64,000 nucleotides of DNA. It comes from Bacteroidota bacterium. GTDB taxonomy: Bacteria; Bacteroidota; Bacteroidia; UBA8524. Below the pieces are notes generated by a model. That model ran no database searches. It had not been told where the DNA came from and worked only from the letters and a program-made list of their open reading frames with translations. Positions 1-64,000 of this stretch are shown in pieces. Both the position numbers and the translations under genes were made by a program. The number at the start of each line of letters is the position of its first letter. Position 1 is the stretch's first letter. The stretch spans positions 53,117 to 117,116 of the forward strand of contig WBUH01000011.1 of assembly GCA_008933805.1 (NCBI GenBank), given 5' to 3'.

Positions 1-1
1 A

Positions 2-472
2 AAAGAACTGCTTTTAGTAAATAACAGCAGCGGGGGGATATTATTTGAATGGCAAACTGGTGACGGCACAACATTTTATCACCGAAGGCAAAAAGACACC
101 ACATATACCTATGCGGATAGCGGCTACTATACGCTGTTTTTAAAAGTTACTGATGAAAACGGCTGCACCGATACGGCCACACGCGTTATAAGGGTTTTTG
201 ATGCAATGTTTTGCGTAATTCCTAATGCGTTTACACCCAACGGTGACGGAAACAACGATGTATTTGCTCCTGTTTGCAACGGATTGAGCAACTATACCTT
301 AACTATTTATAGTCGTTGGGGGCAAGTATTGCAAGAGTGTATTAATTGCCACTGGGATGCAAATTATGCCGACGCACCTGTTCCTGATGGACTTTACCTG
401 TATAAAATTCAAGTAAATGCTGAAAGCGGTCTTAAAGAGATTATTTACGGGCAAGTAAATGTGCTTAGGTAA
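2..472 (+). CDS. T9SS type B sorting domain (gliding-motility CHU_C-like) protein, 5'-truncated by window start; PKD-like region upstream of the C-terminal domain
   Basis: The reading frame is open from the window edge to TAA at 470-472. The C-terminal motif 'CVIPNAFTPNGDGNNDVFAP...YSRWGQ' is the characteristic type-B (TIGR04131-like) sorting domain. The preceding 'YTYADSGYYTLFLKVTDENGCTD' looks like a PKD strand. Confidence 0.75.
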   Translation, partial: KELLLVNNSSGGILFEWQTGDGTTFYHRRQKDTTYTYADSGYYTLFLKVTDENGCTDTATRVIRVFDAMFCVIPNAFTPNGDGNNDVFAPVCNGLSNYTLTIYSRWGQVLQECINCHWDANYADAPVPDGLYLYKIQVNAESGLKEIIYGQVNVLR

Positions 473-479
473 ACTAAAG

Positions 480-530
480 ACTTTATAAACAAAAAATCCG
501 AGGCAACCAGCCCCGGATTTTTTGTTAGGA
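480..530. terminator. AT-flanked hairpin between convergent genes (aaaaaatccg...cggatttttt); possible bidirectional terminator
   Basis: An inverted repeat aaaaaatccg / cggatttttt surrounds a ~13-nt loop and is flanked by A/T runs. It lies between the 3' ends of the + gene ending at 472 and the - gene ending at 550. Confidence 0.4.
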
Positions 531-549
531 TAAACTCGTCACCCAATCG

Positions 550-2361
550 TTATTCAACCATTAATAAAATGGTTTTGCCTTCACCGTTTTTGGTCACACG
601 CACACTGTAAGTGCCTGCGCTCATATTGGTTGTACTCATATCAACAGGCAATTTGTTTTTGCCTTTTACTACTTCGGCTTTGCCGCTGTAGTATTGCCTG
701 CCCAGCATATCATAAATAGCTACGTCCACAGTTCCTGCATCGGTACTTTCATACTCAACACTCACTGCTTTTGTACCTGTTTGTGCAGGGTTTGGCATTA
801 CCAGCATCGCCTCGTTTTCTTTGTTAGTATTCACAGGGGCTACACGGGCATTATTTCCACCGCCAATTATAGGAGCAAAACACAAGGTCATATCCTGTAT
901 CGGAATGCTAAACGCCCCGATATTACCGGCAGGGTTAATATTAACAAACGGAACAGCGGGCATTTGCGGCATTGGTGGAATTCCGGGCAATAGTACGGGG
1001 GTAGAAAGTATCTCGTTACATCCGCCTGCAGTTGATACGCCATTGTAGTATGCTTTGATATTCATCATATCACTGTTACCGCCAATGTTTGGTAAGCTAC
1101 CCCAAGTTGAGAATATGCTTAAGCCGTCAAAATTAGGTATAGGAGGGCCGCAAAGAACCAGATTACGCTGGTCTAATTTGGCACCAAAATCGTTGCCATT
1201 ACCACCGTAGTTAAACTCATCACCTACGAAAGACGCACCAAATAAGTCCATCTTCACCACCATAATATCAAAGCCGCCAAACACACCATTTTGCACATTA
1301 CCCATTGCATAAAACTCGCATTGGCAAGCTGAGTTTATACGTTGGATTGCATCGTAGCAGCGGTTATCATTACCTGCTGCTAAGCTGTAATCGTATGTAT
1401 TCATAATAAAGGGGGCAATCAACGGATCCATGCGTACTACTAAAAAGTCTTGGTTACCGTTCACATCTGTATGTCCGCCCAATACAAAACCGGGAGGATA
1501 ATTAGGGCATTGTGGGGCTGATTCGATACTCCAAAGTGCATCTACCGTATTAGGAAAACCGTAAATAATAACGGGGTGTGGGGCAGGCATACCGGTTAAA
1601 CCGTCAATGTGTAATAAAAAGCCGTCTTGATTACCGTTGTTTACTACCTCGCCCACAATGGCAGCAGCTACAGGCGAAAACAAAGGCACTTGGTTTTCAG
1701 CAATATCACGTGCAGTTGTTTGTGTAACAGGGGCTAAAATGTCATAAATCATACCCCAAGCCATTGCTCCGGTACATTCGTTAATACGTAATGCAAAAGC
1801 ACGGCGTGTTGCAGCACCATCAATTACAGTACCGGTTAGGTACCACTCTCCGGGTAAAAACTGCGATTGCGCAACACCACCCATCGAAACAATATCGAAG
1901 CCTGGGGGAGGTGTGTAGGTAAATACAGGTCCGGGGGCGCCGCCTGCATTCACAATCATGTAATACACCGCAGTGTTGTTACCTGCTGGCAATGCGGGGT
2001 CTAAATAAAAGCCCGACATACCCAAAGTAGGGCCGCAAGTTGTTAACGCCATAGCATTAGAACCACCTTGTGGGCTTACAAGATTTCCGGCGGGTGAGGT
2101 GAAAAGGTAGTTGTTTTCGAAAAAGAAGCCACCGCCAACGTTTCCGTTCATATCGTTGTAGGTAGCAGTAGCAGCATTTACAGGCAGACAGGTGAAAGTG
2201 ATACCTGTTTGAAAATGACCAACCGGAAGCGGGTTAATGGGTGTAATGTTTACACCTGAGGTTGAGTAATCATCATTGGCACTTCCGTAAAGATGGTGGA
2301 AGTACTGAGCTTTGGCAGTTAACCCTGTTAACACCAATGCAATTAGTAATAGTTTTTTCAT
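550..2361 (-). CDS. secreted T9SS type A C-terminal sorting domain protein, paralog 1 of a tandem family
   Basis: ATG at 2359-2361 gives 'MKKLLLIALVLTGLTAKAQYFHHLYG', a signal peptide. The C-terminus 'NPAQTGTKAVSVEYESTDAGTVDVAIYDMLGRQYYSGKAEVVKGKNKLPVDMSTTNMSAGTYSVRVTKNGEGKTILLMVE' is a canonical Por_Secre_tail. The upstream part of the longer ORF (to 2505) carries no signal peptide. Confidence 0.75.
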   Translation of the reverse strand: MKKLLLIALVLTGLTAKAQYFHHLYGSANDDYSTSGVNITPINPLPVGHFQTGITFTCLPVNAATATYNDMNGNVGGGFFFENNYLFTSPAGNLVSPQGGSNAMALTTCGPTLGMSGFYLDPALPAGNNTAVYYMIVNAGGAPGPVFTYTPPPGFDIVSMGGVAQSQFLPGEWYLTGTVIDGAATRRAFALRINECTGAMAWGMIYDILAPVTQTTARDIAENQVPLFSPVAAAIVGEVVNNGNQDGFLLHIDGLTGMPAPHPVIIYGFPNTVDALWSIESAPQCPNYPPGFVLGGHTDVNGNQDFLVVRMDPLIAPFIMNTYDYSLAAGNDNRCYDAIQRINSACQCEFYAMGNVQNGVFGGFDIMVVKMDLFGASFVGDEFNYGGNGNDFGAKLDQRNLVLCGPPIPNFDGLSIFSTWGSLPNIGGNSDMMNIKAYYNGVSTAGGCNEILSTPVLLPGIPPMPQMPAVPFVNINPAGNIGAFSIPIQDMTLCFAPIIGGGNNARVAPVNTNKENEAMLVMPNPAQTGTKAVSVEYESTDAGTVDVAIYDMLGRQYYSGKAEVVKGKNKLPVDMSTTNMSAGTYSVRVTKNGEGKTILLMVE

Positions 2362-2504
2362 GTTTTGCGATTGATAATTGAATGATAGTAAAGAACTTAA
2401 ATGCAAGTTAATGTAATTAATATGACAAAAAAAAGATTTTTTTTGATTGTAACACATTGCCTGTGAGGACATAGGAAGCCAAAAGCACTGCATTAATAAC
2501 AACA

Positions 2505-2545
2505 AAGGCGGGGCATGACTATAAAAGTCATGCCCCGCCTTTTTG
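2505..2545. terminator. rho-independent terminator hairpin (ggcggggcatgact-ataaa-agtcatgccccgcc)
   Basis: A perfect 14-bp stem at 2507-2520 / 2526-2539 with a 5-nt loop, followed by a T-run. It sits immediately downstream of the 3' end of the - strand gene ending at 2562. Confidence 0.7.
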
Positions 2546-2561
2546 ATAAACTTTTCAGGGA

Positions 2562-4349
2562 TTATTCAACCAATAGTAACACCGATTTATTTACACCGTT
2601 CATAGTTATACGAACTGTGTAAGTACCGGTACTCATGTTTGATTTGCTGATATCAATAGGCAAGGTATTGCTTCCTTTTGCAAGGTCAACGCTGCCTGCA
2701 TAATACTGCCTGCCAAGCATATCATAAATGGCTACTTGTGCAGTGGTTGCACTCTCAACCTCTACCGAAACAGCAATGGCTTGCGTACCGGTTTGCATTG
2801 GGTTTGGAGCTACAACAGCTTGCTTATCGCCTTTAGGTTCAGCAGGAGCTACACGGGCATTGCTTCCGCTTGCCAGTGTATTTGCATAGCAAATATTAGC
2901 ATCGTAAGCATTGGTATTTCTCCATTTCATTTTAGCATCAGGCACCAGTTTGTCAACAAAGTTTACACCGGTAGTAGCATAAATTTTTGGCCCGCTGATA
3001 ATGGGCACATCAACGATTATTTGATTGCAAGGAGTTTCGCCGTTAAAGTAGGCTTTCACCAAATACATATCATAGTTACCGTTAATTACAGGGCCTGAAG
3101 CACCTTCCCTAAAGCCAAATACGCTAATACCATCGGCACCTGTACCGTTGTATTGATCGATAGCAATACCATAATCAATACGGCCATCGCCATAGGTAAA
3201 CTGACCGAAACCGCTGGTAGAACCACCGTCTTCAATTTTATCTACCAATATGTCATAGTCGCCCAAAAGGCCCCTGTACACATATCCGGCAGCATAATAT
3301 TCAAAATTACCCGATGTGTTTTTGCGTTCGATAATATCGTTACACACGTTTTGTGTACCGGGATTACCGTTATAATCGTGCAGGGTAGCCCACAAGGTAT
3401 TACCCACGTGGTCGGTTTTGTTCAACCAAACATCTTCGCTACCTGCCCTATCGCTGTAACCGCCTATAATGTAACCATCGCTACCGCCCTTAGTACTTTG
3501 GGCAATATCAATAGCATTAAACGATTCTGATGAGGCAGTAGTACCGTACAAGTTAACAGCAGCCATTGGGTTACCGTTAGCAGCATCCAACCTCAGCATA
3601 TAACCGTCAGGCAATGCTCCCGAAACGTTTTCGCGGGTTTCGCCCACAACAACTATTTCTTTGTTTCCGGTAGGTGAATAAGGGCTGGTGATAACGTCTT
3701 TACCAAATGCAATACCGGCACCTGAACTGTAAACGATATCATAAATACCGCTCCATACAAGTCCGCCGGAGTTTACATCAATCATCATGGCAAAGGGGTC
3801 TAAAGTACCGCTGGTAGTAGTTACAGTTCCTGTAACATACACTTCGTTACCGCCTGTGAAGATAGATTCGTAAATACCTCCTACAGAAATAACATCCTGT
3901 CCTGTACCGCCACCTGCGGGTATATAGGTATAAATTACGCTTACGTTTCCGGCTTGGTCCATCATTAAGTAAAACACCCCTGTAGTTGCAGGAAATACTG
4001 AATAATCAGCAAATTGGCCAATGATACCAAAACCATTACCGTTGTTCATTTCAAAGGCTTTTGATTCGCCCACATGAACTACGTTTCCGGTTACTGAGCT
4101 GATTAGAAAATACCAGCCGTTAAAATAGGGTGCTCCGGTAATATTACCGGTACCGTCGGTGCGTGAAACCGATAGCCCTTGCTGGCTATGATGGCCCACT
4201 AAGAAATGTCCCATGCTCGAAATAGCTGGGTCAGTGTTGATACCTGATGAAAGTTTTTGTCCGTCCGTAGTTCCATAGATGTGATGGAAATACTGTGCAT
4301 TTGCTGTTAACCCGGTTAACACCATTGCAATTAAGAATAGCTTTTTCAT
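2562..4349 (-). CDS. secreted T9SS type A C-terminal sorting domain protein, paralog 2
   Basis: ATG at 4347-4349 gives 'MKKLFLIAMVLTGLTANAQYFHHIYGTTDGQKLSSGINT'. The C-terminus 'VAPNPMQTGTQAIAVSVEVESATTAQVAIYDMLGRQYYAGSVDLAKGSNTLPIDISKSNMSTGTYTVRITMNGVNKSVLLLVE' is a Por_Secre_tail. Long blocks are identical to paralog 3. Confidence 0.8.
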   Translation of the reverse strand: MKKLFLIAMVLTGLTANAQYFHHIYGTTDGQKLSSGINTDPAISSMGHFLVGHHSQQGLSVSRTDGTGNITGAPYFNGWYFLISSVTGNVVHVGESKAFEMNNGNGFGIIGQFADYSVFPATTGVFYLMMDQAGNVSVIYTYIPAGGGTGQDVISVGGIYESIFTGGNEVYVTGTVTTTSGTLDPFAMMIDVNSGGLVWSGIYDIVYSSGAGIAFGKDVITSPYSPTGNKEIVVVGETRENVSGALPDGYMLRLDAANGNPMAAVNLYGTTASSESFNAIDIAQSTKGGSDGYIIGGYSDRAGSEDVWLNKTDHVGNTLWATLHDYNGNPGTQNVCNDIIERKNTSGNFEYYAAGYVYRGLLGDYDILVDKIEDGGSTSGFGQFTYGDGRIDYGIAIDQYNGTGADGISVFGFREGASGPVINGNYDMYLVKAYFNGETPCNQIIVDVPIISGPKIYATTGVNFVDKLVPDAKMKWRNTNAYDANICYANTLASGSNARVAPAEPKGDKQAVVAPNPMQTGTQAIAVSVEVESATTAQVAIYDMLGRQYYAGSVDLAKGSNTLPIDISKSNMSTGTYTVRITMNGVNKSVLLLVE

Positions 4350-4481
4350 GCTTTTGATAGATAGTTTAAATTGTTCTAAAAGAACTTTTTGCAAGTTATA
4401 GCAAATTAAATCATAAAAAAAACAACTTTCAACAAACGCAGTAACCACAAGGGTTTAAGCCATGTCAACTTAAAAAACAAA

Positions 4482-4512
4482 AAGGGTGGCTGCGTTGCAC
4501 ACAGCCACCCTT
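4482..4512. terminator. rho-independent terminator (gggtggctg-cgttgcaca-cagccaccc) with a T-run on the minus-strand transcript
   Basis: A 9-bp GC-rich stem. The - strand transcript continues into 'tttttgtttttt' (the complement of 4471-4483). It lies downstream of the gene ending at 4538. Confidence 0.7.
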
Positions 4513-4537
4513 GTATAATTATGCGTTATAGTGCTAA

Positions 4538-6328
4538 TTATTCAACTAGCAGTAACACCGATTTGTTTTCACCGTTCATGGTTATACGAAGTGTATAGGT
4601 ACCTGCACTCATGTTTGATTTGCTGATATCAATAGGCAAGGTATTGCTTCCTTTTGTCAGGGTAACGCTACCTGTATAGTATTGTCTGCCCAGCATATCA
4701 TAAATAGCTAGTTGCGCAGTGGTTGCACTTTCAACCTCTACCGAAACAGCAATGGTTTGCGCACCGGTTTGCATTGGGTTGGGTGCTACAACAGCTTGTT
4801 TATCGCCTTTAGGTTCAGCAGGAGCAACACGGGCATTGCTGCCTGCACCAAGGCTGGTAGCAAAACAAATATTCAGGTCGTTTGCTGTGGTTTGTCCCCA
4901 ATTAAAAAGGGTTAATGGCACCAAGCGGTCAACCAAATTTGCCGACACAGATGTCATTAGTCCGGGGCCTGATGCATTAATAGCATCCACTATTTTTTGA
5001 TTGCAAGGAGTTTCACCGTTAAAGTAGGCTTTCACCAAATACATATCATAGTTACCGTTAATAACAGGAGAGCTGTATGCTTCACGGAAACCAAACACGC
5101 TGATACCGTCTGCACCGGTTCCATTGTATTGGTCGATGGCAATACCGTAATCGGTAAACTTATCACCGTAGGTAAACTGCCCCATTCCGGTGCTTACCCC
5201 CATATCGTTGGTTTTCACAACCACCATGTCATACGTTCCTCCCATCAAACCATTACGCACATAACCTGCGGCATAGTACTCATATTTACCGCCGGTATTC
5301 AAACGTTCAATCACATCGTTACAAACATTCTCAGTACCACCGTTGCCGTTATAATCATGCAAGCTGGCCCAAAGCGAGCCCAAGGTTTGGTCGGTTTTCA
5401 CCAGCCAAAAATCTTCGCTGCCGTTAACGTCGCTGGCTCCGCCTAAAATAAAGCCATCGCTACCTCCTGCGGTAGCATTTGCTATGCTTATAGAGTTAAT
5501 CTCATCCGTTGATGATGTTGTACCGTAAATATCGGCAGCACCTGTAACGGGAATTCCTGTGCTTGCATCAACACGCAAACTGAACGCATCAGGCAATGAA
5601 CCGCCTGTGGGGTCGTATAATTGCCCTACAAGTACTGCCTCGTCAACACCGTTTGGTGTATATGGACTTTCAATAATATCCCTGGAATATGCATAAGCCG
5701 AGCCTGCACCTGAAGCCAGTTGTATATCATATATCCACGACCACCTGATACCGCCCGAAGTCATATCAAGTTTCATTGCATAGGCAAATACATTACTGCC
5801 TCCGTAAGCAGAACCTGTAATGTATATATCTTTTCCGCTGCTTAGCACTGATTCTGCAACACCGCCAACATTAAAAATATCAATAACAGTTGTTACACCC
5901 GATGGCACATAAGTAAAGATGTTTGATACACCGCCTGCAGGGGTTAGTTGCATATAGAAAATACCTGTGTTAGGTGCGCCAAGACTTAAATCTTGGAACT
6001 TTCCAACAATACCAAAACCTCCGCCATTGTCCATTTCAAACGCCTCTGATTCCTCAACAAAAACCTGTGAGCCTGTAATTGGACTAAAAAGGGTGTACCA
6101 TCCGTCAAAATAAGGTGCTCCAGTCACGTTTCCTGTAACATCAGTACGAGAAACTGCCAGCCCGTTTTGGCCGTTATGGCCTACCAAAAAATGACCTAAG
6201 CCAAGTGCGTTGGTGTTAATACCCGATGATAGCTTTTCTCCATCCGTTGTCCCGTAAATGTGATGGAAATACTGCGCTTTTGCTGTTAACCCTGTTAACG
6301 CCAAAATAATTAATAGAATTTTTTTCAT
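4538..6328 (-). CDS. secreted T9SS type A C-terminal sorting domain protein, paralog 3
   Basis: It starts 'MKKILLIILALTGLTAKAQYFHHIYGTTDGEKLSSGINT'. The last ~250 residues are nearly identical to paralog 2 (for example 'YEYYAAGYV', 'YDMYLVKAYFNGETPCNQ', 'ARVAPAEPKGDKQAVVAPNPMQTG'). It ends in a canonical T9SS tail '...GTYTLRITMNGENKSVLLLVE'. Confidence 0.8.
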   Translation of the reverse strand: MKKILLIILALTGLTAKAQYFHHIYGTTDGEKLSSGINTNALGLGHFLVGHNGQNGLAVSRTDVTGNVTGAPYFDGWYTLFSPITGSQVFVEESEAFEMDNGGGFGIVGKFQDLSLGAPNTGIFYMQLTPAGGVSNIFTYVPSGVTTVIDIFNVGGVAESVLSSGKDIYITGSAYGGSNVFAYAMKLDMTSGGIRWSWIYDIQLASGAGSAYAYSRDIIESPYTPNGVDEAVLVGQLYDPTGGSLPDAFSLRVDASTGIPVTGAADIYGTTSSTDEINSISIANATAGGSDGFILGGASDVNGSEDFWLVKTDQTLGSLWASLHDYNGNGGTENVCNDVIERLNTGGKYEYYAAGYVRNGLMGGTYDMVVVKTNDMGVSTGMGQFTYGDKFTDYGIAIDQYNGTGADGISVFGFREAYSSPVINGNYDMYLVKAYFNGETPCNQKIVDAINASGPGLMTSVSANLVDRLVPLTLFNWGQTTANDLNICFATSLGAGSNARVAPAEPKGDKQAVVAPNPMQTGAQTIAVSVEVESATTAQLAIYDMLGRQYYTGSVTLTKGSNTLPIDISKSNMSAGTYTLRITMNGENKSVLLLVE

Positions 6329-6599
6329 GCTTTTTGTTTGAATTAGAAAATGATAGGTTGATTGATAGTTTAATCAACTGCAAATTATAGTTTAATGTGA
6401 TAAATGAATACCTGAGAGGAGAATTTTCGATGAAAATCTACCCAACGAAGTGCCACAGAAAACAATAAGACACTATCAATCAAAACATTACAATTCAATT
6501 ATTTTACTACAAAAAGTACGCACGATTATTAAAAGGCAAAAGCTTTTTAAGCTCCTGTTGAGCGTAACTGAATAACATTTGATGCCATGTTTTTAAAAA

Positions 6600-6612
6600 C
6601 CCGTACTTTTGC
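6600..6612 (+). promoter_or_regulatory. candidate Bacteroidota sigma-A -7 element (TActTTTG) about 20 bp upstream of gpsA
   Basis: 'tacttttg' matches the TAnnTTTG -7 consensus of Bacteroidetes promoters. Its spacing to the ATG at 6629 is appropriate. Confidence 0.35.
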
Positions 6613-6628
6613 GGTTTAGCCTCTTAGA

Positions 6629-7627
6629 ATGAAAGTAGCTGTTGTAGGTGGTGGTAGTTGGGCCACCGCGATTATAAAAATCCTCTCGGACAAATACCAT
6701 GATAACGGGGTGAAGCTGATTTGGTGGCTTCGCAACCCTGAGAATATTGAGTACATAAAGAAACACCGACACAATCCCAATTACATTAACTCTGTTACCG
6801 TACCCACCGAAAAAATTGAATTAAGCAGTGATTTTGAATGGGTGATAAACGAAGCCGATATTATCATCACAGCTATTCCTTCGGCATTTGTGTACGATGC
6901 TTTTAAAGACCTGCCCAAAACCGCTCTGAAAGGTAAGATTATGGTTTCGGCAGTTAAGGGTGTAGTACCGCAAACCCACCAAGTACTAAACGATTATTTC
7001 CGCCAGCAATTCGATATTCCTGAAAAGAAAATTGTGGTAATAGCAGGCCCTTGCCATGCTGAAGAAGTAGCTCTTGAAAAACTCAGCTACCTAACCATTG
7101 CCGGCGCATCAAAAAAGAACGCTCAACTGCTGGCCGATATGCTTTCGGTACGTTATATAAAAACCACTGTAAGCAAGGATATTGTCGGGGTTGAATACGC
7201 ATCGATACTTAAAAACATCTACGCCATTGCCGCAGGCATTTGCCACGGCTTAGGCTACGGTGATAATTTTCAGGCAGTATTAATTACCAATGCCATGGAA
7301 GAAATGAAGAATTTTCTTGACCACGTGGGTAATCGCGACCGCCATATTGAGCAAAGCCCCTACTTGGGCGATTTGCTGGTAACTGCTTATAGCCAGTTTA
7401 GCCGCAACCGCACTTTTGGTAATATGATTGGCAAAGGCTACAGCGTGAAAACTGCACAGCTTGAAATGAGCATGGTGGCCGAAGGATACTATGCTACCCT
7501 TAGTATGTATGAAATTTGCAAAGAGCTGGATTATAAAATGCCTTTGCTAAACACCATTTACCGCATTTTGTACGAGAAAAAGGCCGCCGGCCCCGAAATG
7601 CGCAAACTGGCCGAAAGCTTTATTTAA
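6629..7627 (+). CDS. gpsA: NAD(P)H-dependent glycerol-3-phosphate dehydrogenase
   Basis: The N-terminal Rossmann motif 'MKVAVVGGGSWATAIIKIL', a length of 332 aa, and conserved GpsA blocks ('ITAIPS', 'GPCHAEEVA', 'NAMEEM') support the call. Confidence 0.9.
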   Translation: MKVAVVGGGSWATAIIKILSDKYHDNGVKLIWWLRNPENIEYIKKHRHNPNYINSVTVPTEKIELSSDFEWVINEADIIITAIPSAFVYDAFKDLPKTALKGKIMVSAVKGVVPQTHQVLNDYFRQQFDIPEKKIVVIAGPCHAEEVALEKLSYLTIAGASKKNAQLLADMLSVRYIKTTVSKDIVGVEYASILKNIYAIAAGICHGLGYGDNFQAVLITNAMEEMKNFLDHVGNRDRHIEQSPYLGDLLVTAYSQFSRNRTFGNMIGKGYSVKTAQLEMSMVAEGYYATLSMYEICKELDYKMPLLNTIYRILYEKKAAGPEMRKLAESFI

Positions 7628-7736
7628 CATCCTGTATGCCGCAGGTTGAAACCTGCCGCTGTTGAATAACCTTTCCGGCAAAAACATTAAGCTTCACCCT
7701 GCAAACATGCCTTCAAAGGATTAATTTTGCGGCACT

Positions 7737-8684
7737 ATGCAAAACCGCATCACACAACTTTTTGGCATTAAATATCCCATTATACAAGCCGGCATGATTT
7801 GGTGCAGCGGCTGGCGATTGGCAAGTGCAGTATCAAACGCTGGCGGACTTGGTTTAATCGGCGCAGGCTCTATGTACCCCGATGTGTTGCGCGAGCACAT
7901 ACAAAAATGCAAAGCAGCTACGGATAAGCCTTTTGGGGTGAATGTTCCCCTACTATACCCCGACATTGAGAAATTGATGGAGATTATTGTGGAAGAAGGC
8001 GTAAAAGTTGTGTTTACCAGTGCGGGCAACCCCAAAACATGGACGGAACATCTAAAAAGCAAAGGCATAACCGTAGTACACGTGGTGAGCAATACCAAGT
8101 TTGCCAAAAAATGCGAAGAAGCAGGTGTTGACGCGATTGTAGCCGAAGGCTTTGAAGCAGGCGGACACAACGGTCGCGAAGAAACCACCACCCTTTGTCT
8201 GATACCAATGGTACGCGAAGCGGTTACCATTCCGTTGATTGCAGCTGGCGGTATTGGCAGCGGTAAAACCATGTTAGCAGCTATGGCACTGGGAGCTGAA
8301 GCTGTGCAGGTAGGTAGCCGATTTGCCGCCAGCGAAGAATCATCAGCACATCAGAATTTTAAGCAGGCTATTGTAGCTGCCGGCGACGGCGATACCCAGC
8401 TTACTCTAAAGGAACTTACCCCGGTGCGTTTGATAAAGAATAAGTTTTTTAACGACATACAAGAGGCCTACGCCCGCAAAGCAAGCGCCGATGAACTGCG
8501 CGAACTGCTGGGACGTGCCCGTGCAAAACGCGGTATGTTTGAAGGCGATATGGAAGAAGGCGAATTGGAAATAGGCCAGATATCAGGCTATATACACGAA
8601 GTGAAACCCGCCGCCCAAATTGTAACCGAAATGGTAGACGAGTTTAACCTCACCGCTGAAAAAATTGGCGGTATGAGATTGTGA
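7737..8684 (+). CDS. nitronate monooxygenase family (NMO/FabK-like) FMN-dependent oxidoreductase
   Basis: 'FGIKYPIIQAGMIWCSGWRLASAVSNAGGLGLIGAG' is the typical NMO/2-nitropropane dioxygenase N-terminus. It continues as a TIM-barrel-like protein ending in a GIGSG phosphate-binding motif. Length is 315 aa. Confidence 0.8.
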   Translation: MQNRITQLFGIKYPIIQAGMIWCSGWRLASAVSNAGGLGLIGAGSMYPDVLREHIQKCKAATDKPFGVNVPLLYPDIEKLMEIIVEEGVKVVFTSAGNPKTWTEHLKSKGITVVHVVSNTKFAKKCEEAGVDAIVAEGFEAGGHNGREETTTLCLIPMVREAVTIPLIAAGGIGSGKTMLAAMALGAEAVQVGSRFAASEESSAHQNFKQAIVAAGDGDTQLTLKELTPVRLIKNKFFNDIQEAYARKASADELRELLGRARAKRGMFEGDMEEGELEIGQISGYIHEVKPAAQIVTEMVDEFNLTAEKIGGMRL

Positions 8685-9107
8685 TATCCTTAACTCCCGC
8701 CCCTAAAAGGGTACTTTACACACTACGGGCAAGTGCGGCGGACATCCTGAGCCTGCCGAAGGATAGAGCCTGCCGAAGGGCGCGATAGTTGCAACCAGCC
8801 CCTCGCCTTTAGGAGAGGGCGAAATTGAGCTATCAAGCCATCCTTATCCTTCGGGTGAGGTAAGCGAAGAACCCTATAAAAATGTATTAACAGAGCGTGA
8901 TAAGATGCTCCCTTCGTCAGCAAGACAGTAGTTTCTCCGTAATTGCGAGGTCTCCCGCAGCAATCCGCTTACACAATATCAAAAGGATTGCTTCAAAACC
9001 AAATACCTTAACTGTAGGTGATAGATTATTGTACTTTTGCATACTCGTCTTCCCGAATTAATTTCGGGGTAGCATATCCTGTAATGCGATGCTGAACCAA
9101 GTTCAGC
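8685..9107. repeat. 423-bp non-coding spacer carrying short direct repeats (gagcctgccgaagg x2) and hairpins; shares the 'attgcgagg...gcaatcc' motif with the 53-kb repeat cluster
   Basis: 'gagcctgccgaagg' occurs at 8748 and 8766. 'gtaattgcgaggtctcccgcagcaatccgc' resembles 'tcattgcgaggaggtacgacgaagcaatccg' at 53345. Hairpins 'cccgaaattaatttcggg' and 'gctgaaccaagttcagc' sit just upstream of the M16 peptidase start. Confidence 0.5.
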
Positions 9108-10364
9108 ATGACGAACCTCAAAATCAAAGATAACTCTGTGCACAAAATACATCAGTTTCCCAACGGCCTGCGGCTTATATACCAACACCACCCGTCAAAC
9201 ATTGCCCACTTTGGTATTCATATCAATGCGGGCACCCGTGATGAAAGCGCTAACATTATGGGTATGGCTCATTTTATAGAGCATATGCTGTTTAAGGGCA
9301 CCCAAAAACGCCGCGCCTTGCAAATTATCAGCCGACTGGAAGAAGTAGGCGGCGAAATGAACGCCTACACCACGAAAGACAAAACCACCTTGTATGCCTC
9401 GTTTATCGACGGGTATTTGCCCCGTGCAGTTGATTTGCTTACCGATGCAGCCTTTCACTCCAATTTCCCTGAAAAAGAGATGGAGAAGGAAAAGAATGTG
9501 ATACTGGAAGAGATTGATATGTATGCCGATAACCCCGAAGAATGTGTAAACGACGAATTTCAGGAGTTAATGTTTAAAAACCATCCGCTGGGGTATAACA
9601 TATTAGGCACGCAAGACACCGTAAAATCTCTCACCCGCGAGCAATCCATAGGGTTTATAGCTGCCAACTACTTACCGCACAACATTGTGTATGCCTACGT
9701 GGGCAATTCGTCCATAGAAAAGGTAATAGGACTGTGCGAGAAATATATGCCTACCATACAAAACGGCACAAAACCCAATAAACGCGAGGCGTTTAAAAAC
9801 TATGTGCCCTTTACTACCGTTAAAGAAACCGAACACGCCCAGTGCTATTGCGTAATGGGCAACTTATCGTACAATAATTCACACCCGCTGAAACCTGCGT
9901 TGGCTCTGCTATGCAATTTGTTGGGCGGCCCGGGATTGAACTCCCGCTTGAATTTGGCAGTGCGCGAACGCTACGGCTATGCTTACCAAATAGACAGTAG
10001 TTTTTCTACTTATGAAGACACCGGATATTTCAGCATTTATTTCGGTACCGACCCTAAGTACCTTGATAAAACCATGAAACTGGTGGAGGCCGAACTAAAA
10101 CGCCTGCAAAAAGAAGCCCTGAGCGAAACCGTACTGAACAAGTACAAACGGCAGATGGAAGGCCAAATGTTGCTGGCCGAAGAGAGTAAAGTAAGCCTGA
10201 TGCTTTCATTGGGTAAAAGCCTGTTGGATTATAACAAAGTAGATACGCTGGAAGAGGTCATCCAAAAAATATATGCCGTTACCCCCGCCCAAATACTGCA
10301 AGTAGCCCGCGAAGTGTTTGACGAAAGCCAAACCAGCCGCTTGATTTATAAAAGCAAGGCATAA
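9108..10364 (+). CDS. M16 family (pitrilysin/insulinase-like) zinc metallopeptidase
   Basis: It carries the inverted zinc-binding motif 'HFIEHMLFKGT' (HxxEH) near the N-terminus. Length of 418 aa and overall architecture match M16 peptidases. Confidence 0.85.
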   Translation: MTNLKIKDNSVHKIHQFPNGLRLIYQHHPSNIAHFGIHINAGTRDESANIMGMAHFIEHMLFKGTQKRRALQIISRLEEVGGEMNAYTTKDKTTLYASFIDGYLPRAVDLLTDAAFHSNFPEKEMEKEKNVILEEIDMYADNPEECVNDEFQELMFKNHPLGYNILGTQDTVKSLTREQSIGFIAANYLPHNIVYAYVGNSSIEKVIGLCEKYMPTIQNGTKPNKREAFKNYVPFTTVKETEHAQCYCVMGNLSYNNSHPLKPALALLCNLLGGPGLNSRLNLAVRERYGYAYQIDSSFSTYEDTGYFSIYFGTDPKYLDKTMKLVEAELKRLQKEALSETVLNKYKRQMEGQMLLAEESKVSLMLSLGKSLLDYNKVDTLEEVIQKIYAVTPAQILQVAREVFDESQTSRLIYKSKA

Positions 10365-10483
10365 AGGGGCTATCACAAAAGTAAGTTATGCGTGTTTTTG
10401 CAACGACAGGTTAAAACCCCTGACTTTTGAGAAAGTCCCATTATCCCCAAACTTTCAAAAAACGTACCTTTGCCCTACACCTT

Positions 10484-11374
10484 ATGATTGAAGTAATACC
10501 CGGCCAACTACCCACCGCAAAATTGCACGCCTATATGCTTGCATCGGTTGCACCCCGCCCTATATGCTTTGCCAGCACTGTAGATGCGGAAGGGAATGTA
10601 AACCTAAGTCCGTATAGCTTTTTTAATGCCTTCGGCAGCAATCCTACCACGCTTATCTTTTCGCCTGCAAGGCGCGTACGCGATAACACCATAAAACACA
10701 CCCTTGAGAACGTAATGGCTACCAAAGAGGTGTGCATTAACGTAGTAACGTATGAAATGGTGTACCAAGCCAGCCTTGCCAGTACTGAGTACGAAAGAGG
10801 GGTTGATGAGTTTGTAAAAGCTGGTTTTACCCCCGTAGCTTCTGATTTGATAAAAGCCCCGCGTGTAAAAGAAAGTCCCGTACAAATTGAATGCAAAGTG
10901 CGCGAGATTATTGAAACCGGACAAGAAGGCGGCGCAGGTAACCTTGTGGTGTGCGAAATCTTGAAAATGCACATTAACGAGGATATTTTGGGCGAAGACG
11001 GGATGATAGACCAACGCAAAATACATTTGGTGGCAAGATTGGGCAAAGACTGGTATTGCAAAGCCTTTGGCGATGCTTTGTTTGAAGTAGAGAAGCCCAA
11101 CACCAAAAAAGGGGTTGGCGTTGATGCTATACCCGCCCGCATACGCCTTAGCAATGTACTTACAGGCAATAACCTTGGACAGTTAGGTAATTTAGAAATA
11201 CTACCTACCCCTGATGAGGTAAGCGGCTATAAATACGAAAATGCCGAGTTGAAAGAGTTGTTGGAGCGACTAACCAACGACCCCGATAATTTGGAAACCC
11301 AAAAGCACCTGATGGCCAAAAACCTGCTGGCACAAGGCAAAACCGTAGAAGCATGGAAAGTGCTTTTATCATAA
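10484..11374 (+). CDS. flavin reductase-like FMN-binding domain protein with a C-terminal extension
   Basis: 'PRPICFASTVDAEGNVNLSPYSFFNAFGSNPTTLIFS' is the typical flavin reductase split-barrel motif. The start is taken at ATG 10484 (MIEVIPGQ...) because the upstream 57 nt of the ORF do not look protein-like. A start at 10427 is the alternative. Confidence 0.7.
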   Translation: MIEVIPGQLPTAKLHAYMLASVAPRPICFASTVDAEGNVNLSPYSFFNAFGSNPTTLIFSPARRVRDNTIKHTLENVMATKEVCINVVTYEMVYQASLASTEYERGVDEFVKAGFTPVASDLIKAPRVKESPVQIECKVREIIETGQEGGAGNLVVCEILKMHINEDILGEDGMIDQRKIHLVARLGKDWYCKAFGDALFEVEKPNTKKGVGVDAIPARIRLSNVLTGNNLGQLGNLEILPTPDEVSGYKYENAELKELLERLTNDPDNLETQKHLMAKNLLAQGKTVEAWKVLLS

Positions 11375-11411
11375 ACCAAACAATTTTGCAGGTGCAACTA
11401 TTATTACTGTT

Positions 11412-11981
11412 GTGAACATACAAATACAAGCCGGCTCGCCACAGAAAAACAGCCTTTCGCTGCGCGTGGCCAAGGCAATAGCAAAACAAATAGGCACAGA
11501 ACATACCCACAGTATTGTTGATTTTAACCAATACGATATACCGTTTATGAACCAAGGTAGTGTTGAGATGGATAACCTCACCCCTTTTCAGCAACAACTG
11601 ATAAACGGCTGGGCAGATGCCAAACTGGTGATTGTAGTATCGCCTGAATACAACTGGTTTCCAAGTGCCGAGTTAATTAACACCCTGCACCAATTAGGCA
11701 GCCGCCATCACAAAAACCTGTTCGACGGAAAGGTATTTGCCTTTGCAGGGGTTTCAAACGGTCGAGGCGGACGTATGCCCACCATGCAGTTAACTACGGT
11801 TTACAATAAACTGATTAATGTATTGGCTACCCGCTCATTTAGCAGCGGTAAAACGTTTGAATCGCAGTTTACACAAAACGTATTGGACGAAAACGGCGAT
11901 TCGTTGGGCAATGCCGAGTACGATAAGGGACTAAAAGCCTTTGTTGATTACTCGCTGGATATGGCCTCACGTTGGCAATAA
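11412..11981 (+). CDS. NAD(P)H-dependent FMN reductase / flavodoxin-like fold oxidoreductase
   Basis: 'IQAGSPQKNSLS' is the GSPxxxS-type phosphate-binding loop of FMN_red family proteins. Length is 189 aa. Confidence 0.65.
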   Translation: MNIQIQAGSPQKNSLSLRVAKAIAKQIGTEHTHSIVDFNQYDIPFMNQGSVEMDNLTPFQQQLINGWADAKLVIVVSPEYNWFPSAELINTLHQLGSRHHKNLFDGKVFAFAGVSNGRGGRMPTMQLTTVYNKLINVLATRSFSSGKTFESQFTQNVLDENGDSLGNAEYDKGLKAFVDYSLDMASRWQ

Positions 11982-12003
11982 ACTGACCCGCAGCCCAAAA
12001 ACA

Positions 12004-12045
12004 AACAAGCCCCGATATATTGACTATATCGGGGCTTGTGTTTGT
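12004..12045. terminator. bidirectional rho-independent terminator (caagccccgatata-ttgac-tatatcggggcttg)
   Basis: A perfect 14-bp stem at 12006-12019 / 12025-12038 is flanked by T-rich runs on both strands. It lies between the convergent genes ending at 11981 (+) and 12059 (-). Confidence 0.75.
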
Positions 12046-12058
12046 ATAAAGTGGTTTA

Positions 12059-13180
12059 TTAATAATTGTTCAGCATCATTGGCATCACAAGCATCAACAT
12101 ATCTTCGCTGGGCTCGTTCTCAAAAGGCAACAATACACCTGCACGGTTAGGCGTACTCATTTCAAAACGTACTTTATCAGTATCCATGCTGGTAAGCATA
12201 TCCATCAGGTATTTACTGTTAAAGCCAATCTCCATGTCTTGTCCTTCGTATTCGCAATTCAAACGCTCGTGGCCTTCATTGCTTTGGTCAAAATCTTCAG
12301 CAGAGATAATCATATTGCTACCGGCCAGTTTCAAACGTATTTGGTGGGTAGTTTTGTTTGATACAATAGAGATACGGCGCACTGAGCTTAAAAACTCACC
12401 CCTGTCAATCACTAACTTGTTAGGATTTTCTTTGGGGATAACCGCGTTATAATCAGGGTAACGTTCGTCAATCAAGCGGCACACCAAACTCACATCACCA
12501 AACGAGAAGAACGCGTTGGCGTTGTTAAAATCAACACGCACAGCAGTTTCATCATCCTTCAACGATGATTTTAGCAGGTTAGATGCCTTTTTAGGTAAGA
12601 TAAACGATTGCTCAACACCGGGGGCAACATCCACACGTTTGTAGCGCACCAAACGGTTTGCATCAGTAGCTACAAAAGAGATGTCGTTATTTTTCAACTC
12701 AACAAAAATACCGGTAAGGTTCAGACGCAATTCATCATTACCCGTAGCAAATACTGTTTTGGCTATAGCCTTCAACAATACCTCGCTCTTAATGCTGAAT
12801 GATTTATCGCTTTCTACCTCTGGTATTTTTGGGAAATCTTCACCGGGCTGACCTGCAAGTTTAAAGCGGCCGTTACCCGAGCTGATTTCGATAGCATGGG
12901 TTTTTTCATCAATAGTAAACGTAAGCGGCTGATCAGGCAGCGAACGCAAAATATCAAGACAAAGTTTAGAGGGTACAGCTATCTGGCCTTCTTCCTGTGC
13001 TTCTACCTTCAAGGTAGTAGTCATACTGGTTTCAAGGTCAGTAGCACTAATGGTAAGGTTACCTTCCTTAATGTCAAACAAGAAGTTCTCTAAAATAGGA
13101 ATAACCGCCTTTGATACCACCACACCACTCACCACCGAAAGGTGCTCCAGCAAAACTGTTTTGGAAACTATAAACTTCAT
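12059..13180 (-). CDS. dnaN: DNA polymerase III beta subunit (sliding clamp)
   Basis: 373 aa starting 'MKFIVSKTVLLEHLSVVSGVV', with a three-domain beta-clamp pattern ('LKAIAKTVFA', 'IRLKLAGSNMIISAEDFD'). Confidence 0.9.
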   Translation of the reverse strand: MKFIVSKTVLLEHLSVVSGVVVSKAVIPILENFLFDIKEGNLTISATDLETSMTTTLKVEAQEEGQIAVPSKLCLDILRSLPDQPLTFTIDEKTHAIEISSGNGRFKLAGQPGEDFPKIPEVESDKSFSIKSEVLLKAIAKTVFATGNDELRLNLTGIFVELKNNDISFVATDANRLVRYKRVDVAPGVEQSFILPKKASNLLKSSLKDDETAVRVDFNNANAFFSFGDVSLVCRLIDERYPDYNAVIPKENPNKLVIDRGEFLSSVRRISIVSNKTTHQIRLKLAGSNMIISAEDFDQSNEGHERLNCEYEGQDMEIGFNSKYLMDMLTSMDTDKVRFEMSTPNRAGVLLPFENEPSEDMLMLVMPMMLNNY

Positions 13181-13345
13181 ACCTTGCTCTACTATTGTTG
13201 TTATTTAAAATGCCAAAATTAGGGGCACTGTGCAATATAGTCAATTGTTATTTATCTACATTTATTTGTTCAGGGTGTTCGCAAGGTGTGTTTAAGTAAA
13301 CACAATCCCTCTCATACAGGCGTATATCTGTAAAGTAATTACCTG

Positions 13346-14164
13346 CTACAATGTAATAGTGTTTGGAAACGAAAGATGCACCCGTCCTTCTAACACGGCT
13401 TTTTTATAGGCCAATGGTGTAATTGTAGTAAATGCCTTAAACGTTCTAATAAAATGGGCTTGGTCGTAAAAACCGTTATCCAATGCCACATCCACCAACG
13501 GAATGCGCGGGTGGTTGGCTATCTGGGCAATGGCTGCGTTCACTTGTTTCAGCCGCAAATACTTTTGCGGACTTAGCCCGTACACTTCACTAAACGCATG
13601 AATAAACTTTTTGTGCGAAAATCGCTTTTCGTCCAAAAACTGTTTAATACGTCCCTTTTGCAAAGGCTCTTGGGTAGTTATTTCGGCAAACTCCAACACA
13701 TCTTCGGCTGTTTTTGCAGGTTGTGCCGCCTTTAACAAAAACCTTTCAAGGTGCTTAATTTTATCCGTCGCGTTTTTTGTATGCTCAATTTCTGCAATCA
13801 CCGAACTTATTGCAGTGCCGAAAATATAAGACAACGGGCGCGGAACTCCCAACCCTGATATATCAATACCCAGCAAGCGGTGCAGCCCTTGGGGCTTAAA
13901 CATAATGCCCAACGCCTTGTACCTTCCCGATACTTTGGTAGTTAATTGTTGTTGGTAGATGCCCGATACCCCGCCTGCTTTGGTATAGGAAAATGCTGCA
14001 TTACCGGTTTGGATTGAAAACTCTTCACCGAAATTGATGATGATTTCTTGTTGCAAAAAAGGGATGCTTACCGATGCATACTCCCATTGCTCCTCGCTTT
14101 GATACCAAATGCACTCAATCACCTCTTTCAACTCATTATCAGGCGTATGGATGAGGGCATTCAT
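13346..14164 (-). CDS. AraC family transcriptional regulator
   Basis: The C-terminal AraC-type HTH is present ('FIHAFSEVYGLSPQKYLRLKQVNAAIAQIANHPRIPLVDVALDNGFYDQAHFIRTFKAFTTITPLAYKK'). Confidence 0.8.
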   Translation of the reverse strand: MNALIHTPDNELKEVIECIWYQSEEQWEYASVSIPFLQQEIIINFGEEFSIQTGNAAFSYTKAGGVSGIYQQQLTTKVSGRYKALGIMFKPQGLHRLLGIDISGLGVPRPLSYIFGTAISSVIAEIEHTKNATDKIKHLERFLLKAAQPAKTAEDVLEFAEITTQEPLQKGRIKQFLDEKRFSHKKFIHAFSEVYGLSPQKYLRLKQVNAAIAQIANHPRIPLVDVALDNGFYDQAHFIRTFKAFTTITPLAYKKAVLEGRVHLSFPNTITL

Positions 14165-14204
14165 AGCGCAAAATTAGTTAAATAAGAACTACTGTACCTA
14201 ACCC

Positions 14205-14320
14205 GTTTTGCTAACAGGCATAAAGCCCATACTGTTGCGCCCATCGTCCCGAATGATTTTAAACCATTCGGGATGAACCATTAAAAAGCAGCGGGTTTTA
14301 TACCCGTCGAGAAAATTGGT
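14205..14320. repeat. compound-hairpin dispersed repeat (MITE/REP-like), copy 1 of 4 in the window
   Basis: It contains 'ggcataaagccc', the palindrome 'cgtcccgaatg-attttaaaccattcgggatg' and 'cgggttttatacccg'. It is ~85-90% identical to 14962-15080. Confidence 0.7.
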
Positions 14321-14420
14321 ATAAAACCTATTGACTTAATAGTTAAAAAGATAGAAAGGCATCACAACTACATGATAAATATTTTCTAATCATGAAGTTA
14401 CAATAATATAAGTAGCCTCA

Positions 14421-14879
14421 TTATTTTATTCTATATACCCTGTCGGCTAGAGATATGCGCATACGCGTTGAATCAACCGTGGCAAATGCTTTTGTAATGA
14501 TAACAATGCCTGTAGATTTTAATTGCCTGATTTTAGCAATTACCTCAGGTGAAAAACTTGAGCCTACTATTCCAAAAGAATCTGTTTCATTCTCAACCTT
14601 TCCGGTATATTTATTTCTTATCCGTTGCGACGTAACAACCGTAAATGAGTCAACAGTTATGCCTGGCTCAGGCTTATAACCAACATAAACCACAAGAGTA
14701 GGGTTTCGCAACAAACTGTCTACTGTTGTGAATCCATCATTAACATTCCCTACTTTAAAGAATATTGTTGAAATATATCCAATCTTTGCTTTTGTGCTGT
14801 CTTTTTTGGTTGATTGTCCAGCAACCGTGAGCGGCATTGTTAATAGAGCTATAAAAACACACCATCTTGCCATATTCAA
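14421..14879 (-). CDS. small secreted hypothetical protein (signal peptide) flanked by two direct copies of the ~110-bp repeat
   Basis: 152 aa with N-terminus 'MNMARWCVFIALLTMPLTVAGQ'. No recognisable domain. Confidence 0.5.
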   Translation of the reverse strand: MNMARWCVFIALLTMPLTVAGQSTKKDSTKAKIGYISTIFFKVGNVNDGFTTVDSLLRNPTLVVYVGYKPEPGITVDSFTVVTSQRIRNKYTGKVENETDSFGIVGSSFSPEVIAKIRQLKSTGIVIITKAFATVDSTRMRISLADRVYRIK

Positions 14880-14961
14880 CGATTAATTTCATTTTAAAAC
14901 GGATTACCATCGCTTTTATTTTAAAAGTTAATTCCTAACAGGTGAAAACCAAAAAGACGGC

Positions 14962-15080
14962 TCTTATTCTGACGGGCATAAAGCCCATCGCTGTTGCGCC
15001 CATCGTCCCGAATGGTTTAAAACCATTTGGGACGAACCATTAAAAAGCGGCGGGTTTTATACCCGTCGGAACAATAGATT
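14962..15080. repeat. compound-hairpin dispersed repeat, copy 2 (direct relative to copy 1)
   Basis: 'gacgggcataaagcccatcgctgttgcgcccatcgtcccgaatggtttaaaaccatttgggacgaaccattaaaaagcggcgggttttatacccgtcgg' aligns to 14205-14320. Confidence 0.7.
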
Positions 15081-15151
15081 TCAACCTCGCCCAAGCAAAC
15101 AATAACAAAACTGCAGGCCTGTTTTTACACAAACCTTCATTACTTTGTAGC

Positions 15152-16975
15152 ATGGTAAGATACATTGGGGTACTTTTAATGGTGGCCGGGTTTGCTACCC
15201 AAAGCATTGCACAAAAAGCAAACAAGCACCAGCAAATGGCTGATTCCTTTTTTGTGTTGGCACAGTATGAAACAGCCATCAAATACTACGATTCAGCACA
15301 AAAAACCTCTCCAACCGACAATATTATCATGTTCCGCAAGGGGATATGTTATTATAACCTTCAAAAAAGCAAAGAAGCAAAAGCCAGTTTCGACAAAGCG
15401 TTGCAGCAAAACCCCCGCTGTTTGTATTGCGAGTATTTTTTGATTTCAATACTTACCGAGGCACAGCAAACTGATGCTGCTTTGCACAAGGCCGACAGTG
15501 TACTTACTAAATATGCCGATACAGGCAAAGTACTTAGTTCATACATGGATATAAAAGCATTGAAAGCCCGTATATACTGGAACAGAGGCCAGCTTGAAAA
15601 AGCAGGAGCGGTGTATGATGAATTGGTGACCGATTACCCTGATACCGCCGGTGTATATTACTTACGCGGTGAGTTTAACTTTATAAATCAACGAAAATCA
15701 GGGGCGATAAAGGATGTAACTAAAGCCATCGAGTTAGACCCTAATGTTGCCGCATACTATTTTTTGAAGGCCAAAATTTACCTTACCATCAACTACTATA
15801 AAGAAACCCTGCCCATTATTAATAAGGCAATTGAGCTGAATAGTGAAGAGGGTGAGTTTTACGGATACAGAGGAGGCATTCATCATCATTTAGGCAATTA
15901 TAATGAGGCACTGAACGACTACATACTTGCATTAAAATACAACGGTGCAGGCGGTTTCTACAACGCCAAGGTTTCAGAACTATACTTGATAAAGGAAGAC
16001 ATGGACTCCATGTGTTTTTACTTGCAACGCTCAAAAGAATCTTTTGAAAAAGACCCTCCGGCTATGCAAGAAGACATTGATATGCAAACACTGGTATTGC
16101 ATAGGCAGCAGGAGTTTTGCGATAATAGTAAACCCGGTTATTATTACCAACGCGGAGTAGCTATGTATAACCTCGGCTTGTACGATAGCTCGATTTATTT
16201 TTATACAGCGGGGCTTGAAAAGTTTGTAAACCAACCCGTGATGCACAACTTTAGGGGCAATGCTTATGTAAAAACAGGCGAATGGGCAAAGGCTGAAAAA
16301 GACTTTTTATTATCGATGCAAAACCCCGAGGAACTTAAAAAAACGCTTGCAGAACGCTTTAAATACGACGACCCTCAAGCCAATGAGCGGTATTACAAAG
16401 GATTTATTGCCTCAGCATATTTGGGTTTATCTGAAGTATATCTGCAAATGGGGTATTACGATAAAGCCATAAAAGCTGCTGATAGCGCCTTAAACATTGC
16501 CCCCATCGGCAGCGGCATCCCCCTTGCAGATTATTATAACCAGTTGGGAAGATCATACCTTGCTGCGGGTAACTACGACAAAGCAATAAGTGAGTTTGAA
16601 AAAGTAATCACACTTGAAGCTGAAAACCCGATAGGGCACATAAATTTGGGGTTAGCAACGGCTTATAAAGCCACTGAAACTCCTGAAACAAACAGGAAAT
16701 TCGGATTTTCAGGCACTTGGAATTCGGGAACTTCACAGCTAAAGTTTGAAAGTAAACCCATAAAACTTACCCAAAACCAGCAAAAATTAATGCAAGATGC
16801 CATTGGCTATTGTGATAAAGCCATACAGTTTGCTCCACAAGAAGCTCAGTTTTATGTAATACGCGCTTACGTGAAAAACATGGCCGGAAATAAAGATGTT
16901 TGTGCAGACATAACAAGGGCAAAAGCATTGGATATAAAAAGCATAAACGAATCTTTAAGCAGCCTGTGCCCTTAA
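15152..16975 (+). CDS. tetratricopeptide (TPR) repeat protein, secreted/periplasmic
   Basis: Signal peptide 'MVRYIGVLLMVAGFATQSIAQ'. Multiple 34-aa TPR-like units with (W/Y)..G..Y...G.Y..A...Y..AL spacing ('AIKYYDSAQK', 'YYLRGEFNF', 'AYYFLKAKIY', 'YYQRGVAMYNLGLYDSSIYFY'). Confidence 0.7.
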   Translation: MVRYIGVLLMVAGFATQSIAQKANKHQQMADSFFVLAQYETAIKYYDSAQKTSPTDNIIMFRKGICYYNLQKSKEAKASFDKALQQNPRCLYCEYFLISILTEAQQTDAALHKADSVLTKYADTGKVLSSYMDIKALKARIYWNRGQLEKAGAVYDELVTDYPDTAGVYYLRGEFNFINQRKSGAIKDVTKAIELDPNVAAYYFLKAKIYLTINYYKETLPIINKAIELNSEEGEFYGYRGGIHHHLGNYNEALNDYILALKYNGAGGFYNAKVSELYLIKEDMDSMCFYLQRSKESFEKDPPAMQEDIDMQTLVLHRQQEFCDNSKPGYYYQRGVAMYNLGLYDSSIYFYTAGLEKFVNQPVMHNFRGNAYVKTGEWAKAEKDFLLSMQNPEELKKTLAERFKYDDPQANERYYKGFIASAYLGLSEVYLQMGYYDKAIKAADSALNIAPIGSGIPLADYYNQLGRSYLAAGNYDKAISEFEKVITLEAENPIGHINLGLATAYKATETPETNRKFGFSGTWNSGTSQLKFESKPIKLTQNQQKLMQDAIGYCDKAIQFAPQEAQFYVIRAYVKNMAGNKDVCADITRAKALDIKSINESLSSLCP

Positions 16976-17073
16976 TCAAGCACAGACAGACAAACAAGCT
17001 ATCTATTTGAAAATAAACGAATAACAAAGTTTACTGAAAAAATTATAGCTTTGACTTAAACAAAACACTAACC

Positions 17074-18099
17074 ATGAAAATCCTAAAAACTATTCTTAAA
17101 GTATTAGGGGTTATTTTACTGCTGGTAATAATAATCTCCCTGTTTTTGCCTGCGGGCGTCAGAGTTGAGCGTTCAATTACTGTGAATGCCTCACCCGAAG
17201 AGGTGTATGCACACATCAGTGATTTGAAAAAATGGGATACGTGGTCGCCTTGGAAAAAGCGTGACCCAAATATGCAAAACACTTATGAAGGGACTGACGG
17301 TGCTGTAGGCCAAAAAAGCATTTGGAAAAGCGAACACCCAAGAGTAGGTAATGGCTCAATGACCATTGTAGAGCTGAAACCCTACGAATCAGTAGTTACC
17401 GAACTTGATTTTGGACAAGGCGGAAAACCCAAGGGAGGTTTCAAAATTGAAAAAACCGATAGCGGCTCAAAAGTAACGTGGTACATGGAAGACGACGGTT
17501 CACAAACACCGTTTTTATTTAAAATAGTGGCCAAATACGCTAATCTGATGATGGACGGTATGTTGGGTCCTGATTTTGAAGAAGGTCTGAAAGGTATTAA
17601 AACTGCTGCTGAAGCAGGTGCCGGCGCAGCACCACAATTAACTTATACTATTGAGGAAGTGGACTTGGCTCCAATGAGTGTGATTGCAGCACCTCCAAAC
17701 AAAATAAAAGCAGATCAGATTTCAGCCTATTTAGGTAAATATATCCCAAAACTATTTGCCGCAGCAAAGAAAAACGGTCAAAAACCCGGAATACCGGCAG
17801 CAATATATCATTCTTGGACAGGCACAGAAACTGAGGTTGAAGCTGTTTTACCAGTTGATAAAGTAGTAATGGAGGGCAGCGAGTTCCCCCACCACCCGAT
17901 GCCTGAAGGAAAAGGGCTTAAGGTAGATTACTACGGCCCTTATGCCGGCTCAGAAAAAGCCCACATGGATATTGATGCGTATGCTAAATACAAAAAACTG
18001 AAACTGGGCAATCCTTGGGAGATATATGTAACTGACCCTACGACTGAAAAAGATACTTCAAAATGGCTTACTCAAATCTACTACCCTATAGTAAAGTAA
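17074..18099 (+). CDS. SRPBCC (polyketide cyclase/AHSA1-like) domain fused to a GyrI-like effector-binding domain; N-terminal TM anchor
   Basis: 'VNASPEEVYAHISDLKKWDTWSPW' is typical of the SRPBCC/Polyketide_cyc2 N-terminus. The C-terminal half ('YHSWTGTETEVEAVLPV...YYGPYAGSEKAHMDIDAY...WEIYVTDP') resembles GyrI-like small-molecule binding domains. Confidence 0.55.
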   Translation: MKILKTILKVLGVILLLVIIISLFLPAGVRVERSITVNASPEEVYAHISDLKKWDTWSPWKKRDPNMQNTYEGTDGAVGQKSIWKSEHPRVGNGSMTIVELKPYESVVTELDFGQGGKPKGGFKIEKTDSGSKVTWYMEDDGSQTPFLFKIVAKYANLMMDGMLGPDFEEGLKGIKTAAEAGAGAAPQLTYTIEEVDLAPMSVIAAPPNKIKADQISAYLGKYIPKLFAAAKKNGQKPGIPAAIYHSWTGTETEVEAVLPVDKVVMEGSEFPHHPMPEGKGLKVDYYGPYAGSEKAHMDIDAYAKYKKLKLGNPWEIYVTDPTTEKDTSKWLTQIYYPIVK

Positions 18100-18149
18100 A
18101 CGATATTTATTATTGCTAAAAAAGGGCGGGGAAACCTGCCCTTTTGCTT

Positions 18150-19133
18150 TTATACCACCATGGTGTTGCAGCCGCGTACCTCGCTAAAATCAAGGCGACC
18201 CAGCACCTCAAAACTTCCGTCGACATATTTCCTACCTAAATCTTCCGTCTCTATAAAACTGCACGAATACAAATTGGCAAGGTCAATCACATTTATTCCG
18301 CCTGTTTTTCCTGTGGCGGCATAGCTAAACGGATCGTCGGCATCGCGCACCAAAACACGCATCCACGGTGGACAAAAGAACCGCCCTTCGCTTTTTGAAT
18401 ACGCCTGTGAAAACAGTTCCGTCATGCCATACTCAGAATGTATGGCCGATGGTCCAAAAGCAGTTTGTAGCTCTGTGTGCAGCTCTTTGCGGGTAATTTC
18501 CTTCCTCCTGCCCTTCATCCCTCCCGTTTCCATAATCAGGGTATGTGTCAACTCCATCGGGTATTGAGCCGCAAAATCAAGCAAAGCAAACGATACCCCC
18601 AGCAACAATGTTTTTTGCCCCTTCGCTTCATTTTGGCGTATTACCTTAGCCAGCCCCTCAAAATCATTCAGGTAAAAGCCGCTATCGGCATGTCCGCTTT
18701 GTTGTTTCAGCTTATCAGCCATATACACCAATGATGAACCCGTACGTTCTAAATAACCGGGTAATAGAGCCAATATGCAATACTCTTGGGGTACACCGTA
18801 AAATAACTCAAATCCCTTGTTAAAAGAGTTTTCATAAACCCCTAAATCAGCGGCAAGGTGGCGGCTTTGTCCCGTACCTGTTGTACTGCTGCTCAAAAAG
18901 GTATGCTGTGCATGCATTCCCTCTGCCAATACATCATGGGTTTTAAAAAAGCGGATAGGCAAAAAGGGTATTTGGTGCAACTGCTGCACCCTAGCCGGAT
19001 TTACCCGTAAAAAATCGAGGTATTGGGCATACACAGCACAGTGTTTTGCCTGAAAACTGAAAACTTCATAAACGCTTTCTTCAAAAAAATCGTTATTTGT
19101 AGTAAATATCTCCTGTTTTAAACGGGTAAGCAT
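18150..19133 (-). CDS. LuxE-like acyl-protein synthetase / acyltransferase family protein
   Basis: 327 aa. The N-terminal pattern 'LKQEIFTTNNDFFEESVYEVFSFQAKHCAVYAQYLDFL' and 'SSSTTGTGQSRH' match Bacteroidota LuxE/PaaK-family acyltransferases as I recall them. Confidence 0.5.
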   Translation of the reverse strand: MLTRLKQEIFTTNNDFFEESVYEVFSFQAKHCAVYAQYLDFLRVNPARVQQLHQIPFLPIRFFKTHDVLAEGMHAQHTFLSSSTTGTGQSRHLAADLGVYENSFNKGFELFYGVPQEYCILALLPGYLERTGSSLVYMADKLKQQSGHADSGFYLNDFEGLAKVIRQNEAKGQKTLLLGVSFALLDFAAQYPMELTHTLIMETGGMKGRRKEITRKELHTELQTAFGPSAIHSEYGMTELFSQAYSKSEGRFFCPPWMRVLVRDADDPFSYAATGKTGGINVIDLANLYSCSFIETEDLGRKYVDGSFEVLGRLDFSEVRGCNTMVV

Positions 19134-19135
19134 CT

Positions 19136-19693
19136 ATGAATGGGTTACAATTATTAAAATATACGGCTATAGCCCTTGTTACGCTAACCGCGCTGCAAAG
19201 TTGCTCGCGAAGCGATGATGGAGGCCCACCTGTTCCCGAATTGGGTTATACGGGATACAGCAAATTTAAAAACACAGCCGGAAAAGACAGCTTTGTTACA
19301 CTAAATCTTACGTTTAAAGACGGTGACGGCGATATAGGCCTAAGCGAAAGCGATTCAGTCCCCCCGTATTCATACGGTAGCCCGTTTTTTAACAACCTTT
19401 TTGTTGAGTTTTATGTGATTGAAAACGGCTTGCCTGCTAAAATCACCTCGCAATTCATCGGCCCTGATACACTATACAAAGACACAGTAAATTTTAGCCA
19501 GCGGATAAAATACCTGACGCCTGAAGGAAAAAATAAAAGTATAAAGGGAAGGATAGATGTAATTACTCCGTTTTTTCTGCTTGATTTGGCTACCTACAAA
19601 CCCGATTCAGTGTATTACGAAATTACCTTGGTCGACCGTAGTCTTAACCGCAGCAATTTGATAAAAACACCCTTGATTATGCTTGACTTTTAA
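19136..19693 (+). CDS. hypothetical lipoprotein
   Basis: 'MNGLQLLKYTAIALVTLTALQSCSRSDDGG' is a lipoprotein signal with a lipobox Cys. No recognisable domain. Confidence 0.55.
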   Translation: MNGLQLLKYTAIALVTLTALQSCSRSDDGGPPVPELGYTGYSKFKNTAGKDSFVTLNLTFKDGDGDIGLSESDSVPPYSYGSPFFNNLFVEFYVIENGLPAKITSQFIGPDTLYKDTVNFSQRIKYLTPEGKNKSIKGRIDVITPFFLLDLATYKPDSVYYEITLVDRSLNRSNLIKTPLIMLDF

Positions 19694-19707
19694 GCGAAGA
19701 GCGACGA

Positions 19708-19956
19708 TTAAAAATCGTCGTCTTCAAAGTCGTCGTCATCATCAAAGTCGTTAAACCCGGTTTGATAACCCGCATCGGTGTCGGTCTCAAAATCATCATC
19801 ATCATCGTCCTCTTCTACATCGCTGTAGTTTTCGTCGTCTTCTTCTTCATCCTCGTCGCCGCTTTTGGGTTTAGCCGCCGAGCGTACAGCACCGTAGTTT
19901 GCTGCACCAAACATTACACTGTTAAAACCTTGAAGGATAGTTCCCTGCATTTTCAT
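19708..19956 (-). CDS. small poly-acidic protein (82 aa; C-terminal two-thirds are almost entirely D/E interspersed with F/Y)
   Basis: 'MKMQGTILQGFNSVMFGAANYGAVRSAAKPKSGDEDEEEDDENYSDVEEDDDDDDFETDTDAGYQTGFNDFDDDDDFEDDDF'. The gat/gac/gaa codon run is read cleanly in this frame. It sits 72 bp downstream of, and co-oriented with, the HDAC-family gene. Confidence 0.5.
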   Translation of the reverse strand: MKMQGTILQGFNSVMFGAANYGAVRSAAKPKSGDEDEEEDDENYSDVEEDDDDDDFETDTDAGYQTGFNDFDDDDDFEDDDF

Positions 19957-20028
19957 CTCAAAATAGAAATTTTATGCTAATTTAAAGGAATTAGGAAAAA
20001 CAATAGCAAGTGAAATTTATAAAAATGC

Positions 20029-20931
20029 TTAAAAATATACCCTCAGGGCTTGCTTAAAGGTATTACAATGGGCATTTACCACATCGCTAAGGCGGGGTGA
20101 GTACCCTCCACCCATGCTCACAACTACAGGAATACCAAGGGCTTTAAGCGTTTCAAACACGTAAGCATCTCGCTGTTCACACCCCTGCATACTCACCGAA
20201 AGCTTCCCTAATTTATCTGTTGCCAAAATATCCACGCCCGACAGGTAAAAGGCAAAAGTGGGTGCAAAGTCGGCAATAATTTTTGGCAAATGGGTATGCA
20301 ACAAGGCAAGGTATTCTGCATCGGCGGTATGGGTAGGCACTTCGATATCCAAATGCGATTTTTCTTTTTTGTAAGGATAATTGTCTTTGCCGTGCATACT
20401 AAAGCAAAACACCTGTTTGCTGCCGGCAAAAATTTGCGCAGTGCCGTTGCCTTGGTGCACGTCTAAATCAATTATCAATATCCGTTCGGCCGGGTTTTGT
20501 TTTAAGAGATAGTTTGCCGCCACCGCAAAATCATTCAGCAGGCAAAAACCCTCCCCGCTACCAGTAAACGCATGATGAGTGCCTCCGGCCACATTCATCG
20601 CTACCCCGTACTCACGTGCATGGACGGTGCAGTCAATGGTTCCCTTGCATATAATAATCTCGCGTTGCACCAACTCTTCCGACAGCGGAAACCCAATTTT
20701 GCGCATCTCTTTCGGGGTCAACTCAAGGTGCTTCATCCGCTGCCAATACTCCGCGTCGTGGGTCAGCAAAATGGTCTCATCGTCCAGCGGTTCTGGTTCA
20801 AAAAGATTGTGCTCAGTTATTGCTCCTTCGTGTATCAGCTGTTTAGGAATCAGGTCGTATTTCTCCATCGGAAAACGGTGACCTTCGGGCAATGGGTGGG
20901 CGTAAATAGGACTCCAAGCTATTTTCAGCAT
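20029..20931 (-). CDS. histone deacetylase / acetoin utilization (AcuC-like) family deacetylase
   Basis: 300 aa of the arginase/deacetylase fold. The conserved HDAC blocks are present: 'GGTHHAF...GFCLLND', 'IIDLDVHQGNGT', 'SMHG...YP', 'GGGY'. Confidence 0.85.
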   Translation of the reverse strand: MLKIAWSPIYAHPLPEGHRFPMEKYDLIPKQLIHEGAITEHNLFEPEPLDDETILLTHDAEYWQRMKHLELTPKEMRKIGFPLSEELVQREIIICKGTIDCTVHAREYGVAMNVAGGTHHAFTGSGEGFCLLNDFAVAANYLLKQNPAERILIIDLDVHQGNGTAQIFAGSKQVFCFSMHGKDNYPYKKEKSHLDIEVPTHTADAEYLALLHTHLPKIIADFAPTFAFYLSGVDILATDKLGKLSVSMQGCEQRDAYVFETLKALGIPVVVSMGGGYSPRLSDVVNAHCNTFKQALRVYF

Positions 20932-20987
20932 TTTGTAGTTATACTTTTTGTAGCGCCTGCTTTATGCAGCAGCTTACCACAACTCAA

Positions 20988-21698
20988 TCAATTAAGATAA
21001 AAAAGCGTTTGATTGTTTTGGGCAGAATCGAAAAAATTAACCGGCTGTTGCCCTTCAACTCCGTCAAGGGTATTTAGACTCCTTAGCGTAGCTGTATAAT
21101 AACCATTCAGGTATTGGCCGTTGCCGTGAAAGCCGTTGTTTTTGTAATCTATTAATTCTATCACTCCGTCGTTGTTATAATCAGTAATGTACAACGCGCC
21201 GGGCAGCCAATCCGTTTGTAACACTGTTATATCTTTTGTTTCAGCAGTATCTATTGCAACCACTGTACACTTTCCGGCAAAAGCACCAGTTTCTTGCGGG
21301 TCAGTCAAAACAAGTACTATAAACCCATTTTTTGAAAGAGGCACAAACAAAACAGCCTCTAACTGCAAACGTGCCCGCTGCAAACTCAACGGAAGCTCCC
21401 ATTTTTTTTCTTTATAGGAAACTATCGGTGTATCAACTATAGCTGTATTTTTTCCCTTATCATCCGACTCATACTCAGGAAATAGCGGAACAAACAGATG
21501 GTTAATTACAATGCTGTCGTTATGATAAACAAACGCTGTTTGGTTGGTAGTTAAAGAAATCGTATCGATTGGCGGTTGCGGATACATTGTTTTTAGCAAC
21601 CCCATAATTGTATCAAAGCCCTGTTTATCGGGCTGCTTATTTGTATTGCATCCGTATACTGTACAGGCAAAGGCAACAATTAACCAATGCCAACGCAT
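20988..21698 (-). CDS. hypothetical lipoprotein
   Basis: The start is taken at ATG 21696-21698 ('MRWHWLIVAFACTVYGCNTNKQ', lipobox). The longer ORF to 21938 overlaps the upstream gene out of frame. Confidence 0.5.
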   Translation of the reverse strand: MRWHWLIVAFACTVYGCNTNKQPDKQGFDTIMGLLKTMYPQPPIDTISLTTNQTAFVYHNDSIVINHLFVPLFPEYESDDKGKNTAIVDTPIVSYKEKKWELPLSLQRARLQLEAVLFVPLSKNGFIVLVLTDPQETGAFAGKCTVVAIDTAETKDITVLQTDWLPGALYITDYNNDGVIELIDYKNNGFHGNGQYLNGYYTATLRSLNTLDGVEGQQPVNFFDSAQNNQTLFYLN

Positions 21699-21699
21699 A

Positions 21700-22410
21700 T
21701 TACTCCTCACTTTCAAACCTGGCTCTAAATCCAACCTTTGAAGTATTGAAGCCCGAGTTGTAGCTGTTATAATTTTTTTGCTCAACGGTAATGATGTTAA
21801 ACATATCAAACGGCGGAACAAGCAAATCATTATGCAGGCAATGAAGCATACACTCTTCAAGAATTTTATTGGTGTACATCTCGCCCATTTCCATAGTAGT
21901 GAAATCGTTGTACAAAAAGCTAAACGGACGGCTGCCATCCATAAAAAAGTGTTTCTCGCGGTTCACAAACAGACGGGTAATCAGCGAGCCCATATCTCCC
22001 CCTCTGTTGTATTTCAGTGAGTCTGAAAGAAAATTATATACCTGTATCAACCCGCAGTATTCGCGCAACGGGTCTTCTTTCACATACGGCAATTTGTTGA
22101 TTGCATGGCCGCTGTCAAAATCAAAAATATTGGTGTGCATCATAAACACCAGTGTATCTCCTCCAAATTTCAGATGCGCTTCAAAAGGGCCTACTTCTGT
22201 AAATTTCACATCAAGATTTTTGTGCAGTCCTTGTATTTGATTGTTCAGGTTTTGCTCATATCCCTGCATCACTTTCTTAAACTCGGCCATCACTTCAACA
22301 GTGGCCTGATAGGCTTGTTGTTTTGCTACCGATTTATTGCGCATTATATCTACAATCTCTTCTATACGGGTTTTAGGCATCTTCTCAGGGGATTTATTTA
22401 TGATGCACAA
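21700..22410 (-). CDS. hypothetical cytoplasmic protein, immediately upstream of (likely co-transcribed with) the lipoprotein
   Basis: 236-aa ORF with no signal peptide and no recognisable motif. There is a 1-bp gap to the downstream gene. Confidence 0.45.
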   Translation of the reverse strand: MCIINKSPEKMPKTRIEEIVDIMRNKSVAKQQAYQATVEVMAEFKKVMQGYEQNLNNQIQGLHKNLDVKFTEVGPFEAHLKFGGDTLVFMMHTNIFDFDSGHAINKLPYVKEDPLREYCGLIQVYNFLSDSLKYNRGGDMGSLITRLFVNREKHFFMDGSRPFSFLYNDFTTMEMGEMYTNKILEECMLHCLHNDLLVPPFDMFNIITVEQKNYNSYNSGFNTSKVGFRARFESEE

Positions 22411-22431
22411 AGTTTAGTTGTTTGTACATAA

Positions 22432-22470
22432 AAACAAAACCCGCCTGCAAAAACTACAAGCGGGTTTCAT
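22432..22470. terminator. hairpin terminator (aaacccgc-N15-gcgggttt) downstream of the FG-GAP gene
   Basis: An 8-bp stem with AT-rich flanks, 3' of the - strand gene ending at 22489. Confidence 0.5.
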
Positions 22471-22488
22471 AGAATTTATCGGGAGTGT

Positions 22489-25400
22489 TTATTTCAAAAA
22501 CACTTTCACGGTTTTATAAACATTGTTACCGTTTACTTTTACCAGATAGTAGCCCGTTGATACTCCGTTTACGGTTAGGGTTTGTATTTGGTTGCCTGTG
22601 AAGCTTACAGGGGCTTGTACCGTTCTGCCCAACAAGTCTAACACTTCTACCGTGTAGCTTGTTGTGTTGGGTGCATTGATGGTAATAGTGTTACCCGTGC
22701 TGCCCACATACACAGGAACTTTGTTTTCTGTTACTTCTTCTACACTTACGCCGCTTTTCTTGCTGAAACGTAGTTCAAAACGGTTGGCTGTATTGCTAAG
22801 GTCGTGGGCAAAGGTGTAATCGCCTTTGGTGATGTCGTGTTTAGCTCCGCTTTGCTTGTCTTCTAATTCAACGGTGATATTAGGAGCCATGTTTTCTTTG
22901 GTGAAGCTGAAGGTGTATTGTCCTGCTTCTTTGGCTTCAAAACTTAGTTGGGCTGCTTCATTGTTTTCGGGCAATGTGTTCCATACTTCTTTGTTCGCTT
23001 TCTTGCCTTCTAATACAAAGTATAAGTTGGGAGCTGCTAAGTTAGGACGTTTGTTACCGTCCATCACATCGTAACCGTTGGTAGCGTTATCATCGGTATA
23101 AAACTTCACTTTGTCTGTTTTGCCGTTGTTGTCGCTTACTTGTACTTGTACAAAGTTGGGCAGACTGGTTTTATCAAAGTAGTTTACCAAACTGTCTGTT
23201 GTTCTGGCACTGTTCTTTAAAGTGATGCTGGTGTTGTTTGTGGTTACTTCTATCAGCATCGGGGTAAAGGGCGGGATTACTCCGTTATCCGTTCCGTCAA
23301 ATACTTGGTATGCTCCTGCGCTTTGGTTGTATAACCATACTTGGTTGCCTTGTACACCACCGCTGTTAATCGTGATGTTGTTATCGTCCCAGGTAAATCC
23401 GCTGGGCCATGGGTTGCCTATGTAATGCCAGCCTGTGGTATCTGCCATTGAGCCTGTACGGGTGAGGTTAGCGTGGGTATAGTCGGATGTTCCTCGGTAA
23501 GATCCTTGGATATCTAAAGTAAGGGGAAGCGGATTAGCCCAGCTTGAAGTACCGCCCATATAAATAGAGTAGGCACTGTCGCCAAAGGCTGCACTCGTGC
23601 CTGAAGGAATTGACCAATAAGGTGAGGTTTGCTCGTTAAAGTAATACACGGTAGCAAAACCATTATCAGGTGTACCGAAGTTAAGGTTTACATCGTCGTT
23701 TACTTGTGCTAAGGTTGCTCCGCTAACGGGTGAGTTCACAGGTCTCCAATCGGCTCCGCCTCCTGCTATCAGCATTTCAGCGGTTACGCTGCCGCTTAGA
23801 GTACCTGTGCCTGTGCCTGCTATCTGGCCATAGGTGGTTGCTCCCGTGGCTTCTAATTTTAGTTTGTCATTGGTGGTTAGGGTACCGCTGGTAAGAGTAA
23901 GTACTCCGTTGATGCCAAGTGAGTCCTGTATGGTAGCTCCTGCACTATTGTTCAGTTGCAGGTTACGGGTAGTACCCGTTCCGTAAATGTTCTGGGCTGA
24001 AGTACCGTCTAATACTATTTTACCTACTCCGCTTACAGTTCCGTTGTTGGTGTAGTTACTCTTTATGTTTAAATCACCGCTTAGGCTGGCGGTGGTTCCG
24101 CTATTCACCGTTAAGGTGTTTAACACTGCACCGGAAGCGATTGTAGCCGTTCCGGCTGAAACAGTACAAACACAAGATACGGTAGAGCCGCTGGGGCTAG
24201 AACCTACCCAGCCGTTGTTGTATTCAAGTTCGCAGGTACTATTTTGAAAAAAGTAGGCCGCTCCGGCATTGCTTTTATAGTTTCCGCCGGCACTGTCCCA
24301 ATCGTTACCGGCACCTTGTGTACCCGAGCTTATTAATGCATACGTTCCGTCAACTGCTACTGCTGTACCAAAGCGATCACCGGCTACACGGGCACTGTCA
24401 GTATCGGGCGGGGTTAGCTTTTTGCTGTAGCCCCAAACGCCGTTGCTTTTCTTAAACACATAGGCAGCCCCCGATGTAGATTTGAAGTTAACACCAGAGC
24501 TGTCCCAATCCTGCTGTGAAGCACCTATTAATATATAATTACCGCTTATGCTTAATGAGTTACCAAACCCATCACCAATCTTCCTTGCACTATCACTGGT
24601 ATTGGAGGGTGGGGTAAGTTTTTTCACATATCCCCATACCCCGTTATTGCGTTCAAAAACATACGCTGCTCCGGTTTGTAGGGCAAAATTGCCGCCCGCA
24701 CTGTCATAATCATTGCTAACCGCCCCTACTACCAGTGTAGTGCCTTGTAAACTCATGTTTTGCCCAAATTGGTCGCTGCCTACCCTTGCGCTATCGGTAT
24801 TGGGCGGGGTTAGTTTTTTGGCATACCCCCATACTCCGTTTCTTCGTTCAAACATATATACCGCACCGGCCAAACTTTTAAATCTGCCGCCCGCACTGTC
24901 CCAGTCTTGTCCATTGGCACCCACTGCTATATAATCACCGCTAACGGCTACAGCAACACCAAAGTTATCACTGGCTACCCTTGCACTATCGGTATTGGGG
25001 GGGGTTATTTTCTTTTGAAAACCCCAAACCCCGTTCACCCTTTCGTATATCCACGCTGCACCGGCATTACTTTTACCGTTACCGTTGGCACTATCCCGGT
25101 CATGGCCCGGCGCGCCTACTACAATGGTAGTGCCATCTATGGCCACCCTTGTACCAAACTGGTCCAAACTTTGTCGGTCGGGTGCAGTAATTTTTTTCAC
25201 TTGCGTCCATGCTCCAACGCTGTTTCGTTCCCAGATATAAGCAGCTCCGGCTGATGACATATTGTTAAACCCTGTGGAGTCAAAATCATGGTCGCGTGCA
25301 CCCACCACACAATAATCACCACTGATACCGACAGAAATACCAAAAAAATCACTTGTGGCACGGGCAGTATCTCCCCCGCCTGAACTTCTTGGAGACAGTC

Positions 25401-25683
25401 TTTTTACCCTGCCCCATACGCCCGTACTTGGGTTGCGCTCCCATATATGGGCACTACCGGCAGCATTTAAAGAGTTATTCCCAGCTGAATCGTACTCAGC
25501 ATCGGACGAGCCTATAATAGCATAATTACCGCTGAGGCTCACGGATACCCCGAAGTTGTCACCCGCAACCCTTGCACTATCGGTATTGGGGGGGGTTATT
25601 TTTTTTAGGTAATTAAAATTTTGCGAATAGCTCTCAAGGCAGCTAAGCAGGATAAATACCGAAAGTAGTAAAAACCGATTCAT
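22489..25683 (-). CDS. giant secreted FG-GAP (integrin-alpha-like beta-propeller) repeat protein with T9SS type A C-terminal sorting domain
   Basis: Signal peptide 'MNRFLLLSVFILLSCLESYSQ'. There are about 9 repeats of '...KKITPPNTDSARVAGDNFGVSV..SG.Y..IG....D.DSAG......AG.A.I.ER'. The C-terminus 'TVEVLDLLGRTVQAPVSFTGNQIQTLTVNGVSTGYYLVKVNGNNVYKTVKVFLK' is a Por_Secre_tail. Confidence 0.8.
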   Translation of the reverse strand: MNRFLLLSVFILLSCLESYSQNFNYLKKITPPNTDSARVAGDNFGVSVSLSGNYAIIGSSDAEYDSAGNNSLNAAGSAHIWERNPSTGVWGRVKRLSPRSSGGGDTARATSDFFGISVGISGDYCVVGARDHDFDSTGFNNMSSAGAAYIWERNSVGAWTQVKKITAPDRQSLDQFGTRVAIDGTTIVVGAPGHDRDSANGNGKSNAGAAWIYERVNGVWGFQKKITPPNTDSARVASDNFGVAVAVSGDYIAVGANGQDWDSAGGRFKSLAGAVYMFERRNGVWGYAKKLTPPNTDSARVGSDQFGQNMSLQGTTLVVGAVSNDYDSAGGNFALQTGAAYVFERNNGVWGYVKKLTPPSNTSDSARKIGDGFGNSLSISGNYILIGASQQDWDSSGVNFKSTSGAAYVFKKSNGVWGYSKKLTPPDTDSARVAGDRFGTAVAVDGTYALISSGTQGAGNDWDSAGGNYKSNAGAAYFFQNSTCELEYNNGWVGSSPSGSTVSCVCTVSAGTATIASGAVLNTLTVNSGTTASLSGDLNIKSNYTNNGTVSGVGKIVLDGTSAQNIYGTGTTRNLQLNNSAGATIQDSLGINGVLTLTSGTLTTNDKLKLEATGATTYGQIAGTGTGTLSGSVTAEMLIAGGGADWRPVNSPVSGATLAQVNDDVNLNFGTPDNGFATVYYFNEQTSPYWSIPSGTSAAFGDSAYSIYMGGTSSWANPLPLTLDIQGSYRGTSDYTHANLTRTGSMADTTGWHYIGNPWPSGFTWDDNNITINSGGVQGNQVWLYNQSAGAYQVFDGTDNGVIPPFTPMLIEVTTNNTSITLKNSARTTDSLVNYFDKTSLPNFVQVQVSDNNGKTDKVKFYTDDNATNGYDVMDGNKRPNLAAPNLYFVLEGKKANKEVWNTLPENNEAAQLSFEAKEAGQYTFSFTKENMAPNITVELEDKQSGAKHDITKGDYTFAHDLSNTANRFELRFSKKSGVSVEEVTENKVPVYVGSTGNTITINAPNTTSYTVEVLDLLGRTVQAPVSFTGNQIQTLTVNGVSTGYYLVKVNGNNVYKTVKVFLK

Positions 25684-25912
25684 AAGTAAGTTAGCAGTTA
25701 TTTATTTCACTAACAAAGGTGGGCATATTAATCAATTGTTATACGCTGTGAAATCAACCGTTTCTTGTTCAAATCAATCGTTCATGTATAATATAATAAA
25801 CATGATTACTTATAACTAATGAATAAAATAAGGTGGACACATTTTTTGCAATACTGTAGCTGATTTGAACAAGTAAGATAACTGTTTGTAATGCTCTTAA
25901 ATTCCCAAAAAA

Positions 25913-25952
25913 CAAAAGGGCAAAAGTACTGTATGTGCTTTTGCCCCTTTGT
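25913..25952. terminator. rho-independent terminator (gggcaaaag-N-cttttgccc) downstream of proS
   Basis: A 9-bp stem flanked by T-runs, 3' of the - strand proS gene ending at 26010. Confidence 0.65.
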
Positions 25953-26009
25953 ATATGGGTCAACTACCGTTGGCAAGCTATGTGATAAACAAGCGTGCTA
26001 CCGGCTTAA

Positions 26010-27506
26010 TTAATATGCTTTTGCAAATAATACCCGTTGGGTAGACGGCTTTCCTGTTAATATACAAGTGCCTTCTTCTTGTTTATTATCTAAAGGTATA
26101 CAACGAATGGTTGCTTTAGTAAGCTCTTTAATTTTCACCTCGGTTTCAGTAGTACCGTCCCAATGTGCTGCTATAAAACCGGCTTTGTTTTCTAATATAT
26201 CGGTAAACTCATCCCAAGTATTTGCATAATGGATGTTATTATCCCTAAAATCAAGGGCACGCTGGTATATATTGTTTTGGATGTTCTCAAGCAGGTGCAC
26301 AATCTTCTCGTCCAAATCAATCATGCTTAAAAACTCCTTCTCTTTGGTATCGCGGCGAGCCACCTCAACAGTACCCTTTTCCACATCTTTAGGACCAATG
26401 GCTATGCGCACGGGTACACCTTTCAATTCGTACTCGTTAAATTTAAAGCCGGGCTTGTGCGTATCGCGGTTATCATACTTTACTGATAATCCTTTCGCCT
26501 CCAGCATTTTTTTGGCTTCAAGGGCTTTTTCGTTCACCAAAGCAAACTCTTCTTCGCTACGATAAATAGGTATAATTACCACTTGTATGGGAGCCAAACG
26601 AGGTGGCAATACCAACCCGTCGTCATCGCTGTGCGCCATAATCAAAGCACCCATCAGGCGGGTACTCACCCCCCACGATGTTGCCCACACATAATCCAAC
26701 TTACCTTCTTTATCGGCAAATTTCACATCAAATGCTTTGGCAAAGTTTTGCCCTAAAAAGTGTGAGGTACCCATTTGCAATGCTTTCCCATCTTGCATCA
26801 AACCTTCTATACAGTAGGTATCATCGGCACCTGCAAAACGTTCGTTTTCGGTTTTCACACCCTTTACTACAGGCACGGCCAATACGTTTTCAGCAAAATC
26901 AGCATACACCTCCAGCATTTGTTTGGTTTCGGCCACTGCTTCTTGTGCGGTAGCATGGGCAGTGTGCCCCTCTTGCCACAAAAACTCAGCCGTGCGAAGG
27001 AACAAACGGGTACGCATTTCCCAACGCACTACGTTAGCCCATTGGTTTACCAAAATTGGCAAATCGCGGTAGCTCTGTATCCAGCCTTTATAGGTGTTCC
27101 AAATAATCGCCTCACTGGTGGGGCGTACTATCAGCTCTTCTTCCAGTTTGCTGTTGGGGTCAACAATCAATTTGCCTTTGTTATCAGGGTCAGCTTTTAG
27201 TCGGTAGTGAGTTACAACTGCACATTCTTTTGCAAAGCCTTCCGCATTTTTTTCTTCGGCCTCAAAAAGACTTTTGGGCACAAAAAGCGGAAAATATGCA
27301 TTCACGTGTCCGGTAGCTTTGAACCTCCTGTCCAAATCCTGTTGCATCTTCTCCCATATTGCATAGCCGTACGGCTTTATCACCATACATCCTTTAACTG
27401 CACTATGCTCGGCCAAATCGGCGTTTTTCACAAGGTTGTTGTACCAAAGCGAGTAGTCCTCGCTGCGTTTTACTTTTTTATTGTCCATTGTGTTTACATT
27501 ATTCAA
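26010..27506 (-). CDS. proS: proline--tRNA ligase (archaeal/eukaryotic-type class II ProRS typical of Bacteroidota)
   Basis: '[43 protein letters not shown]' is the signature ProRS N-terminus. Length of ~490 aa and the C-terminal Zn-binding ProRS-C1 region ('CIPLD...[10 protein letters not shown]') fit. The true start may be the downstream ATG at 27488. Confidence 0.9.
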
Positions 27507-27607
27507 GTTTATTGCCTACCTTGTACAAGTCAGCAGGCTTTGTTACCATTTGCTTTGGAATGGTTTTTGAAGTATTTACAGTGTAACACCCCAAAACCAC
27601 ACACGTT

Positions 27608-29008
27608 ATGAAATGGGTATCTTCTTTAGTTATTGTTCTTTTGTTGGGCGCTTGCTCAACGTCGCAAAAATATTCAAATAGCCGATACCAAAGGCAGAAT
27701 AATACCGACGATGCGTATTTTTCGCCCGATGATGTGAAAAAAAACACCTCCGCCAAACGCGAGGAGGCTAAGACAGAAGTGGAAGAAGCGCCGGTAGAAC
27801 AATACCAAGGCAACTCTTCGTACTACGATAATACCCACGACGAAACTGCAAACCCAAATGCTGCACAACGCGGCACTAACTATCAGCAGTATTCTCAAAA
27901 TAATAATACTTCTACCAATATTACTCCTCCGCCTTCAAACCCAAATTCATTGCAAGGCACCCCACAATACAACATTACCAATAACTACTACGGTGGTTCG
28001 TATTTTGGCCGCAGACCATACTCTCCCATGTTTTACCCTTGGATGTCAAGCCCGGGCATGTCAATTTCATACAACACATGGAATAATTCGTGGTACATAG
28101 GACCCACTTTTAATTCAGGTTGGGGCTACAATAATTGGAATGCCGGATACAACCCATACGACCCTTGGGGGTGGAATAATAATTACTGGGGCTGGAATAA
28201 TTCATGGGGATATAATAGCTGGAATAATCCTTGGAATAATAACTTTGTTTACGACCCATGGATGAATACTTGGGTATATATGCCATTTAGCTACAATAGC
28301 TGGGGCTATAACCCTTATAATCCTTACATGGGGTATAACCCATATTCGCCTTATTATTCACATTGGGGACATAACCCCTACGACCCTTTTTGGAGTATCG
28401 GTAATAACAACGGCGGCAGCACAGTATCTAATACCGTAAACACCCGCCGAAGACCCACCAACAGCTTTATGCCTGCCACACAAACCGCAGGAACCAACGG
28501 CGGTTCTCGTATTGTAGGCCGTACAGAACGTATTGAGCAACCAACCACAGGCAATACTCCTACCCCTACAACTCCCCCCGCAGGCGGCACTTATACAAGG
28601 GGTGATGTTAATACAACACCTACTACCCCAACAACTACCGGTACTCGCACACAACCCGATTACCGTACTTACCCAACGGGTAGTAATACACCGTCAACCC
28701 CATCTGCTCCATCAACTAATACAACGCCTCCGCCAACAAATTACAACCCTTCGCCCGCTGGAGGCACGTATGGTAATGGAAACGCAAGCACAACACCATC
28801 GCGTAACAACAACACGCCAACTAATGTGCAGCCTGCTCCGCAAGCCCCTACACAACAACGCTATACTCCCCAACCTACCAATAATGCTCCCCGCGATGTA
28901 TTTGCCCCACAAAACACCGGAGGCAATAACGGAGGCTCTAACCGTAACGGCGGTAGCACCGGCGGTGGTGGTGGAGGTAATAACGGTGGCGGCGGCAGAA
29001 GAAGGTAA
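27608..29008 (+). CDS. extreme low-complexity lipoprotein: W/N/Y-rich aromatic-Asn repeats, then a P/T-rich tract, then a Gly/Asn-rich C-terminus ending RRR
   Basis: Lipoprotein signal 'MKWVSSLVIVLLLGACSTSQ'. 'WNNSWYIGPTFNSGWGYNNWNAGYNPYDPWGWNNNYWGWNNSWGYNSWNNPWNNNFVYDPW', then '...PTTPPAGGTYTRGDVNTTPTTPTTTGTRTQPDYRTYPTGSNTPSTPSAPSTNTTPPPT', then '...GGNNGGSNRNGGSTGGGGGGNNGGGGRRR'. It lies 29 bp upstream of the FadL-like OMP gene. Confidence 0.6.
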   Translation: MKWVSSLVIVLLLGACSTSQKYSNSRYQRQNNTDDAYFSPDDVKKNTSAKREEAKTEVEEAPVEQYQGNSSYYDNTHDETANPNAAQRGTNYQQYSQNNNTSTNITPPPSNPNSLQGTPQYNITNNYYGGSYFGRRPYSPMFYPWMSSPGMSISYNTWNNSWYIGPTFNSGWGYNNWNAGYNPYDPWGWNNNYWGWNNSWGYNSWNNPWNNNFVYDPWMNTWVYMPFSYNSWGYNPYNPYMGYNPYSPYYSHWGHNPYDPFWSIGNNNGGSTVSNTVNTRRRPTNSFMPATQTAGTNGGSRIVGRTERIEQPTTGNTPTPTTPPAGGTYTRGDVNTTPTTPTTTGTRTQPDYRTYPTGSNTPSTPSAPSTNTTPPPTNYNPSPAGGTYGNGNASTTPSRNNNTPTNVQPAPQAPTQQRYTPQPTNNAPRDVFAPQNTGGNNGGSNRNGGSTGGGGGGNNGGGGRRR

Positions 29009-29037
29009 TCTAAGCTGTTTTTTGTAAGCACTTTTGC

Positions 29038-30549
29038 ATGAAGAAATTAATTTTAGCATCGATGCTGGCAGGGCTTGCTGTGCAAGCACAGGCTCAAGGT
29101 TTTTTAGACCTTAAACGATATTCTGTAACCCGCCAGTTTGGTACGGCCCGAAGCATGGGTATGGGCGGCGCAATTGGTGCTACCGGTATTGATTTTAGTG
29201 TGTCGCAGGTAAATCCTGCCGCATTGGGACAAATCCGAATAAGTCAGGCATCGGGCACTATCGGGTTAAACTTTACCGGAAACAGCGGCACCTATCTCGA
29301 CCATAACGTGCAAGACAATCGCTTTAATTTTTCAATACCCAATATTGGAATTGTGTTATCTAAAGTGCAAACCAAAATGGGTAAGGAAAAAACCACTGGA
29401 TTGGTGAGTTACTCGTTTGGCTTTGGATTTAACCGCGTAAATGATTTCAACCGAAATATTACAATCTCTGCCCCAAATTCACAAAGCAGTTATTTGGATT
29501 ATCTGGCCGAACAAGCCACTAAATATGTTGACTGGAATAGCACTGCCAACAATTTTTATCCCTTTTACCCCGAAGAATTAGCCTTAGCGGCAAATACCAT
29601 TGTTCACGTAGGTGATAATAAATACGAAGCAAACCTGCCCAACGTAGTAACCATGAACCAAAACTACCGCTATCAGCAAAGCGGCAGGCAAACCGATTGG
29701 AATATCTCGTGGGGAGGGAACTTTAGCCACCGTATGTATTTTGGAGCTGCTATAAGTGTTCCCGCAATACGGTATAACTCAACCGAAACCATCACCGAAC
29801 AGTCTGACGACCCCAACCTAAGCCCCAACGTTTCGTTTGAACAAAACACAACTGTTTCTACCTCAGGAACGGGCTTTAATGGTAAAGTAGGGCTAATGTT
29901 CAGAGCTAATGACTGGCTTCGCTTGGGTTTGGCTTACCACTCGCCTACCTCATACACCCTTACCGACCAGTTTAGTTATACGTTCATGTCTCGTAACTTT
30001 ACAAACGGTCAGTTTGTGTACACCTCAGGACAACTACTGAGTTCTGACCCCGGCAACTTTAAGTATAAATTTGTTACCCCGGGAAAAATGGTATTGAGCA
30101 CTGCCCTAGTTTTGAAAAAAACAGCCATGGTAGCCATTGATTACGAGATGGTGAATTATAAAGAAGCCCAAAGCCCAACCAGCGAACTCATTTTCGTAAA
30201 CAATTTAGTACGTGATAATTTTAGGACGGCTGATAATTTCCGCATCGGGGGCGAATACAATTATTTAGATTACCGTTTCAGGGCAGGATATGCAATGTAT
30301 GCTTCGCCGTTTAACAATGTAATTTTAAATGCCATCAAAGGCGAGAACCTTGCCTTGCAGGTATATAGCCTCGGCTTTGGCTATCAGGAACCGTCAGGAA
30401 ACCTGTTTTTTGATGCCGCATTAATGTACGAGCAGTTTAGTGAGTTCTATACTCCGTATTTATTAGAAACCTCAAACAGACCCTATTTCACCTCAAGTAA
30501 TAAAGTAGGCATCACCCGTTTGATGTTTACAGTAGGTTCACGTTTCTAA
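29038..30549 (+). CDS. FadL/OmpP1/TodX-family outer-membrane beta-barrel (possibly PorV/LptO-like)
   Basis: Signal peptide 'MKKLILASMLAGLAVQAQA'. The N-terminal 'SARSMGMGGAIGATGIDFSVSQVNPAALG' is the hallmark FadL-family motif. The C-terminus ends in an aromatic residue ('...MFTVGSRF'). 503 aa. Confidence 0.6.
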   Translation: MKKLILASMLAGLAVQAQAQGFLDLKRYSVTRQFGTARSMGMGGAIGATGIDFSVSQVNPAALGQIRISQASGTIGLNFTGNSGTYLDHNVQDNRFNFSIPNIGIVLSKVQTKMGKEKTTGLVSYSFGFGFNRVNDFNRNITISAPNSQSSYLDYLAEQATKYVDWNSTANNFYPFYPEELALAANTIVHVGDNKYEANLPNVVTMNQNYRYQQSGRQTDWNISWGGNFSHRMYFGAAISVPAIRYNSTETITEQSDDPNLSPNVSFEQNTTVSTSGTGFNGKVGLMFRANDWLRLGLAYHSPTSYTLTDQFSYTFMSRNFTNGQFVYTSGQLLSSDPGNFKYKFVTPGKMVLSTALVLKKTAMVAIDYEMVNYKEAQSPTSELIFVNNLVRDNFRTADNFRIGGEYNYLDYRFRAGYAMYASPFNNVILNAIKGENLALQVYSLGFGYQEPSGNLFFDAALMYEQFSEFYTPYLLETSNRPYFTSSNKVGITRLMFTVGSRF

Positions 30550-30632
30550 GCTGTTTGTTCGCCGAAAACTTTCGGTTTTTCTATGTTTATTAGGGCTTGT
30601 CGCGTATTTTTGTTAAAAACGCTCTTAAACCT

Positions 30633-31211
30633 ATGACAGAATGGTGGACTGCCCTCGACGGCTTCGATAAAATGCTATGGGCCATTACCCTTGTTTCTAC
30701 CCTTATTTTTATCTTTCAAACTATCGCCACCTTCACAGGCATGGATAGCGACGGCGGTGTTGATGCCGATTTTTCAGGTGATATGGAAACCCACCACGGC
30801 GGTGATACTCCGTTTCAACTGTTCACCTTCCGCAACTTTGTAAACTTCTTCTTGGGCTTCGGCTGGACGGTATTATCGTTAGAAGACACCATTGGCAACC
30901 GCGCAATAACTTTACTTATCGGCGTGTTGGTGGGTGCTTTGCTCGTAGCAGCAGTCATGTACATGTTTTTCGCCATCAGCAAGCTTAGCCAATCAGGCAA
31001 CATGGAGTTGAAAAATGCCATAGATAAAACCGCACAGGTATATCTCACCGTTCCGGCCAATAAAAGCGGAGCAGGTAAAGTACACGTGCAAATACAAGGC
31101 AGTTTGCACGAGCTGGATGCAATGACCGAAGGGGACGCACTGCCCACCGGCTCTATGGCAAAAGTGAAAGAAATACTTACCGATAAAATAGTATTAGTAG
31201 AAAAAATCTAA
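30633..31211 (+). CDS. NfeD/YqiJ-like membrane protein (flotillin-associated, OB-fold C-terminus)
   Basis: It has two or three TM helices then a C-terminal beta-rich domain ('KVHVQIQGSLHELDAMTEGDALPTGSMAKVKEI'). It lies directly upstream of a flotillin gene, the classic yqiJ-yqiK arrangement. The start is taken at ATG 30633; the ORF extends to 30597. Confidence 0.65.
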   Translation: MTEWWTALDGFDKMLWAITLVSTLIFIFQTIATFTGMDSDGGVDADFSGDMETHHGGDTPFQLFTFRNFVNFFLGFGWTVLSLEDTIGNRAITLLIGVLVGALLVAAVMYMFFAISKLSQSGNMELKNAIDKTAQVYLTVPANKSGAGKVHVQIQGSLHELDAMTEGDALPTGSMAKVKEILTDKIVLVEKI

Positions 31212-31234
31212 CCTCTTTAATAGTTCATTAGTTT

Positions 31235-32767
31235 ATGCCCGAATTAATTTTTGTAGTTGTAATTGCTGCCGTTCTGTTTGTAACATTTGCAGCCCTTTTA
31301 TCGCGTTACAAACGTTGTCCGTCAGACAAAATTTTGGTTATTTACGGTAAAACCGGAAAACAGTCTACCGCACGTTGTGTGCATGGTGGTGCCGCCTTTA
31401 TCTGGCCGGTTATCCAAAGCTATGCCTTTTTGGATTTGAAGCCCATTTCTATCGAAGCTAACCTTACTAATGCACTTAGTAAGCAAAACATCCGTGTAGA
31501 TGTTCCCTGCCGTTTTACCATTGCAATTACCACCGACCCTGACAGCATGAACAACGCTGCCGAACGTCTTTTGGGTCTTAGCAACGACCAAATACACGAG
31601 TTGGCTAAGGATATGCTGTTTGGCCAATTACGTTTGGTGATTGCAACCATGGATATTGAAGAGATTAACAGCGACCGTGATAAGTTTTTGGCCAACGTTT
31701 CAACCAACGTAGATACAGAATTGCGCAAAATAGGCTTGAAACTGATAAACGTAAACGTAACGGATATAAGAGACGAATCGGGCTATATTGAGGCCTTGGG
31801 TAAGGAAGCTGCTGCAAAAGCCATTAACGAGGCTAAAAAGAGCGTTGCTGAGCAAGACCGCTTTGGTGAGATTGGTAAGGCGGTAGCCGAACGTGATAAA
31901 GACGTAAGTATTGCCGAAACCCAACGCGACAGGGATGCCAGTATTGCCAATACGGTAAAAGACCGTGAGGTATTGATTGCGATTGCAAAACGCGACGAGG
32001 CCATCGGTAAGGCAGAAGCAGAACGCGAAACCCGTATAAAAACCGCTGAAGCGAACTCAATTGCGGTGGAAGGTGAAAACACGGCAAAAATCACCATTGC
32101 CAATTCTGATTCGTTGCGTCGTGAACGCGAAGCAGAGGCTAACAAAAAGGCGGTATCGGCTGAAAAGGTGCAAACTGCAAAAGCATTGGAAGAATCGTAC
32201 CATGCTGAAAAACTTGCGGAAGAAGCCCGTGCACAGCGCGAAAAGGCAACCCAAGAAGCTAACATTATTATCCCTGCACAAATAGAAAAAGAAAAGGCGA
32301 TTATCGACGCTGAAGCCGAAGCAGAGCAACTGCGCCGCAGGGCAAAAGGTGAGGCAGATGCAATATTTGCTAAAATGGACGCTGAGGCCCGCGGTATGTA
32401 CGAAATACTTACCAAGCAGGCCGAAGGTTACCAACGCATTGTAGCGGCTGCCGGCGGCGACCCTGCTAAAGCGGTTACCTTCTTAATTGCTGATAAACTG
32501 CCCGAATTGGTGCGCACACAGGTAGAGGCCGTTAAAAACATTAAAATTGATAAGATTACGGTTTGGGAAAACGGCAGTAATGCCGATGGCACTACCAGTA
32601 CCTCTAACTTTATTTCAGGAATGATGAAGGCCGTGCCCCCATTAAACGATTTGTTTAATATGGCAGGAATGAACCTACCCAATTACCTGAAAGGGGATGA
32701 TAAAAAGGCGGACGCTCCTACCAACACTACTACACCCACTAACGACAACGATAAACCTGCGTTGTAA
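31235..32767 (+). CDS. flotillin (SPFH/band-7) family protein, YqiK/FloT-like, with a long coiled-coil and an acidic/Thr-rich tail
   Basis: N-terminal TM 'LIFVVVIAAVLFVTFAALL', the SPFH block 'VDVPCRFTIAITTDPDSMNNAAERLLGL', and a long A/E/K/R-rich coiled coil ('AEAERETRIKTAEANSIAVEGENTAKITIANSDSLRREREAEANKKAVSAEKV'). Confidence 0.85.
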   Translation: MPELIFVVVIAAVLFVTFAALLSRYKRCPSDKILVIYGKTGKQSTARCVHGGAAFIWPVIQSYAFLDLKPISIEANLTNALSKQNIRVDVPCRFTIAITTDPDSMNNAAERLLGLSNDQIHELAKDMLFGQLRLVIATMDIEEINSDRDKFLANVSTNVDTELRKIGLKLINVNVTDIRDESGYIEALGKEAAAKAINEAKKSVAEQDRFGEIGKAVAERDKDVSIAETQRDRDASIANTVKDREVLIAIAKRDEAIGKAEAERETRIKTAEANSIAVEGENTAKITIANSDSLRREREAEANKKAVSAEKVQTAKALEESYHAEKLAEEARAQREKATQEANIIIPAQIEKEKAIIDAEAEAEQLRRRAKGEADAIFAKMDAEARGMYEILTKQAEGYQRIVAAAGGDPAKAVTFLIADKLPELVRTQVEAVKNIKIDKITVWENGSNADGTTSTSNFISGMMKAVPPLNDLFNMAGMNLPNYLKGDDKKADAPTNTTTPTNDNDKPAL

Positions 32768-32780
32768 TAAGGCATTATAT

Positions 32781-32827
32781 GAAACGTCCGCCTCCCTTCG
32801 ACAAGCTCAGGGTCAGGCGGACGTTTC
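32781..32827. other. strong 13-bp stem-loop (gaaacgtccgcct-N21-aggcggacgtttc) after the flotillin gene, with a duplicated 'cttcg(a/g)caagctcagggt' motif
   Basis: Perfect inverted repeat. It is not followed by a T-run, so it is REP-like rather than a classic terminator. 'cttcgacaagctcag' recurs at ~47795. Confidence 0.5.
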
Positions 32828-32866
32828 AATAATGGTAAAAGCCCTTCGGCAAGCTCAGGGTAAGAA

Positions 32867-33625
32867 TTAATCCCTAAAGCGATACACTTCTTTAAAAGTG
32901 GTTTCAATTTGGGTGCGGTCTTGCGGGGGCAAGGCTACCAGGTAAAAGATTGTGTAGGTGCGGTCTAAGGCACTTTTCTCTTTGTATTTAATATCCAGTT
33001 CGCGATAGCCGTCAGTAGAAACCGCTACCACACGATTGGCTGTATCTGTAAACACCATCATGCGGAAATCATTGGCTCCTTCAGGCGAACGTCCGTCGTG
33101 GGCAAACCACATCGTATAAGGCCCTGTCAATTCAGCCTTGATAAAGCCGAAATCAACAGCAAACTTTTCAAATACCCCCCATTGTTTGTTCTTTTTGGCT
33201 TTAGCAACTGCTTCAAAGCGGGGTTCCATGCGGGTTGATTCAATAATGGCCGTATCGGGAATGTATAAATAGAGGGCAAACTTTTTTAAATGCCTGTAAT
33301 TGCCCTGCAACGGGTCGTTAAAGAAGGGCAATGTAAAATCAGTAACAGTCTTAGAACGAATACTGAAATCAAAAAACTCACGCAAAGGGGTGCCTGCCTT
33401 TATCTTATTGCCCTCTTTTATGTATTGGGTATCTACATAGCCTACCCACATAATCATGCGCCATTTGCCGTATGCAGGCTCGTATGGATAAACCATAGCA
33501 CTATCTGCAAACTCTACCATTGCATTGCCGTCTATTGCTTGTAAAGCAGTCGTGCCTTTTTTAACCAGCTCGGCACGACCAACAACAGCTACAAACAGTA
33601 AAAGTATTCCCCAAAAACTTTTCAT
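32867..33625 (-). CDS. hypothetical secreted protein
   Basis: The start is taken at ATG 33623-33625 ('MKSFWGILLLFVAVVGRAELV', signal peptide). No recognisable domain. Confidence 0.5.
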   Translation of the reverse strand: MKSFWGILLLFVAVVGRAELVKKGTTALQAIDGNAMVEFADSAMVYPYEPAYGKWRMIMWVGYVDTQYIKEGNKIKAGTPLREFFDFSIRSKTVTDFTLPFFNDPLQGNYRHLKKFALYLYIPDTAIIESTRMEPRFEAVAKAKKNKQWGVFEKFAVDFGFIKAELTGPYTMWFAHDGRSPEGANDFRMMVFTDTANRVVAVSTDGYRELDIKYKEKSALDRTYTIFYLVALPPQDRTQIETTFKEVYRFRD

Positions 33626-33744
33626 TATTCTATTCTCCGTAAAATCCGTGCCGAATGTGGTTGTTTGCATTAATTCTTACCACGTCTCAGCTAAATTAAT
33701 GGTTTTGAGCCAGCCCTCTTATTATTTTATACAACCGCCTTAAA

Positions 33745-33780
33745 ACAAAACGGGGCTACCAAATGGCAGCCCCGTTCTTA
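33745..33780. terminator. rho-independent terminator (aacggggct-accaaatgg-cagccccgtt)
   Basis: A 9-bp stem, 3' of the - strand PPIase gene ending at 33797. Confidence 0.6.
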
Positions 33781-33796
33781 TAAAGTCTTTTATCTA

Positions 33797-35947
33797 TTAA
33801 TAGAATTTGTAGCGCATATCTGTAATATCAGACAGTTTGCGCAATGCTTCAGTAGCACGCATTTCTGAACCGCTGGTAGCTTGTTGCGCCATACGCAATT
33901 TAACCTCGTCTAGCTTTTCAGGAGCTTTAGCTTCATCCTTAGCTGTTATGTAAAATGCATACACGCCGGCTTGACCTTTTACAGGACCGGTAATTTTATT
34001 TTTCTCGCTGCCGAACAAATAACCCAACAAACGAGGCTCCATACCGATACTCAAAACGTTTGGAGATACAAAAGTTTGGTAAGGAATATCTATTACCTGA
34101 GTGTTTAGTTTTTGTGCCACTTGGTCAAGGCTGGTAGCACCGTTCAGTGCATCCTGCATTTTTTGACGCAATTGGGCAGCTTTCTTTTCTTTACGAACTT
34201 GCTCTTCTAGTTTCTCACGAACGTCTTCTACCTTGGCAGTACCTTTTTCGCGGATACCTACTACACGTGCAATGATAATCTTGGTGTTACCATCAACATC
34301 CATAGGCTCAGAAATATCGCCAACTTTACGGTCGTCGTTAAACGCCCAAAGTACAACACGACGAGCATCGTTGATACCTGAAAACGTTTGGTCGTTAGGA
34401 CCTACTTGGTCAGCTATACGCTTGCTCATTCCCATTTTCTCAATCAGTTGGTTAAACTGCTCTTCGTTTGATGCAGAACCATAGAATTCAGTAGCCTTAT
34501 TTGATATGCTTTTCAGTGTTTCTTTTCCGGGTTCAATCACACGGCTGATCTCAGCCACTTTTACCATGCGTGAGCTTGGTTCAGCAGTTACTTTTACAAG
34601 GTGAACACCTTGGCCGGTAGCTACAATAGTATAATCACCGGTGCGGGTGCGGGTTACTGCATCCACAAGGTCTTTAGGCAACATTGGTGATTTTTTCTCA
34701 AACCATCCCAAATCACCACCTTTAGTGTTAGTACCGGGGTCTACGCTAAATTCTTTTACAGCATCTTCAAACGATTTACCACCGCGAATTTGAGCCAGTA
34801 CATCGGCAGCTTTTTTACGGGCGTTAATGGTATCGTCTTTGGTGATACCTTCAGGCCTGATAAGAATTTGAGCTGCATTGTAAAACAAAATGGTGTCGTT
34901 TTTAGCATCCAACACTTTGTAAATTTTATACGCTCCGTCTTTATACAAGGGGCCTACAACTGTACCTTTTTCAGCACTGAACAAAGGACCTTCAACTTCT
35001 TGGTTGAAAGCACCGCGGCGTTTAAAGGTTGTATCGTACATACCACCGTTGTTTACGATATAAATTGAATCGTTGGCAGTTTGTTTTAGCGCTTCGGTTT
35101 TTTCTACAGCCCATTTAAGAGTAGAAGCAGAATCTTCTTTTGATGGGAATATGTTAAAGGCCACATACTCCATTTTGCGAGAGTCTTCTTGCTTGAAATC
35201 TTCTGGGTGTTTTTGCAAGTATTCGCTCAACTCAGCATCAGTTACTTTAATAGTAGAATCTGAAATACTGAAAAAGTCAAGTTTTACAATCTGTGCTTTA
35301 ACATTGGTGTTAGTTGCAGCAAAATCTTCTTTGGCTTCTAGTGAGGTAACGTGTGAAACCTGACGCAAGTACGTGAAGTACTTTTTGTTTTGGATTTCTT
35401 CCATGATACCGTTATCAATGTATTCAATCCATTGCTTTTCTTCGTCGCTACCTTCTTCCAATTGCTGGCGGTGACCAAGTGCTTTTGAAAGATCAAGCTG
35501 ACCCATTGGGTTACGGAACTGTTCAAAGATTTGTCCTTCCTGTGGGTTGGTAAAATAACTCACCATACGTTGCGAAGGCTCAGGAGCTTTAAACTCAATC
35601 CAAGTAAGTTCCTCAGGACTGATTTTAATACCCATTTTCTCGTATTGTTTTTTCAATACAAGGTCTTTGAAGAAGTTTTCCCAAACTTGGTCGCGTATCA
35701 TACCTTGAAGCTCGTTGGGAACTTCACCGTATTGTTTGCGGTAGTTTTCTTCTACTTCGTTAACTTTTTTATCAAAGTCTTCGAATTTGATTTTTGTGCC
35801 TCCGATTTTTCCGACGGTATTTTCTTGTCGGTTAAAAAGTGAACTGTTGCTTGAGAAGGCATCTGTAAGGATGAACGCAAGCAGCGAAACAAAAATAACG
35901 CCTATAACAAGGCCCGAACGTTGTCTAATTTTACCTATAACAGCCAT
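33797..35947 (-). CDS. PpiD/SurA-like periplasmic chaperone, peptidyl-prolyl cis-trans isomerase (parvulin domain) with N-terminal membrane anchor
   Basis: The N-terminus 'MAVIGKIRQRSGLVIGVIFVSLLAFILTDAF' is PpiD-like. The parvulin block 'SFEDAVKEFSVDPGTNTKGGDLGWFEKKSPMLPKDLVDAV' is present. 716 aa. Confidence 0.8.
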   Translation of the reverse strand: MAVIGKIRQRSGLVIGVIFVSLLAFILTDAFSSNSSLFNRQENTVGKIGGTKIKFEDFDKKVNEVEENYRKQYGEVPNELQGMIRDQVWENFFKDLVLKKQYEKMGIKISPEELTWIEFKAPEPSQRMVSYFTNPQEGQIFEQFRNPMGQLDLSKALGHRQQLEEGSDEEKQWIEYIDNGIMEEIQNKKYFTYLRQVSHVTSLEAKEDFAATNTNVKAQIVKLDFFSISDSTIKVTDAELSEYLQKHPEDFKQEDSRKMEYVAFNIFPSKEDSASTLKWAVEKTEALKQTANDSIYIVNNGGMYDTTFKRRGAFNQEVEGPLFSAEKGTVVGPLYKDGAYKIYKVLDAKNDTILFYNAAQILIRPEGITKDDTINARKKAADVLAQIRGGKSFEDAVKEFSVDPGTNTKGGDLGWFEKKSPMLPKDLVDAVTRTRTGDYTIVATGQGVHLVKVTAEPSSRMVKVAEISRVIEPGKETLKSISNKATEFYGSASNEEQFNQLIEKMGMSKRIADQVGPNDQTFSGINDARRVVLWAFNDDRKVGDISEPMDVDGNTKIIIARVVGIREKGTAKVEDVREKLEEQVRKEKKAAQLRQKMQDALNGATSLDQVAQKLNTQVIDIPYQTFVSPNVLSIGMEPRLLGYLFGSEKNKITGPVKGQAGVYAFYITAKDEAKAPEKLDEVKLRMAQQATSGSEMRATEALRKLSDITDMRYKFY

Positions 35948-36005
35948 AATGCTATTTCAAAAGAGTCGCAAAATACACTATTTGTGTATGAAATTCAACC
36001 GGATA

Positions 36006-36953
36006 TTAATTTGTTGGAACTGGGTTACTATTTTTTGACAGAAAATCGGCATAAGCAATCTTAATACCCTCTGTTAAAGTTGTTTTGGGTTTCCAGCCTG
36101 TTGAAAACAGTTTATTGCTGTCCATCAGCTTACGTGGAGTACCGTCAGGCTTGGTGGTATCAAATTTTAATTCGCCTTGATAGCCTATTACATTTTTAAC
36201 GGTTTCGGCCAGTTCTTTTATAGTCAAGTCTTCGCCGTAACCAATGTTTACAAACTGTTTCTCGTTGTAATTCAGCATTAAATGAAAACAAGCATCCGCT
36301 AAATCATCGGCAAACAAAAATTCACGCAACGGGGTACCTGTCCCCCAAATTTCAACAAAAGAAGCTCCGCTTTCTTTAGCCTCATGAAACTTGCGGATAA
36401 GCGCAGGCAATACGTGTGAGTTTTGGGGATGGTAATTATCGTTTAACCCATACAAGTTGGTGGGCATTACGGCTATATAATTACAACCGTATTGGTCGCG
36501 GTAGGCTTCGCACATTTTTATGCCTGATATTTTAGCAATGGCATACGGCTCATTGGTAGGCTCCAGCAACCCTGTAAGCAAATATTCTTCTTTTAGCGGT
36601 TGTGGTGCCAACTTAGGATATATGCACGACGACCCGAAGAACATTAGTTTTTTTACATTGTTTACGTACGATTGGTGAATGATGTTGTTTTGAATCATCA
36701 GGTTATCGTACAAAAAATCGGCACGGTAAGTATTGTTGGCTACAATACCGCCCACTTTTGCTGCCGAAAGAAAAACATACTCAGGTTTTTCAGCCGCAAA
36801 AAAATCAGTAACAGCTTGTTGATTACGCAAATCCAACTCAGCACTGGTGCGGGTAACTATGTTATTATATCCTTCAGCCTGTAATTTGCGAACCATTGCC
36901 GAACCCACCATACCACGGTGACCGGCAACATATATCTTTGAACTCTTATCCAT
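36006..36953 (-). CDS. fcl: GDP-L-fucose synthase (GDP-4-keto-6-deoxymannose 3,5-epimerase/4-reductase)
   Basis: '[18 protein letters not shown]', '[10 protein letters not shown]', 'SSCIYPK', 'YAIAKI' are SDR catalytic motifs typical of Fcl. 315 aa. Confidence 0.9.
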
Positions 36954-37362
36954 TATGAGTTGTGTTTTGTGATTGGTGATTAGTGGTTTGGGTTAACTTT
37001 TGTTTCAACCTGCTTAATAAACCATTCAGCATTTTTCCAATTGAATCTAAACTTGAGTTAAGGCTTGTAAATTCTTCTATATTGATATAATTTAAATCCT
37101 TACTGAGTATCAAAAAATACTTGCATTCCTCTGTTGAACCTCTTGAAATGGTTAGAAAGTGAATAAGTTCAGCGGTAGTTTTACGCCCGCATCCTTCAGC
37201 AATGTTTGCTGGGATTGAGATTGATGCCCGTATTAGTTGGTTGGTCAAACGATATTCTTCAGTTTTAGGAAAAGAAGCTGTCTTTTTATATATGGCGAGT
37301 ACATACTCATGCGCTACTCGCCAAACTTCTAAATCTTTGAAACTGTTAATTTTGTTTTCCAT
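36946..37362 (-). CDS. four-helix-bundle protein (TIGR02436-type), inserted between gmd and fcl
   Basis: '[77 protein letters not shown]' is characteristic. The start is taken at ATG 37360-37362. There is an 8-nt overlap with the fcl start. Confidence 0.75.
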
Positions 37363-37406
37363 GCCCCAACACAAAACACTAATCACCAATCCCTAACCAC
37401 CAAACC

Positions 37407-38540
37407 CTATTCAAAATAGTTCATCGTCTTGTAGCCGCCGTCGCGCATATACTTGTCTTTTTTCATCAGTTTCAAGTCGCTGCGCATCATATCATCTACA
37501 AGGGCTTTCAGGTCGTATTTAGGCTCCCAACCCAATTTGGTTTTGGCTTTGGTAGGGTCACCTATTAGCAAGTCTACTTCGGTAGGACGGAAATAACGAG
37601 GGTCAACCGCAATCACTTCTTGTCCTTCTTTCAAGCCTGTGCTAATATCTAACGCGGTTAAGCGGTCAAGGTTTATTGAGGATACCACACCAACTTCCTT
37701 CACTCCCTCACCTTTAAATTCAATAGTAATGCCAAGAAACGCAAACGCCATACGGATAAAATCGCGCACATGGGTGGTAACCCCTGTGGCTACTACATAA
37801 TCCTCGGCTTTTTCTTGTTGTAGCATCAAGTACATCGCCTCTACGTAATCTTTCGCGTGACCCCAATCGCGCTGAGCATCCAAATTACCCACATACAACT
37901 TTTCTTGCAAGCCCAACGTAATTTTTGAAGCCGCACGGGTTATCTTACGGGTTACAAAAGTTTCCCCGCGTATTGGTGATTCGTGGTTAAACAAAATACC
38001 GTTGGTAGCAAACATATTGTAGGCTTCGCGGTAGTTTACCGTAATCCAGTATGCATACATTTTAGCCACCGCATAAGGAGAGCGGGGGTAAAACGGAGTT
38101 TTTTCACTTTGGGGCACCTCTTGCACCAAACCGTACAACTCTGATGTTGACGCTTGATAAAAGCGTGTTTTCTCCGTCAAATTCAATATACGGATGGCCT
38201 CCAACAACCTTAGCGTACCAATAGCATCGCTGTTGGCAGTATATTCAGGCGTTTCAAAGCTCACATGTACGTGGCTTTGTGCAGCAAGGTTATAAATTTC
38301 GTCAGGCTGGGTCTCCTGTATAATCCTAATCAGGTTGGTACTATCCGTCAAGTCGCCGTAGTGAAGTTTCAGCTTCACATTCTTTTCGTGCGGGTCTTGG
38401 TACAAATGGTCTATACGGTCAGTATTAAACAGCGAGCTGCGGCGTTTAATACCGTGTACCTCATAGCCCTTATTCAGCAAAAATTCGGCAAGGTATGCCC
38501 CGTCTTGTCCTGTAATACCTGTTATTAGTGCAGTTTTCAT
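37407..38540 (-). CDS. gmd: GDP-mannose 4,6-dehydratase
   Basis: '[36 protein letters not shown]...YNLAAQSHV...[10 protein letters not shown]...YAVAK' are canonical Gmd motifs. 377 aa. Confidence 0.95.
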
Positions 38541-38600
38541 TCAAAAAAGTGGTACTTGAGCGGTTTTAGTTAATTTGCAAAAGTATTTAATAAATCGTTA

Positions 38601-39905
38601 ATGGTAATCATTTATTGCCCTCAAAGCAGCGTTCGGTTCACTTACGCGGTCAAGCAAGTGTTTAGTCTTATGCCCGGGGCCAACTATGAAGTTACCGATA
38701 ACAAAGATGCTTTTTTGCAAAGTAAAGCTGCACGTATTAATTACGATAGCTCTTACATACAAGGAGCAATAAATATTTTTCCGCAGGGATTGCTGTTTCA
38801 AACAAGCATTACCCCTGTAAATCCTACCATCGGGCAATGGCAGGAAAATCCTACACTTTTTGCGGGTGAAGGGGATATACCTTTTGATATTTTCAGTGCC
38901 GCGTTTTGGTTAACAAGCCGCTACGAAGAATATACTGATACCACCCGCGACAACCACGGAAGGTTTGCTGCAAAACAAAGTTTTTTGTTTAAAAACAATT
39001 TACTGCACCTGCCGCTGATTAATATTTGGGCAGATGGACTGCGAAGGATGCTTAATAACACACATGGTCTCGCTTTAAAACCTTTGTCATACAGCTACGT
39101 GCCCACGTTGGATATCGACCAAGTGTATTACTACAAATACCGGCCTCTTATCAGCAGTGTTTTGGGAGCCGGAAAGCAATTTACCAAGGGAAACTTTAAA
39201 GGCTTGGAGCAACGTATGTTGGCTACTCTAAACCTTGTGCCCGACCCTAATAATACGTTTGCATACCAACATAAAATACATGAGCAATACAACATTAGCC
39301 CTGTGTATTTTTTTCATATGGGTACAGGTGGTAAGCACGACCCCACTCCCTTACACACCAAAAAATCAGTTTTAGCCGTAATTAATTCTGTTTCATCCCA
39401 AAATATGGCGGGTATACACCCTTCTTACCGCTCGTTTAATAACGAAGCCATTATCTTGGCCGAGAAAAGAAGGTTAGAGGAAATCATTGGCCGCACTGTG
39501 GAGTGCAGCAGACAACACTACCTTAGATTTACATTACCGGATACTTACAGGCAGTTGATTGAATGTGGTATCACCCATGAATACAGCATGGGCTATGCTG
39601 ATAACACCGGCTACCGCGCAGGTATTTCGTCACCGTTCTTTTGGTTTGACTTGGAACGGAACGAGGTTACCCCACTCACAGTGCACCCGTTTGCAGTGAT
39701 GGATGTAACACTGAAAAACTATATGAAACTTAACACGTTAAATGCTATAAAGGAAATTGAAAAACTAGCTACACCTGTGAAACAATACGGTGGTGAGTTT
39801 AGCAGTTTATGGCACAATGAGTCGCTGGGAAGCTTGCCTGAATGGAAAGGCTGGAGTGATGTTTACGAGGCAATGACTAGTTTTTGCATAACAAATGAAG
39901 ATTGA
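38601..39905 (+). CDS. hypothetical protein, possibly of the Bacteroidota 'polysaccharide deacetylase family protein' group
   Basis: 434 aa with no signal peptide. The N-terminal 'MVIIYCPQSSVRFTYAVKQVF' pattern resembles proteins annotated that way next to sugar-nucleotide loci, but this assignment is from memory only. It overlaps the next gene by 11 nt. Confidence 0.35.
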   Translation: MVIIYCPQSSVRFTYAVKQVFSLMPGANYEVTDNKDAFLQSKAARINYDSSYIQGAINIFPQGLLFQTSITPVNPTIGQWQENPTLFAGEGDIPFDIFSAAFWLTSRYEEYTDTTRDNHGRFAAKQSFLFKNNLLHLPLINIWADGLRRMLNNTHGLALKPLSYSYVPTLDIDQVYYYKYRPLISSVLGAGKQFTKGNFKGLEQRMLATLNLVPDPNNTFAYQHKIHEQYNISPVYFFHMGTGGKHDPTPLHTKKSVLAVINSVSSQNMAGIHPSYRSFNNEAIILAEKRRLEEIIGRTVECSRQHYLRFTLPDTYRQLIECGITHEYSMGYADNTGYRAGISSPFFWFDLERNEVTPLTVHPFAVMDVTLKNYMKLNTLNAIKEIEKLATPVKQYGGEFSSLWHNESLGSLPEWKGWSDVYEAMTSFCITNED

Positions 39906-40812
39906 GTTTTTACATAGGGACGAGATTGACGATGCACTTTGGGATGCTTGTATAAATAAAGCCCTCAATAGCCTTATTTACGGGTACTCATGGTATTTGG
40001 ATGAGGTGTGTGATGATTGGGATGCCCTTGTGTATGACGATTACAAAGCCGTGATGCCCTTGCCCCACCGTCGCAAATGGGGTTTTACATATTGTTACCA
40101 ACCGTTTTTTTGCCAGCAATTAGGCGTTTTTTCTACAACTGAAACCGGTGAAGCGTTATTGAAGGCATTTTTCAGTGCCCTCCCAGCTCACTACACTCTT
40201 TTTGATATGCAGCTTAATGTGTTCTCAAAGCCCCTTGATGGTTTAGGAAAACTGAGAACACGCACAAATTACCGCCTGCCCTTAATCCCTGTGTACGAAA
40301 AGATTGCGTCAGGATATAACAACAACACCAAGCGAAATATTAAAAAGGCAGAGGCCAATAAGATAGCTGCTTTTGAAAATGCTGACCCGTTCTCAGTAAT
40401 TGCACTCTATAAACGCCATTATGCAGATAAAACTCCCGAAATTAATGACGCGGCTTACGACCGATTGACCCGATTGGTTTCAAAGGCAATAAAAATGGGA
40501 GCGGTACAGGCCTGGGGGGTGTACGATGAACACAATACCTTATGCGGCGGGGCGATTTTTTTAACCGACCATAAAAACCTTTATTACCTTTTAGGTGGCG
40601 CTGACGATGCCGGACGCTACAACGGTGGCCTACACACATTGTTTGACGCATTGATTAAAAGGTATGCGGGTTTGGATTTAGTGCTGGATTTTGAAGGCAG
40701 CGATATTGAAGGTATAGCCCGTTTTTATGCCGGTTTGGGAGCAAAACCACTCTCTTATTATCATTTACGAATTAACCGTTTGCCTTGGTGGCTTAAGCTG
40801 TTTAAGAAATAG
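39895..40812 (+). CDS. GNAT-fold / FemAB-like acyltransferase family protein
   Basis: 305 aa. The C-terminal half ('WGVYDEHNTLCGGAIFLTDHKNLYYLLGGADDAGRYNGGLHTLFDALIKRYAG...LDFEGS') resembles Acetyltransf_6/FemAB-type GNAT domains. It is translationally coupled to the upstream gene. Confidence 0.45.
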   Translation: MKIEFLHRDEIDDALWDACINKALNSLIYGYSWYLDEVCDDWDALVYDDYKAVMPLPHRRKWGFTYCYQPFFCQQLGVFSTTETGEALLKAFFSALPAHYTLFDMQLNVFSKPLDGLGKLRTRTNYRLPLIPVYEKIASGYNNNTKRNIKKAEANKIAAFENADPFSVIALYKRHYADKTPEINDAAYDRLTRLVSKAIKMGAVQAWGVYDEHNTLCGGAIFLTDHKNLYYLLGGADDAGRYNGGLHTLFDALIKRYAGLDLVLDFEGSDIEGIARFYAGLGAKPLSYYHLRINRLPWWLKLFKK

Positions 40813-40840
40813 TAATACTCTTTTTGTAACTTGACCCAAA

Positions 40841-41746
40841 ATGAAGGCAGAACTATCTACTGTTTTTTTGGGCATCATCTCATCAGCTGCAACGGCTTGG
40901 ATTACTTATTTTTTTACAAGGCGCAGCGACGAAAGCAGACTTGAAACCGAAAAAAGGCTTGAGCAAAAATTTAAATACTTCTTTCCGTTTAAAAACGAGT
41001 GTATTGAGTTTAAGCACCGTGTGAAACACATTGCCCGCGACTTGAGCGGATTTAGAGGAAACAATGACGGGGTTAAAAAAATTAATCAGGCTAAAATGAA
41101 AGCCCACTTTAAAGAGGGCTCAACGTTGGATATCCCGTCTGAAAAAACCGATTGGTTTTTTGTTGACTTTTACTCACGCCCTATCAACGGCAACCCGATT
41201 ATACCCGGCGGGTATTTTTTTACTTCAACACTGTATATGCACTGTCTGCTATTCAGACAAATTACCATTCTGCAAAACGAATATCCTTTTATGTCGGTTG
41301 AACTAAACAAATTCAGTCCTCCAAAAAGTGCAGGGGCAGATACCGGTGACGTTGAGTTTTTTAACTACTGCAAAAAGGTTGTAAGCCAAGAGTCAGTGGG
41401 CATAGGGTACCGGAATAAACTGGTTGAAATACGCGAAAAAGGACCTATACAAAGCATCAACACTTTAATTGAAGCCATCCGCTTATCTACAGTGTTTAGC
41501 GGCGGACTACCTTACAATATGCACATCTCATTTGGCGCCTACGTTATGAAAGGCGATGGCATTATAAGTTATGAGGAATTTTGTACAGAACTGACCAATA
41601 AAAGTACCCTAACAAAGTTTTTGCCCCTGATACGATTTTGGCAAAAACTGGGTAGCGATGATGGCGATGTTCAATCAGAGGCCATACAAAGTTTATGTGC
41701 TTTGTATGTAGCACTAGAAAATATTGAGTATTGCGATTTGAAGTAG
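40841..41746 (+). CDS. hypothetical membrane-anchored protein (single N-terminal TM)
   Basis: 'MKAELSTVFLGIISSAATAWITYFF' is a TM helix. No recognisable domain. 301 aa. Confidence 0.45.
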   Translation: MKAELSTVFLGIISSAATAWITYFFTRRSDESRLETEKRLEQKFKYFFPFKNECIEFKHRVKHIARDLSGFRGNNDGVKKINQAKMKAHFKEGSTLDIPSEKTDWFFVDFYSRPINGNPIIPGGYFFTSTLYMHCLLFRQITILQNEYPFMSVELNKFSPPKSAGADTGDVEFFNYCKKVVSQESVGIGYRNKLVEIREKGPIQSINTLIEAIRLSTVFSGGLPYNMHISFGAYVMKGDGIISYEEFCTELTNKSTLTKFLPLIRFWQKLGSDDGDVQSEAIQSLCALYVALENIEYCDLK

Positions 41747-41747
41747 C

Positions 41748-42281
41748 TTATGCCCCTAAAATTTTTGCATTCACAAAAAAGCGGGTTTTCACATCCAAAT
41801 CAACGTTTTGGTTAAGGGCTTTATCTGTAACGGTTTTCACCCTTAGTTTAATCTTATCCTTCATCACATACTCTTTCAGGTTATCGCTGGCATAATCCAA
41901 CTCAAGCACGCTTAAACCATCGGGAATATTGTTTTTTGATGCTATTTCTTTTTCGGGCAAACCATCAGCAGAAATAAACACGTTTATTGATTTCAAAAAA
42001 TCAAGATTTTGGCCTTGTGGTGCTTTCACAGTAAGGTTCATTCCTGCCATCTTAATCTCGTCCACCATATCCTTGCGAGTATCGTTGGCACTAAACTGCT
42101 CTTCGTAGTTTGTAGTAATATCGGGCGTAAGTATATCAAACGGAAGATTAATACCCATATTGGCAGGCACGGTTACAGAGGCATTATAGTCTAAATAAAA
42201 CTCGGTAAGTTTTTCAAGCTTCTTGCAAGCATTCAATGTAAGCCCTGTAACGGCAATCAGAATAACGATCAGTTTTTTCAT
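41748..42281 (-). CDS. hypothetical lipoprotein
   Basis: 'MKKLIVILIAVTGLTLNACKK' is a lipobox. 177 aa, no recognisable domain. Confidence 0.5.
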   Translation of the reverse strand: MKKLIVILIAVTGLTLNACKKLEKLTEFYLDYNASVTVPANMGINLPFDILTPDITTNYEEQFSANDTRKDMVDEIKMAGMNLTVKAPQGQNLDFLKSINVFISADGLPEKEIASKNNIPDGLSVLELDYASDNLKEYVMKDKIKLRVKTVTDKALNQNVDLDVKTRFFVNAKILGA

Positions 42282-42375
42282 AGCGGTAAGTTTTAATTAA
42301 AAGTTAACCCCGCAAAACGCGGAACCTATTTATGTATCTACAAATTCCCACATCAGCGGGAACGGCTGTTTCTAC

Positions 42376-44520
42376 CTATTTTATAATTGTTGCCCCAAGC
42401 AAATCAGTGATTTGTTTGCGGTAATTTAAAAACATCATGTGTTTTTGCAATAATACATCCAATTTTTGGGCCACATCTTCTGTTTCAACAGCTTGTGTGC
42501 CTTCATTATCAAAAACATCCTCCGCAACCGGCGGCAAATCAATCACATTTCCGTCTTCATCTATAAACACCGGAATCTCTTCTTGGTTCATTGTGTCCAC
42601 AGGCATTTCAATAATATTTCCGTCCTCGTCCACATACACCGGCACGTTTGCCCCCTCATTAAAAGATGCCTGAACAGTAACAGGCGTTTCCTCTAGCCTG
42701 CGCATTTCTTCAAGGTTTTGCTGCATCATCACATCCAGTTTCTTTAGTTTCAGGTGCAGCATCACACTATCCGCATCGTTTGCGTAATTGTCTTTTATCT
42801 CGGTAATATAAATTTCAAACTTCTCTTCCCAATGAGGACTGATTTTGTACTTCTCGGTCAAAAAATCAGCCGCCTGTGCCACAATCTCCAAATCCTCACT
42901 GTGTAAAAAAAAGTTCTCACCCAAAGGCTCCATATTTTCAATGGTAGTTTTCACCATTTGCAACACCCGCTTATAAAGGGGATGCTCAAACTCAAATCCA
43001 TCGGCCTCTATCTGTTGCAATAAATAATCAGCAACGGTAAACACTGTATCGCGGTAGGGTAAATGACCGTATTGCATCAACACCCTTGCCACACCCTTCT
43101 CCTGTTCTAAACCAATACTTATGGCAGGTTGGGTTTCTTCTTCCCAAAATGGTTCGGCGTTTATGTGTTCCAGTTCATCCAGCAGCTTGCGTTCTTCGGG
43201 GTCTTTTACATCCGTTTTACGGCGTATTTTGTTCACCTCCGCCATCAGCAACTCAGGCCCTACTTCAAACACCCTTGCACACTCGTTAATAAAAGTGCTG
43301 CGGGTTATGCTGTCGGTTATTTTGCTGATGCTCTCTACTATATCACGTATGGCCGCCGATTTCTTTATCGGGTCGTTTTTAGCTTCACCTATCAGCAACT
43401 CCGATTTATACAGGATAAAATCCTTTTCGTTTTCGTCGAGGTATTTCTGGAAGGCCGCACCGCCCAATTTCTGGCAATATGTATCAGGGTCTTCGCCTTC
43501 GGGCAGCAGAACCACCTTCACATTCAGCCCGCCTGCCAAAATTATGTCGATACCGCGCAAAGCAGCTTTTATACCCGCAGGGTCGCCATCGTATATAATA
43601 CTTACGTTTTTTGTGAACCGATAGATTTGCTTTACCTGCCCATCAGTAAGTGAGGTGCCTGATGAGGCTGCTACGTTTTCAATTCCTGCCTGACTAAGTG
43701 TGATAACATCGGTATAGCCTTCTACCAGATAACATTTATCGTGCTGACGGATGCTGTTTTTGGCGAAGTAAATGCCGTATAAAATCTCTGACTTTTTGTA
43801 AACATCCGTTTCGGGACTGTTCAGGTATTTAGGGCTTTTATCATCTTTTACCAACTGGCGTCCGCCAAAAGCCACTACCCTGCCGCTAAGGTTATGAAAG
43901 GGGAACATTACCCGTTCTCGGAACATATCAAAGGCGCGGCCCTGGTCGTTTACTTTGCTCAATCCTGCTTTTTGCAGCACATCAAGGCTGTAGCCAATTT
44001 TTACAGCATTATCTGTAAAACTACCCCACTCCTTCTTAGTGTACCCCAGCCCGAATTTTTTTATGGTTTCATCCCTAAAACCTCGTTCGTAAAAGTAGGT
44101 TTTGCCAACTGTTTTGCCCTCTTCTTCCTCCCACAAATTGTGTTGAAACTGTTGTGCGGCATACTCAAGGGCGATAAACAAACTTTCGCGTTCGCTGGCA
44201 GCGGCCACCGCTTCGGGAGTTTGGTTCTTTTCTTCAACAACCTCAATATTGTACTTGCGGGCTAAGTAACGCAAAGCATCGGCGTACTCCATTTTCTCGT
44301 GGTCCATAATAAAGCCCACAGAGTTTCCTGCCTTTCCGCACCCGAAGCATTTGTAAATGCCTTTATTGGGCGACACCACAAACGAAGGGGTCTTTTCACC
44401 GTGAAACGGGCATAATCCCATAAGGTTTGACCCCCGCTTTTTCAGCGTGACAAAATCGCCTACCACCTCATCTATCTGGGCGGCGGCCAATATGTCTTCA
44501 ACTGTTTGCTTAGGGATCAT
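42376..44520 (-). CDS. dnaG: DNA primase
   Basis: CHC2 zinc finger 'CPFHGEKTPSFVVSPNKGIYKCFGCGKAGNSVGFIMDHE', the Toprim region ('YLVEGYTDVITLSQAG', 'IYDGDPAGIKAA'), and a long C-terminal extension. The start is taken at ATG 44518-44520 (MIPKQTVEDI). The ORF extends to 44547. Confidence 0.9.
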   Translation of the reverse strand: MIPKQTVEDILAAAQIDEVVGDFVTLKKRGSNLMGLCPFHGEKTPSFVVSPNKGIYKCFGCGKAGNSVGFIMDHEKMEYADALRYLARKYNIEVVEEKNQTPEAVAAASERESLFIALEYAAQQFQHNLWEEEEGKTVGKTYFYERGFRDETIKKFGLGYTKKEWGSFTDNAVKIGYSLDVLQKAGLSKVNDQGRAFDMFRERVMFPFHNLSGRVVAFGGRQLVKDDKSPKYLNSPETDVYKKSEILYGIYFAKNSIRQHDKCYLVEGYTDVITLSQAGIENVAASSGTSLTDGQVKQIYRFTKNVSIIYDGDPAGIKAALRGIDIILAGGLNVKVVLLPEGEDPDTYCQKLGGAAFQKYLDENEKDFILYKSELLIGEAKNDPIKKSAAIRDIVESISKITDSITRSTFINECARVFEVGPELLMAEVNKIRRKTDVKDPEERKLLDELEHINAEPFWEEETQPAISIGLEQEKGVARVLMQYGHLPYRDTVFTVADYLLQQIEADGFEFEHPLYKRVLQMVKTTIENMEPLGENFFLHSEDLEIVAQAADFLTEKYKISPHWEEKFEIYITEIKDNYANDADSVMLHLKLKKLDVMMQQNLEEMRRLEETPVTVQASFNEGANVPVYVDEDGNIIEMPVDTMNQEEIPVFIDEDGNVIDLPPVAEDVFDNEGTQAVETEDVAQKLDVLLQKHMMFLNYRKQITDLLGATIIK

Positions 44521-44569
44521 TTTTACAAAGGATTTTTTGTTTTGCAAAGAAACAAGATTTTGGGCAGTA

Positions 44570-44680
44570 ACACGGGCCTGAATATAAAATTCAGGCCTTT
44601 TGCGGATTTATCCCCAATGGTTTAAAAGCATTCGAGATAAACCATTGAGCAAAACACGGGCTTTATGCCCGTTGCCACAA
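44570..44680. repeat. compound-hairpin dispersed repeat, copy 3
   Basis: 'cctgaatataaaattcaggcc', 'ccccaatggtttaaaagcattcgag...aaccattg' and 'cgggctttatgcccg' are the same modules as at 58965-59090 and 14205/14962. Confidence 0.65.
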
Positions 44681-44736
44681 CCGTTGTAAAAAACCTACAT
44701 CATAATTCAACCAAAACCCTGTATTTTGAAACCACA

Positions 44737-47163
44737 ATGCCCGCTAATACACAAGCTGCAATTAATTGGTTTTCATCGCTGGGCTGGACTCCCCAAAAGT
44801 TCCAGCAACAGGCTTGGAACGCCTATTTGCAAGGTAAAAGCGGATTGGTTAATGCCCCTACAGGCAGCGGCAAAACATACAGCCTATTGATACCCGCCCT
44901 ATTAGAAGGGCTGGCCAATGGCACACAACCAACCACCAAAGGCTTGCAGCTTATTTGGCTCACCCCTATAAGGGCATTGGCGAAAGAAATTGAACTATCT
45001 GCCCGCAGGGCTATTGCCGGGCTGGGCAGCACGTGGGAGGTGGGCATCCGCACGGGCGACACTTCTACCAAAGAGCGGACTAAGCAAGCCAAACAAATGC
45101 CGCAAATACTGATTACCACACCTGAAAGTTTACACCTGATGTTTTGCCAAAAGGGGAATAGCGAGCTATTTAAAAATCTTAAGTGTGTGGTGGCCGATGA
45201 ATGGCACGAGTTGGTAGGCAGTAAACGCGGAGTACAAGTTGAACTGGCACTCAGTCGTTTAAAAAAAACATCTAATCAACTGAAAATATGGGGAATATCT
45301 GCGACAATTGGCAACATGGACCAAGCCCGAGAGATTTTGCTGGGCACAGACTATTACCCCCAATCGGTGCTTGTAAAATCCGATATTAAAAAGAAGGTGA
45401 TTGTTGAAACCGTTTTCCCTGATGAGATTGAAAATTTCCCTTGGGCGGGTCATTTAGGAATAAAACTGCTTGAGAAGGTAGTCCCTATTATAGATGAAGG
45501 CAAAAGCACGCTACTGTTTACCAATACCCGCGCACAAAGCGAGATTTGGTACCAGCGCTTACTGGATGCCGCTCCCCACCTTTCGGGCATTATGGCTTTG
45601 CACCACGGCAGCATTGGACTTGAGCTTCGCCACTGGGTAGAGGAGCAACTGCACATAGGCAACCTAAAAGCAGTGGTTTGCACCAGCAGTCTTGATTTGG
45701 GAGTAGATTTTCGCCCTGTGGAAACCATTATCCAAATTGGCAGCCCCAAAGGTGTTGCCCGCTTTTTGCAACGGGCAGGACGAAGCGGACACCAACCGGG
45801 AAAGCCCAGTAAAATCCACTTTGTACCCACTCACTCGCTGGAGATAATAGAAGGTGCCGCCCTGCGCGAAGCCATTAAACAAGGGATGATGGAAGATCGT
45901 ATTCCCTTTGTACGCAGTTTTGATGTGTTGGTGCAATACTTGGTTACACTGGCCGTTGGCGAAGGATTCCGCGCACAAGAAGTATATGAAGAGATAACAA
46001 CCACCTTTTGCTACAGCAGCATAAGTTCCGAAGAATTTGAGTGGGTGTTGAGATTTATCGTTTCAGGGGGCGATAGCCTTCAAGCGTATGATGAATACCA
46101 CAAAGTAGTAATTGAAAACGGCTTGTTTAAGGTAGAAAGCAGGCAAATAGCCATGCGTCACCGCCTTTCTATCGGCACAATTGTGAGCGACGCCGTTTTA
46201 CGCGTAAAATTTTTAAGCGGAAAAAACATAGGCACTATTGAAGAGTCGTTTATCAGCAAATTACGTCCCGGCGACACTTTTTGGATAGCAGGCCGCAACC
46301 TTGAATTGATACAAGTGAAGGAAATGGATGTATTGGTGCGAAAATCAGACGGAAAAAAAGGGATAACGCCCAGTTGGGGCGGGGGTAGGATGCCCCTATC
46401 ATCACAGCTTTCTGAAATGTTGCGCCACAAACTGCACACCGCAAGCACCAGCAACGAGGAGGAAGTGAAACTGCTGCGTCCGTTGTTTGATATGCAAAAC
46501 AAACTCTCGATTGTTCCCAACGAAAACCAGTTTTTGATTGAGAAGTTTACTACCAATGAGGGTTGCCATGTTTATTTTTACCCTTTTGAAGGCCGTGCCG
46601 TGCATGAGGGGATGGCGGCCTTGTTGGCTTTCCGTTTGGGGCATTTTAAAAACTTCAGCTTTAGCATTGCGATGAACGACTACGGGTTTGAACTCCTTAG
46701 CGACCAAGACATTCCCATTGAGCAAGCGGTGGATAGCGATATTTTTACGCTCGACCATTTGTTTGCTGATATACGCGCCAGTATAAACGATACCGAGATG
46801 GCCCGCCGTAAGTTTGCAGAGATTTGCAAAGTAGCAGGATTGGTATTTCAGGGCTATCCGGGTAAAGGAATAAAGGAACGCCATTTGCAATCATCGTCGC
46901 AATTGTTTTTTGATGTGTTCCACGAGCATGAACCCGATAATTTATTACTGAAACAAGCCTACGAGGAGGTGTACGACTTTCAGCTGGAGCAAACCCGTAT
47001 GCAAAAGGCTATGGAGCGCATTAACCGACAAGAGATAATTATCCGGTATCCTTCACAACCTACACCGTTTTCATTCCCCATTATGGTTGACCGCCTGCGT
47101 GAAAAATACAGCAACGAGCCCATTGAGGAGCGTATCAAAAAGATGAAACTGGAGTTTGATTAG
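44737..47163 (+). CDS. Lhr-like DEXH-box ATP-dependent helicase (ligase-associated/Lhr-core type)
   Basis: 'FQQQAWNAYLQGKSGLVNAPTGSGKT' (motif I), 'VVADEWHEL' (DExH), 'LFTNTRAQSE', 'HHGSIGLELR', 'SSLDLGVDF', 'QRAGRSGH' (motif VI). The start is taken at ATG 44737 because ATG 44665 lies inside the repeat hairpin 'cgggctttatgcccg'. Confidence 0.8.
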   Translation: MPANTQAAINWFSSLGWTPQKFQQQAWNAYLQGKSGLVNAPTGSGKTYSLLIPALLEGLANGTQPTTKGLQLIWLTPIRALAKEIELSARRAIAGLGSTWEVGIRTGDTSTKERTKQAKQMPQILITTPESLHLMFCQKGNSELFKNLKCVVADEWHELVGSKRGVQVELALSRLKKTSNQLKIWGISATIGNMDQAREILLGTDYYPQSVLVKSDIKKKVIVETVFPDEIENFPWAGHLGIKLLEKVVPIIDEGKSTLLFTNTRAQSEIWYQRLLDAAPHLSGIMALHHGSIGLELRHWVEEQLHIGNLKAVVCTSSLDLGVDFRPVETIIQIGSPKGVARFLQRAGRSGHQPGKPSKIHFVPTHSLEIIEGAALREAIKQGMMEDRIPFVRSFDVLVQYLVTLAVGEGFRAQEVYEEITTTFCYSSISSEEFEWVLRFIVSGGDSLQAYDEYHKVVIENGLFKVESRQIAMRHRLSIGTIVSDAVLRVKFLSGKNIGTIEESFISKLRPGDTFWIAGRNLELIQVKEMDVLVRKSDGKKGITPSWGGGRMPLSSQLSEMLRHKLHTASTSNEEEVKLLRPLFDMQNKLSIVPNENQFLIEKFTTNEGCHVYFYPFEGRAVHEGMAALLAFRLGHFKNFSFSIAMNDYGFELLSDQDIPIEQAVDSDIFTLDHLFADIRASINDTEMARRKFAEICKVAGLVFQGYPGKGIKERHLQSSSQLFFDVFHEHEPDNLLLKQAYEEVYDFQLEQTRMQKAMERINRQEIIIRYPSQPTPFSFPIMVDRLREKYSNEPIEERIKKMKLEFD

Positions 47164-48467
47164 CTCCAAAACCATCGGGAATAAATCCTGATGCTATTGA
47201 TAGCAGGTTAGGGTCTGACCGCAACCCGTCATTCCCAACTTGATTGGGAATCTCACTTTTCGACCCCTACACGATTAATTATTAGGCCGACATGCCCATA
47301 GTCGCCTTCCCCTGTAGGGAAGGAAAAGTTAAAGGCTGTCTGCAAAACAGATAGTCAGGAAGGGGGTCAAAGGGTTGCGCGCGGCTTCCCTCCTTGCTAA
47401 AGCCTGTGGGAGGGAAAGGAGGGACTGAGGGAGGTGTGTTACCTAAACCCATCGGGAATAAATCCCGATGCTATTGATAGAATGTTGAGCACTCTATCTA
47501 TAGCGGCAGGTCTGCGAACCTGCCGACCAAAGACCCCATCCCGATTAATTCTTAGCCCGACATTCCCACACTCGCCTTCCCCTGAAAAGTTAAAAGCTGT
47601 CTGCAAAACAAATAGCCAGGAAGGGGTTAGGTTTTTAACTCGCCCCCGAAACTTCCCTTAGCTAGACTTTCAAATAGTCGCCCCTCTCTATATTTAGAGA
47701 GGAAAAGTTTGTTAGTCGCACAATTATCAATCATTCTGGGGTGAGTTAAAATTCTTTTCACGACCACCCCTAACCCTTCCTTTTCCCTACGCTCATACTT
47801 CGACAAGCTCAGTATTGATGCCTTGCAAAGGAGGGGAACAACCGCACAGGCTCACTAACCCAAAATGGTGGCAGCTATAAAAAATATCATTCGGCGTTCA
47901 ATGTCCCCCTCAATGAAGGGGTAGGGGGAGGATTTTTCCCCCTCCTGCACCTCCCAAAGGGAGGAGATTGGAGTGCTAATTGTGCCCATCAAAGCAATCC
48001 GTTTGTTTACCCTCATCCCAGAAAAGCACAGCTTCGCCCGAATATTAGCCAATCCCTTCTCCACATGGAGAAGGGCGACGTGCAAGTGTGGTTAGAGAAC
48101 TGGTTGCTAAGATGAGGCAAAAGCCACCACGACCACCCCTAGCCCCTCCTAAAAACAGGAGGGGAACAACCGCACAGGCTCACCAGCCCAATAATAACGG
48201 CAGTTATTAAAACTCGTTCGGCGTTCAAGGGCTATGCGCGGGGCTTCCCTCCTTGGATAAGGAGGGACAGAGGGAGGTTTGAACACTGGTTGCGGGGATG
48301 AGGCGGCCCAGCGCGTCGCATTTCCCCTCCTACGGTGGGCAGTGGGTGGTTTAGGAGGGGACTAAGGGGTGGTCAGAATAGTGGAAACGTGGGCTATTCC
48401 ACAATTATCAAATGGTCAGGGGTGAGTTAAAACAGGCACAAGCAGGACGCTAGCGGAGGTTATGTTT
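47164..48467. repeat. 1.3-kb non-coding mosaic of at least 5 short repeat families in direct and inverted copies, rich in G/C hairpins
   Basis: There is a ~275-bp tandem duplication (47164-47439 vs 47440-47650: 'ccatcgggaataaatccYgatgctattgatag...gccgacatNcccaNaNtcgccttcccctg...aaagNtgtctgcaaaacaNatagNcaggaagggg'). 'cacgaccacccctaRcccYtcc...aggaggggaacaaccgcacaggctcacYaRcccaa...ttcggcgttcaa' occurs at 47757 and 48123, with an inverted copy 'ggaggggactaaggggtggtcag' at 48350. 'gcgcggcttccctccttg...ggagggaNagagggaggt' occurs at 47380 and 48237. 'caattatcaaNNNtcNggggtgagttaaaa' occurs at 47722 and 48400. Confidence 0.75.
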
Positions 48468-49646
48468 CTATTGTTCGTTTTGCTTAATTTCTTTTTTTAC
48501 TTGATCAATAAACATACGAGGGTTCCAACCTTTTATTAAACCTTCTAATATATAAGAGTCAAACATAGTAAGCCCTAAACCACTAATACTTGGTGGGATA
48601 GGTAGACTACTTAAAGAAGATACATATTCCCCCAATGCATACATACCGAATGTTTTCATAAACTTACCCTTACCTTCTTCAAAAAAACCCTTTTTATTTG
48701 CTATTACATCTATGTATTCTCTTACTATTTCTTCTGGGGGTACAGTAATGGATTTAGCGTTTATCCATTTTCTGTACTCTTTTATGTTTTTATTATTCCG
48801 TAATTCAAACGCCCTATTAAAAGGTATCTTTTTTTGTAAAAAAAGAGAATAAATATCAGGTAAGGTTTCTTGCTTCAGAATTTCACCCGTGCCTTCAGAA
48901 ACACCTAATGCACTTCTAATGTGTCTAATACTTTCGTCTGTTAGCCGATAATAATTATATTTATTATAACTCTTATACTTCTTTTCAGCTAATACGGTTG
49001 TTTCTAATATTTGTGACCCTAAATCTAATAAGATGGTTCTTTGTGTGCTATCCAATTCTTCCGCAGCTTTTTCAAAAGGCAAATCAAACTCTGCTAGCCG
49101 GTTATTGTTATAAGCATCTAATACAATGCTCACTGCATTAGAAGAGATATTTTTTTCTGGTAGTTTATACTGCTTAAGCGCTTTTCTCTTGAAAATTCTT
49201 TTCCTGTCTCTATGAAGACCCGTAATTTTTAAAAGAAGGTTGTCAATATTTTTTTCAGGGTCACTATCGTTTTCTGTAAAACTCCCAGCTATTAATGGCG
49301 GAGTTCCTATTGCCGCCGTGTAATCAATCGGTCCATTAGCGTCCTCCTGATGACCTGTTACTGCTGCAATAACTGGTGTCCACAAAACAAGTTGAATAAT
49401 ATCTTTCTCCAAAAGCTCTTCAACTTTATTTAATCCTAATTCGCGGATAAGAAAATATAATGATAAATTATCTCGTTCTACTTTTATAGCTATTTTGTCA
49501 AATAATAGGAACTGTTCGAAAAGTAGTGCTAATAAACGTTGCTTAACTATTTCTTCTGATGGCGAGTTTTGGGGTATTGGGGCGATTTTTTGTATGAATT
49601 GTTGCCCATAAAGTTCAACTTCTGGATTAAAAACTATATCTGCCAT
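48468..49646 (-). CDS. orphan hypothetical protein in a strongly AT-rich (low-GC) gene, likely horizontally acquired
   Basis: 392-aa ORF. Its nucleotide composition is visibly far more AT-rich than all neighbouring genes (for example 'tttcttttttacttgatcaataaacatacgag...ttttattaaaccttctaatatataagag'). No signal peptide and no motif I can assign. It is bounded by the 1.3-kb repeat mosaic on its 3' side. Confidence 0.55.
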   Translation of the reverse strand: MADIVFNPEVELYGQQFIQKIAPIPQNSPSEEIVKQRLLALLFEQFLLFDKIAIKVERDNLSLYFLIRELGLNKVEELLEKDIIQLVLWTPVIAAVTGHQEDANGPIDYTAAIGTPPLIAGSFTENDSDPEKNIDNLLLKITGLHRDRKRIFKRKALKQYKLPEKNISSNAVSIVLDAYNNNRLAEFDLPFEKAAEELDSTQRTILLDLGSQILETTVLAEKKYKSYNKYNYYRLTDESIRHIRSALGVSEGTGEILKQETLPDIYSLFLQKKIPFNRAFELRNNKNIKEYRKWINAKSITVPPEEIVREYIDVIANKKGFFEEGKGKFMKTFGMYALGEYVSSLSSLPIPPSISGLGLTMFDSYILEGLIKGWNPRMFIDQVKKEIKQNEQ

Positions 49647-49752
49647 TATTTTATAAAGACTTCCATGTAAAAATACAAAATTCCCCCGATAATCTCCCCT
49701 CCCTCACCCAAATCTCACCCCACAATTACAAAAACTTTTTACCTTCGCCAGT

Positions 49753-52700
49753 ATGAAAATACTGCTGCCTGTTTTTCTTTCATTTATTACAATAAGCGCA
49801 TTCGCACAAGACAAACCCAAGTGGGACGTTAGCAACCCGCCGGGGCCGTATAAAGAAGTTACCATCACCACCCACGAGGGTACGTGGATGAACCTCGACG
49901 TGAGCCCCGATGGCAACACCCTTGTATTTGATATGCTGGGCGATATATACAGCCTGCCCGTTGCGGGCGGCACAGCCGCGCTGTTACGCGGCGGTCATGC
50001 CTTTGAGGTGCAGCCCCGCTTTAGTCCCGATGGTAAAAAAATATGCTTTACCAGCGATGCAGGCGGCGGCGATAACGTGTGGGTGATGGATGCCGACGGT
50101 AAAAACGCCAAACAAATTACCCAAGAAGATTTCCGTTTGCTAAACAACCCCGTGTGGACACCCGACGGGCAATACATTATTGCGCGCAAGCATTTTACCA
50201 GCAGCCGTTCATTAGGCGCGGGCGAAATGTGGATGTACCACATCACTGGCGGCAGCGGCATACAGCTTACCAAACGCAAAAACGACCAGCAGGACGTGAA
50301 CGAGCCAGCCCTTTCGCCCGATGGCCGCTACCTGTACTTTAGCGAGGATATGTACCCCGGCGGCTATTTCCAGTACAACAAAGACCCCAACAGCCAGATA
50401 TACATCATTCGCCGTTACGACCGCGAAACAGGCGAATTGCGAGACCTTATCAGCGGGCCCGGCGGTGCTTGCCGTCCCCAAGCCAGTCCTGACGGAAAAC
50501 AACTGGCTTTTGTGCGCCGTGTACGCACCCAAACCGTGCTGTACGTGCACAACCTGCAAACGGGGCAACAAATCCCCGTGTTTGATAAACTAAGCAAAGA
50601 CCAGCAAGAAGCATGGGCCATTTTCGGTGTGTACACAGGCTACAACTGGCTGCCCGATAACATCCACATCGTTATTTGGGCGCAGGGCAAGCTGTGGAAG
50701 ATAAACACCCAAACCCAACAAGCGGCTGAAATTCCGTTTACGGCCACCGCCACGCACCGTATACACGATGCGGTGAAATTCAGGCAGGAAGTGTCGCCCT
50801 CCACCTTCGAGGCCAAAATGATACGCCACGCCATCACCTCTCCCGACGGGAAAACCCTTGTGTTCTCTGCCGTAGGTTATTTATGGAAAAAAGAATTGCC
50901 CAACGGAACGCCTGTGCGCCTCTCTACCCAAGCCGATGCGTTTGAATTTGAGCCTGTTTTCAGTCCCGATAATAAAAAACTGTTATACGTTACGTGGAAC
51001 GATACCACCACGGGTGCTATTTGGGAATACGAGTTTAAAAAAGGAAAAACCAAAAAAATAACTACTGAAAAAGGTATTTTCCGCGAGCCCGCTTACTCGT
51101 CTGACGGTAAAAAAATAGTGTACCGCAAAGAAGGTGGCAACGACCACCAAGGCTTTACCTATTGCGAAAATACTGGCATATATATAGCCGATACCGATGG
51201 TAAAAACGTACAGTTAGTTAGCGAAGACGGGAGCAATCCTGTTTTTACTGCCGATGGAAAAAATATTTATTACCAACAGGGTAAAAAGTATTTCGAGGTG
51301 GATTTATCGGGCAATAACAAAAAAGAATTATTTACTTCAGAGTACGGAAAAGACTACACCCCAAGTCCCGACGGAAAATGGATAGCCTTTACCGATTTGC
51401 ACAAAGCCTACATTATCCCTGTTCCAAAATCGGGCAAAACCTTTGATTTGAACCGCAACACCAAAGCCGTGCCCGTTTCGCAAGTAGCACGCGATGCCGG
51501 TTTCAACCTGCATTGGAGCGGCGATAGCAAAAAACTGCATTATACATTGGGCGAAGAATATTTTACGGTAGAAATTAAAAACCGTTTCCTTTTTGTAGAG
51601 GGTGCAGCCGATAGCATTGTACCCGTTGATACCGTTGGGATAAAAATAGGTTTGCAATTAAAAACCGATAAACCCGCAGGTACAAAACTGCTTACCAATG
51701 CCCGCATAATCACCGTTGATAATAATAACAACGTGATAGAAAACGGGTATATTTTAATTAAAGACAATATTATCACCGATATAGGCTTGATGACCGATGT
51801 TTGGAAAACCAGCCCCAAAGCGGATGATACCATTGATTGCAGCGGCAAAACCATTATGCCCGGTTTGGTGGATGTACACGCGCATTTGGGTACTTTCCGT
51901 CAAGGCTTGCACCCGCAAAAACACTGGCCATACTATGCAAGTCTGGCATACGGAATCACCACCACGCACGACCCCAGCAGTAACAGCGAAATGGTATTTA
52001 CCCAAAGCGAGATGGTGAAATATGGCAGTATGATTGGTCCCCGTGTATACTCAACAGGGACGATATTGTACGGTGCCGACGGCGATTTTAAGGCCGTGGT
52101 AAATAGTTTAGAGGATGCTAAATCGGCGATACGTAGGACTAAAGCATTGGGTGCTTTTTCGGTGAAAAGCTACAACCAACCTCGCCGCGAGCAACGCCAG
52201 CAGGTGATTGAAGCAGCCCGTCAGTTGAGCATCATGGTAGTACCCGAAGGCGGTTCGTTCTTCTACCACAACATGAGCATGATTTTAGACGGCCATACGG
52301 GCATTGAACACAACATACCCGTTGCTCCTGCATATAATGACGTAATACAACTGTGGAGTGCCAGCCAAACGGGATACACGCCCACGCTGATTGTAAACTA
52401 TGGCGGCGTAAACGGCGAATATTACTGGTACCAGCACACCAACGTGTGGGAAAAGGAACGTTTGCTCAACTTTACCCCTCGCGGCATTATTGACGAGCGC
52501 AGCCGCCACCGCACCATGATACCCGAAGAAGAATACGAAAACGGGCACATTTTGGTAAGTAAGTCGTGCAAACAACTAAGCGATAGCGGTGTGAAGGTGA
52601 ATTTGGGCAGTCATGGACAGATACAAGGCATTGGCGCACATTGGGAACTATGGATGCTGGCACAGGGCGGTATGAGTGCGATGGAAGCCATACGCAGTGC

Positions 52701-53010
52701 TACGATGAACGGTGCGCAATACATCGGCATGGGCGACCAAATAGGCAGCCTTGAACCCGGTAAACTGGCCGATTTGCTGATTATGGATAAAAACCCGCTG
52801 GATACGATTACTAATACCGAAAGCCTTCGCTACACTATGATAAACGGCCGTTTATACGATTGCAATACGCTGAACGAAGTAAACAGCCCTAAAAAACGCG
52901 CACCGTTTTGGTGGGAAAACAATGGCTACAACGCCACCTTCCATTGGCACGAAGAAACCAACAGCTTTATGCCCACCCAATGCGGTTGCGGCGGCCATCA
53001 CGGGGAGTGA
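49753..53010 (+). CDS. secreted TolB-like PD40 beta-propeller repeats fused to a C-terminal metal-dependent amidohydrolase domain
   Basis: Signal peptide 'MKILLPVFLSFITISAFAQ'. Repeated 'SPDG(K/N)xLVF...D...Y' PD40 units are present (about 10). The C-terminal 'GKTIMPGLVDVHAHLG...' (HxH metal site) plus the later 'VNLGSHGQIQG' and 'ADLLIMDKNPL' are amidohydrolase-family motifs. 1085 aa. Confidence 0.8.
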   Translation: MKILLPVFLSFITISAFAQDKPKWDVSNPPGPYKEVTITTHEGTWMNLDVSPDGNTLVFDMLGDIYSLPVAGGTAALLRGGHAFEVQPRFSPDGKKICFTSDAGGGDNVWVMDADGKNAKQITQEDFRLLNNPVWTPDGQYIIARKHFTSSRSLGAGEMWMYHITGGSGIQLTKRKNDQQDVNEPALSPDGRYLYFSEDMYPGGYFQYNKDPNSQIYIIRRYDRETGELRDLISGPGGACRPQASPDGKQLAFVRRVRTQTVLYVHNLQTGQQIPVFDKLSKDQQEAWAIFGVYTGYNWLPDNIHIVIWAQGKLWKINTQTQQAAEIPFTATATHRIHDAVKFRQEVSPSTFEAKMIRHAITSPDGKTLVFSAVGYLWKKELPNGTPVRLSTQADAFEFEPVFSPDNKKLLYVTWNDTTTGAIWEYEFKKGKTKKITTEKGIFREPAYSSDGKKIVYRKEGGNDHQGFTYCENTGIYIADTDGKNVQLVSEDGSNPVFTADGKNIYYQQGKKYFEVDLSGNNKKELFTSEYGKDYTPSPDGKWIAFTDLHKAYIIPVPKSGKTFDLNRNTKAVPVSQVARDAGFNLHWSGDSKKLHYTLGEEYFTVEIKNRFLFVEGAADSIVPVDTVGIKIGLQLKTDKPAGTKLLTNARIITVDNNNNVIENGYILIKDNIITDIGLMTDVWKTSPKADDTIDCSGKTIMPGLVDVHAHLGTFRQGLHPQKHWPYYASLAYGITTTHDPSSNSEMVFTQSEMVKYGSMIGPRVYSTGTILYGADGDFKAVVNSLEDAKSAIRRTKALGAFSVKSYNQPRREQRQQVIEAARQLSIMVVPEGGSFFYHNMSMILDGHTGIEHNIPVAPAYNDVIQLWSASQTGYTPTLIVNYGGVNGEYYWYQHTNVWEKERLLNFTPRGIIDERSRHRTMIPEEEYENGHILVSKSCKQLSDSGVKVNLGSHGQIQGIGAHWELWMLAQGGMSAMEAIRSATMNGAQYIGMGDQIGSLEPGKLADLLIMDKNPLDTITNTESLRYTMINGRLYDCNTLNEVNSPKKRAPFWWENNGYNATFHWHEETNSFMPTQCGCGGHHGE

Positions 53011-53039
53011 TTTATTTATGATTTTTGACTTGTTGATTT

Positions 53040-53388
53040 GGAGATTTAATTCCCGTCTGTGCGTCATTGCGAACGGGTTTTAAAATAATTATTGAATTAT
53101 AAATAAAAGATTAGTGAAGCAATCCCAATGAAACGATACAAACGGATTGCTTCGTCAGCCGAAGACGGCCTCCCCGCAATGACGACTCGGCGTTCGTCAT
53201 TACAAGCGTCAAAATCAATTATACCCGAAACCAAAAAATAATAGCGAAGCAATCTTATACTATCTTTACAAAAAGATTGCTTCGGCAAGCTACGCAAGCC
53301 TCGCAATGACGATAGTTGCTCGAAAAGACAGAAACTTTGCGTCATTGCGAGGAGGTACGACGAAGCAATCCGTTGCCACAGAAATAAA
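53040..53388. repeat. cluster of short palindromic repeat units (core 'ggattgcttcgtcagccgaagacggcctcc[t/c]cgcaatgacg...cgtcattgcgag') upstream of the GIY-YIG gene
   Basis: Repeated 'gattgcttcg' / 'cgaagcaatc' inverted pairs occur at 53111, 53146, 53237, 53273 and 53361. 'cgcaatgacg'/'cgtcattgcg' hairpins occur at 53176/53201, 53301/53340 and 53061. Confidence 0.7.
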
Positions 53389-53700
53389 ATGAAACGTGTC
53401 GGCTATACTTACATTCTAACAAATGCTAATAACACCACATTATATGTTGGGGTTACTGCTGATTTGATGAAAAGAATGGAGGAGCATATTAATAAGAAGT
53501 TTCCCAATAGTTTTTCAGCAAAATACAATTTAACAACGCTGGTTTGGTTTGAAGGGTTTAACCACATAGAAGAAGCCATTGCAAGAGAAAAACAATTAAA
53601 AGCAGGGAGTAGAAAACGAAAAGAGGAGTTGATAAATACTATAAATCCCAAGTGGGAAAATTTATACCTCAAGATTATTTCGGGGGAGATTGAGGTTTAA
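53389..53700 (+). CDS. GIY-YIG nuclease family protein (small, stand-alone)
   Basis: 'GYTYILTNANNTTLYVGVTADLMKRMEEH' matches the GIY...YIG motif and spacing of small GIY-YIG (UPF0213-like) proteins. 103 aa, embedded in the palindromic repeat cluster. Confidence 0.7.
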   Translation: MKRVGYTYILTNANNTTLYVGVTADLMKRMEEHINKKFPNSFSAKYNLTTLVWFEGFNHIEEAIAREKQLKAGSRKRKEELINTINPKWENLYLKIISGEIEV

Positions 53701-54070
53701 CTTTGGGATTGCTTCGTCGCCCGAAGACGGCCTCCTCGCAATGACGAACTTTGGCCGCCACCTCGTCATTGCGAACAGGTAATTTCAAAAAGCAGGAAAT
53801 TATATATTTTGGTTAGTGAAGCAGTCTTTTGAAATAATTCATTGGGATTGCTTCGTCAGCCGAAGACGGCTTCCTCGCAATGACGGCTCGGCGTTCGTCA
53901 TTGCGAGCGGCAAAACCAATTATACCTGAAAACCAAAAAATAATAGCGAAGCAATCTTTAACGACCTTTACAAACGGATTGCTTCGTTGACCTAAGAAGG
54001 TCTCCTCGCAATGAACGAACGCCGAGCAGGCTTAACAATTAGCCTATAACCCTCCCCGCAATTACCGTAA
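53701..54070. repeat. continuation of the palindromic repeat cluster downstream of the GIY-YIG gene (at least 3 more units)
   Basis: 'gggattgcttcgtcgcccgaagacggcctcctcgcaatgacgaac...cgtcattgcgaac' at 53705. 'gggattgcttcgtcagccgaagacggcttcctcgcaatgacggctcggcgttcgtcattgcgagcg' at 53843. 'ggattgcttcgttgacctaagaaggtctcctcgcaatgaacgaacgccgag' at 53966. 'tagcgaagcaatc' at 53944. Confidence 0.7.
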
Positions 54071-54142
54071 AACCAAGTCTTTAGTAACAAGCAGTTGAAC
54101 ATTACCCCATTTTGCGCTATTTTTGAGGGCATATAGATTTTT

Positions 54143-55414
54143 ATGTTACAGCTTAGCTATTTACGAGAGAACACAAACGAAGCCATAGAAAGGCTTAGTA
54201 AGAAAATTGCCAACGCAAAAGAAGGCGTAGAGGCTGTTTTGTTGGTTGACGACAAACGCCGCGCAGCACAAAAAGAGCTTGACGATGTTTTGGCAGTCTC
54301 CAACAAATTGGCTAAGGAAATTGGCGACTTGTACAAAAGCGGTCAGCGTGAAAAGGCCGACGAGCTAAAACAACAAACCGTCGTGCAAAAGGAGAAAGAA
54401 AAAACCCTTTTGGGGCAGCTTGAGAAACTGGAAGCCGAGTTGAAAGATGCTTTGGTGATATTGCCCAACGCCCCCAGTCCGATGGTGCCTGTGGGTCGCA
54501 CGCCCGAAGATAACGAGGTAGTAAAAACATGGGGAACGATGCCCGCTTTGCAAGAAGGAGCTAAACCCCACTGGGAACTTACCACCCAATACGATTTGAT
54601 TGATTTTGAAACCGGTGCTAAAATTACCGGAGCAGGTTTCCCTGTATACCGCGGCAAAGGAGCAAGGTTGCAACGCGCCCTTATTAACTTCTTTTTAGAC
54701 GAAGGGTTAAAAGCCGGATATTTCGAAATTCAACCACCGATTTTTATTAACGAAGACAGCGGTTTCGGTACCGGTCAGCTACCCGATAAAGAAGGACAGA
54801 TGTACCATATGCAGTTGGATAACTTGTACGCTATCCCAACGGCAGAGGTGCCCATTACCAACTTGTACCGCGATGTGATTGTGCGCGAGGATGAACTACC
54901 CATTAAAAACATGGGCTATACTCCTTGCTTCCGTCGCGAGGCAGGCAGTTATGGTAAAGACGTTCGCGGCTTGAACCGTTTGCACCAGTTTGACAAGGTG
55001 GAGATTGTGCAGGTAACCACTCCCGAAAAATCGTACGAAACGTTGGAGCAAATGAGCGAATACGTTCAAAGCCTGTTGCAAAAGCTTGAGCTGCACTACC
55101 GCGTATTGCGCTTGTGCGGTGGTGATATGAGCTTTGCCAGTGCCCTCACGTATGATATGGAGGTGTACAGCGCAGCCCAGCAACGTTGGTTAGAGGTGAG
55201 CTCGGTATCAAACTTTGAAACCTTCCAAGCCAACCGTTTGAAGTTGCGTTATAAAAACAGCGAGGGTAAAAATATCATCGCTCATACACTAAACGGCAGT
55301 GCGCTGGCGTTACCCCGTATTGTAGCTGCATTACTCGAAAACAACCAAACCCCTGACGGAATTGTGTTGCCCAAAGTATTGCACCCCTACACGGGCTTTG
55401 AAATCATAAAATAA
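54143..55414 (+). CDS. serS: serine--tRNA ligase
   Basis: 423 aa. The N-terminal coiled-coil arm is followed by a class II core ('TAEVPITNLY', 'CFRREAGSYGKDVRGLNRLHQFDKVE', 'GSALALPRIVAALLENNQ'). Confidence 0.9.
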   Translation: MLQLSYLRENTNEAIERLSKKIANAKEGVEAVLLVDDKRRAAQKELDDVLAVSNKLAKEIGDLYKSGQREKADELKQQTVVQKEKEKTLLGQLEKLEAELKDALVILPNAPSPMVPVGRTPEDNEVVKTWGTMPALQEGAKPHWELTTQYDLIDFETGAKITGAGFPVYRGKGARLQRALINFFLDEGLKAGYFEIQPPIFINEDSGFGTGQLPDKEGQMYHMQLDNLYAIPTAEVPITNLYRDVIVREDELPIKNMGYTPCFRREAGSYGKDVRGLNRLHQFDKVEIVQVTTPEKSYETLEQMSEYVQSLLQKLELHYRVLRLCGGDMSFASALTYDMEVYSAAQQRWLEVSSVSNFETFQANRLKLRYKNSEGKNIIAHTLNGSALALPRIVAALLENNQTPDGIVLPKVLHPYTGFEIIK

Positions 55415-55417
55415 ACG

Positions 55418-55906
55418 TTGTTAAAACACATCATATATACACTGGTAGGCTCTGTGTGGGCTTTATCGGCAGCAGCACAAGGAAACGGCTGTTTCGATGA
55501 TTTTGCTAAAAATCCTACCTACCAGTGTAATACTCCTTTTAACCCTGTTTGCGCTTGCGACGGTAAAACCTACTTTAACGAGTGTGATGCCATTAACCAC
55601 GGGGGAATACAGAATTTTAGTTATACCACAGGGGTTTGCGGCGATTGGGAAATGTTTATAGGTCAAGATGCCCCTAATAGGATGATTAAAGCCTCCTTTC
55701 AGTTTAAAAACAGCGGAGGTAGCCTCACCTTTATGATTGTGGATATATACGGTAATGTGGTGCAGCAGCAGTTTATCAATAGTGTAAACAGTTTTCCTAT
55801 CCAGTTGGATATAAGCACCGTTTCTTTTACCCCGGGCATTTACATTGCGTACGCCTTTGGCGGTAACTACCGCAAAACCATCAAATTTTCGGCAGGGAAT
55901 TTTTAA
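55418..55906 (+). CDS. secreted Kazal-type protease-inhibitor domain protein with a probable T9SS C-terminal sorting domain (TTG start)
   Basis: Signal peptide 'MLKHIIYTLVGSVWALSAAAQG'. 'CNTPFNPVCACDGKTYFNECDAINHGG...C' fits the Kazal C-x-PVC-G-DG-TY-N-C-x-C pattern. The C-terminal ~80 aa ('SLTFMIVDIYGNVVQQQF...FTPGIYIAYAFGGNYRKTIKF') resembles a Por_Secre_tail. The start codon is TTG, 3 bp after the serS stop. Confidence 0.5.
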   Translation: MLKHIIYTLVGSVWALSAAAQGNGCFDDFAKNPTYQCNTPFNPVCACDGKTYFNECDAINHGGIQNFSYTTGVCGDWEMFIGQDAPNRMIKASFQFKNSGGSLTFMIVDIYGNVVQQQFINSVNSFPIQLDISTVSFTPGIYIAYAFGGNYRKTIKFSAGNF

Positions 55907-55952
55907 TTTCAAAATCGGCACACACCCGCAAAGCCGTTATATTTGCGTTGCT

Positions 55953-56324
55953 ATGCAAATCACTAAAGACAATAAACTTCGTAAACTGGTATTAGTAGGC
56001 GATAAGGTATTGATAAAGCCCAAAAACTTTAGCGATAAAACCAAAAGCGGTCTTTACCTGCCCCAAGGCGTGTATGAAAAAGACGAGGTGCAAACGGGTA
56101 CCATTGTACAAATAGGCCCCGGATATCCCATTCCTAATTTTGAAGATGACAGCGAAAGCTGGAAACCCCAAAGCAAAATGAAATACTTGCCCCTGCAAGC
56201 ACAAGACAACGATGGGGCAGTGTTTTTACGAAAAGGGGCGTATGAGGTAGAATACGAAGGCGAGAAGTATTTAATAGTTCCCCATCACGCAATTTTGATG
56301 CTGATTAGGGATGAGGAACTATAA
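55953..56324 (+). CDS. GroES (Cpn10)-family co-chaperonin-like protein, stand-alone 123-aa form
   Basis: 'LRKLVLVGDKVLIKP...KSGLYLP....EKDEVQTGTIVQIGPG' follows the GroES pattern, and the C-terminal 'YLIVPHHAILMLI' is also GroES-like. There is no adjacent groEL. The start is taken at ATG 55953. Confidence 0.55.
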   Translation: MQITKDNKLRKLVLVGDKVLIKPKNFSDKTKSGLYLPQGVYEKDEVQTGTIVQIGPGYPIPNFEDDSESWKPQSKMKYLPLQAQDNDGAVFLRKGAYEVEYEGEKYLIVPHHAILMLIRDEEL

Positions 56325-56333
56325 GTAGAGTCT

Positions 56334-57479
56334 TTATTTAACCTGCAACGCTTGTTCCAAGTCGGCTAGCAAATCTTCAATATCTTCAACTCCTACGCTA
56401 AGGCGCAAAAGACCGTCGCTAACGCCTGCTTTTTCGCGTTCTTCTTTAGGAATGCTGGCGTGCGTCATGCTGGCAGGGTGACCGATTAATGATTCAACAC
56501 CACCCAACGATTCAGCCAATGAAAATACCTCAAACGATGAAGCCACGCGGAAGGCTTCTTCTTTATCATCGCCTTTAAGGGTAAAGCTAATCATACCGCC
56601 AAAATCGCGCATTTGTTTGCGGGCAATTTCATAGCCGGGGCTGTCTTCAAAACCGGGCCAATATACTTTGCCTACACGTGGGTGTTGGCGCAAGTAATGT
56701 GCAATGGTGCGGCCGTTGCTGCAATGGCGCTCCATACGCAAATGCAGGGTTTTTATACCGCGCAATACCAAAAAACTGTCCATAGGGCCGGGAGTAGCTC
56801 CGCAGCTATTGTGTATAAAGGCTAATTGCTCATACAAGCTGTCGCTGTTCATGCACAAAGCACCCATTACCACATCGCTGTGGCCGCCCAAATATTTGGT
56901 AACGCTATGCATTACAATATCAGCACCCAAATCCAAAGGGTTTTGAAGGTAGGGAGACGCAAATGTATTATCTACTGCCAGTGTAATGTTGTGTTGCTTG
57001 GTAATAGCAGCTATGGAAGCAATATCAATAATCTTACAAGTGGGGTTGGTAGGAGTTTCTATCCAAACCAGTTTGGTAGCAGGGCTAATGTGTTGTTTCA
57101 GATTATCTGCCACTGTTAAATCAACAAACTTAAAGCTGATGCCAAAGTGGGCAAACACCTTTGTAAACATACGGTAAGTACCGCCGTACAAATCATCGGC
57201 ACAAATTACCTCATCGCCGGGGCGCATTAGTTTGGCTACTGCATCAATAGCACCCATACCGCTGCTAAAGCACAAGCCGTATTTAGCATTTTCCAAAGCG
57301 GCAATACAATCTTCCAACGCCTTGCGGGTTGGGTTTTTGCCGCGTGCATAAGCATACCCTTTATGATTACCGGGGCTTTCTTGCACATAAGTACTGGTTT
57401 GGAAAATAGGAGTCATAATAGCTCCGGTGGTTGGGTCGGGCTCTTGTCCTGCGTGTATGGCTTTTGTTCCGAATTTCAT
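56334..57479 (-). CDS. PLP-dependent trans-sulfuration family enzyme (cystathionine gamma-synthase / beta-lyase / methionine gamma-lyase)
   Basis: 'MKFGTKAIHAGQEPDPTTGAIMTPIFQTSTY' and the Lys-PLP region 'HSVTKYLGGHSDVVMGAL' are present. 381 aa, Cys/Met metabolism PLP family. Confidence 0.9.
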   Translation of the reverse strand: MKFGTKAIHAGQEPDPTTGAIMTPIFQTSTYVQESPGNHKGYAYARGKNPTRKALEDCIAALENAKYGLCFSSGMGAIDAVAKLMRPGDEVICADDLYGGTYRMFTKVFAHFGISFKFVDLTVADNLKQHISPATKLVWIETPTNPTCKIIDIASIAAITKQHNITLAVDNTFASPYLQNPLDLGADIVMHSVTKYLGGHSDVVMGALCMNSDSLYEQLAFIHNSCGATPGPMDSFLVLRGIKTLHLRMERHCSNGRTIAHYLRQHPRVGKVYWPGFEDSPGYEIARKQMRDFGGMISFTLKGDDKEEAFRVASSFEVFSLAESLGGVESLIGHPASMTHASIPKEEREKAGVSDGLLRLSVGVEDIEDLLADLEQALQVK

Positions 57480-57706
57480 CTTCGTTGTCGGTTATTTGTT
57501 ATCAGTTATTGGGATTGCTGTTGGCTCTTGGGTTAGGAATGCTAATAGCCAAAGGCCAACTGTTAAAAGCATTTTGCTGCTGCAAACCTACGGGTTTTTG
57601 ACAAGACTGTTTGACGTGGAACTGGGATAAATTTTTAGTCTGCAAAAAATTTTTCATTTCGGCGTAGGGGTATTGTTTCACATGAATGTCATAAGGGCAT
57701 AAAACC

Positions 57707-58927
57707 ATGAAACAGATTATTTTTTTAGCAGCATTGCTGCTTGCAACGTTAACAAATGTATGGGCACAAAACGACAGCTTGCCCAATGTAGATACTTTAA
57801 GAGCCACCGAAACTGTAATGCCTATGCAGTTTGGCTTTATTCACCCCTTAGGTACTAATGGCTTAAACAGCACGAAAGTGTATAACACGGTTTCGATAAA
57901 CGCCATAAGCGGACATAGCAAAGGCACACTGGGTACTGAAATCTCAGGGGTGTACAGCATTACTAAAGCACACGCCGTAGGGTTTAAAGCCTCAGGGGTG
58001 ATGGACCTTGTGCACGGCAGTGTGTTGGGTACACAAGTAGGCGGTGTGATGGCTTCGGCAGGCGGTGCTTCAAAAGGCTTTCAGGCAGGAGGAGTGGTAG
58101 CTCTGAACGGCGGTAGTTTTGAGGGTTTGCAAGCAGGGGGTGTTTTTGCAGGTAATAATGGAAGTGTTGACGGATTTCAGGCGGGTGGTGTAGTTGCTAT
58201 TATTGGCGGTGATAGTGTAGAAGGTATGCAAGCCGGCGGTGTAGTAGCCATTAGTAACGGAAATATAGAAGGGATGCAAGCAGCAGGTGTAGTAAGTCTT
58301 TGCAAAGGTGATGTTGAAGGCGTGCAGATTGCGGGTGTGGTTAGTCAGGCCCGTTTTGTAAAGGGTGCACAAATAGGCATTATTAATATTGCTGATTCTA
58401 TGGATGATAAATCCGTGCAGCTGGGTTTGGTAAATATATCCCGTAAAGGGGGCATTATGCGCTTTGGGGTAATGACGACGGAGTTCTATAACGCTACAGC
58501 GTTTTTAAAAAGCGGTACGCGCCACTTTCACGGGTATGTGGGTATGGCAACCCAATTGCACGAAAAAGATTACCGTTACGGCCCTATGATTGGTATTGGT
58601 ACCAGTATACGTCTTGCCAACCGCGTTTATATTGAGCCTGAGTGGATGCAATGGTTTGTGATACACAAAAACAATCTGGTGTACAAAAACCGCAGTACAC
58701 AAATACAACAACTAAGAACGATGTTCAGCTTTTCAACAGGCAAAAAAGGGCCTCACATCAGCGCAGGACCAACCATTAACCTCAGCTATACCTCGTATAA
58801 AAATAACAACGGCGAAATTGGGGTTGATTTCTCACCCTCTTACTTCTACAATAAAACCTTTACCCGCAGTCAAGTAAACGTGAGGGCTTGGTTTGGCTAC
58901 AACGTTACGGTCTCGTTGGGTAAATGA
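57707..58927 (+). CDS. secreted hypothetical protein with ~8 tandem 19-residue Gly-rich repeats (xGxQAGGVVAxxxGxxEG) and a beta-rich C-terminal half (possible beta-helix + outer-membrane barrel)
   Basis: Signal peptide 'MKQIIFLAALLLATLTNVWAQ'. Repeats 'GFQAGGVVALNGGSFEGLQAGGVFAGNNGSVDGFQAGGVVAIIGGDSVEGMQAGGVVAISNGNIEGMQAAGVVSLCKGDVEGVQIAGVV'. The C-terminal region has alternating hydrophobic residues typical of beta-strands. Confidence 0.45.
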   Translation: MKQIIFLAALLLATLTNVWAQNDSLPNVDTLRATETVMPMQFGFIHPLGTNGLNSTKVYNTVSINAISGHSKGTLGTEISGVYSITKAHAVGFKASGVMDLVHGSVLGTQVGGVMASAGGASKGFQAGGVVALNGGSFEGLQAGGVFAGNNGSVDGFQAGGVVAIIGGDSVEGMQAGGVVAISNGNIEGMQAAGVVSLCKGDVEGVQIAGVVSQARFVKGAQIGIINIADSMDDKSVQLGLVNISRKGGIMRFGVMTTEFYNATAFLKSGTRHFHGYVGMATQLHEKDYRYGPMIGIGTSIRLANRVYIEPEWMQWFVIHKNNLVYKNRSTQIQQLRTMFSFSTGKKGPHISAGPTINLSYTSYKNNNGEIGVDFSPSYFYNKTFTRSQVNVRAWFGYNVTVSLGK

Positions 58928-58964
58928 TAATGCTTGGTATAAAAGAATAGTCACGGGTTTAAAG

Positions 58965-59090
58965 CTCGTGGCAAAATTACCTGAATATAAAATTCAGGTC
59001 TTTAAACGGTAACGTCCCCAATGGTTTTAAACCATTGGGGACGTATCTATTAAAAGAGGCGGGCTTTATGCCCGTCGACAAAACGGGTTT
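58965..59090. repeat. compound-hairpin dispersed repeat, copy 4 (most complete copy)
   Basis: 'cctgaatataaaattcaggtc', 'cgtccccaatggttttaaaccattggggacg' (perfect 13-bp palindrome arms), 'cgggctttatgcccg'. Confidence 0.7.
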
Positions 59091-59095
59091 AATTT

Positions 59096-60418
59096 CTACA
59101 AACGGGCAGCAACGGCCAATCTTCCGCCAAATCCTGCAGTTTTGGTAGGCAACAGCATTCCTTCAATACCAAACAAACCCAATGCGGTTGAATACCGCTT
59201 GTTAATTTGCCAACCGCACGATTGGTAAATATCAAACGGGCCAAACCCGCCAATGGAAATGCCGGTGGTAGAGTAGAATTTTTTGCCGATAAAGTTTACC
59301 GACTCAATGTTTAACTGCGGACGATAGCTGGCTATCGCCATAGCACGCAAGCGAATGTTTAAGAAGTGCTTATCGTTAAACTTAAGGTAATAGGTAAGTG
59401 CAAAACGGGCAGGCAATGCTGAGCTAAACGCATTTACCGAAAACGGAATGTTAAAACGGGTAACAATACTGTCGCCCAAACGCTCTACGTAGCTCGGACT
59501 GCTCAAACTATCGGGCGAGGAAACAAATACGCCTTCGTATCGTATGGTAGTGTCTCGGCGAGAATAGGTAGAAGAACCTTCTTTCCAACGGATAAAACCA
59601 ATATCGCTAATATCAACGCCAATTCCTGTTTTCTCATTAATAGCCATATTAAACTTCACGTCGCAAATGGCTCCCCAGCCCGAAGGCTCAAGATAAAACG
59701 GGCGGTAGGGCTGAAAATAGCTTTGTTTAGCCTCCAACTCCAGCGATAAGTCAATGTATTCGCCGTTAGATTCGGTAAACATACGTGAACGGCCAATGTC
59801 GTAGCGGCGGTATTCAAATCCCCTTGCAAGTCCTGCGCTCACAGCAATATTTGCCCTGCGGCCTTTTATGGTAAAAAATCGGGTCCAGCCTAGTTGCAAA
59901 GCATCGTAGCGGGTGGTAAGGTATTGCAGGTCGTCAAAAATCTGCTCTTTTCCTGCGCCTTGCTTATTTCCCCTAAAAAAGAAATTACCAAAATCGTTGG
60001 TAAACTCAGCGCTTTGATGCCTGCGGAATGCATACTTCACTGTAAACAGGTGGTTATACATTTTTTTGGGCGAGATAACGAACTGAAACCCTGCGTTGGT
60101 TTCCCTGCCGCCAATGTTTAGCGCCGAAAGTTTATCGGCAGTGGTCTTTATATCGGCAGCGTTCAGTGGTTTTTTAAAGTAAAAATCATACGCAAGGGCA
60201 TTTACAGCACAGTTAGAGCTAAACTCAAGGCCGTAATCGGCCTCAAACATACTGCCCTCGTAGTGGCTGCTTAGGGGGTGCATATAAAAAGCCGTAAACC
60301 TGTCAAGCGGGTTGGGCGTAGCAACAAAACCTTTAGTAGTATCGGTTTGTGCTTTTAGCCCGCTAAAAAACAAAAGTGTAGCAGCAATGGCAGCGGGTAG
60401 TCTAAAAGCGTTGTTCAT
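59096..60418 (-). CDS. hypothetical outer-membrane/secreted protein
   Basis: The start is taken at ATG 60416-60418 ('MNNAFRLPAAIAATLLFFSGLKAQ', signal peptide). No recognisable domain. It overlaps the upstream gene's 3' end and is probably co-transcribed. Confidence 0.5.
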   Translation of the reverse strand: MNNAFRLPAAIAATLLFFSGLKAQTDTTKGFVATPNPLDRFTAFYMHPLSSHYEGSMFEADYGLEFSSNCAVNALAYDFYFKKPLNAADIKTTADKLSALNIGGRETNAGFQFVISPKKMYNHLFTVKYAFRRHQSAEFTNDFGNFFFRGNKQGAGKEQIFDDLQYLTTRYDALQLGWTRFFTIKGRRANIAVSAGLARGFEYRRYDIGRSRMFTESNGEYIDLSLELEAKQSYFQPYRPFYLEPSGWGAICDVKFNMAINEKTGIGVDISDIGFIRWKEGSSTYSRRDTTIRYEGVFVSSPDSLSSPSYVERLGDSIVTRFNIPFSVNAFSSALPARFALTYYLKFNDKHFLNIRLRAMAIASYRPQLNIESVNFIGKKFYSTTGISIGGFGPFDIYQSCGWQINKRYSTALGLFGIEGMLLPTKTAGFGGRLAVAARL

Positions 60419-62531
60419 AAACAAAATCACCGGTAAGTTTAACGTCGAATTTATAATGGCTGTATATTTTAACTGGGGTAGTGCTATTTTTTGGCGTATT
60501 AAAAGTAGCGCGCACTAATAAGCGTTTTGATTGTTTCACTTTTTCCATCCTTTCGCGGCTAAAGTGGGCTTTTAGTACCGAACGCACGGGCGAAATTACC
60601 TTGTTGGTATTTACGTCAACATTTCCAGCTATTACAACATTGTTGGGCATTGCAATAACTGAGTCGGTAATGTTGCCAAACTCATCCAAAAGGTACAATT
60701 GTACGCCCGCTGAAAAGGGAAATGAGTTATCAATAATGATATTGAACGAACCTTCCTTCACGCGGTTCAGATTGCCGTCGCTAAACATTTCAAAAGCCAA
60801 TGTATCAGCAAGCACTAAGTTATCAGCCAATATTGAAAGCGGCATACTTAGCCTTAAATCAGCCCTAAGCTCCGATTTGTCGTAAAGAAAATCTTTCCAG
60901 TTAGATACGTTGCCGTTAGGGTTGGTGGTAACATCCATTTCGTACTCCAACTCATCCGGCATGTTAAGAATAAATGCCTTAACGTTAGAGTTGTTTTTAT
61001 TGAGCAGATACGAGTTTTTCTTCTCCATAAACGGATTATCCGTAGCACGGGGAATGTTTACGGGTGTTCCAATCAGTGAAGGCGCATTAAGAATTACCGT
61101 ATTGCCTGTTCGGGTATTGCGAGATTTAAGGCTCTTAATATCCACCTTTGCCTCAGCTCCAATACCGTTTACAAGGTTCACGGTCAAGTCCATGTCTTCA
61201 AAATCAATGTTTCCCGTAGTGTTTTTAAACATACTGAAGGCTTGTGTAGAAGGGCCTGCTTTAAGCACTTGTTGGCCAAAATAACCTTCGGCATATTCGG
61301 CCACCATGTTTAGTAGGCCGTAATAAATATAAACACTGTCGCTAAGCGAAACGCTGGTTTGCCTTCCCGATGAATCAAGAGTTACGTTCAGCAAGTTCCA
61401 AAACGCATTTACGGTATCATCTACCGATGGGTTACGACCCCTTAAATCAATGGTATATCCTTCAAGCGGAATATCTTTTATTACATCAGTGCCGCCGCCG
61501 GGGGGTGCTGCATTTACCTTCAAAACCTCGCTTACTGAGTTGCCGTTGCGAGTAGCATGCGGTATACTGTAATACACCGTCATGTTTTCTTGTATGGTAC
61601 TAACAATACGCAGGCGCAAAACGCCTTCTTTAATGCGTATTTTCTTCATTTCGGCTCCGTTAAAGTTATACAGCGCGTTCTCGTCTTTGCTGTGCACACT
61701 TTGTGAGGGGAAAATAGCCGTAGCACTCTGCGGTTTTAGTCCGCGTACAGTAATGGTAATATTTACTTTATCGTTTTTGTTTACGGTAACAGGGTTGGGT
61801 GTAGCGTAGGTTTTCATACTTATCACCTGCACCTCTAATGAAGCATCCACCTGTTTGCCCGCCAAGTTGCTGGTAGCTGTTTTTGTTTGCCCCGATAGTA
61901 TATTGGTAAGCTTATCTGTAGCCAGCGTATTGCCGGTAACCTTGTTTATCAGCTTAAACTCAATCTCTTCTATATCCACCGGAAAACCGTTGCTTATTGA
62001 AAAATCAATGTAGCCTTCGTTTAACAATGCTGTTTGAAAAAACGAACTGGCATCTATAGGAGTTGGGGGCACACTGGTTACGTTTTGTGCCGGCACGTTT
62101 ACTGTGAAACCGTGCAAGGCTGCCGCACCCGGAAACGCTTGCTCAAGGGTAATAGCCTGAGACAATGTTCGATCAGACAGCACTAACTTTTCCAACGTCA
62201 AAGTTGCTTTTACCTCCGTATCGGGGATTACAAAAAAGTCATTGGCGCGCGCTGTATACAAGGTATGGTCGAAAACAAGCTGTAATGAGCTGTCTAAGTT
62301 TTCTCTCACTACCGAATCCGTGACCAGTTGATTGAGCGTTAACGAAGTACTGGCAATGGGCGTGAGCATGTTGGTTTCCCATGATGAATACTCATCGCGC
62401 CGACATGAGGCAAAAGCCATCACGGCTGCCAAAATAATCAATACGGGTTTGATAATAGTTTTCAATTGGTTAGGCGGTTTAAGCAAATGTAAGACAATAT
62501 AACTTTTTAATAGACGGAGAAATTGGTGCAA
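60402..62531 (-). CDS. large hypothetical lipoprotein (709 aa)
   Basis: N-terminal 'PVLIILAAVMAFASCRRDEY' is a lipobox. No recognisable domain. The true start may be an internal Met. Confidence 0.5.
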   Translation of the reverse strand: MHQFLRLLKSYIVLHLLKPPNQLKTIIKPVLIILAAVMAFASCRRDEYSSWETNMLTPIASTSLTLNQLVTDSVVRENLDSSLQLVFDHTLYTARANDFFVIPDTEVKATLTLEKLVLSDRTLSQAITLEQAFPGAAALHGFTVNVPAQNVTSVPPTPIDASSFFQTALLNEGYIDFSISNGFPVDIEEIEFKLINKVTGNTLATDKLTNILSGQTKTATSNLAGKQVDASLEVQVISMKTYATPNPVTVNKNDKVNITITVRGLKPQSATAIFPSQSVHSKDENALYNFNGAEMKKIRIKEGVLRLRIVSTIQENMTVYYSIPHATRNGNSVSEVLKVNAAPPGGGTDVIKDIPLEGYTIDLRGRNPSVDDTVNAFWNLLNVTLDSSGRQTSVSLSDSVYIYYGLLNMVAEYAEGYFGQQVLKAGPSTQAFSMFKNTTGNIDFEDMDLTVNLVNGIGAEAKVDIKSLKSRNTRTGNTVILNAPSLIGTPVNIPRATDNPFMEKKNSYLLNKNNSNVKAFILNMPDELEYEMDVTTNPNGNVSNWKDFLYDKSELRADLRLSMPLSILADNLVLADTLAFEMFSDGNLNRVKEGSFNIIIDNSFPFSAGVQLYLLDEFGNITDSVIAMPNNVVIAGNVDVNTNKVISPVRSVLKAHFSRERMEKVKQSKRLLVRATFNTPKNSTTPVKIYSHYKFDVKLTGDFVYEQRF

Positions 62532-62748
62532 TAGGTTGTATAGCGTAAAACTACTGTAAAAATGTGCGTTTTGCTATTGTTTTCGACGAAAGGCTCGTGA
62601 TTGCTGCAATGTTTAGCGGGTAGCAGAGGTTGCCCGATACTGATTTATCTTTCTAACGATAGTTTATTTGTTGATTTTCAAAAATTTGTGTGTTCTAATC
62701 ATGTATTGCTTTACTATTTTAGTAAACAGCGGTGTAATATTGCCAACT

Positions 62749-63411
62749 ATGTCATCTCACCATTTTGTAAAAGAGAAACAAGAGCCGGCGTTGATTATTG
62801 CTAACGGCGAAGAGTGCAGTGCTGAACTGATGGGTCAGTTGCTAGAGTGGCAACCAACTGTAATGGTGCTTGACGGTGCGCTTGACCGTGTGCTTGAGCT
62901 AGGGATAAAGATTGATATTGTGCTGGGTGATTTTGACCGCGAACACCGCCCCGAGGAGAAACTGGCACACCACCAGCCTGTGACGGTTGTGCATACCCCC
63001 GACCAAAATAAAACCGATCTTGAAAAGGGTATTGATTACTTGCTTGAGCAAGGGTACCCCGCGGTGAACATTGTTTGGGCTACCGGCCTGCGCGCCGACC
63101 ATACTATGGCAAATATTACCAATATAGTAAAGTATAAGGGTAGCATAAATATAGTGGTGTGGGATAACTACTCTAAAATTTTCCCGATTAACGGAAATTT
63201 TGAAAAATGGTACCCTAAAGGAACAATTTTATCGCTGGTGCCTGTAGGTTTTGCAGGGGGTATAAGTACAGAAGGGCTTTTGTATAACCTTACTAATGAT
63301 TGGCTTGAATTGGGCAAAAGAATAGGCAGCAGCAATGAAGCTTCGCAAAACGGTATTGTTAAAATCAGTTATACCGAAGGCGATTTATTGCTGATGGAAT
63401 GCCATGATTAG
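62749..63411 (+). CDS. thiamine diphosphokinase (thiamine pyrophosphokinase)
   Basis: 'ALIIANGEE...LDGALDRVLELGIKIDIVLGDFDR' is the TPK catalytic motif (GDFDS-type). There is a C-terminal thiamine-binding beta domain. The start is taken at ATG 62749; the listed ORF begins with TTG at 62668. Confidence 0.75.
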   Translation: MSSHHFVKEKQEPALIIANGEECSAELMGQLLEWQPTVMVLDGALDRVLELGIKIDIVLGDFDREHRPEEKLAHHQPVTVVHTPDQNKTDLEKGIDYLLEQGYPAVNIVWATGLRADHTMANITNIVKYKGSINIVVWDNYSKIFPINGNFEKWYPKGTILSLVPVGFAGGISTEGLLYNLTNDWLELGKRIGSSNEASQNGIVKISYTEGDLLLMECHD

Positions 63412-63644
63412 AGTTGTAGGTTTGAGGTACCCTATCATGTAAATTCAAAAAAAACAAATAGACCTAAAAGCACTATAAATATAGTGGCCACGAATACCCA
63501 AAAAACAAATTGTATTCTTTTCTGGCGTAGTTGATGGCGTTCCCAGGTTAAAGCAGGTTTTTTCTTTTGTTTCATTAACCGTATGCAAATACGTAAATAT
63601 TTCTTTACTGGAAAAGTATTTGCGATTAAAGATTTATGATTTTT

Positions 63645-64000
63645 TTATTGTAATGAAGAGTGCATTCTTAATGTTTTCAATTTGTTTGCAATTAGGTCTC
63701 TTTCTTTTGGACTTTTTGCTAATGCTGCTGATGAGATAAGATGTTGCTCTTCTAATGATTTTTGTCCTGTTATATGGTATATATGTGCCAGAGCAGCGTG
63801 GTACAGATGATGGTTTCTTAGCTCGTTTAGTCGCAATAATAGTTCTATGGACTGCATCGGTTGCCCTGCATGGGCAAGTACAATGGCCTTGTTCAGCTGC
63901 ACCATTGGCGATGGGTTTATCTTTTCTAATAGTTCATACAAACGATATATTTCTCCCCATTCTGTCTTTTCAAATGAAGGGCTAAGACAGTAATACGAGG
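63645..64000 (-). CDS. 5'-truncated CDS running off the window end; helical C-terminal domain of a sigma-factor-like / DUF6596-like protein
   Basis: The reading frame stays open from 63941 to 64000 with no stop ('...SYYCLSPSFEKTEWGEIYRLYELLEKINPSPMVQLNKAIVLAHAGQ...'). The stop is at 63645. The assignment is weak. Confidence 0.35.
   Translation of the reverse strand, partial: SYYCLSPSFEKTEWGEIYRLYELLEKINPSPMVQLNKAIVLAHAGQPMQSIELLLRLNELRNHHLYHAALAHIYHITGQKSLEEQHLISSAALAKSPKERDLIANKLKTLRMHSSLQ

Follow-up and report, generated by a model that had tools for sequence, protein, structure and literature searches.

Two copies of a resident REP/BIME-like palindromic element probably flank a lineage-specific gene gain in an uncultured Bacteroidia bacterium

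Results

A small gene lies between two copies of a three-hairpin element

The window, by which we mean the whole stretch of DNA analyzed here, comprises 64,000 nucleotides of contig WBUH01000011.1 (positions 53,117 to 117,116; assembly GCA_008933805.1) of a Bacteroidota bacterium. Between an AraC gene and a TPR gene in this window lies a small gene on the minus strand (14421–14879) that encodes 152 amino acids when read from a TTG codon, or 150 amino acids from an ATG at 14873. One element copy, here called c1 (14208–14320), lies ~100 bp beyond the 3′ end of the small gene, in the spacer that leads to the start of the AraC gene; a second copy, c2 (14966–15078), lies ~90 bp from the small gene on its 5′ side, where this gene and the TPR gene start divergently. 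The two are direct repeats with a start-to-start spacing of 759 bp and are 90.1% identical over 101 aligned columns. Two further copies are found on the plus strand elsewhere in the window, c3 (44574–44679) between the divergent genes for DnaG primase and an Lhr-type helicase, and c4 (58977–59082) between convergent genes, with an extra hairpin like the element's own right hairpin immediately upstream (58950–58972). A preliminary description of this DNA had placed two same-orientation copies, ~85–90% identical, around the 152-aa gene and had listed two more copies in the window, all of which is borne out here.

The element is ~105 nt long and consists of three hairpins at fixed spacing, separated by two linkers of ~16 nt each that vary freely among copies. 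At the center stands hairpin C, a 31-nt palindrome (CGTCCCGAATGGTTT-W-AAACCATTCGGGACG), and at the right hairpin B, of the form CGGGC-TTTAT-GCCCGTC. At the left, one of two hairpins is used: either A (CCCTGAAT-ATAAA-ATTCAGGG) or B′ (GACGGGC-ATAAA-GCCCG), the latter being the inverse of B. The A-C-B build is the commoner one and B′-C-B is a rare subtype. That the element is made of three palindromes had been correctly read in the preliminary description, which we refine in that c1 and c2 are of the B′-C-B subtype (c1: B′ 14215–14229, C 14245–14275 (31 nt), B 14292–14306; c2: B′ 14973–14987, C 15004–15034, B 15051–15065), whereas c3, the central hairpin of which has decayed, and c4 are of the A-C-B subtype. 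Because B′ is the inverse of B, the two outer hairpins of c1, like those of c2, can pair, and each unit as a whole forms one large imperfect palindrome.

Several lines of evidence indicate that the repeats in the window are not the product of chance. A covariance model of the element returned exactly these four strong copies (71 bits for c1, 96 for c2, 88 for c3 and 117 for c4), each with its best score on the plus strand and with E values between 6e-15 and 9e-26; the only weak matches fell in a repeat cluster near 47.2–47.5 kb. The pattern for the central palindrome matched the window four times against 0.00 expected from shuffling, and the pattern for the right hairpin, CGGGYTTTATRCCCG, matched nine times against 0.63 expected from shuffling. 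Furthermore, every copy folds far better than its own shuffles (z = −4.3 to −10.2; c2, −62 kcal/mol and z = −8.9; c4, z = −10.2). The hairpins also covary: in an alignment of 23 A-C-B copies 94.4% of cells were paired, and nine pairs carried compensatory changes on both sides, a result matched by none of 500 shuffles. (The A-C-B copies number 26 when both orientations are counted and orthologues and array members are included.)

The outer hairpins are each followed by a short T tract, and the two tracts point inward. For A this tract is CTTTT in nearly all copies; for B, read as its reverse complement, it is C(C/T)GCTTTTTA in c1 and c2, an arrangement that a simple scan scores as terminator-like. 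On the minus strand of c1, B together with CTGCTTTTTA resembles a terminator, the stem of which starts 115 nt downstream of the stop codon of the small gene. We infer that the element may serve as a structural or terminator-like intergenic module; the terminator reading makes no sense for those copies that lie between divergent genes. At c1, a putative terminator (a hairpin plus TTTTT) would stand after the inserted gene and ahead of the AraC gene, which is a plausible reason why the arrangement has been tolerated.

At the end of the DNA between the copies that is proximal to c1 we found a degenerate additional REP-like unit, ATTGGTATAAAACCTAT (14315–14331, plus strand), which is the inverted partner of hairpin B. 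It differs by three mismatches from ACAGGTATAAAACCTGT, a unit with four matches in the window against 0.23 expected, and units of this type also follow hairpin B in the compound repeats of relatives. By eye, a weaker REP-like unit can be made out near 14933–14950.

The element belongs to an undescribed repeat family of an uncultured lineage

An exact scan for the element core covered a genome collection, metagenomes and viral contigs. The genome collection held 17 loci with the core, ~14 of them true elements: 11 of the 17 were in a single metagenome-assembled genome (MAG), CALRQL02, three in a MAG labeled "Bacteroidia bacterium" and three in Formosa. CALRQL02 carries the label "Agrobacterium sp. 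719_389", which must be wrong since its DNA is 88–95% identical to that of this Bacteroidia window. Among metagenomes there were 11 loci with the core, 10 of them true, and ten belonged to OFDN01, a single assembly from the same species group; the core pattern had no match in the viral contigs. The core matches in Formosa and at the loci L003, L013 and L032 proved to be plain terminator-like hairpins that lack the outer modules, and we do not count them as members of the family. DnaN places the host among uncultured Bacteroidia, with best named matches at 60–67% identity.

Searched with the covariance model, the loci fetched from relatives contain the element at roughly 45 distinct places, a figure that includes the second family described below. 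All copies are intergenic, none lying within a long open reading frame, and they occur in convergent, divergent and unidirectional settings, many of them 1–55 nt after a stop codon; no consistent bias was seen in their orientation relative to the neighboring genes. The build is mosaic, with A-C-B, B′-C-B and further B/D units in a constant geometry. As the preliminary description had suggested when it named a REP family as one possibility, this is a family of many intergenic copies in related genomes, with a mosaic build and covarying hairpins.

Apart from orthologues and members of arrays, copies have no linkers in common (median match 13/28, maximum ~20/28), such that dispersed copies share only their hairpins. 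Tandem arrays with a period of 185–280 bp are present at seven of the fetched loci (L004, L014, L015, L024, L025, L028 and L031). Two of these, L014 and L031, are one place in two assemblies of one species, with copies that are 99% identical, and the L004 and L025 arrays may be orthologous, so that the independent places number about five. The arrays in L015 and L004 repeat their spacers along with the elements, which identifies them as local tandem duplications. Copies at orthologous sites are stable: elements are conserved at orthologous sites in L001, L034, L005 and L019, and c4 is 94% identical to its counterpart in L001, every difference lying in the linkers or flanks, and 93% identical to that in L034. 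At the orthologous sites that we compared between species, we saw no case in which the element was present in one and absent from the other.

Searches of Rfam returned no match in the window at the gathering threshold, nothing of note at E ≤ 1 in the region 14150–15150, and only unrelated TPP riboswitches in 13 related loci, and no description of the family was found in the literature that we searched. The family is thus an undescribed one, from an uncultured Bacteroidia lineage, of a known bacterial repeat kind.

The relatives also harbor a second family of elements with the same three-hairpin geometry and an unrelated sequence. In the central stem of this family a ten-pair segment varies among nine copies, with two to four pair types at each position, and 90 of 90 cells are Watson–Crick with zero G-U pairs. 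This is the most unusual thing that we saw, though it lies outside the present finding. The fixed geometry common to the two families points to a common structural role, which might be, for example, two-way termination or insulation.

Relatives carry a single element and no gene at the same site

To the preliminary description, a single gene flanked by direct repeats had looked like a recombination-prone unit or a mobilized cassette, of which presence or absence between conserved flanks in relatives would be a sign. Two relatives retain the flanking genes. The CALRQL02 locus L005 aligns to 13308–14309 of the window at 94% identity and to 14969–21211 at 92% identity, and because the two alignments share ~100 bp of L005, the spacer between its AraC and TPR genes must contain a single element and no small gene. 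In L019, a JGI metagenome contig, the AraC/TPR spacer likewise contains a single element and no small gene. The gene is therefore not universally present in relatives. A four-way alignment places the breakpoints at the edges of the elements and defines an insert of ~650 bp (14321–14965) that is absent from both L005 and L019, as is the additional REP-like unit at its c1-proximal end. The flank to the left of c1 is 93.6% (L005) and 85.1% (L019) identical to that of the single element, and the flank to the right of c2 is 81% (L005) and 77% (L019) identical. In the tree of the flanking genes the window groups with L005 (95% nucleotide identity), with L019 outside (83% and 75%).

Other relatives do not help to distinguish filled from empty sites. 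Those found through DnaN (L035–L039) and through AraC (L021 and L022) have another gene order or a site free of the element and are uninformative on this point. Apart from the window, the small protein is encoded on a single contig, L018; being 100% identical to the window, this contig adds no independent case, and just one filled site is known.

The sequences of the copies speak to the order of events. Across the 28 linker positions, c1 and c2 match at 27, c2 and the single element of L005 (L005e) at 25, and c1 and L005e at 24. These values are far above those for unrelated copies, which indicates that both c1 and c2 descend from the resident element. Over the whole element, c1 is 88.1% and c2 90.1% identical to L005e, and each of the three is ~79–80% identical to the single element of L019 (L019e); in the left half of the element, c1, c2 and L005e are 87.5–91.7% identical among themselves and 65–71% identical to L019e. 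Since c1 and c2 are nearer to each other and to L005e than any is to L019e, the duplication is younger than the split from L019, barring gene conversion, and the site with a single element is the older state. We conclude that the polarity is that of a gain in the lineage of the window.

The relation to L005 is closer. The divergence between c1 and c2 is about that between either copy and L005e, and L005 is accordingly either pre-insertion or post-deletion. The copies c1 and c2 have three derived states in common, including a compensatory change from C-G to T-A in hairpin B, and each also has changes of its own; at every position specific to c1 or to c2, L005e has the common state, and it is no hybrid of a c1 left part and a c2 right part. 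From these comparisons the insertion would seem to be about as old as the split between the two species. The main caveat on the dating is gene conversion between the two copies, which could create a false signal of common descent and lead us to underestimate the age of the event. That c1 and c2 have diverged by 10% marks the structure as old and not recently mobile.

The insert encodes a rare protein

The insert has a GC content of 33–37%, against 40–46% in the flanking genes. No terminal inverted or direct repeats were found at its ends, a blastn search with the insert in the window and in every fetched locus returned only chance-level fragments, and phages and plasmids searched with the insert protein and DNA yielded no match. 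Nor was any integrase, recombinase or transposase present among the genes called within 15.7 kb of the site.

Read from its sequence alone, the small protein has a signal-peptide-like N-terminus, MARWCVFIALLTMPLTVAG|Q. A Pfam scan at E ≤ 10 gave only noise, and a word-seeded search found only the protein itself. With HMMER, a search of 1.84 billion representatives found only two distant homologues (E = 1e-9 and 7e-5). The three proteins have motifs in common, which points to a real, if very rare, protein family, and the longer homologue also has a signal-like N-terminus. An AlphaFold model made from the three-sequence alignment was unusable (pLDDT 34). No second genomic location of the small gene was found, and the context of the one homologue that we examined (P0039, at locus L023) contained no elements. 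The low GC content and the rarity of the gene fit acquisition.

Discussion

Relation to known repeat families

Among known systems the element most resembles the BIMEs, which are built from REP units in Enterobacteria and Pseudomonas and which occur alongside REP dimers and REPINs. Like these it consists of short palindromic units in fixed order and spacing that are found in either orientation and strictly between genes, with variable linkers and conserved hairpins, with stability at orthologous sites, and with clusters and arrays; the inverted pair B′…B, moreover, resembles the REPIN doublet. It differs from them in that the sequences of its units are unrelated, in its obligatory long central hairpin of 15 bp, and in its uncultured Bacteroidia host. 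In the REPIN-RAYT system, REPs flank a single-copy gene for RAYT, a Y1 HUH transposase; among the genes called around the present site there is no transposase. REP super-families have been defined by a terminal tetranucleotide, GTAG or CGTC, that is unpaired; in CGTC REPs the stem is 8–9 bp long and starts with A-T pairs, the loop has 4–5 nt, and the tail is CCA-like (Di Nocera et al. 2013, PMC3733652); dRS3 corresponds to CGTC-1 REPs clustered in mosaic regions of Neisseria (PMC3733652). We considered this class and set it aside: CGTC does occur in hairpins C and B, but inside the stems, where it is paired with GACG, and the stems of the element (15 bp in C, 5–7 bp in B) start with C-G or G-C, unlike those of CGTC REPs (PMC3733652). 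In the broad sense of repeated palindromes that are intergenic and mosaic, the term REP/BIME-like fits.

The locus as a whole invites comparison with other arrangements. The intergenic mosaic elements of Neisseria combine dRS3 repeats with RS units and underlie the idea of a "minimal mobile element"; there, transformation and homologous flanks drive the exchange, and phages are known to integrate at dRS3. As in Neisseria, there are mosaic clusters of intergenic repeats, and gene content varies among close relatives between conserved genes and repeats, whereas in our case both repeats are duplicates of a resident copy. An integron cassette is likewise a single gene bounded by direct, imperfectly palindromic sequences of ~100 nt in which structure is conserved above sequence. 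Here, however, no conserved R/L core sites can be seen by eye and no integrase is found among the genes called within 15.7 kb; each integron cassette brings its own attC, whereas c1 and c2 are near-identical copies of one resident site; and the elements are dispersed singly across the spacers of core genes and do not form an array of different cassettes.

With MITEs such as Correia, ERIC and RUP, the element has in common that it is a non-coding intergenic repeat of ~100 nt with long hairpins, of a kind that sometimes supplies terminators or promoters. In contrast to MITEs, the majority subtype, A-C-B, ends in two different hairpins, with no terminal inverted repeats, dispersed copies share only their hairpins, and no insertion polymorphism of the element was seen. 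In the flanks that we read, inspection by eye revealed no target-site duplication next to the copies, and we know of no parent insertion sequence for the family. The suggestion in the preliminary description that the element might be a MITE is thus not supported: the majority subtype is without terminal inverted repeats, linkers are unshared and copies at orthologous sites are conserved.

Origin of the arrangement

We think it probable that c1 and c2 are the descendants of one resident REP/BIME-like copy and that they flank a lineage-specific gain of ~650 bp. The ancestral AraC–TPR spacer would have held one element; ~650 bp of DNA of lower GC content, with the gene for a small secreted protein, would then have been inserted in the lineage of the window, after the split from L019 and around that from L005. 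In the same or a closely linked event the ~110-bp element would have been duplicated, placing one copy on each side of the insert, and the structure would have persisted until the copies were 10% diverged.

Could the arrangement with the gene between two elements instead be ancestral, with L005, and possibly L019, having lost the gene and one copy by recombination between direct repeats? Direct repeats of 110 bp that are only 759 bp apart are a classic substrate for deletion, and the orientation and close spacing of c1 and c2 suit deletion by homologous recombination. The product would be one element with the left flank of c1 and the right flank of c2, exactly as observed, and, because c1 and c2 are about as divergent from each other as either is from L005e, deletion is possible for L005 alone. 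On the tree of the flanking genes, however, the explanation requires two independent deletions; L019e is far more distant from c1 and c2 than these are from each other or from L005e, which puts the duplication after the split from L019, barring gene conversion; L005e is not a hybrid with c1 at the left and c2 at the right; and the low GC content and rarity of the gene suit acquisition. Ancestry followed by loss would in any case need the same formation event, only earlier, and we regard it as unlikely. We give considerably less credence still to the integration of a circular cassette of gene plus element into the resident element, whether attC-like or Campbell-type, in which the flanking copies would be hybrids and the cassette mobile. 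Circular integration would indeed be expected to turn a single copy into a pair with a gene added, each element is an imperfect palindrome about as long as an attC site, the 31 bp of the central hairpin are near-identical among family members and usable for homologous pairing, and an extra hairpin of the family's type sits at the inner end of the insert. Against this, both linkers of c1 and c2 match the resident at 24–27 of 28 positions, compared with a median of 13/28 for unrelated copies, so that no part of either copy looks imported, and it is on this ground that we disfavor a circular cassette. In addition, no GTTRRRY/RYYYAAC core sites are seen by eye in the copies, the called genes within 15.7 kb include no integrase or transposase, and the gene was found nowhere else, with an element-free context for the examined homologue and no viral, phage or plasmid match.

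Least probable of all, and to our minds hardly credible, is a composite transposon-like unit made up of the gene and both elements, in which two MITEs mobilize the DNA between them as in integron mobilization units. The direct orientation of c1 and c2 around a single gene, and the terminal inverted repeats of the B′-C-B subtype, are what such a unit might have. Its insertion, however, predicts an empty site that is free of the element, whereas the sites in L005 and L019 keep one element in the same position; furthermore, no target-site duplication is visible by eye outside the c1/c2 pair, and no second copy of the unit was found. The evidence does not support the view that the locus is a currently mobile cassette, which the preliminary description had entertained: both copies derive from the resident one, the gene was found nowhere else in our searches, the insert has no terminal repeats, the copies are 10% diverged and the homologue's context is element-free. 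On present evidence we would likewise not regard the locus as a new kind of mobile element.

Within the reading that we prefer, in which a resident element was duplicated around a lineage-specific insert, the route can be drawn in more than one way. The likeliest, which we hold tentatively and at slightly less than even confidence, is that the element was duplicated locally and that foreign DNA then entered between the two copies. We favor it because the family often duplicates locally, as the tandem arrays at five non-orthologous places attest. The trace of spacer that a simple tandem duplication should leave is not recognizable at the site; the right flank of c1 bears a weak similarity to the right flank of the resident element (56% over 32 nt). 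Alternatively, a break at a fully palindromic B′-C-B copy might have been repaired by the capture of foreign DNA, with the element re-synthesized on both ends. A more far-reaching version of the latter, which we think doubtful, has B′-C-B as a break- or recombination-prone landing site that captures foreign DNA with no dedicated recombinase and that is maintained by an upkeep that symmetrizes palindromes. A cruciform or hairpin would be cleaved, each end would regenerate a whole element, and the gene would be fixed between the copies; the tripartite elements, the second family included, would then be kept by palindrome symmetrization at the level of DNA, not by selection on RNA. If this is true, repeats would provide a distinct route by which genes are gained.

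The locus offers a clean before-and-after view of the gain of a single gene at an intergenic palindromic repeat that was duplicated and not imported. As such, it is relevant to the influence of REP-like repeats on gene content in lineages that are known only from metagenomes.

Loci from relatives and tandem arrays of the element

Nine of the loci from relatives that we compared with the window (L001, L002, L004–L007, L009, L014 and L015) come from a metagenome-assembled genome (contigs CALRQL02...) deposited under an alphaproteobacterial name, 'Agrobacterium sp. 719_389'. Because its DNA is 88–95% identical to the Bacteroidia window, this organism label is evidently wrong. Synteny between the window and L005 ends just beyond the 3' end of the AraC gene (L005 1–857 against window 12450–13307), where dnaN follows in the window and unrelated sequence in L005; AraC adjoins dnaN in L019, a metagenome contig, and in L021. 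Both L009 (5279–5441) and L030 (5575–5737) carry a TPP riboswitch ahead of an 848-aa gene and ~300 nt downstream of a copy of the three-hairpin element.

The element also occurs in tandem in the relatives' loci, in arrays made up of two to four copies that repeat every 185–280 bp (L015 7260–7980, L004 12–582, L025 11154–11987, L024 3477–3828, L028 4462–4759, and L031 3318–3609, which is the same place as L014 7613–7904). Since the spacers are repeated as well in the L015 and L004 arrays, each of these two is a local tandem duplication that takes in the spacer along with the element.

Other repeats in the window

A 1.3-kb non-coding stretch between a gene for an Lhr-type helicase and the next gene (47164–48467), part of which is also present in L034, is crowded with short hairpins and direct repeats that belong to several other families (repeat search, D12–D17). 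Another family, GATTGCTTCG...CGAAGACGGCCTCCTCGCAATGACG, has three or four copies, spaced roughly 130–700 bp apart (53098–54016). At ~689–6334, stretches that are 69–94% identical recur at a spacing of ~1,980–2,010 bp, which suggests three or four tandem paralogous units, probably a row of paralogous genes. An 85-nt motif repeated at 24340–25606 probably lies inside a repeat-domain gene.

A second three-hairpin family

A second family of ~105 nt has the same three-hairpin geometry as the main element and is unrelated to it in sequence. It has no copy in the window, and its nine copies lie at L030 1472–1579, L024 5653–5759, L014 7462–7568, L009 1174–1281, L017 1320–1425, L016 4708–4815, L019 7041–7146, L027 13983–14088 and L012 6065–6171. 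The central stem spans 20 bp, with a conserved base (ATTACC/GGTAAT), a conserved tip (GGACTTAAGTCC) and, in the middle, a variable 10-bp segment in which the nine copies show two to four types of base pair at each position. All 90 cells of this segment are nevertheless Watson–Crick, with neither G-U pairs nor mismatches, and over the entire structure 17 of the 32 pairs show compensatory changes. Together, the all-Watson–Crick variable stem and the compensatory changes point to upkeep of symmetry at the level of DNA, or else to very strong selection.

Further sequence variants of the tripartite design occur at L031 320–425, L031 477–582 and L002 2861–2957; one example of a variant central hairpin is GTTTCAGGAGGGTTTTAAACCCTCTTGAAAC. 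What these genomes have in common is the tripartite architecture, not the sequence.

Follow-up and report, generated by a model that had tools for sequence, protein, structure and literature searches.

Results

A probable mosaic repeat array flanked by an Lhr helicase gene and an AT-rich orphan gene

The gene-free 1.3 kb (47164-48467) between an Lhr-type DEXH helicase gene and an AT-rich orphan gene probably represents an intergenic mosaic repeat array, in which approximately 3 copies of a non-coding, lineage-specific composite unit (about 0.45-0.55 kb) follow each other in tandem and carry internal deletions; how the unit spreads is inferred. All positions refer to the window, i.e., the whole 64-kb stretch of DNA that was analysed. 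The unit is a chain of about 10 elements, namely short hairpins rich in G+C and conserved boxes, whose order is fixed, and since it recurs at many intergenic sites across the lineage, it belongs with the non-autonomous repeats of the REP/BIME, NIME, or BOX kind. On this reading, the array is neither a gene, an RNA gene, nor a CRISPR. We conclude that it is a new lineage-specific variant of a known repeat class, a Bacteroidota counterpart of the BIME/NIME/BOX-like arrays.

The initial annotation had described the region as lacking a plausible ORF and as directly abutting the AT-rich orphan gene, and both observations hold. The longest ORFs comprise only 75-76 aa (47434-47661, + strand; 47855-48085, - strand), and tblastn searches with PdeM and other neighbour proteins of relatives revealed no gene remnant within the region (best E = 0.55). 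Neither a tRNA nor a tmRNA was found. The GC content of the region amounts to 50%, compared to 44% for the whole window and 33% for the adjoining orphan gene. Furthermore, a blastn search of the whole region against plasmids and phages returned no match, and a scan of viral contigs with three of its modules yielded 0 matches.

Within the region, 11 direct-repeat families and 5 long-range inverted pairs were detected and confirmed by blastn. The degenerate 275-bp tandem duplication that had been noted at its start resolves into three aligned blocks (85-93% identity). Between the blocks lie a 9-nt indel and a block substitution (47210-47261 vs. 47487-47531). Tandem Repeats Finder (TRF) returned 0 rows for the array, the duplication being too degenerate for it to detect. 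The proposal of at least four further direct module pairs, one of them also inverted, was borne out as well: four pairs were found, the third of which (47719-47751/48400-48432) has an additional inverted partner at 47633-47650. The spacings of the direct repeats are irregular, ranging from 186 to 859 nt. All three types of G/C-rich hairpins quoted in the initial annotation are present, i.e., CTTCCCTCC...GGAGGGAA (8/9), CCTTCCC...GGGAAGG, and AGGGGGA...TCCCCCT. That the region is highly structured is evident from 14 perfect stems (7 bp or longer, loop size 3-20 nt), compared to 1.4 +/- 1.2 (maximum 5) in 300 dinucleotide shuffles and a median of 2 in equal-size windows elsewhere in the 64 kb. 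The folding z-scores are -6.2 for the + strand and -5.5 for the - strand. In addition, 8 GTC-tagged hairpins (3 on the + strand, 5 on the - strand) were counted in the 1.3 kb vs. approximately 0.4 expected, with no regular alternation. The modules that make up the array are given together with its internal repeats and relevant genes in Table 1.

Table 1. Modules and internal repeats of the array, and genes discussed in the text. Positions refer to the window; L numbers denote loci used for comparison.
Feature	Position	Strand	Description
Lhr-type DEXH helicase gene	44665..47163	+	array starts directly past stop codon
M1a	47166..47209	+	hairpin CATCGGGA-ataaa-TCCTGATG, then GCTATTGATAG; begins 3 nt past Lhr stop codon (TAG, 47161-47163)
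M3	47221..47261	+	CGTC-tagged REP, dRS3/NTS-like hairpin; core 47227-47252 = CGTCATTCCCAACTTGATTGGGAATC; stem 8 bp, loop 5 nt
M4a	47262..47306	+	box ...CGATTAATTATTAGGCCGACATGCCCATAGTCGCC
M5a	47307..47366	+	long hairpin CTTCCCCTG...AGGAAGGGG with nested CTGTCTG/CAGATAG hairpin; additional 9-nt arm gives CCTTCCC/GGGAAGG; 89% identical to L130
M6a	47372..47440	+	GGCTTCCCTCC...GGAGGGAA/AAGGAGGGAC and TGAGGGAGGTG tail; like whalefall-1, sub-threshold (15.9 bits); 96% identical to L131
M1b	47445..47486	+	second copy of M1
M2	47487..47531	+	3' arm of GCTATTGATAG/CTATCTATAGC hairpin, and hairpin CGGCAGGT/ACCTGCCG
M4b	47532..47576	+	second copy of M4, by direct repeat; M4b+M5b 96% identical to L130
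M5b	47577..47627	+	hairpin CCTTCCCCTG...CAGGAAGGGG
M7	47628..47655	+	left inverted-repeat arm TTTTAACTCGCCCCCGAA of nested M7-M8 sub-element
M8a	47656..47751	+	box TTAGCTAGACTTTCAAATAGTCGCC, hairpin CCTCTCTA/TAGAGAGG, then GTCGCACAATTATCAA...GGGGTGAGTTAAAA; 94% identical to L133
M9a	47759..47903	+	CACGACCACCCCTAACCC...GGAGGGGAACAACCGCACAGGCTCAC...TTCGGCGTTCAA; approximately 40 nt nested in hairpin loop vs. M9b
M10	47904..47991	+	TCCCCCT/AGGGGGA and ACCTCC/GGGAGG hairpin cluster; one other copy, L133 9466-9577
M11	47992..48012	+	AAGCAATCCGTTTGTTTACCC; 100% identical to L002 21745-21765
U1	48013..48127	+	no second copy in sample; perfect 10-bp hairpin CCCTTCTCCA/TGGAGAAGGG
M9b	48128..48228	+	short form of M9, simple hairpin CCCCTCCT/AGGAGGGG
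M6b	48231..48282	+	GGCTTCCCTCCTTGgataAGGAGGGAC and AGAGGGAGGTT; whalefall-1 21.9 bits
U2	48283..48376	+	CGTCGCATT and hairpin TCCCCTCCTA/TAGGAGGGGA; common only to orthologous locus L005
M8b	48377..48435	+	3' part of M8 up to GGGGTGAGTTAAAA; final shared sequence before swapped AT-rich gene
Duplication block 1	47168-47209/47445-47486		90% identity, spacing 277
Duplication block 2	47262-47314/47532-47584		85% identity, spacing 270
Duplication block 3	47323-47365/47584-47626		93% identity, spacing 261
Direct pair	47759-47901/48128-48228		
Direct pair	47376-47438/48235-48281		
Direct pair	47719-47751/48400-48432		
Direct pair	48085-48118/48271-48304		
AT-rich orphan gene	48468..49646	-	392 aa, 33% GC
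GIY-YIG nuclease gene	53389..53700	+	103 aa, single-domain; candidate trans-acting partner

The composite unit is dispersed and ordered in relatives

The initial annotation had made its reading depend on further copies of the modules, and such copies exist at many loci of relatives: modules of the array recur at no fewer than 14 intergenic loci of a sister species (OFDN01 metagenome; GTDB contig CALRQL020000008.1). The M1 core pattern alone has 15 exact copies in 13 stretches of 9 contigs of one metagenome, and M1 as a module was found 23 times in the window and the related loci, although these counts and the near-invariance of M1 are inflated by ascertainment, because the M1 core pattern had served to retrieve the loci of the sister species. 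For M2, 17-19 copies were found elsewhere. Together with L086, the related loci cover nearly all of 47164-48012, 48157-48282, and 48377-48435 in blastn alignments. U1 and U2, together about 210 nt, are without further copies, apart from U2 at the orthologous locus L005.

The order of the modules is conserved. The cyclic order M3-M1-M2-M4-M5-M7-M8-M9-M6 fits 8 of 9 arrays (L086, L128, L130, L131, L133, L134, L136, and L138), with all modules co-oriented and with internal deletions that vary by array; L130 (4825-4402) harbors an almost complete unit, its period being 423 nt. M3 occurs in 9 of the 14 related arrays, at most once per unit, and M8 lacks M7 in most of its copies. The copies within the window are nearer to those of another genome than to each other (96% vs. 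88% for M4+M5, 94% vs. 83% for M8, and 96% vs. 88% for M6), and the single orthologous gene that could be compared is only 80% identical. Among 12 scorable arrays, 9 are located 3' of a co-oriented gene and 7 between convergent genes, and most begin 10-90 nt past the stop codon of the co-oriented gene; the other 3 lie upstream of, or divergent from, genes.

The window contains only one array of this repeat family. Short-read assemblies obtained independently for the same organism break off inside it in two cases, the Logan contig L001 at 47254 and L139 at 37 nt past the Lhr stop codon (samples SRR10172992 and SRR27868865, respectively), and these breaks suggest that the source genome carries more copies. 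No act of mobility was seen among the loci compared, i.e., neither target-site duplications nor a clean pair of filled and empty sites, and the edges of the arrays are ragged; a comparison of window positions 1-600 with L137 was uninformative in this respect, because the flanks are not collinear. Terminal inverted repeats were not found at the unit ends either, and the arrays begin and stop at varying points of the cycle. Inverted arms were seen only in the nested M7-M8 sub-element (13-18 nt; 13 nt and perfect or differing by one base in L130 and L133), the flanking bases of which show no visible duplication.

The locus as a candidate hotspot of rearrangement

Several observations suggest that the locus is a hotspot of rearrangement and gene swap, albeit circumstantially and for a single locus. 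PdeM, the usual partner of Lhr, is absent from the window, and synteny is broken at the array. An IS3 element lies inside the orthologous array L005 (JGI 3300073936) of a 90%-identical relative, at a position corresponding to approximately 48320. In another relative, a different AT-rich gene occupies the slot of the orphan gene, and the swap occurs exactly at the array edge. The initial annotation had considered an integration hotspot or scar, and this evidence lends that option circumstantial support. The orphan gene itself had no Pfam, NCBIfam, or PADLOC matches; its AlphaFold model (pLDDT 79) had no PDB fold match at E < 0.1, and exact-protein look-ups returned no record for the orphan or for an amidohydrolase.

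Alternative explanations

It was weighed whether the region corresponds to one or more structured RNAs, an option raised in the initial annotation, or acts in cis as the 3' UTR of the Lhr mRNA, with hairpins that terminate transcription or block 3' exonucleases as proposed for REPs. The start of 9 of the 12 arrays shortly past the stop codon of a co-oriented gene, the very stable predicted fold, the 9 G-U cells of hairpin H3 on the array strand vs. 3 A-C cells, the terminator-like score of M3 in a simple scan, and the likeness of M6 to whalefall-1 (RF01762) would fit this explanation. However, the opposite strand folds nearly equally well, modules are freely deleted between copies, and 3 of 12 arrays are positioned differently with respect to genes. 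No Rfam family reached its gathering score in the whole window, and a permissive Rfam scan of the region returned only sub-threshold whalefall-1, miRNA, and CRISPR-DR noise, with both M6 copies staying below the whalefall-1 gathering score of 37. Covariation in the M1+M2 alignment did not exceed the level of shuffles (2 compensatory cells of 368), the invariance of this alignment being partly due to ascertainment, because part of it falls inside the fetching pattern; promoter and terminator counts were not above shuffle expectation either. Structured RNAs thus gained no positive support, and we regard an RNA or 3' UTR as improbable. Considerably less probable still is a local scar, i.e., a recent segmental duplication with decay from the separation of Lhr and PdeM, or a decayed gene. 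While the synteny break, the missing PdeM, and the locus-specific U1 and U2 are in line with such a scar, most of the sequence is found again at unrelated loci, the two window copies are not mutual nearest relatives, and the neighbour genes show no significant protein similarity; the dispersed copies largely refute it. Hardly credible is an integron-like attC site or CALIN, in which the inverted repeat of M7-M8 (TTTTAAC...GTTAAAA) would be the attC and the AT-rich orphan gene the cassette, or a CRISPR. An inverted repeat of 13-18 nt does enclose an element of about 120 nt that adjoins exchangeable AT-rich orphan genes, but most M8 copies lack M7, the ORFs and sites do not alternate in the manner of promoterless ORFs and R''-L''...L'-R' sites (usually two or more) of integrons, the second boundary of the swapped gene has no M7-M8-type site, and no integrase was seen alongside. 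A CRISPR array requires regular, near-identical repeats of 23-50 nt separated by unique spacers, and the irregular spacing, the empty TRF output, and a CRISPR-DR E-value of about 9 in Rfam agree with the initial annotation, which had dismissed a CRISPR.

M3 is a CGTC-tagged REP of the dRS3/NTS type and as such part of the preferred explanation. A further explanation is that the array is a functional homologue of the Neisseria NIME/NTS arrays. In this case, the CGTC/GTC hairpins would be sites for Ssn-type GIY-YIG ssDNA nucleases, which would cut incoming or replicating ssDNA and in doing so modulate, at the flanking genes, recombination and genetic exchange. Ssn GIY-YIG nucleases cut a class of ssDNA hairpins that includes the dRS3/NTS type; they bind and cleave ssDNA strand-specifically, upstream of the hairpin, and the gene associated with such motifs is a single-domain GIY-YIG (cd10448) gene that the repeats themselves border (PMC11893778). 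CGTC-tagged REPs are extragenic, present in high copy number, and defined by an unpaired CGTC (or TGTC/CCTC) tag, an 8-9 bp stem starting with A-T, and a loop of 4-5 nt (PMC3733652). M3 (CGTC-ATTCCCAA-cttga-TTGGGAAT-c at 47227-47252) matches this definition in its tag, in its stem of 8 bp that begins with AT, and in its loop of 5 nt. Furthermore, M3 and the NTS of PMC11893778 have CGTCATTCCC and GGGAATC in common, and likewise the 5' tag and the two ends of the stem; by eye, the first 10 nt and GGGAATC are the same, and the inner stem is changed on both sides. The M3 hairpin (25 nt) is nearly identical from Patescibacteria to Planctomycetota, with one copy in the 64-kb window and at least 120 identical-hairpin loci across many phyla; in 5 of these at least 120 listed loci, all in other phyla, a small GIY-YIG ORF lies at most 170 nt from the hairpin. 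A single-domain GIY-YIG gene is also encoded 5.1 kb from the array (PF01541, E = 1.5e-15; nearest solved structure UPF0213 1zg2). Nine CGTCATTGCG(A/G)-tagged repeats border it on both sides, with CGTCATTGCGA repeats on either side as in the NTS-ssn-NTS arrangement, and a neighbouring gene is swapped between relatives right at the array edge. M11 corresponds to the 3' half of 'GAAGCAATC', the repeat type bordering this gene at 53-54 kb.

However, the array has one M3 per 1.3 kb instead of a dRS3 around every unit, the repeats that border the GIY-YIG gene (ATTGCGAGG) differ in type from those of the array, and the gene swap is known from a single locus. The GIY-YIG protein is a putative Ssn, and no GIY-YIG ORF was found in 215 kb of related loci. 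None of the Neisseria patterns matched: the SRM pattern HGTCWYN(0-2)YYVSBRHN(0-5)WNVSBRGN(0-2)RNCYNB (PMC11893778) had 0 matches in the window, as had the expression ATTCCC-N8-GGGAAT for the 20-bp dRS3 inverted repeat, the sole ATTCCC-N(7-10)-GGGAAT being M3 itself with N9. The NTS pattern (CGTCATTCCCGCGMAVGCGGGAATCYRG, with at most 1 mismatch) likewise had 0 matches in the window, even when 8 substitutions were allowed, because the M3 loop is 1 nt longer. We consider a functional homologue of NIME/NTS arrays unlikely.

Discussion

Proposed origin of the array

Under the preferred explanation, a mosaic array of tandem, internally deleted units, we can propose how the array might spread. No transposase was identified. 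The hairpins may extrude in single-stranded DNA and be handled in trans by a hairpin-specific enzyme, for which an Ssn-type GIY-YIG ssDNA nuclease such as that encoded 5 kb away would be the best candidate class and an HUH/Y1 transposase an alternative. Arrays may then grow or shrink by recombination or slippage between their internal direct repeats; for instance, M4 and M8 share the box TTAGSCCGAC..TCGCC, and M5-M7 would be lost if its two copies recombined. If arrays serve as recombination substrates in this way, this would make the locus a hotspot of rearrangement and gene swap. Any effect on the Lhr mRNA, with the 3' hairpin as terminator or stabiliser, would be a by-product.

Relation to known repeat systems

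The initial annotation had also suggested a very large REP/BIME-like array. This stands insofar as the modules are dispersed in relatives and one of them is a CGTC-tagged REP; the array is not built like a BIME, since it repeats one ordered unit in tandem, with internal deletions, instead of alternating REPs. Like the array, the REPs and BIMEs of Enterobacteria and Pseudomonas are short imperfect extragenic palindromes that lie mostly downstream of or between convergent genes and form mosaics (PMC3733652, PMC2817692). However, REPs alternate in orientation in BIMEs and are separated by short linker motifs, whereas the array consists mostly of non-REP boxes that are all co-oriented and follow one order. 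As we read the survey of CGTC REPs, they were reported from five phyla, mostly alpha-Proteobacteria, and not from Bacteroidota (PMC3733652). BOX elements of Streptococcus (boxA-boxB(n)-boxC) and the BOX-type families of S. suis with seven sub-sequences (PMC3049150) resemble the array as composite non-coding dispersed repeats, with modules of about 50-150 nt in fixed order and variable content; they also share strong folding and an intergenic position, often 3' of operons, at lengths of 67-637 bp (PMC3049150). The fixed order with variable content at dispersed intergenic sites is found here as well, but terminal inverted repeats and target-site duplications mark BOX elements, which behave as MITEs (PMC3049150), whereas neither was found at the level of the unit in the array, the edges of which are ragged. 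Unlike BOX, its units are also iterated in tandem, and its sequence is G+C-rich relative to the genome.

The NIMEs of Neisseria are long intergenic arrays of different repeat families that contain ATTCCC...GGGAAT hairpins with a CGTC 5' tag, adjoin variable or exchangeable genes, and attract IS insertions, and as in Neisseria, the genome described here has a small single-domain GIY-YIG gene amid CGTC-tagged repeats, though of another type than those in the array (PMC1797815, PMC11893778). In NIMEs, dRS3 copies border every RS element on either side, and the RS families, more than 100 in number, combine freely (PMC1797815, PMC11893778). The array differs in having a single dRS3-like hairpin in each unit (about 450 nt) and some 10 modules in one fixed order; neither ATTCCC-N8-GGGAAT nor multiple dRS3 bordering RS elements were found here. 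M3 deviates from dRS3 in its spacer (N9 instead of N8), its inner stem (AAC/GTT instead of GCG/CGC), and its host, a member of the Cytophagales. Moreover, BIMEs and REPINs have a cognate RAYT (Y1 HUH transposase) amid their REPs, and none was seen in the 64 kb of this genome that were covered.

Small dispersed repeats (SDRs) of cyanobacteria, in which Elhai et al. 2008 reportedly observed nested insertions, are independent units of 21-27 nt. They resemble the array in that hairpin repeats are nested, with approximately 40 nt of M9a lying in a loop that is simple in M9b, but in the array nesting is only a minor feature of a larger ordered unit. M6 and whalefall-1 have a hairpin of one sequence type, UCCCUCCUUGG...GGAGGGAC, as well as the purine tail AGAGGGAGG in common, but M6 lacks the 23-nt internal segment of the model.

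Biological significance

Since this kind of element is well known, the finding is incremental rather than surprising. Nevertheless, such arrays break short-read assemblies (two cases here), yield spurious small ORFs, and mark synteny breakpoints, and once the ordered unit is recognised, they can be masked and can serve as strain markers. A 2007 study stated that no NIME-like arrays were known beyond Neisseria (PMC1797815), and the role of Ssn-related hairpins outside Neisseria has been left open (PMC11893778). The locus provides a concrete Bacteroidota case of a dRS3-type hairpin in a mosaic array with a candidate Ssn gene nearby and gene replacement at the array edge, and as these three come together, the proposed link between arrays and gene exchange becomes testable here. 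It is doubtful that the array is a working Cytophagales counterpart of the Neisseria NTS/Ssn-NIME system, in which dRS3-like, CGTC-seeded hairpin arrays with GIY-YIG-processed ssDNA would mark sites of exchange for foreign AT-rich genes. If so, the shared hairpin would be the footprint of a very widely transferred partnership between an ssDNA nuclease and its repeats.

Gene context and internal repeats of the array

The interval between the convergent genes for an Lhr-type DEXH helicase on the left and an AT-rich orphan on the right is devoid of plausible ORFs, as stated in the initial annotation: its longest ORF does not exceed 76 aa, and tblastn with the proteins neighboring Lhr or the orphan in relatives revealed no decayed gene. 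The G+C content is 50% in this region, 44% in the window, and 33% in the orphan. Since the Lhr protein is closest, among named relatives, to those of Cyclobacteriaceae and Chryseolinea-like bacteria the host is assigned to the Cytophagales (Bacteroidota); the nearest relatives overall, outside the named taxa, reach 85-86% identity. For the orphan, no matches were obtained in Pfam, NCBIfam, or PADLOC, and its fairly confident AlphaFold model (pLDDT 79, pTM 0.77) matched no PDB fold with E <0.1. Its family is patchy in the Bacteroidota (Ferruginibacter, Chitinophaga), and a single distant relative (30% identity) is labelled uncultured Pseudomonas.

Coordinates of features in the window.
Feature	Position	Strand	Description
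Neighboring paralogues	550-6328	-	three genes, ~600-650 aa each, 70-73% nt identity over long stretches
Dispersed ~110-nt family	14211-14309, 14969-15068, 44577-44689, 58980-59092		four copies, pairwise blastn 74-91%
Lhr-type DEXH helicase gene	44665-47163	+	Pfam WH_Lhr, DEAD_assoc, DEAD, Helicase_C
Repeat array	47164-48467		Lhr-orphan interval
M3	47227-47252		CGTC-ATTCCCAA-cttga-TTGGGAAT-c
M6, two copies	47384-47436, 48243-48279		resembles Rfam whalefall-1, sub-threshold
AT-rich orphan gene	48468-49646	-	392 aa, without family assignment
Second repeat-rich intergenic region	53010-54143		houses the GIY-YIG gene
GIY-YIG-only protein gene	53389-53700		103 aa, PF01541 E = 1.5e-15; nearest solved structure UPF0213 protein 1zg2

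A repeat search confirmed the proposed repeat structure of the region, with 11 families of direct repeats and 5 long inverted pairs, in concordance with blastn against the window, where the array family is confined to this region. The tandem 275-bp duplication that had been described is real but not continuous, as it consists of three blocks (85-93% identity; spacings of 277, 270, and 261) interrupted by one substituted block and a 9-nt indel, and it was not called by Tandem Repeats Finder. The quoted G/C-rich hairpins were all found, and the region contains 14 perfect stems of 7 bp or more, compared to 1.4 +/- 1.2 expected from 300 dinucleotide shuffles and a median of 2 in same-size windows elsewhere. 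Folding of its first 477 nt yielded z = -6.2 for the + strand and z = -5.5 for the - strand. Irregular spacing and the lack of a tandem call by Tandem Repeats Finder exclude a CRISPR array, in line with the initial annotation.

Module order and unit structure

We divided the region into modules M1-M11 as well as two unique pieces, U1 and U2, and mapped the modules on every related locus (L-numbers). Within an array, all modules share the same orientation and follow one cyclic order, M3-M1-M2-M4-M5-M7-M8-M9-M6, after which M3-M1 recurs, with modules skipped in places. The sole exception among 9 arrays is the first window unit, in which M3 occupies the position of M2. Because of this co-orientation and single cyclic order, the apparent mosaic is best described as deletion-riddled tandem copies of one composite unit of ~0.45-0.55 kb and not as the product of free shuffling. 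Some of the deletions can be explained by internal direct repeats, since M4 and M8 share the box TTAGSCCGAC..TCGCC (repeat family D2), and the M4-M8 junction of arrays without M5-M7 (L133, L086) lies exactly at this box. Further internal structure is provided by M7 and M8, which together form a ~120-nt element with inverted repeats of 13-18 nt at its ends, and by M9: in the first window copy and its relatives, ~40 nt are nested inside the loop of a CCCCTCCT/AGGAGGGG hairpin; the second copy has this hairpin in simple form.

Module order in the window and in related arrays.
Array	Order
Window	M1-M3-M4-M5-M6 / M1-M2-M4-M5-M7-M8-M9-M10-M11-U1 / M9-M6 / U2-M8
L086	M6 / M1-M2-M9-M6 / M3-M1-M2-M8
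L130 (4825-4402)	almost complete unit, period 423 nt
L133	M3-M1-M2-M8-M9-(M6) / M7-M8
L134	M1-M2 / M3-M1-M2-M9-M6 / M1

Copies in relatives

Searching metagenomes with the 27-nt M1 core as key retrieved 15 exact copies, distributed over 13 stretches and 9 contigs, all from one assembly, OFDN01. A genome scan with M3 recovered the additional locus L086 (CALRQL020000008.1), from the same species as OFDN01. The latter record is titled 'MAG: Agrobacterium sp. 719_389', yet it shares 96-97% nt identity with OFDN01 contigs bearing Cytophagales-type arrays; its title or binning seems wrong. As the single comparable orthologous gene is 80% identical between the window and OFDN01, OFDN01 represents a sister species and not the same strain. 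Against the OFDN01 loci and L086, blastn covered nearly all of 47164-48012, 48157-48282, and 48377-48435, and only 48013-48156 and 48283-48376 were without further copies in the loci compared. A Logan contig identical to the window stops at 47254, within a hairpin, and another, from a strain with 99% identity, stops 37 nt past the Lhr stop codon; contig ends of this kind are expected where a sequence has further copies in those genomes.

Every window copy compared was nearer to a sister-species copy than to its own partner in the window (M4+M5, 96% to L130 vs 88%; M8, 94% to L133 vs 83%; M6, 96% to L131 vs 88%), the best-matching pair being chosen among several copies. M1 served as the search key, and its near-invariance is therefore partly due to ascertainment; unbiased M1 copies differ by 0-5 mismatches per 31 nt. 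Since noncoding copies share 75-96% identity across genomes with genes ~80% identical, the copies must somehow be kept alike, with ongoing copying, gene conversion, or selection as candidates; such a match is not what an old duplication under neutral decay would yield. A local scar or pseudogene was likewise rejected on account of the dispersed copies, the greater similarity of window copies to the sister species, and the lack of a gene remnant by tblastn.

With respect to genes, 9 of the 12 scorable arrays lie downstream of the 3' end of a co-oriented gene and start 10-90 nt past its stop codon, while 7 are located between convergent genes. The arrays upstream of or divergent from genes (3/12) include L130, which starts ~25 nt from a start codon. 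In the window, M1 begins 3 nt past the Lhr stop codon.

Instability downstream of Lhr

Relatives carry PdeM (Metallophos), the usual partner of Lhr, downstream of the helicase gene, with differing insertions between the two, in one relative other CGTC-type repeats. PdeM is absent from the whole window by tblastn, and the right flank of the array (orphan, then amidohydrolase) is part of a different neighborhood. Within this clade, insertions recur at the junction 3' of Lhr. Insertions in L003, L140, and L141 comprise a 194-aa gene, a gene for a 1351-aa PKD/Por-tail protein, and repeat DNA.

The orthologous locus L005 shares 90% identity with the window across the orphan; its array harbors an IS3-family element with an rve integrase (L005 11321-12386) at the equivalent of window position 48320, where the contig ends. 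Furthermore, comparison of L133 5424-6600 with window 48436-49835 revealed that the array end GGGGTGAGTTAAAACA and the amidohydrolase 5' end enclose a different AT-rich gene (29% G+C, 341 aa, weak DnaJ-like N-terminus) on the strand opposite to that of the orphan. Beginning at TTTTTACCTTCGCCAGTATG, the amidohydrolase segment matches the window at 95% identity over 100 nt; only the first ~85 nt of the gene are kept, the rest being deleted. This arrangement points to gene replacement and deletion bounded by the array end. NIME arrays of Neisseria (PMC1797815) have been proposed as recombination substrates beside exchangeable genes, and like behavior is seen here at one locus only. An integron attC site within the M7-M8 element was rejected, as most M8 copies lack M7 and no such site is found where the exchanged gene ends on its far side.

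M3 hairpin and GIY-YIG genes

CGTC-tagged REPs are defined by a CGTC tag, a stem of 8-9 bp starting with A-T pairs, and a loop of 4-5 nt; those of Neisseria, dRS3, are clustered in mosaic intergenic regions with other repeat families (Di Nocera et al., PMC3733652). M3 has the tag, stem, and loop so defined and, alone among the modules, can be classed as a CGTC-tagged REP. SsnA, a 94-aa nuclease with GIY-YIG as its single domain and a member of a widespread family, binds the NTS CGTCATTCCCGCGMAVGCGGGAATCYRG, which contains dRS3, in single-stranded form and cleaves a few nucleotides upstream of it; the SsnA gene is typically flanked by NTS-type repeats (Chenal et al., PMC11893778). While M3 has the first 10 nt and GGGAATC in common with NTS, both sides of its inner stem are altered and its loop has 1 additional nt, and it therefore did not match the published SRM, NTS, or dRS3 search patterns.

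In a genome-contig scan, the pattern GATTCCCAAYNNRGTTGGGAATGAC was found in at least 120 stretches with an almost invariant hairpin, the 25-nt hairpin GATTCCCAATCAAGTTGGGAATGAC being nearly identical in at least 120 loci (L006-L125 among the matches listed). Taxa among these listed matches include Pedobacter, Patescibacteria, Cloacimonadota, Armatimonadota, Planctomycetota, Chloroflexota, Proteobacteria, and others, and a GTCATTCCCGCGAAAGCGGGAATC hairpin in opposite orientation is often located ~20 nt from the M3-type hairpin. Such cross-phylum sequence identity suggests horizontal spread. A small GIY-YIG ORF is present in 6 of the 120 M3 loci listed, which belong to other phyla, and lies at most 170 nt from the hairpin in 5 of these 6.

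The GIY-YIG gene in the second repeat-rich intergenic region of the window is accompanied by nine CGTCATTGCG(A/G)...GAAGCAATC hairpin repeats, on both sides and in both orientations. This layout resembles the 'NTS-ssn-NTS' arrangement described for Ssn nucleases, which by analogy makes the region a candidate Ssn/SRM pair in Bacteroidota. Within the array itself, 8 hairpins (3 on the + and 5 on the - strand) carry GTC no more than 4 nt from the 5' arm, compared to ~0.4 expected per 1.3 kb from simulations; given this excess, several modules may be diverged relatives of the CGTC/GTC-tagged hairpin class. The core of the dispersed ~110-nt family is a CGTC-tagged palindrome, CGTCCCCAATGGTTTAAAACCATTGGGGACG, after which comes the hairpin GGCGGGCTTTATGCCCGTCG; one copy of this family lies in the divergent DnaG-Lhr intergenic region.

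Nature and possible spread of the array

The initial annotation had considered structured ncRNAs as well as a REP/BIME-like array. No Rfam family reached its gathering score in the region, and it is very improbable that the array acts as structured or cis-acting RNA. The sole hint of strand-specific constraint is a mild preference for G-U over A-C (9 vs 3) in the H3 hairpin. In contrast, although 95% of cells pair across 16 copies of M1+M2, shuffles do equally well (193/500) and compensatory changes occur in 2 cells only, while M6 scores 21.9 and 15.9 bits against whalefall-1, a metagenomic RNA motif whose threshold is 37, and is missing a 23-nt segment of that model. Whalefall-1 may itself represent a repeat element belonging to the M6-type hairpin class. 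The REP/BIME-like option proved essentially right, in view of the dispersal of the modules in relatives and the REP-type hairpin M3.

A non-autonomous, lineage-specific composite repeat is the best-supported reading of the array. The composite unit is iterated in tandem, its arrays would erode through recombination between the unit's own internal repeats, and it would be tolerated mainly downstream of genes. For spread to new sites, we favor a single-stranded-DNA hairpin mechanism, which would depend on an Ssn-type GIY-YIG nuclease or an HUH transposase acting in trans, because those enzymes recognize the class of hairpin that stands at the start of the unit and because a nuclease gene of that type, with its own tagged repeats, is present in the window. 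The array is BOX-like (PMC3049150) in that its modules are in order, and NIME/BIME-like as an intergenic mosaic with REP-type hairpins and a recombination hotspot, while membership in BIME, NIME, SRM/NTS, MITE, CRISPR, attC, and whalefall-1 is excluded by the defining features of each. The kind of element is already known; what is new is the ordered ~0.45-kb unit and its Cytophagales host.

What the first reader, a model, noticed from the sequence alone, without database searches (positions are those of the whole stretch)
48468..49646. AT-rich orphan gene next to the repeat mosaic: a likely horizontally acquired single-gene island, candidate defence or abortive-infection function
This 392-aa ORF has a base composition clearly lower in GC than every flanking gene. 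It lacks a signal peptide or any family motif I recognise. Core genes flank it (a Lhr helicase upstream, beyond the repeat mosaic, and a PD40-amidohydrolase gene downstream). Compositionally foreign singletons next to repeat-rich junctions are where Abi and other single-gene anti-phage effectors are typically found. I cannot assign a fold from sequence alone.
Basis: partly seen in the sequence, partly recalled or inferred. Interest (0 to 1): 0.7.

Follow-up and report, generated by a model that had tools for sequence, protein, structure and literature searches.

The report
Swappable AT-rich defence-hotspot cargo gene
This AT-rich gene is a real, horizontally acquired single-gene cassette sitting in a strain-variable slot where close relatives carry other phage-defence-type genes, and it belongs to a large uncharacterised protein family with no known fold, which makes it a good but untested candidate for a new anti-phage gene.

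Summary
ORF 48468-49646 (-) encodes 392 aa. Its GC (0.333) and GC3 (0.247) are the lowest of 42 long ORFs, about 3.2 SD below the mean. It is under purifying selection (dN/dS 0.08).

The key result is a cassette swap. Window ~48452-49687 sits between a conserved repeat element and the PD40-amidohydrolase gene. In a relative with 94% nt identity (L104), the same slot holds an AT-rich overlapping two-gene pair whose first gene matches PD-T4-10_A (1e-13). In another relative (L013) it holds an unrelated AT-rich gene with weak restriction-nuclease-like matches. None of 160 other amidohydrolase loci has the gene in that slot.

Family members lie near defence-type genes in 7 of 12 chromosomal contexts. 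They also sit beside TA modules on Acinetobacter plasmids, and next to ShosTA in a P2-like prophage hotspot.

Most members carry a C-terminal glycine-zipper segment. The target's subclade has lost it but keeps the conserved core (E44, N60, R283, R292, W294, Y311).

Verdict: horizontally acquired hotspot cargo is shown. Defence function is well supported by context but untested. The mechanism is unknown.

The parts
48468..49646 (-). Target ORF, 392 aa, a member of a large unnamed protein family. It has an alpha/beta plus helical core with conserved E44, N60, E260, R283, R292, W294, Y311, D363 and P376. Its C-terminal glycine-zipper insertion is degenerate.
   Evidence: dN/dS 0.079 against the L001 ortholog
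48452..49687 (.). The swapped cassette, about 1.24 kb and AT-rich. It holds the ORF plus 16 bp after the stop codon and 41 bp before the start codon. Unrelated cargo replaces it in L104 and L013; L001 has the same cargo.
   Evidence: blastn breakpoints; junction alignments
48276..48451 (.). Conserved left-flank repeat element. It contains the hairpin CCCCTCCTA...TAGGAGGGG and the module CACAATTAT..GGGGTGAGTTAAAA. It abuts the cargo slot in the window, L104, L013 and L001.
   Evidence: module repeats D6-D10
47164..48275 (.). Remainder of the 1.3-kb intergenic repeat mosaic, made of duplicated modules of 20-53 nt. It is shorter in the relatives (about 0.43 kb in L104, about 0.33 kb in L013). The genes beyond it differ in every genome, so it is a rearrangement junction.
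   Evidence: the CCYTCC..GGARGG hairpins occur only here in the window
49688..49752 (.). Conserved right flank, starting CGATAATCTCCCC.... This is the intergenic region upstream of the amidohydrolase gene. Homology with L013 and L104 resumes at the same base, 49687/49688.
49753..53010 (+). PD40 beta-propeller + amidohydrolase gene, 1085 aa. It is the conserved anchor gene of the slot and has orthologs across Saprospiraceae-like Bacteroidota.
44665..47163 (+). Ligase-associated DEXH (Lhr-core) helicase. It neighbours the slot in this genome only and is not part of the hotspot.
   Evidence: TIGR04121, 1108.9 bits; absent from L013, L104 and L001 near the slot

Best explanation
The gene is a functional, horizontally acquired single-gene cargo cassette in a strain-variable hotspot. 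The hotspot is bounded by a repeat element on one side and by the promoter region of a conserved PD40-amidohydrolase gene on the other. Different lineages of the same Saprospiraceae-like clade carry different AT-rich conflict-type cargo at the same breakpoints: this gene, a PD-T4-10-like overlapping gene pair, or a gene with weak restriction-nuclease-like matches. The cargo was most likely exchanged by homologous recombination in the conserved flanks, since the cassette carries no recombinase. The protein belongs to a large, unnamed, patchily distributed family found in Bacteroidota, Pseudomonadota, plasmids and a P2-like prophage hotspot. That family most likely acts as a stand-alone anti-phage or abortive-infection effector. 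It has a compact alpha/beta plus helical core with a near-invariant polar cluster (E44, N60, R283, R292, W294, Y311), which would sense or process a ligand. In most members a roughly 28-residue uncharged glycine-zipper hairpin is inserted before the last helix. On activation that hairpin would insert into and compromise the membrane. The target's subclade has lost the zipper, so here any activity must rest on the conserved core.

Shown: the gene is real and under selection; its composition is atypical; the cassette is swapped at shared breakpoints; the family is large; the family's contexts are as listed.

Inferred: the defence role; recombination as the exchange route; the membrane mechanism and the role of the core.
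For: Real gene under selection: dN/dS 0.079. Family size: 975 representatives with E <= 1e-3. Atypical composition.

Hotspot: homology with L104 (94% nt over the amidohydrolase) and with L013 (85%) stops at window ~48451 and ~48418 on the left. It resumes at 49687 in both. The L104 insert has GC 0.27-0.33 and two overlapping ORFs, the first matching PD-T4-10_A at 1e-13. PD-T4-10 is a validated overlapping two-gene TA-like Abi system (PMC9519451). The L013 cargo has GC 0.289 and weak NucS_C, HSDR_N_2 and REase_II matches.

Absent from the slot elsewhere.

Family contexts: defence-type domains lie within 8 kb in 7 of 12 chromosomal contexts. These domains are GmrSD/HEPN, nSTAND3/KAP, DUF4011-helicase/PIN/PLD-SNF2, Schlafen/HEPN with an integrase, SMODS-SLATT/TIR, HEPN_Apea/nSTAND3 and SIR2_2/DUF4145. 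Two more contexts have TA genes only. Five Acinetobacter plasmids carry the gene beside RelE/ParE, recombinase and Tn3/IS genes. A P2-like prophage has the order portal, ShosT (5e-42), ShosA (3e-106), family member. That is the gpQ-gpA cos-proximal defence hotspot described in PMC9122126.

No conserved partner gene appears in any context, and the cassette margins of 16 and 41 bp leave no room for a second gene.

Glycine zipper: 103 of 139 members have at least 2 small-xxx-small motifs in a median 28-aa uncharged stretch. Some members match C19orf12 or Gly-zipper Pfam models. NCBI names one member 'glycine zipper family protein'. In the canonical model (pTM 0.81) the zipper is a low-confidence helical excursion from a confident core.
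Against: There is no experimental evidence of phage protection. PADLOC has no model for the family, and no current DefenseFinder model set could be run. Three of 12 chromosomal contexts show no conflict genes at all. I computed no background rate, so the enrichment is qualitative. The family is rare in viral contigs (5 of 2.9 million) and absent from the sequenced-phage collection. The target itself lacks the glycine zipper: no motifs, a PIPP-containing 22-aa stretch, and S343 and L348 in place of conserved glycines. So the membrane mechanism cannot be transferred to it. The fold has no informative structural neighbour, so the proposed sensing or enzymatic role of the core is conjecture.
Confidence: 0.5

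Rival explanations
1. The gene is mobile-element cargo with a conflict-related role other than anti-phage defence. Examples are an addiction or stabilisation factor, an inter-MGE competition factor or an anti-defence factor. It would travel with defence islands, plasmids and prophages because those are the general landing sites for accessory genes.
For: It occurs on Acinetobacter plasmids directly beside RelE/ParE modules, recombinases and transposons. It lies beside Phd/YoeB and Gp49/HTH pairs. An IS (rve) lies next to it in L001. Hotspots also carry non-defence cargo according to PMC9122126.
Against: It is a single gene with no conserved partner, so it does not have a classical TA architecture. 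Its strongest and most frequent neighbours are dedicated defence genes. It persists in chromosomal slots that have no MGE backbone (window; L008).
Confidence: 0.2
2. The gene is an accessory membrane-associated protein with no role in genetic conflict, for example in envelope or stress physiology. Its AT-richness and patchy distribution would simply reflect ordinary horizontal transfer of niche genes.
For: Glycine-zipper segments are common in ordinary membrane and stress proteins, and weak Pfam matches to Gly-zipper_Omp, YMGG and C19orf12 occur in a few members. Three contexts are purely metabolic or housekeeping.
Against: The same slot holds a PD-T4-10-like pair and a nuclease-like gene in sister genomes. 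Seven of 12 contexts include defence genes. One member sits in the P2 hotspot next to ShosTA. There is no signal peptide and no co-occurring envelope genes.
Confidence: 0.15
3. A mechanistic rival within the defence reading: the N-terminal alpha/beta domain is a very divergent TIR/SLOG/nucleoside-deoxyribosyltransferase-like Rossmannoid enzyme. It would deplete NAD+ or process nucleotides using the near-invariant E44. On this view the zipper is accessory, which would explain why the target can do without it.
Confidence: 0.07
4. The target copy is a decaying, non-functional remnant of the family. It would have lost its effector segment, the zipper, and be on its way out.
For: The zipper is degenerate in the target, P0001 and P0002, and three otherwise conserved Gly positions (188, 343, 348) are substituted.
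Against: dN/dS is 0.079 over dS 0.44 against the L001 ortholog. The reading frame is intact at full length in three lineages at 63-93% identity. All conserved core residues are retained.
Confidence: 0.05

Closest known systems
Anti-phage 'hotspots' between conserved anchor genes, such as the P2 gpA-gpQ and P4 hotspots (Rousset et al. 2022, PMC9122126)
   Same: It is a small locus of about 1-2 kb with high cargo turnover between conserved flanks. The breakpoints are identical across genomes. The alternative cargos are recognisable defence or TA-like genes. A family member itself sits in a P2-like prophage gpQ-proximal hotspot next to ShosTA.
   Different: Here the hotspot is chromosomal, in an uncultured Saprospiraceae-like Bacteroidota lineage. 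Its anchors are a repeat element and a PD40-amidohydrolase gene, not phage genes. No phage or satellite backbone and no integrase are present in the window.
PD-T4-10, a two-gene TA-like abortive-infection system (Vassallo et al. 2022, PMC9519451)
   Same: It occupies the very same slot in the closest relative, L104: the first gene matches PD-T4-10_A at 1e-13, the ORFs overlap and the insert is AT-rich.
   Different: It is unrelated in sequence to the target. The target is a single gene with no partner. The second gene in L104 does not match PD-T4-10_B.
Glycine-zipper membrane segments (Pfam Gly-zipper_Omp PF13488, Gly-zipper_YMGG PF13441, C19orf12-like PF20721)
   Same: Most family members carry an uncharged stretch of about 28 aa with small-xxx-small repeats near the C-terminus. 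A few reach these Pfam models. NCBI labels one member 'glycine zipper family protein'.
   Different: The zipper is only a short insertion in a roughly 350-aa globular core that no library recognises. The target itself has lost the zipper and matches none of these models.
Single-protein defence effectors with a membrane-disrupting module, such as SLATT-type or TM-bearing Abi effectors
   Same: It is a stand-alone gene in defence islands, and it has a predicted soluble domain plus a hydrophobic C-terminal module in canonical members. One member lies directly after a SMODS-SLATT pair.
   Different: No SLATT, Abi or other PADLOC or Pfam model matches. Membrane insertion is only inferred, and the module is absent in the target.
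TIR/SLOG-type Rossmannoid nucleotide-processing effectors
   Same: The N-terminal domain is a three-layer alpha/beta fold. Weak TIR, LOG and NDT structural matches recur. A near-invariant Glu is present.
   Different: The scores are at noise level and there is no sequence-profile match. The Glu is in an atypical position.

Membership tests
Defence-hotspot cargo (variable locus between conserved anchors, in the sense of PMC9122126) | Conserved flanks with shared breakpoints across related genomes | tested here: met
   The right breakpoint is at window 49687/49688 in both L013 and L104. The left breakpoint falls within the same repeat element, at ~48418 and ~48451.
Defence-hotspot cargo (variable locus between conserved anchors, in the sense of PMC9122126) | High turnover: unrelated cargo in closely related genomes | tested here: met
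   There are three unrelated cargos among four relatives. The window and L001 carry the target. L013 carries a 379-aa ORF. L104 carries a 129-aa plus 396-aa pair. BLASTP and HMM searches show no relationship between them.
Defence-hotspot cargo (variable locus between conserved anchors, in the sense of PMC9122126) | Recognised defence systems among the alternative cargos | tested here: met
   The L104 ORF at 4353-4742 matches PD-T4-10_A (E 1e-13, 49 bits). The L013 cargo matches only weakly: REase_II 1.4e-3 and NucS_C 2.7e-4, below the curated cut-off.
Defence-hotspot cargo (variable locus between conserved anchors, in the sense of PMC9122126) | Anti-phage activity of the cargo | not testable with these tools
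   This requires plaque or efficiency-of-plating assays.
Known or candidate defence protein families (PADLOC-DB v2.0.0) | Significant HMM match to the protein core | tested here: not met
   The target has no match at E <= 1. Of 41 distant members, only one matches, and only in its SEC-C zinc-motif tail at residues 397-428.
Glycine-zipper proteins (PF13488, PF13441, PF20721) | HMM match, or small-xxx-small repeats in an uncharged stretch of at least 20 aa | tested here: not met
   The target has no Pfam match and no zipper motifs, with a Gly fraction of 0.09. At the family level, 103 of 139 members have at least 2 motifs, and 4 of 41 distant members reach a Pfam glycine-zipper or C19orf12 model.
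TIR-domain NADase effectors | Pfam TIR or TIR_2 profile match | tested here: not met
   No match in the target or in 41 distant members.
TIR-domain NADase effectors | Significant structural similarity to TIR domains, with the catalytic Glu in an equivalent position | tested here: inconclusive
Type II toxin-antitoxin or PD-T4-10-like two-gene modules | Two adjacent or overlapping co-oriented genes inside the cassette | tested here: not met
   The cassette 48452-49687 contains one ORF, with margins of 16 and 41 bp. No partner gene is conserved across 12 contexts.
Integron gene cassette | An attC-type imperfect palindrome at the cassette 3' end, a single precise recombination point, and an integron integrase nearby | tested here: inconclusive
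   No inverted repeat of at least 20 nt was found in 47100-48500. The left breakpoints differ, at ~48418 and ~48451. No attC covariance model or integrase search was run.
Phage or prophage gene (PHROGs, INPHARED) | Match to a phage protein family or to sequenced phage genomes | tested here: not met
   PHROGs gave no match. tblastn against 50,697 phage records gave no match for the target or for the prophage-borne member. Only 5 IMG/VR contigs carry the family.

The most novel reading that the evidence does not exclude
The family, about 1000 clusters at 50% identity across Bacteroidota and Pseudomonadota, on plasmids and in a P2-type prophage hotspot, could be a previously unrecognised single-protein anti-phage system. 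It would be built on a fold with no solved or annotated relative. Its conserved E/N/R/R/W/Y core would carry an autonomous sensing or effector activity, and the glycine-zipper hairpin would be an optional, detachable membrane-attack module. The zipper-less copy in this window would then be a natural 'core-only' variant that could be used to separate the two activities.
Probability: 0.3. Interest if true: 0.65.

Novelty: new variant of a known kind. Interest (0 to 1): 0.5.

Why it matters
If the family is confirmed as defensive, it would add a widespread single-gene system with an unrecognised fold to the anti-phage repertoire. It would also come from Bacteroidota lineages that are poorly represented in defence screens. 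The locus is also a cleanly delimited chromosomal hotspot: it has one conserved anchor gene, one repeat element, and three unrelated AT-rich cargos at the same breakpoints among genomes with 85-94% nucleotide identity. That gives an anchor-based way to mine more cargo in uncultured Saprospiraceae-like bacteria. It also provides a natural pair for experiments, the zipper-bearing and zipper-less versions. The claim is still modest, because candidate defence genes in hotspots are now found routinely and many fail in assays.

Tried and rejected
(1) Sequence libraries. Pfam, NCBIfam, PHROGs and PADLOC gave nothing for the target.

(2) PADLOC hits in the distant-member set (PDC-S12, E1-E2, E2). All trace to one protein's SEC-C zinc-motif tail and were rejected as uninformative.

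(3) PDB sequence-profile searches with 44 and 139 sequences. Only noise and low-complexity Gly-rich matches (prion, OmpA) came up.

(5) A profile-to-protein hhalign of the family against the L013 cargo failed internally. It was replaced by BLASTP and local hmmsearch, both negative.

(6) Test for more recent transfer of the cargo than of the flank. The cargo is more similar than the amidohydrolase between the window and L001 (dS 0.44 against 0.76; identity at 4-fold sites 72.8% against 64.5%). But Fisher p = 0.12, so I make no claim.

(7) RNA genes, tRNA integration sites and promoter or terminator signals around the cassette. There is no tRNA. There is only a sub-threshold Whalefall-1 hit. Sigma-70-type sites are no more frequent than in shuffled sequence, and Bacteroidota promoters are not covered by that tool.

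(8) A 9-bp direct repeat, CCACAATTA, occurs on both flanks of the cassette in the window. It is not conserved in the right flank of L013, so I treat it as possibly chance.

(9) Phage records and E. coli genomes hold no copy.

(10) A literature search for a described glycine-zipper defence effector found nothing relevant.
Full report
OBSERVATION. Its composition is clearly deviant. GC is 0.333 and GC3 is 0.247, the lowest of 42 non-overlapping ORFs of at least 150 aa in the window (mean GC 0.436, sd 0.031; mean GC3 0.438, sd 0.059), which is about 3.2-3.3 sd below the mean. The sliding GC profile falls to 0.32-0.36 only across the gene and returns to 0.44-0.54 on both sides. Codon-usage distance from the other genes (Karlin B = 0.493) ranks 2nd of 42, z = 2.7. 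The flanking genes are as described. Upstream are DnaG primase and a ligase-associated DEXH (Lhr-core) helicase (TIGR04121, 1109 bits against a cut-off of 850). Then comes a 1.3-kb intergenic repeat mosaic. On the other side, 106 bp away and divergent, is a 1085-aa PD40 beta-propeller + amidohydrolase protein.

IS IT A REAL GENE, AND IS IT AN ORPHAN? It is real. Against its 93%-identical ortholog on a metagenome contig (L001), dN/dS is 0.079 at dS 0.44. The neighbouring amidohydrolase gives a similar 0.057. It is not an orphan. A word-indexed search found 43 full-length homologs at 30-93% identity, mostly from Bacteroidota (Ferruginibacter, Chitinophaga) plus a Pseudomonas group. An exhaustive HMM search of 1.84 billion cluster representatives found 975 with E <= 1e-3, 338 with E <= 1e-10 and 155 with E <= 1e-30. 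Almost all are single-domain proteins of 380-450 aa. The exact protein is NCBI KAB2915188.1, 'hypothetical protein', from a Bacteroidetes MAG. Every source name in the family is 'hypothetical', except one Pseudomonas peli member that NCBI calls 'glycine zipper family protein'. Neither the target nor 41 distant members match the core region in Pfam, NCBIfam, PHROGs or PADLOC. The only PADLOC hits (PDC-S12, E2) came from one member's SEC-C zinc-motif tail and are irrelevant.

THE DECISIVE RESULT: A CASSETTE SWAP AT A HOTSPOT. I used the adjacent amidohydrolase as an anchor and fetched 80 loci from species-representative genomes and 80 from metagenomes. The window's lineage is an uncultured Saprospiraceae-like 'Bacteroidia bacterium'. 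Its closest chromosomes are OZ252261.1 (L013, amidohydrolase 92% aa) and OZ244977.1 (L014, 76%). Next come Saprospiraceae at about 65%. The metagenome contig OFDN01000122.1 (L104) is closer still, at 97% aa and 94% nt. None of the 80 genome loci contains the target gene (tblastn). None of the 56 upstream slots examined holds a family member (hmmsearch with two family profiles). Among the 80 metagenome loci, only one has a family member, a remote one in a different position (L109).

At the nucleotide level, homology between the window and L013 covers window 49687-53050 and pieces of the repeat mosaic up to about 48411-48418. Homology with L104 covers 49687-53008 and the repeat element 48276-48451 (junction alignments). 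Between these shared flanks the genomes differ as follows:

- Window: the target gene.
- L013: an unrelated 379-aa ORF on the same strand. It has GC 0.289 and GC3 0.198 against 0.40 in the flanks. Its C-terminal matches to PD-(D/E)xK nuclease models are weak: NucS_C 2.7e-4, HSDR_N_2 5e-3 and PADLOC REase_II 1.4e-3, all below the curated cut-offs.
- L104: a 1.7-kb insert with GC 0.27-0.33 and two overlapping ORFs on the opposite strand, of 129 and 396 aa. The first matches PADLOC PD-T4-10_A at E = 1e-13.
- L001: the same cargo as the window. Beyond the shared repeat element it has an rve transposase.

PD-T4-10 is an experimentally validated toxin-antitoxin-like abortive-infection system with two overlapping ORFs (PMC9519451).

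The swapped unit in the window is therefore about 48452-49687: the ORF plus 16 bp and 41 bp. The genes beyond the repeat mosaic differ in every genome. The window has dnaG and the helicase, L013 has glyA and a globin, and L104 has a PorV-like gene, a pyridine-nucleotide oxidoreductase and a ferredoxin. So the mosaic is a rearrangement junction and the helicase is not a conserved neighbour. The cassette carries no recombinase and there is no tRNA nearby. Exchange by homologous recombination in the conserved flanks is the simplest route, but that is an inference.

I tested whether the cargo is younger than the flank. The cargo is more similar than the amidohydrolase between the window and L001 (identity at 4-fold sites 72.8% against 64.5%), but the difference is not significant (Fisher p = 0.12). 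I make no such claim.

WHERE ELSE THE FAMILY LIVES. Twelve distinct chromosomal contexts of homologs were read together with precomputed Pfam hits. Seven have dedicated defence-type genes within 8 kb:

- L001: GmrSD_N plus HEPN.
- L002, Chitinophaga filiformis: nSTAND3-PUA, two KAP NTPases and IS66 fragments.
- L003: an 1801-aa DUF4011 helicase, PIN_12 and PLD-SNF2.
- L010: an integrase island with Schlafen/AlbA_2, HEPN and HATPase genes, and a 71-aa HTH gene 13 bp upstream of the homolog.
- L011/L012: SLATT_4 + SMODS immediately upstream and a TIR_2 protein immediately downstream.
- L096: HEPN_Apea and nSTAND3.
- L098: an 1184-aa SIR2_2 protein and DUF4145.

Two contexts have only toxin-antitoxin pairs (Phd/YoeB; Gp49/HTH). 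Three have no conflict genes: a lone insert beside the rplM-rpsI-rpsB-tsf genes, a pyrimidine-catabolism cluster, and a Pseudomonas-type locus at contig ends. No partner gene is conserved across these contexts.

The gene is usually poorer in GC than its surroundings, for example 0.43 against 0.60 in the Pseudomonas-type locus and 0.34 against 0.41 in L008. Five Acinetobacter plasmids carry a homolog next to RelE/ParE modules, recombinases and Tn3 or IS elements.

Sequenced phages have none. Five IMG/VR contigs do. One of them, L102, is a P2-like prophage with a P2-family capsid, a GPO scaffold, a terminase and a portal. After the portal come ShosT (5e-42), ShosA (3e-106) and then the family member, at the edge of the provirus call. 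Rousset et al. showed that the cos-proximal region between gpQ (portal) and gpA is the anti-phage hotspot of P2-like phages, and they validated DprA-containing systems there (PMC9122126). This association is qualitative, because I computed no background rate.

WHAT THE PROTEIN LOOKS LIKE. The AlphaFold2 model of the target has mean pLDDT 80.8 and is confident for residues 1-320. The model of a canonical member, P0004, built from 139 sequences, has pLDDT 84.6 and pTM 0.81. Both models show the same layout:

- an N-terminal alpha/beta domain (strands at roughly 4-7, 51-56, 84-88, 91-94 and 119-122, with intervening helices);
- a helical domain (about 167-320);
- a low-confidence segment;
- a final helix that is again confident, so it packs back onto the core.

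Across 139 members the near-invariant residues (target numbering) are E44 (94%), N60 (90%), G71, R283 (98%), R292 (97%), W294 (99%), Y311 (96%), D363 (88%) and P376 (99%).

The low-confidence segment is an uncharged, Gly/Ala-rich stretch with a median length of 28 aa. It has at least 2 small-xxx-small-xxx-small motifs in 103 of 139 members, which makes it a glycine zipper. A few members reach the Pfam C19orf12, Gly-zipper_Omp or Gly-zipper_YMGG models. In the target's subclade (target, P0001, P0002) this insertion is shortened and degenerate. It has no zipper motifs and a PIPP-containing 22-aa stretch, and S343 and L348 replace glycines that 81-82% of members conserve.

HOW IT MOST LIKELY WORKS.

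Shown: the gene is a selected, compositionally foreign, single-gene cassette in a hotspot whose alternative cargos are defence-type, and the family is a stand-alone accessory gene of defence islands, plasmids and a prophage hotspot.

Inferred (probability about 0.5): it is a stand-alone anti-phage or abortive-infection protein.

Further inferred (low confidence): the conserved polar cluster in the core binds or processes a ligand or trigger, and in canonical members the glycine-zipper hairpin then inserts into the membrane and kills or arrests the cell. Because the target lacks the zipper but keeps the core under strong purifying selection, the core probably has an activity of its own.

The recurring weak TIR, LOG and NDT-like hits allow a divergent nucleotide-processing enzyme as a long shot (about 0.07). 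However, E44 lies at the C-terminal end of helix 2, before strand 2, which is not the usual active-site side of such folds (my knowledge of these folds; not tested on coordinates).

Rivals:
- non-defence MGE cargo, such as an addiction, competition or anti-defence factor (0.2);
- an ordinary accessory membrane or stress protein (0.15);
- a decaying remnant (0.05, contradicted by dN/dS).

COMPARISON WITH WHAT IS KNOWN. The locus behaves like the anchor-gene hotspots described for P2 and P4 (PMC9122126), but it is chromosomal, in an uncultured Bacteroidota lineage, with a repeat element and a PD40-amidohydrolase gene as anchors. The protein is not a member of any PADLOC-2023, Pfam, NCBIfam or PHROGs family. 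It is not a TA pair like the PD-T4-10-type cargo that replaces it in L104. The target itself does not meet the glycine-zipper definition that most of its family meets. TIR membership fails on sequence and is inconclusive on structure.

NOVELTY AND SCORE. The kind of thing, an AT-rich defence-type cargo in a variable hotspot, is well known. The protein family and its fold are uncharacterised. I rate it 'new variant of a known kind' with interest 0.5. It is a well-documented lead, with a clean three-allele hotspot and natural zipper-bearing and zipper-less variants. But candidate defence genes of this sort are now found in large numbers, function is untested and the mechanism is speculative. The most novel reading not excluded is a new single-protein defence family on a new fold with a detachable membrane module. 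I give it probability about 0.3, and interest about 0.65 if true.

Noticed in passing
window 47164-48451: The 1.3-kb intergenic 'repeat mosaic' is built from duplicated modules of 20-53 nt at 76-95% identity. It contains short GC-rich hairpins of the type CCYTCC..GGARGG, which occur nowhere else in the 64-kb window. Relatives have shorter versions (about 0.43 kb in L104, about 0.33 kb in L013). The genes beyond it differ in every genome, so it marks a rearrangement junction. No Rfam family reaches threshold; Whalefall-1 scores 21.9 bits against a gathering score of 37 at 48243-48279.
   Followed up: partly
window 14421-14879 (-): This is a second compositionally foreign ORF of 152 aa. It has GC 0.370 and GC3 0.288, and the highest codon-usage distance in the window (B = 0.58, rank 1 of 42). 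It has no Pfam match. It may be another horizontally acquired gene.
   Followed up: partly
window 53000-54100; L104 9257-12323: The region downstream of the amidohydrolase is also unstable. The window has internally repeated segments around 53062-53309 and 53706-53883. Relative to the window, L104 carries extra segments of about 0.58 kb and 1.66 kb. A 103-aa GIY-YIG gene lies at 53389-53700. This may be a second variable junction on the other side of the anchor gene.
   Followed up: no
L104 4353-5925: The alternative cargo in the closest relative pairs a PD-T4-10_A-like 129-aa protein (1e-13) with an overlapping 396-aa protein. The second protein does not match PD-T4-10_B and has only a weak DUF6575 match (3e-4). 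This suggests an antitoxin-like module recombined with a different toxin or effector.
   Followed up: partly
L013 8755-9894 (-): The alternative cargo in OZ252261.1 is a 379-aa, extremely AT-rich ORF (GC 0.289, GC3 0.198). It has only sub-threshold PD-(D/E)xK-type matches (NucS_C, HSDR_N_2, REase_II). It may be a solitary nuclease-type defence gene of unknown family.
   Followed up: partly
L109 6609-7724 (+): In a distant relative (amidohydrolase 64% identical), a remote member of the target's family (E = 3.6e-16 to the distant-member profile) lies about 1.4 kb downstream of the amidohydrolase ortholog. This could be coincidence, or a hint that the neighbourhood of this anchor gene is a recurrent landing site.
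   Followed up: no
window 44665-47163 (+): The Lhr-core helicase scores as the ligase-associated DNA-damage-response equivalog (TIGR04121). Here, however, it is flanked by a divergent dnaG on one side and the repeat mosaic on the other. From my own knowledge of this system, it usually comes with a ligase, an exonuclease and PdeM. I did not check whether those genes lie elsewhere in the window.
   Followed up: no
L102 5815-9209: In a P2-like prophage the gpQ-proximal hotspot holds a complete ShosTA system (ShosT 5e-42, ShosA 3e-106) followed by the family member. In L010 a 71-aa HTH_3 gene sits 13 bp upstream of the homolog. In L096 a 458-aa unknown gene ends 1 bp before the homolog. These are lineage-specific companions that might act as regulators.
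   Followed up: partly
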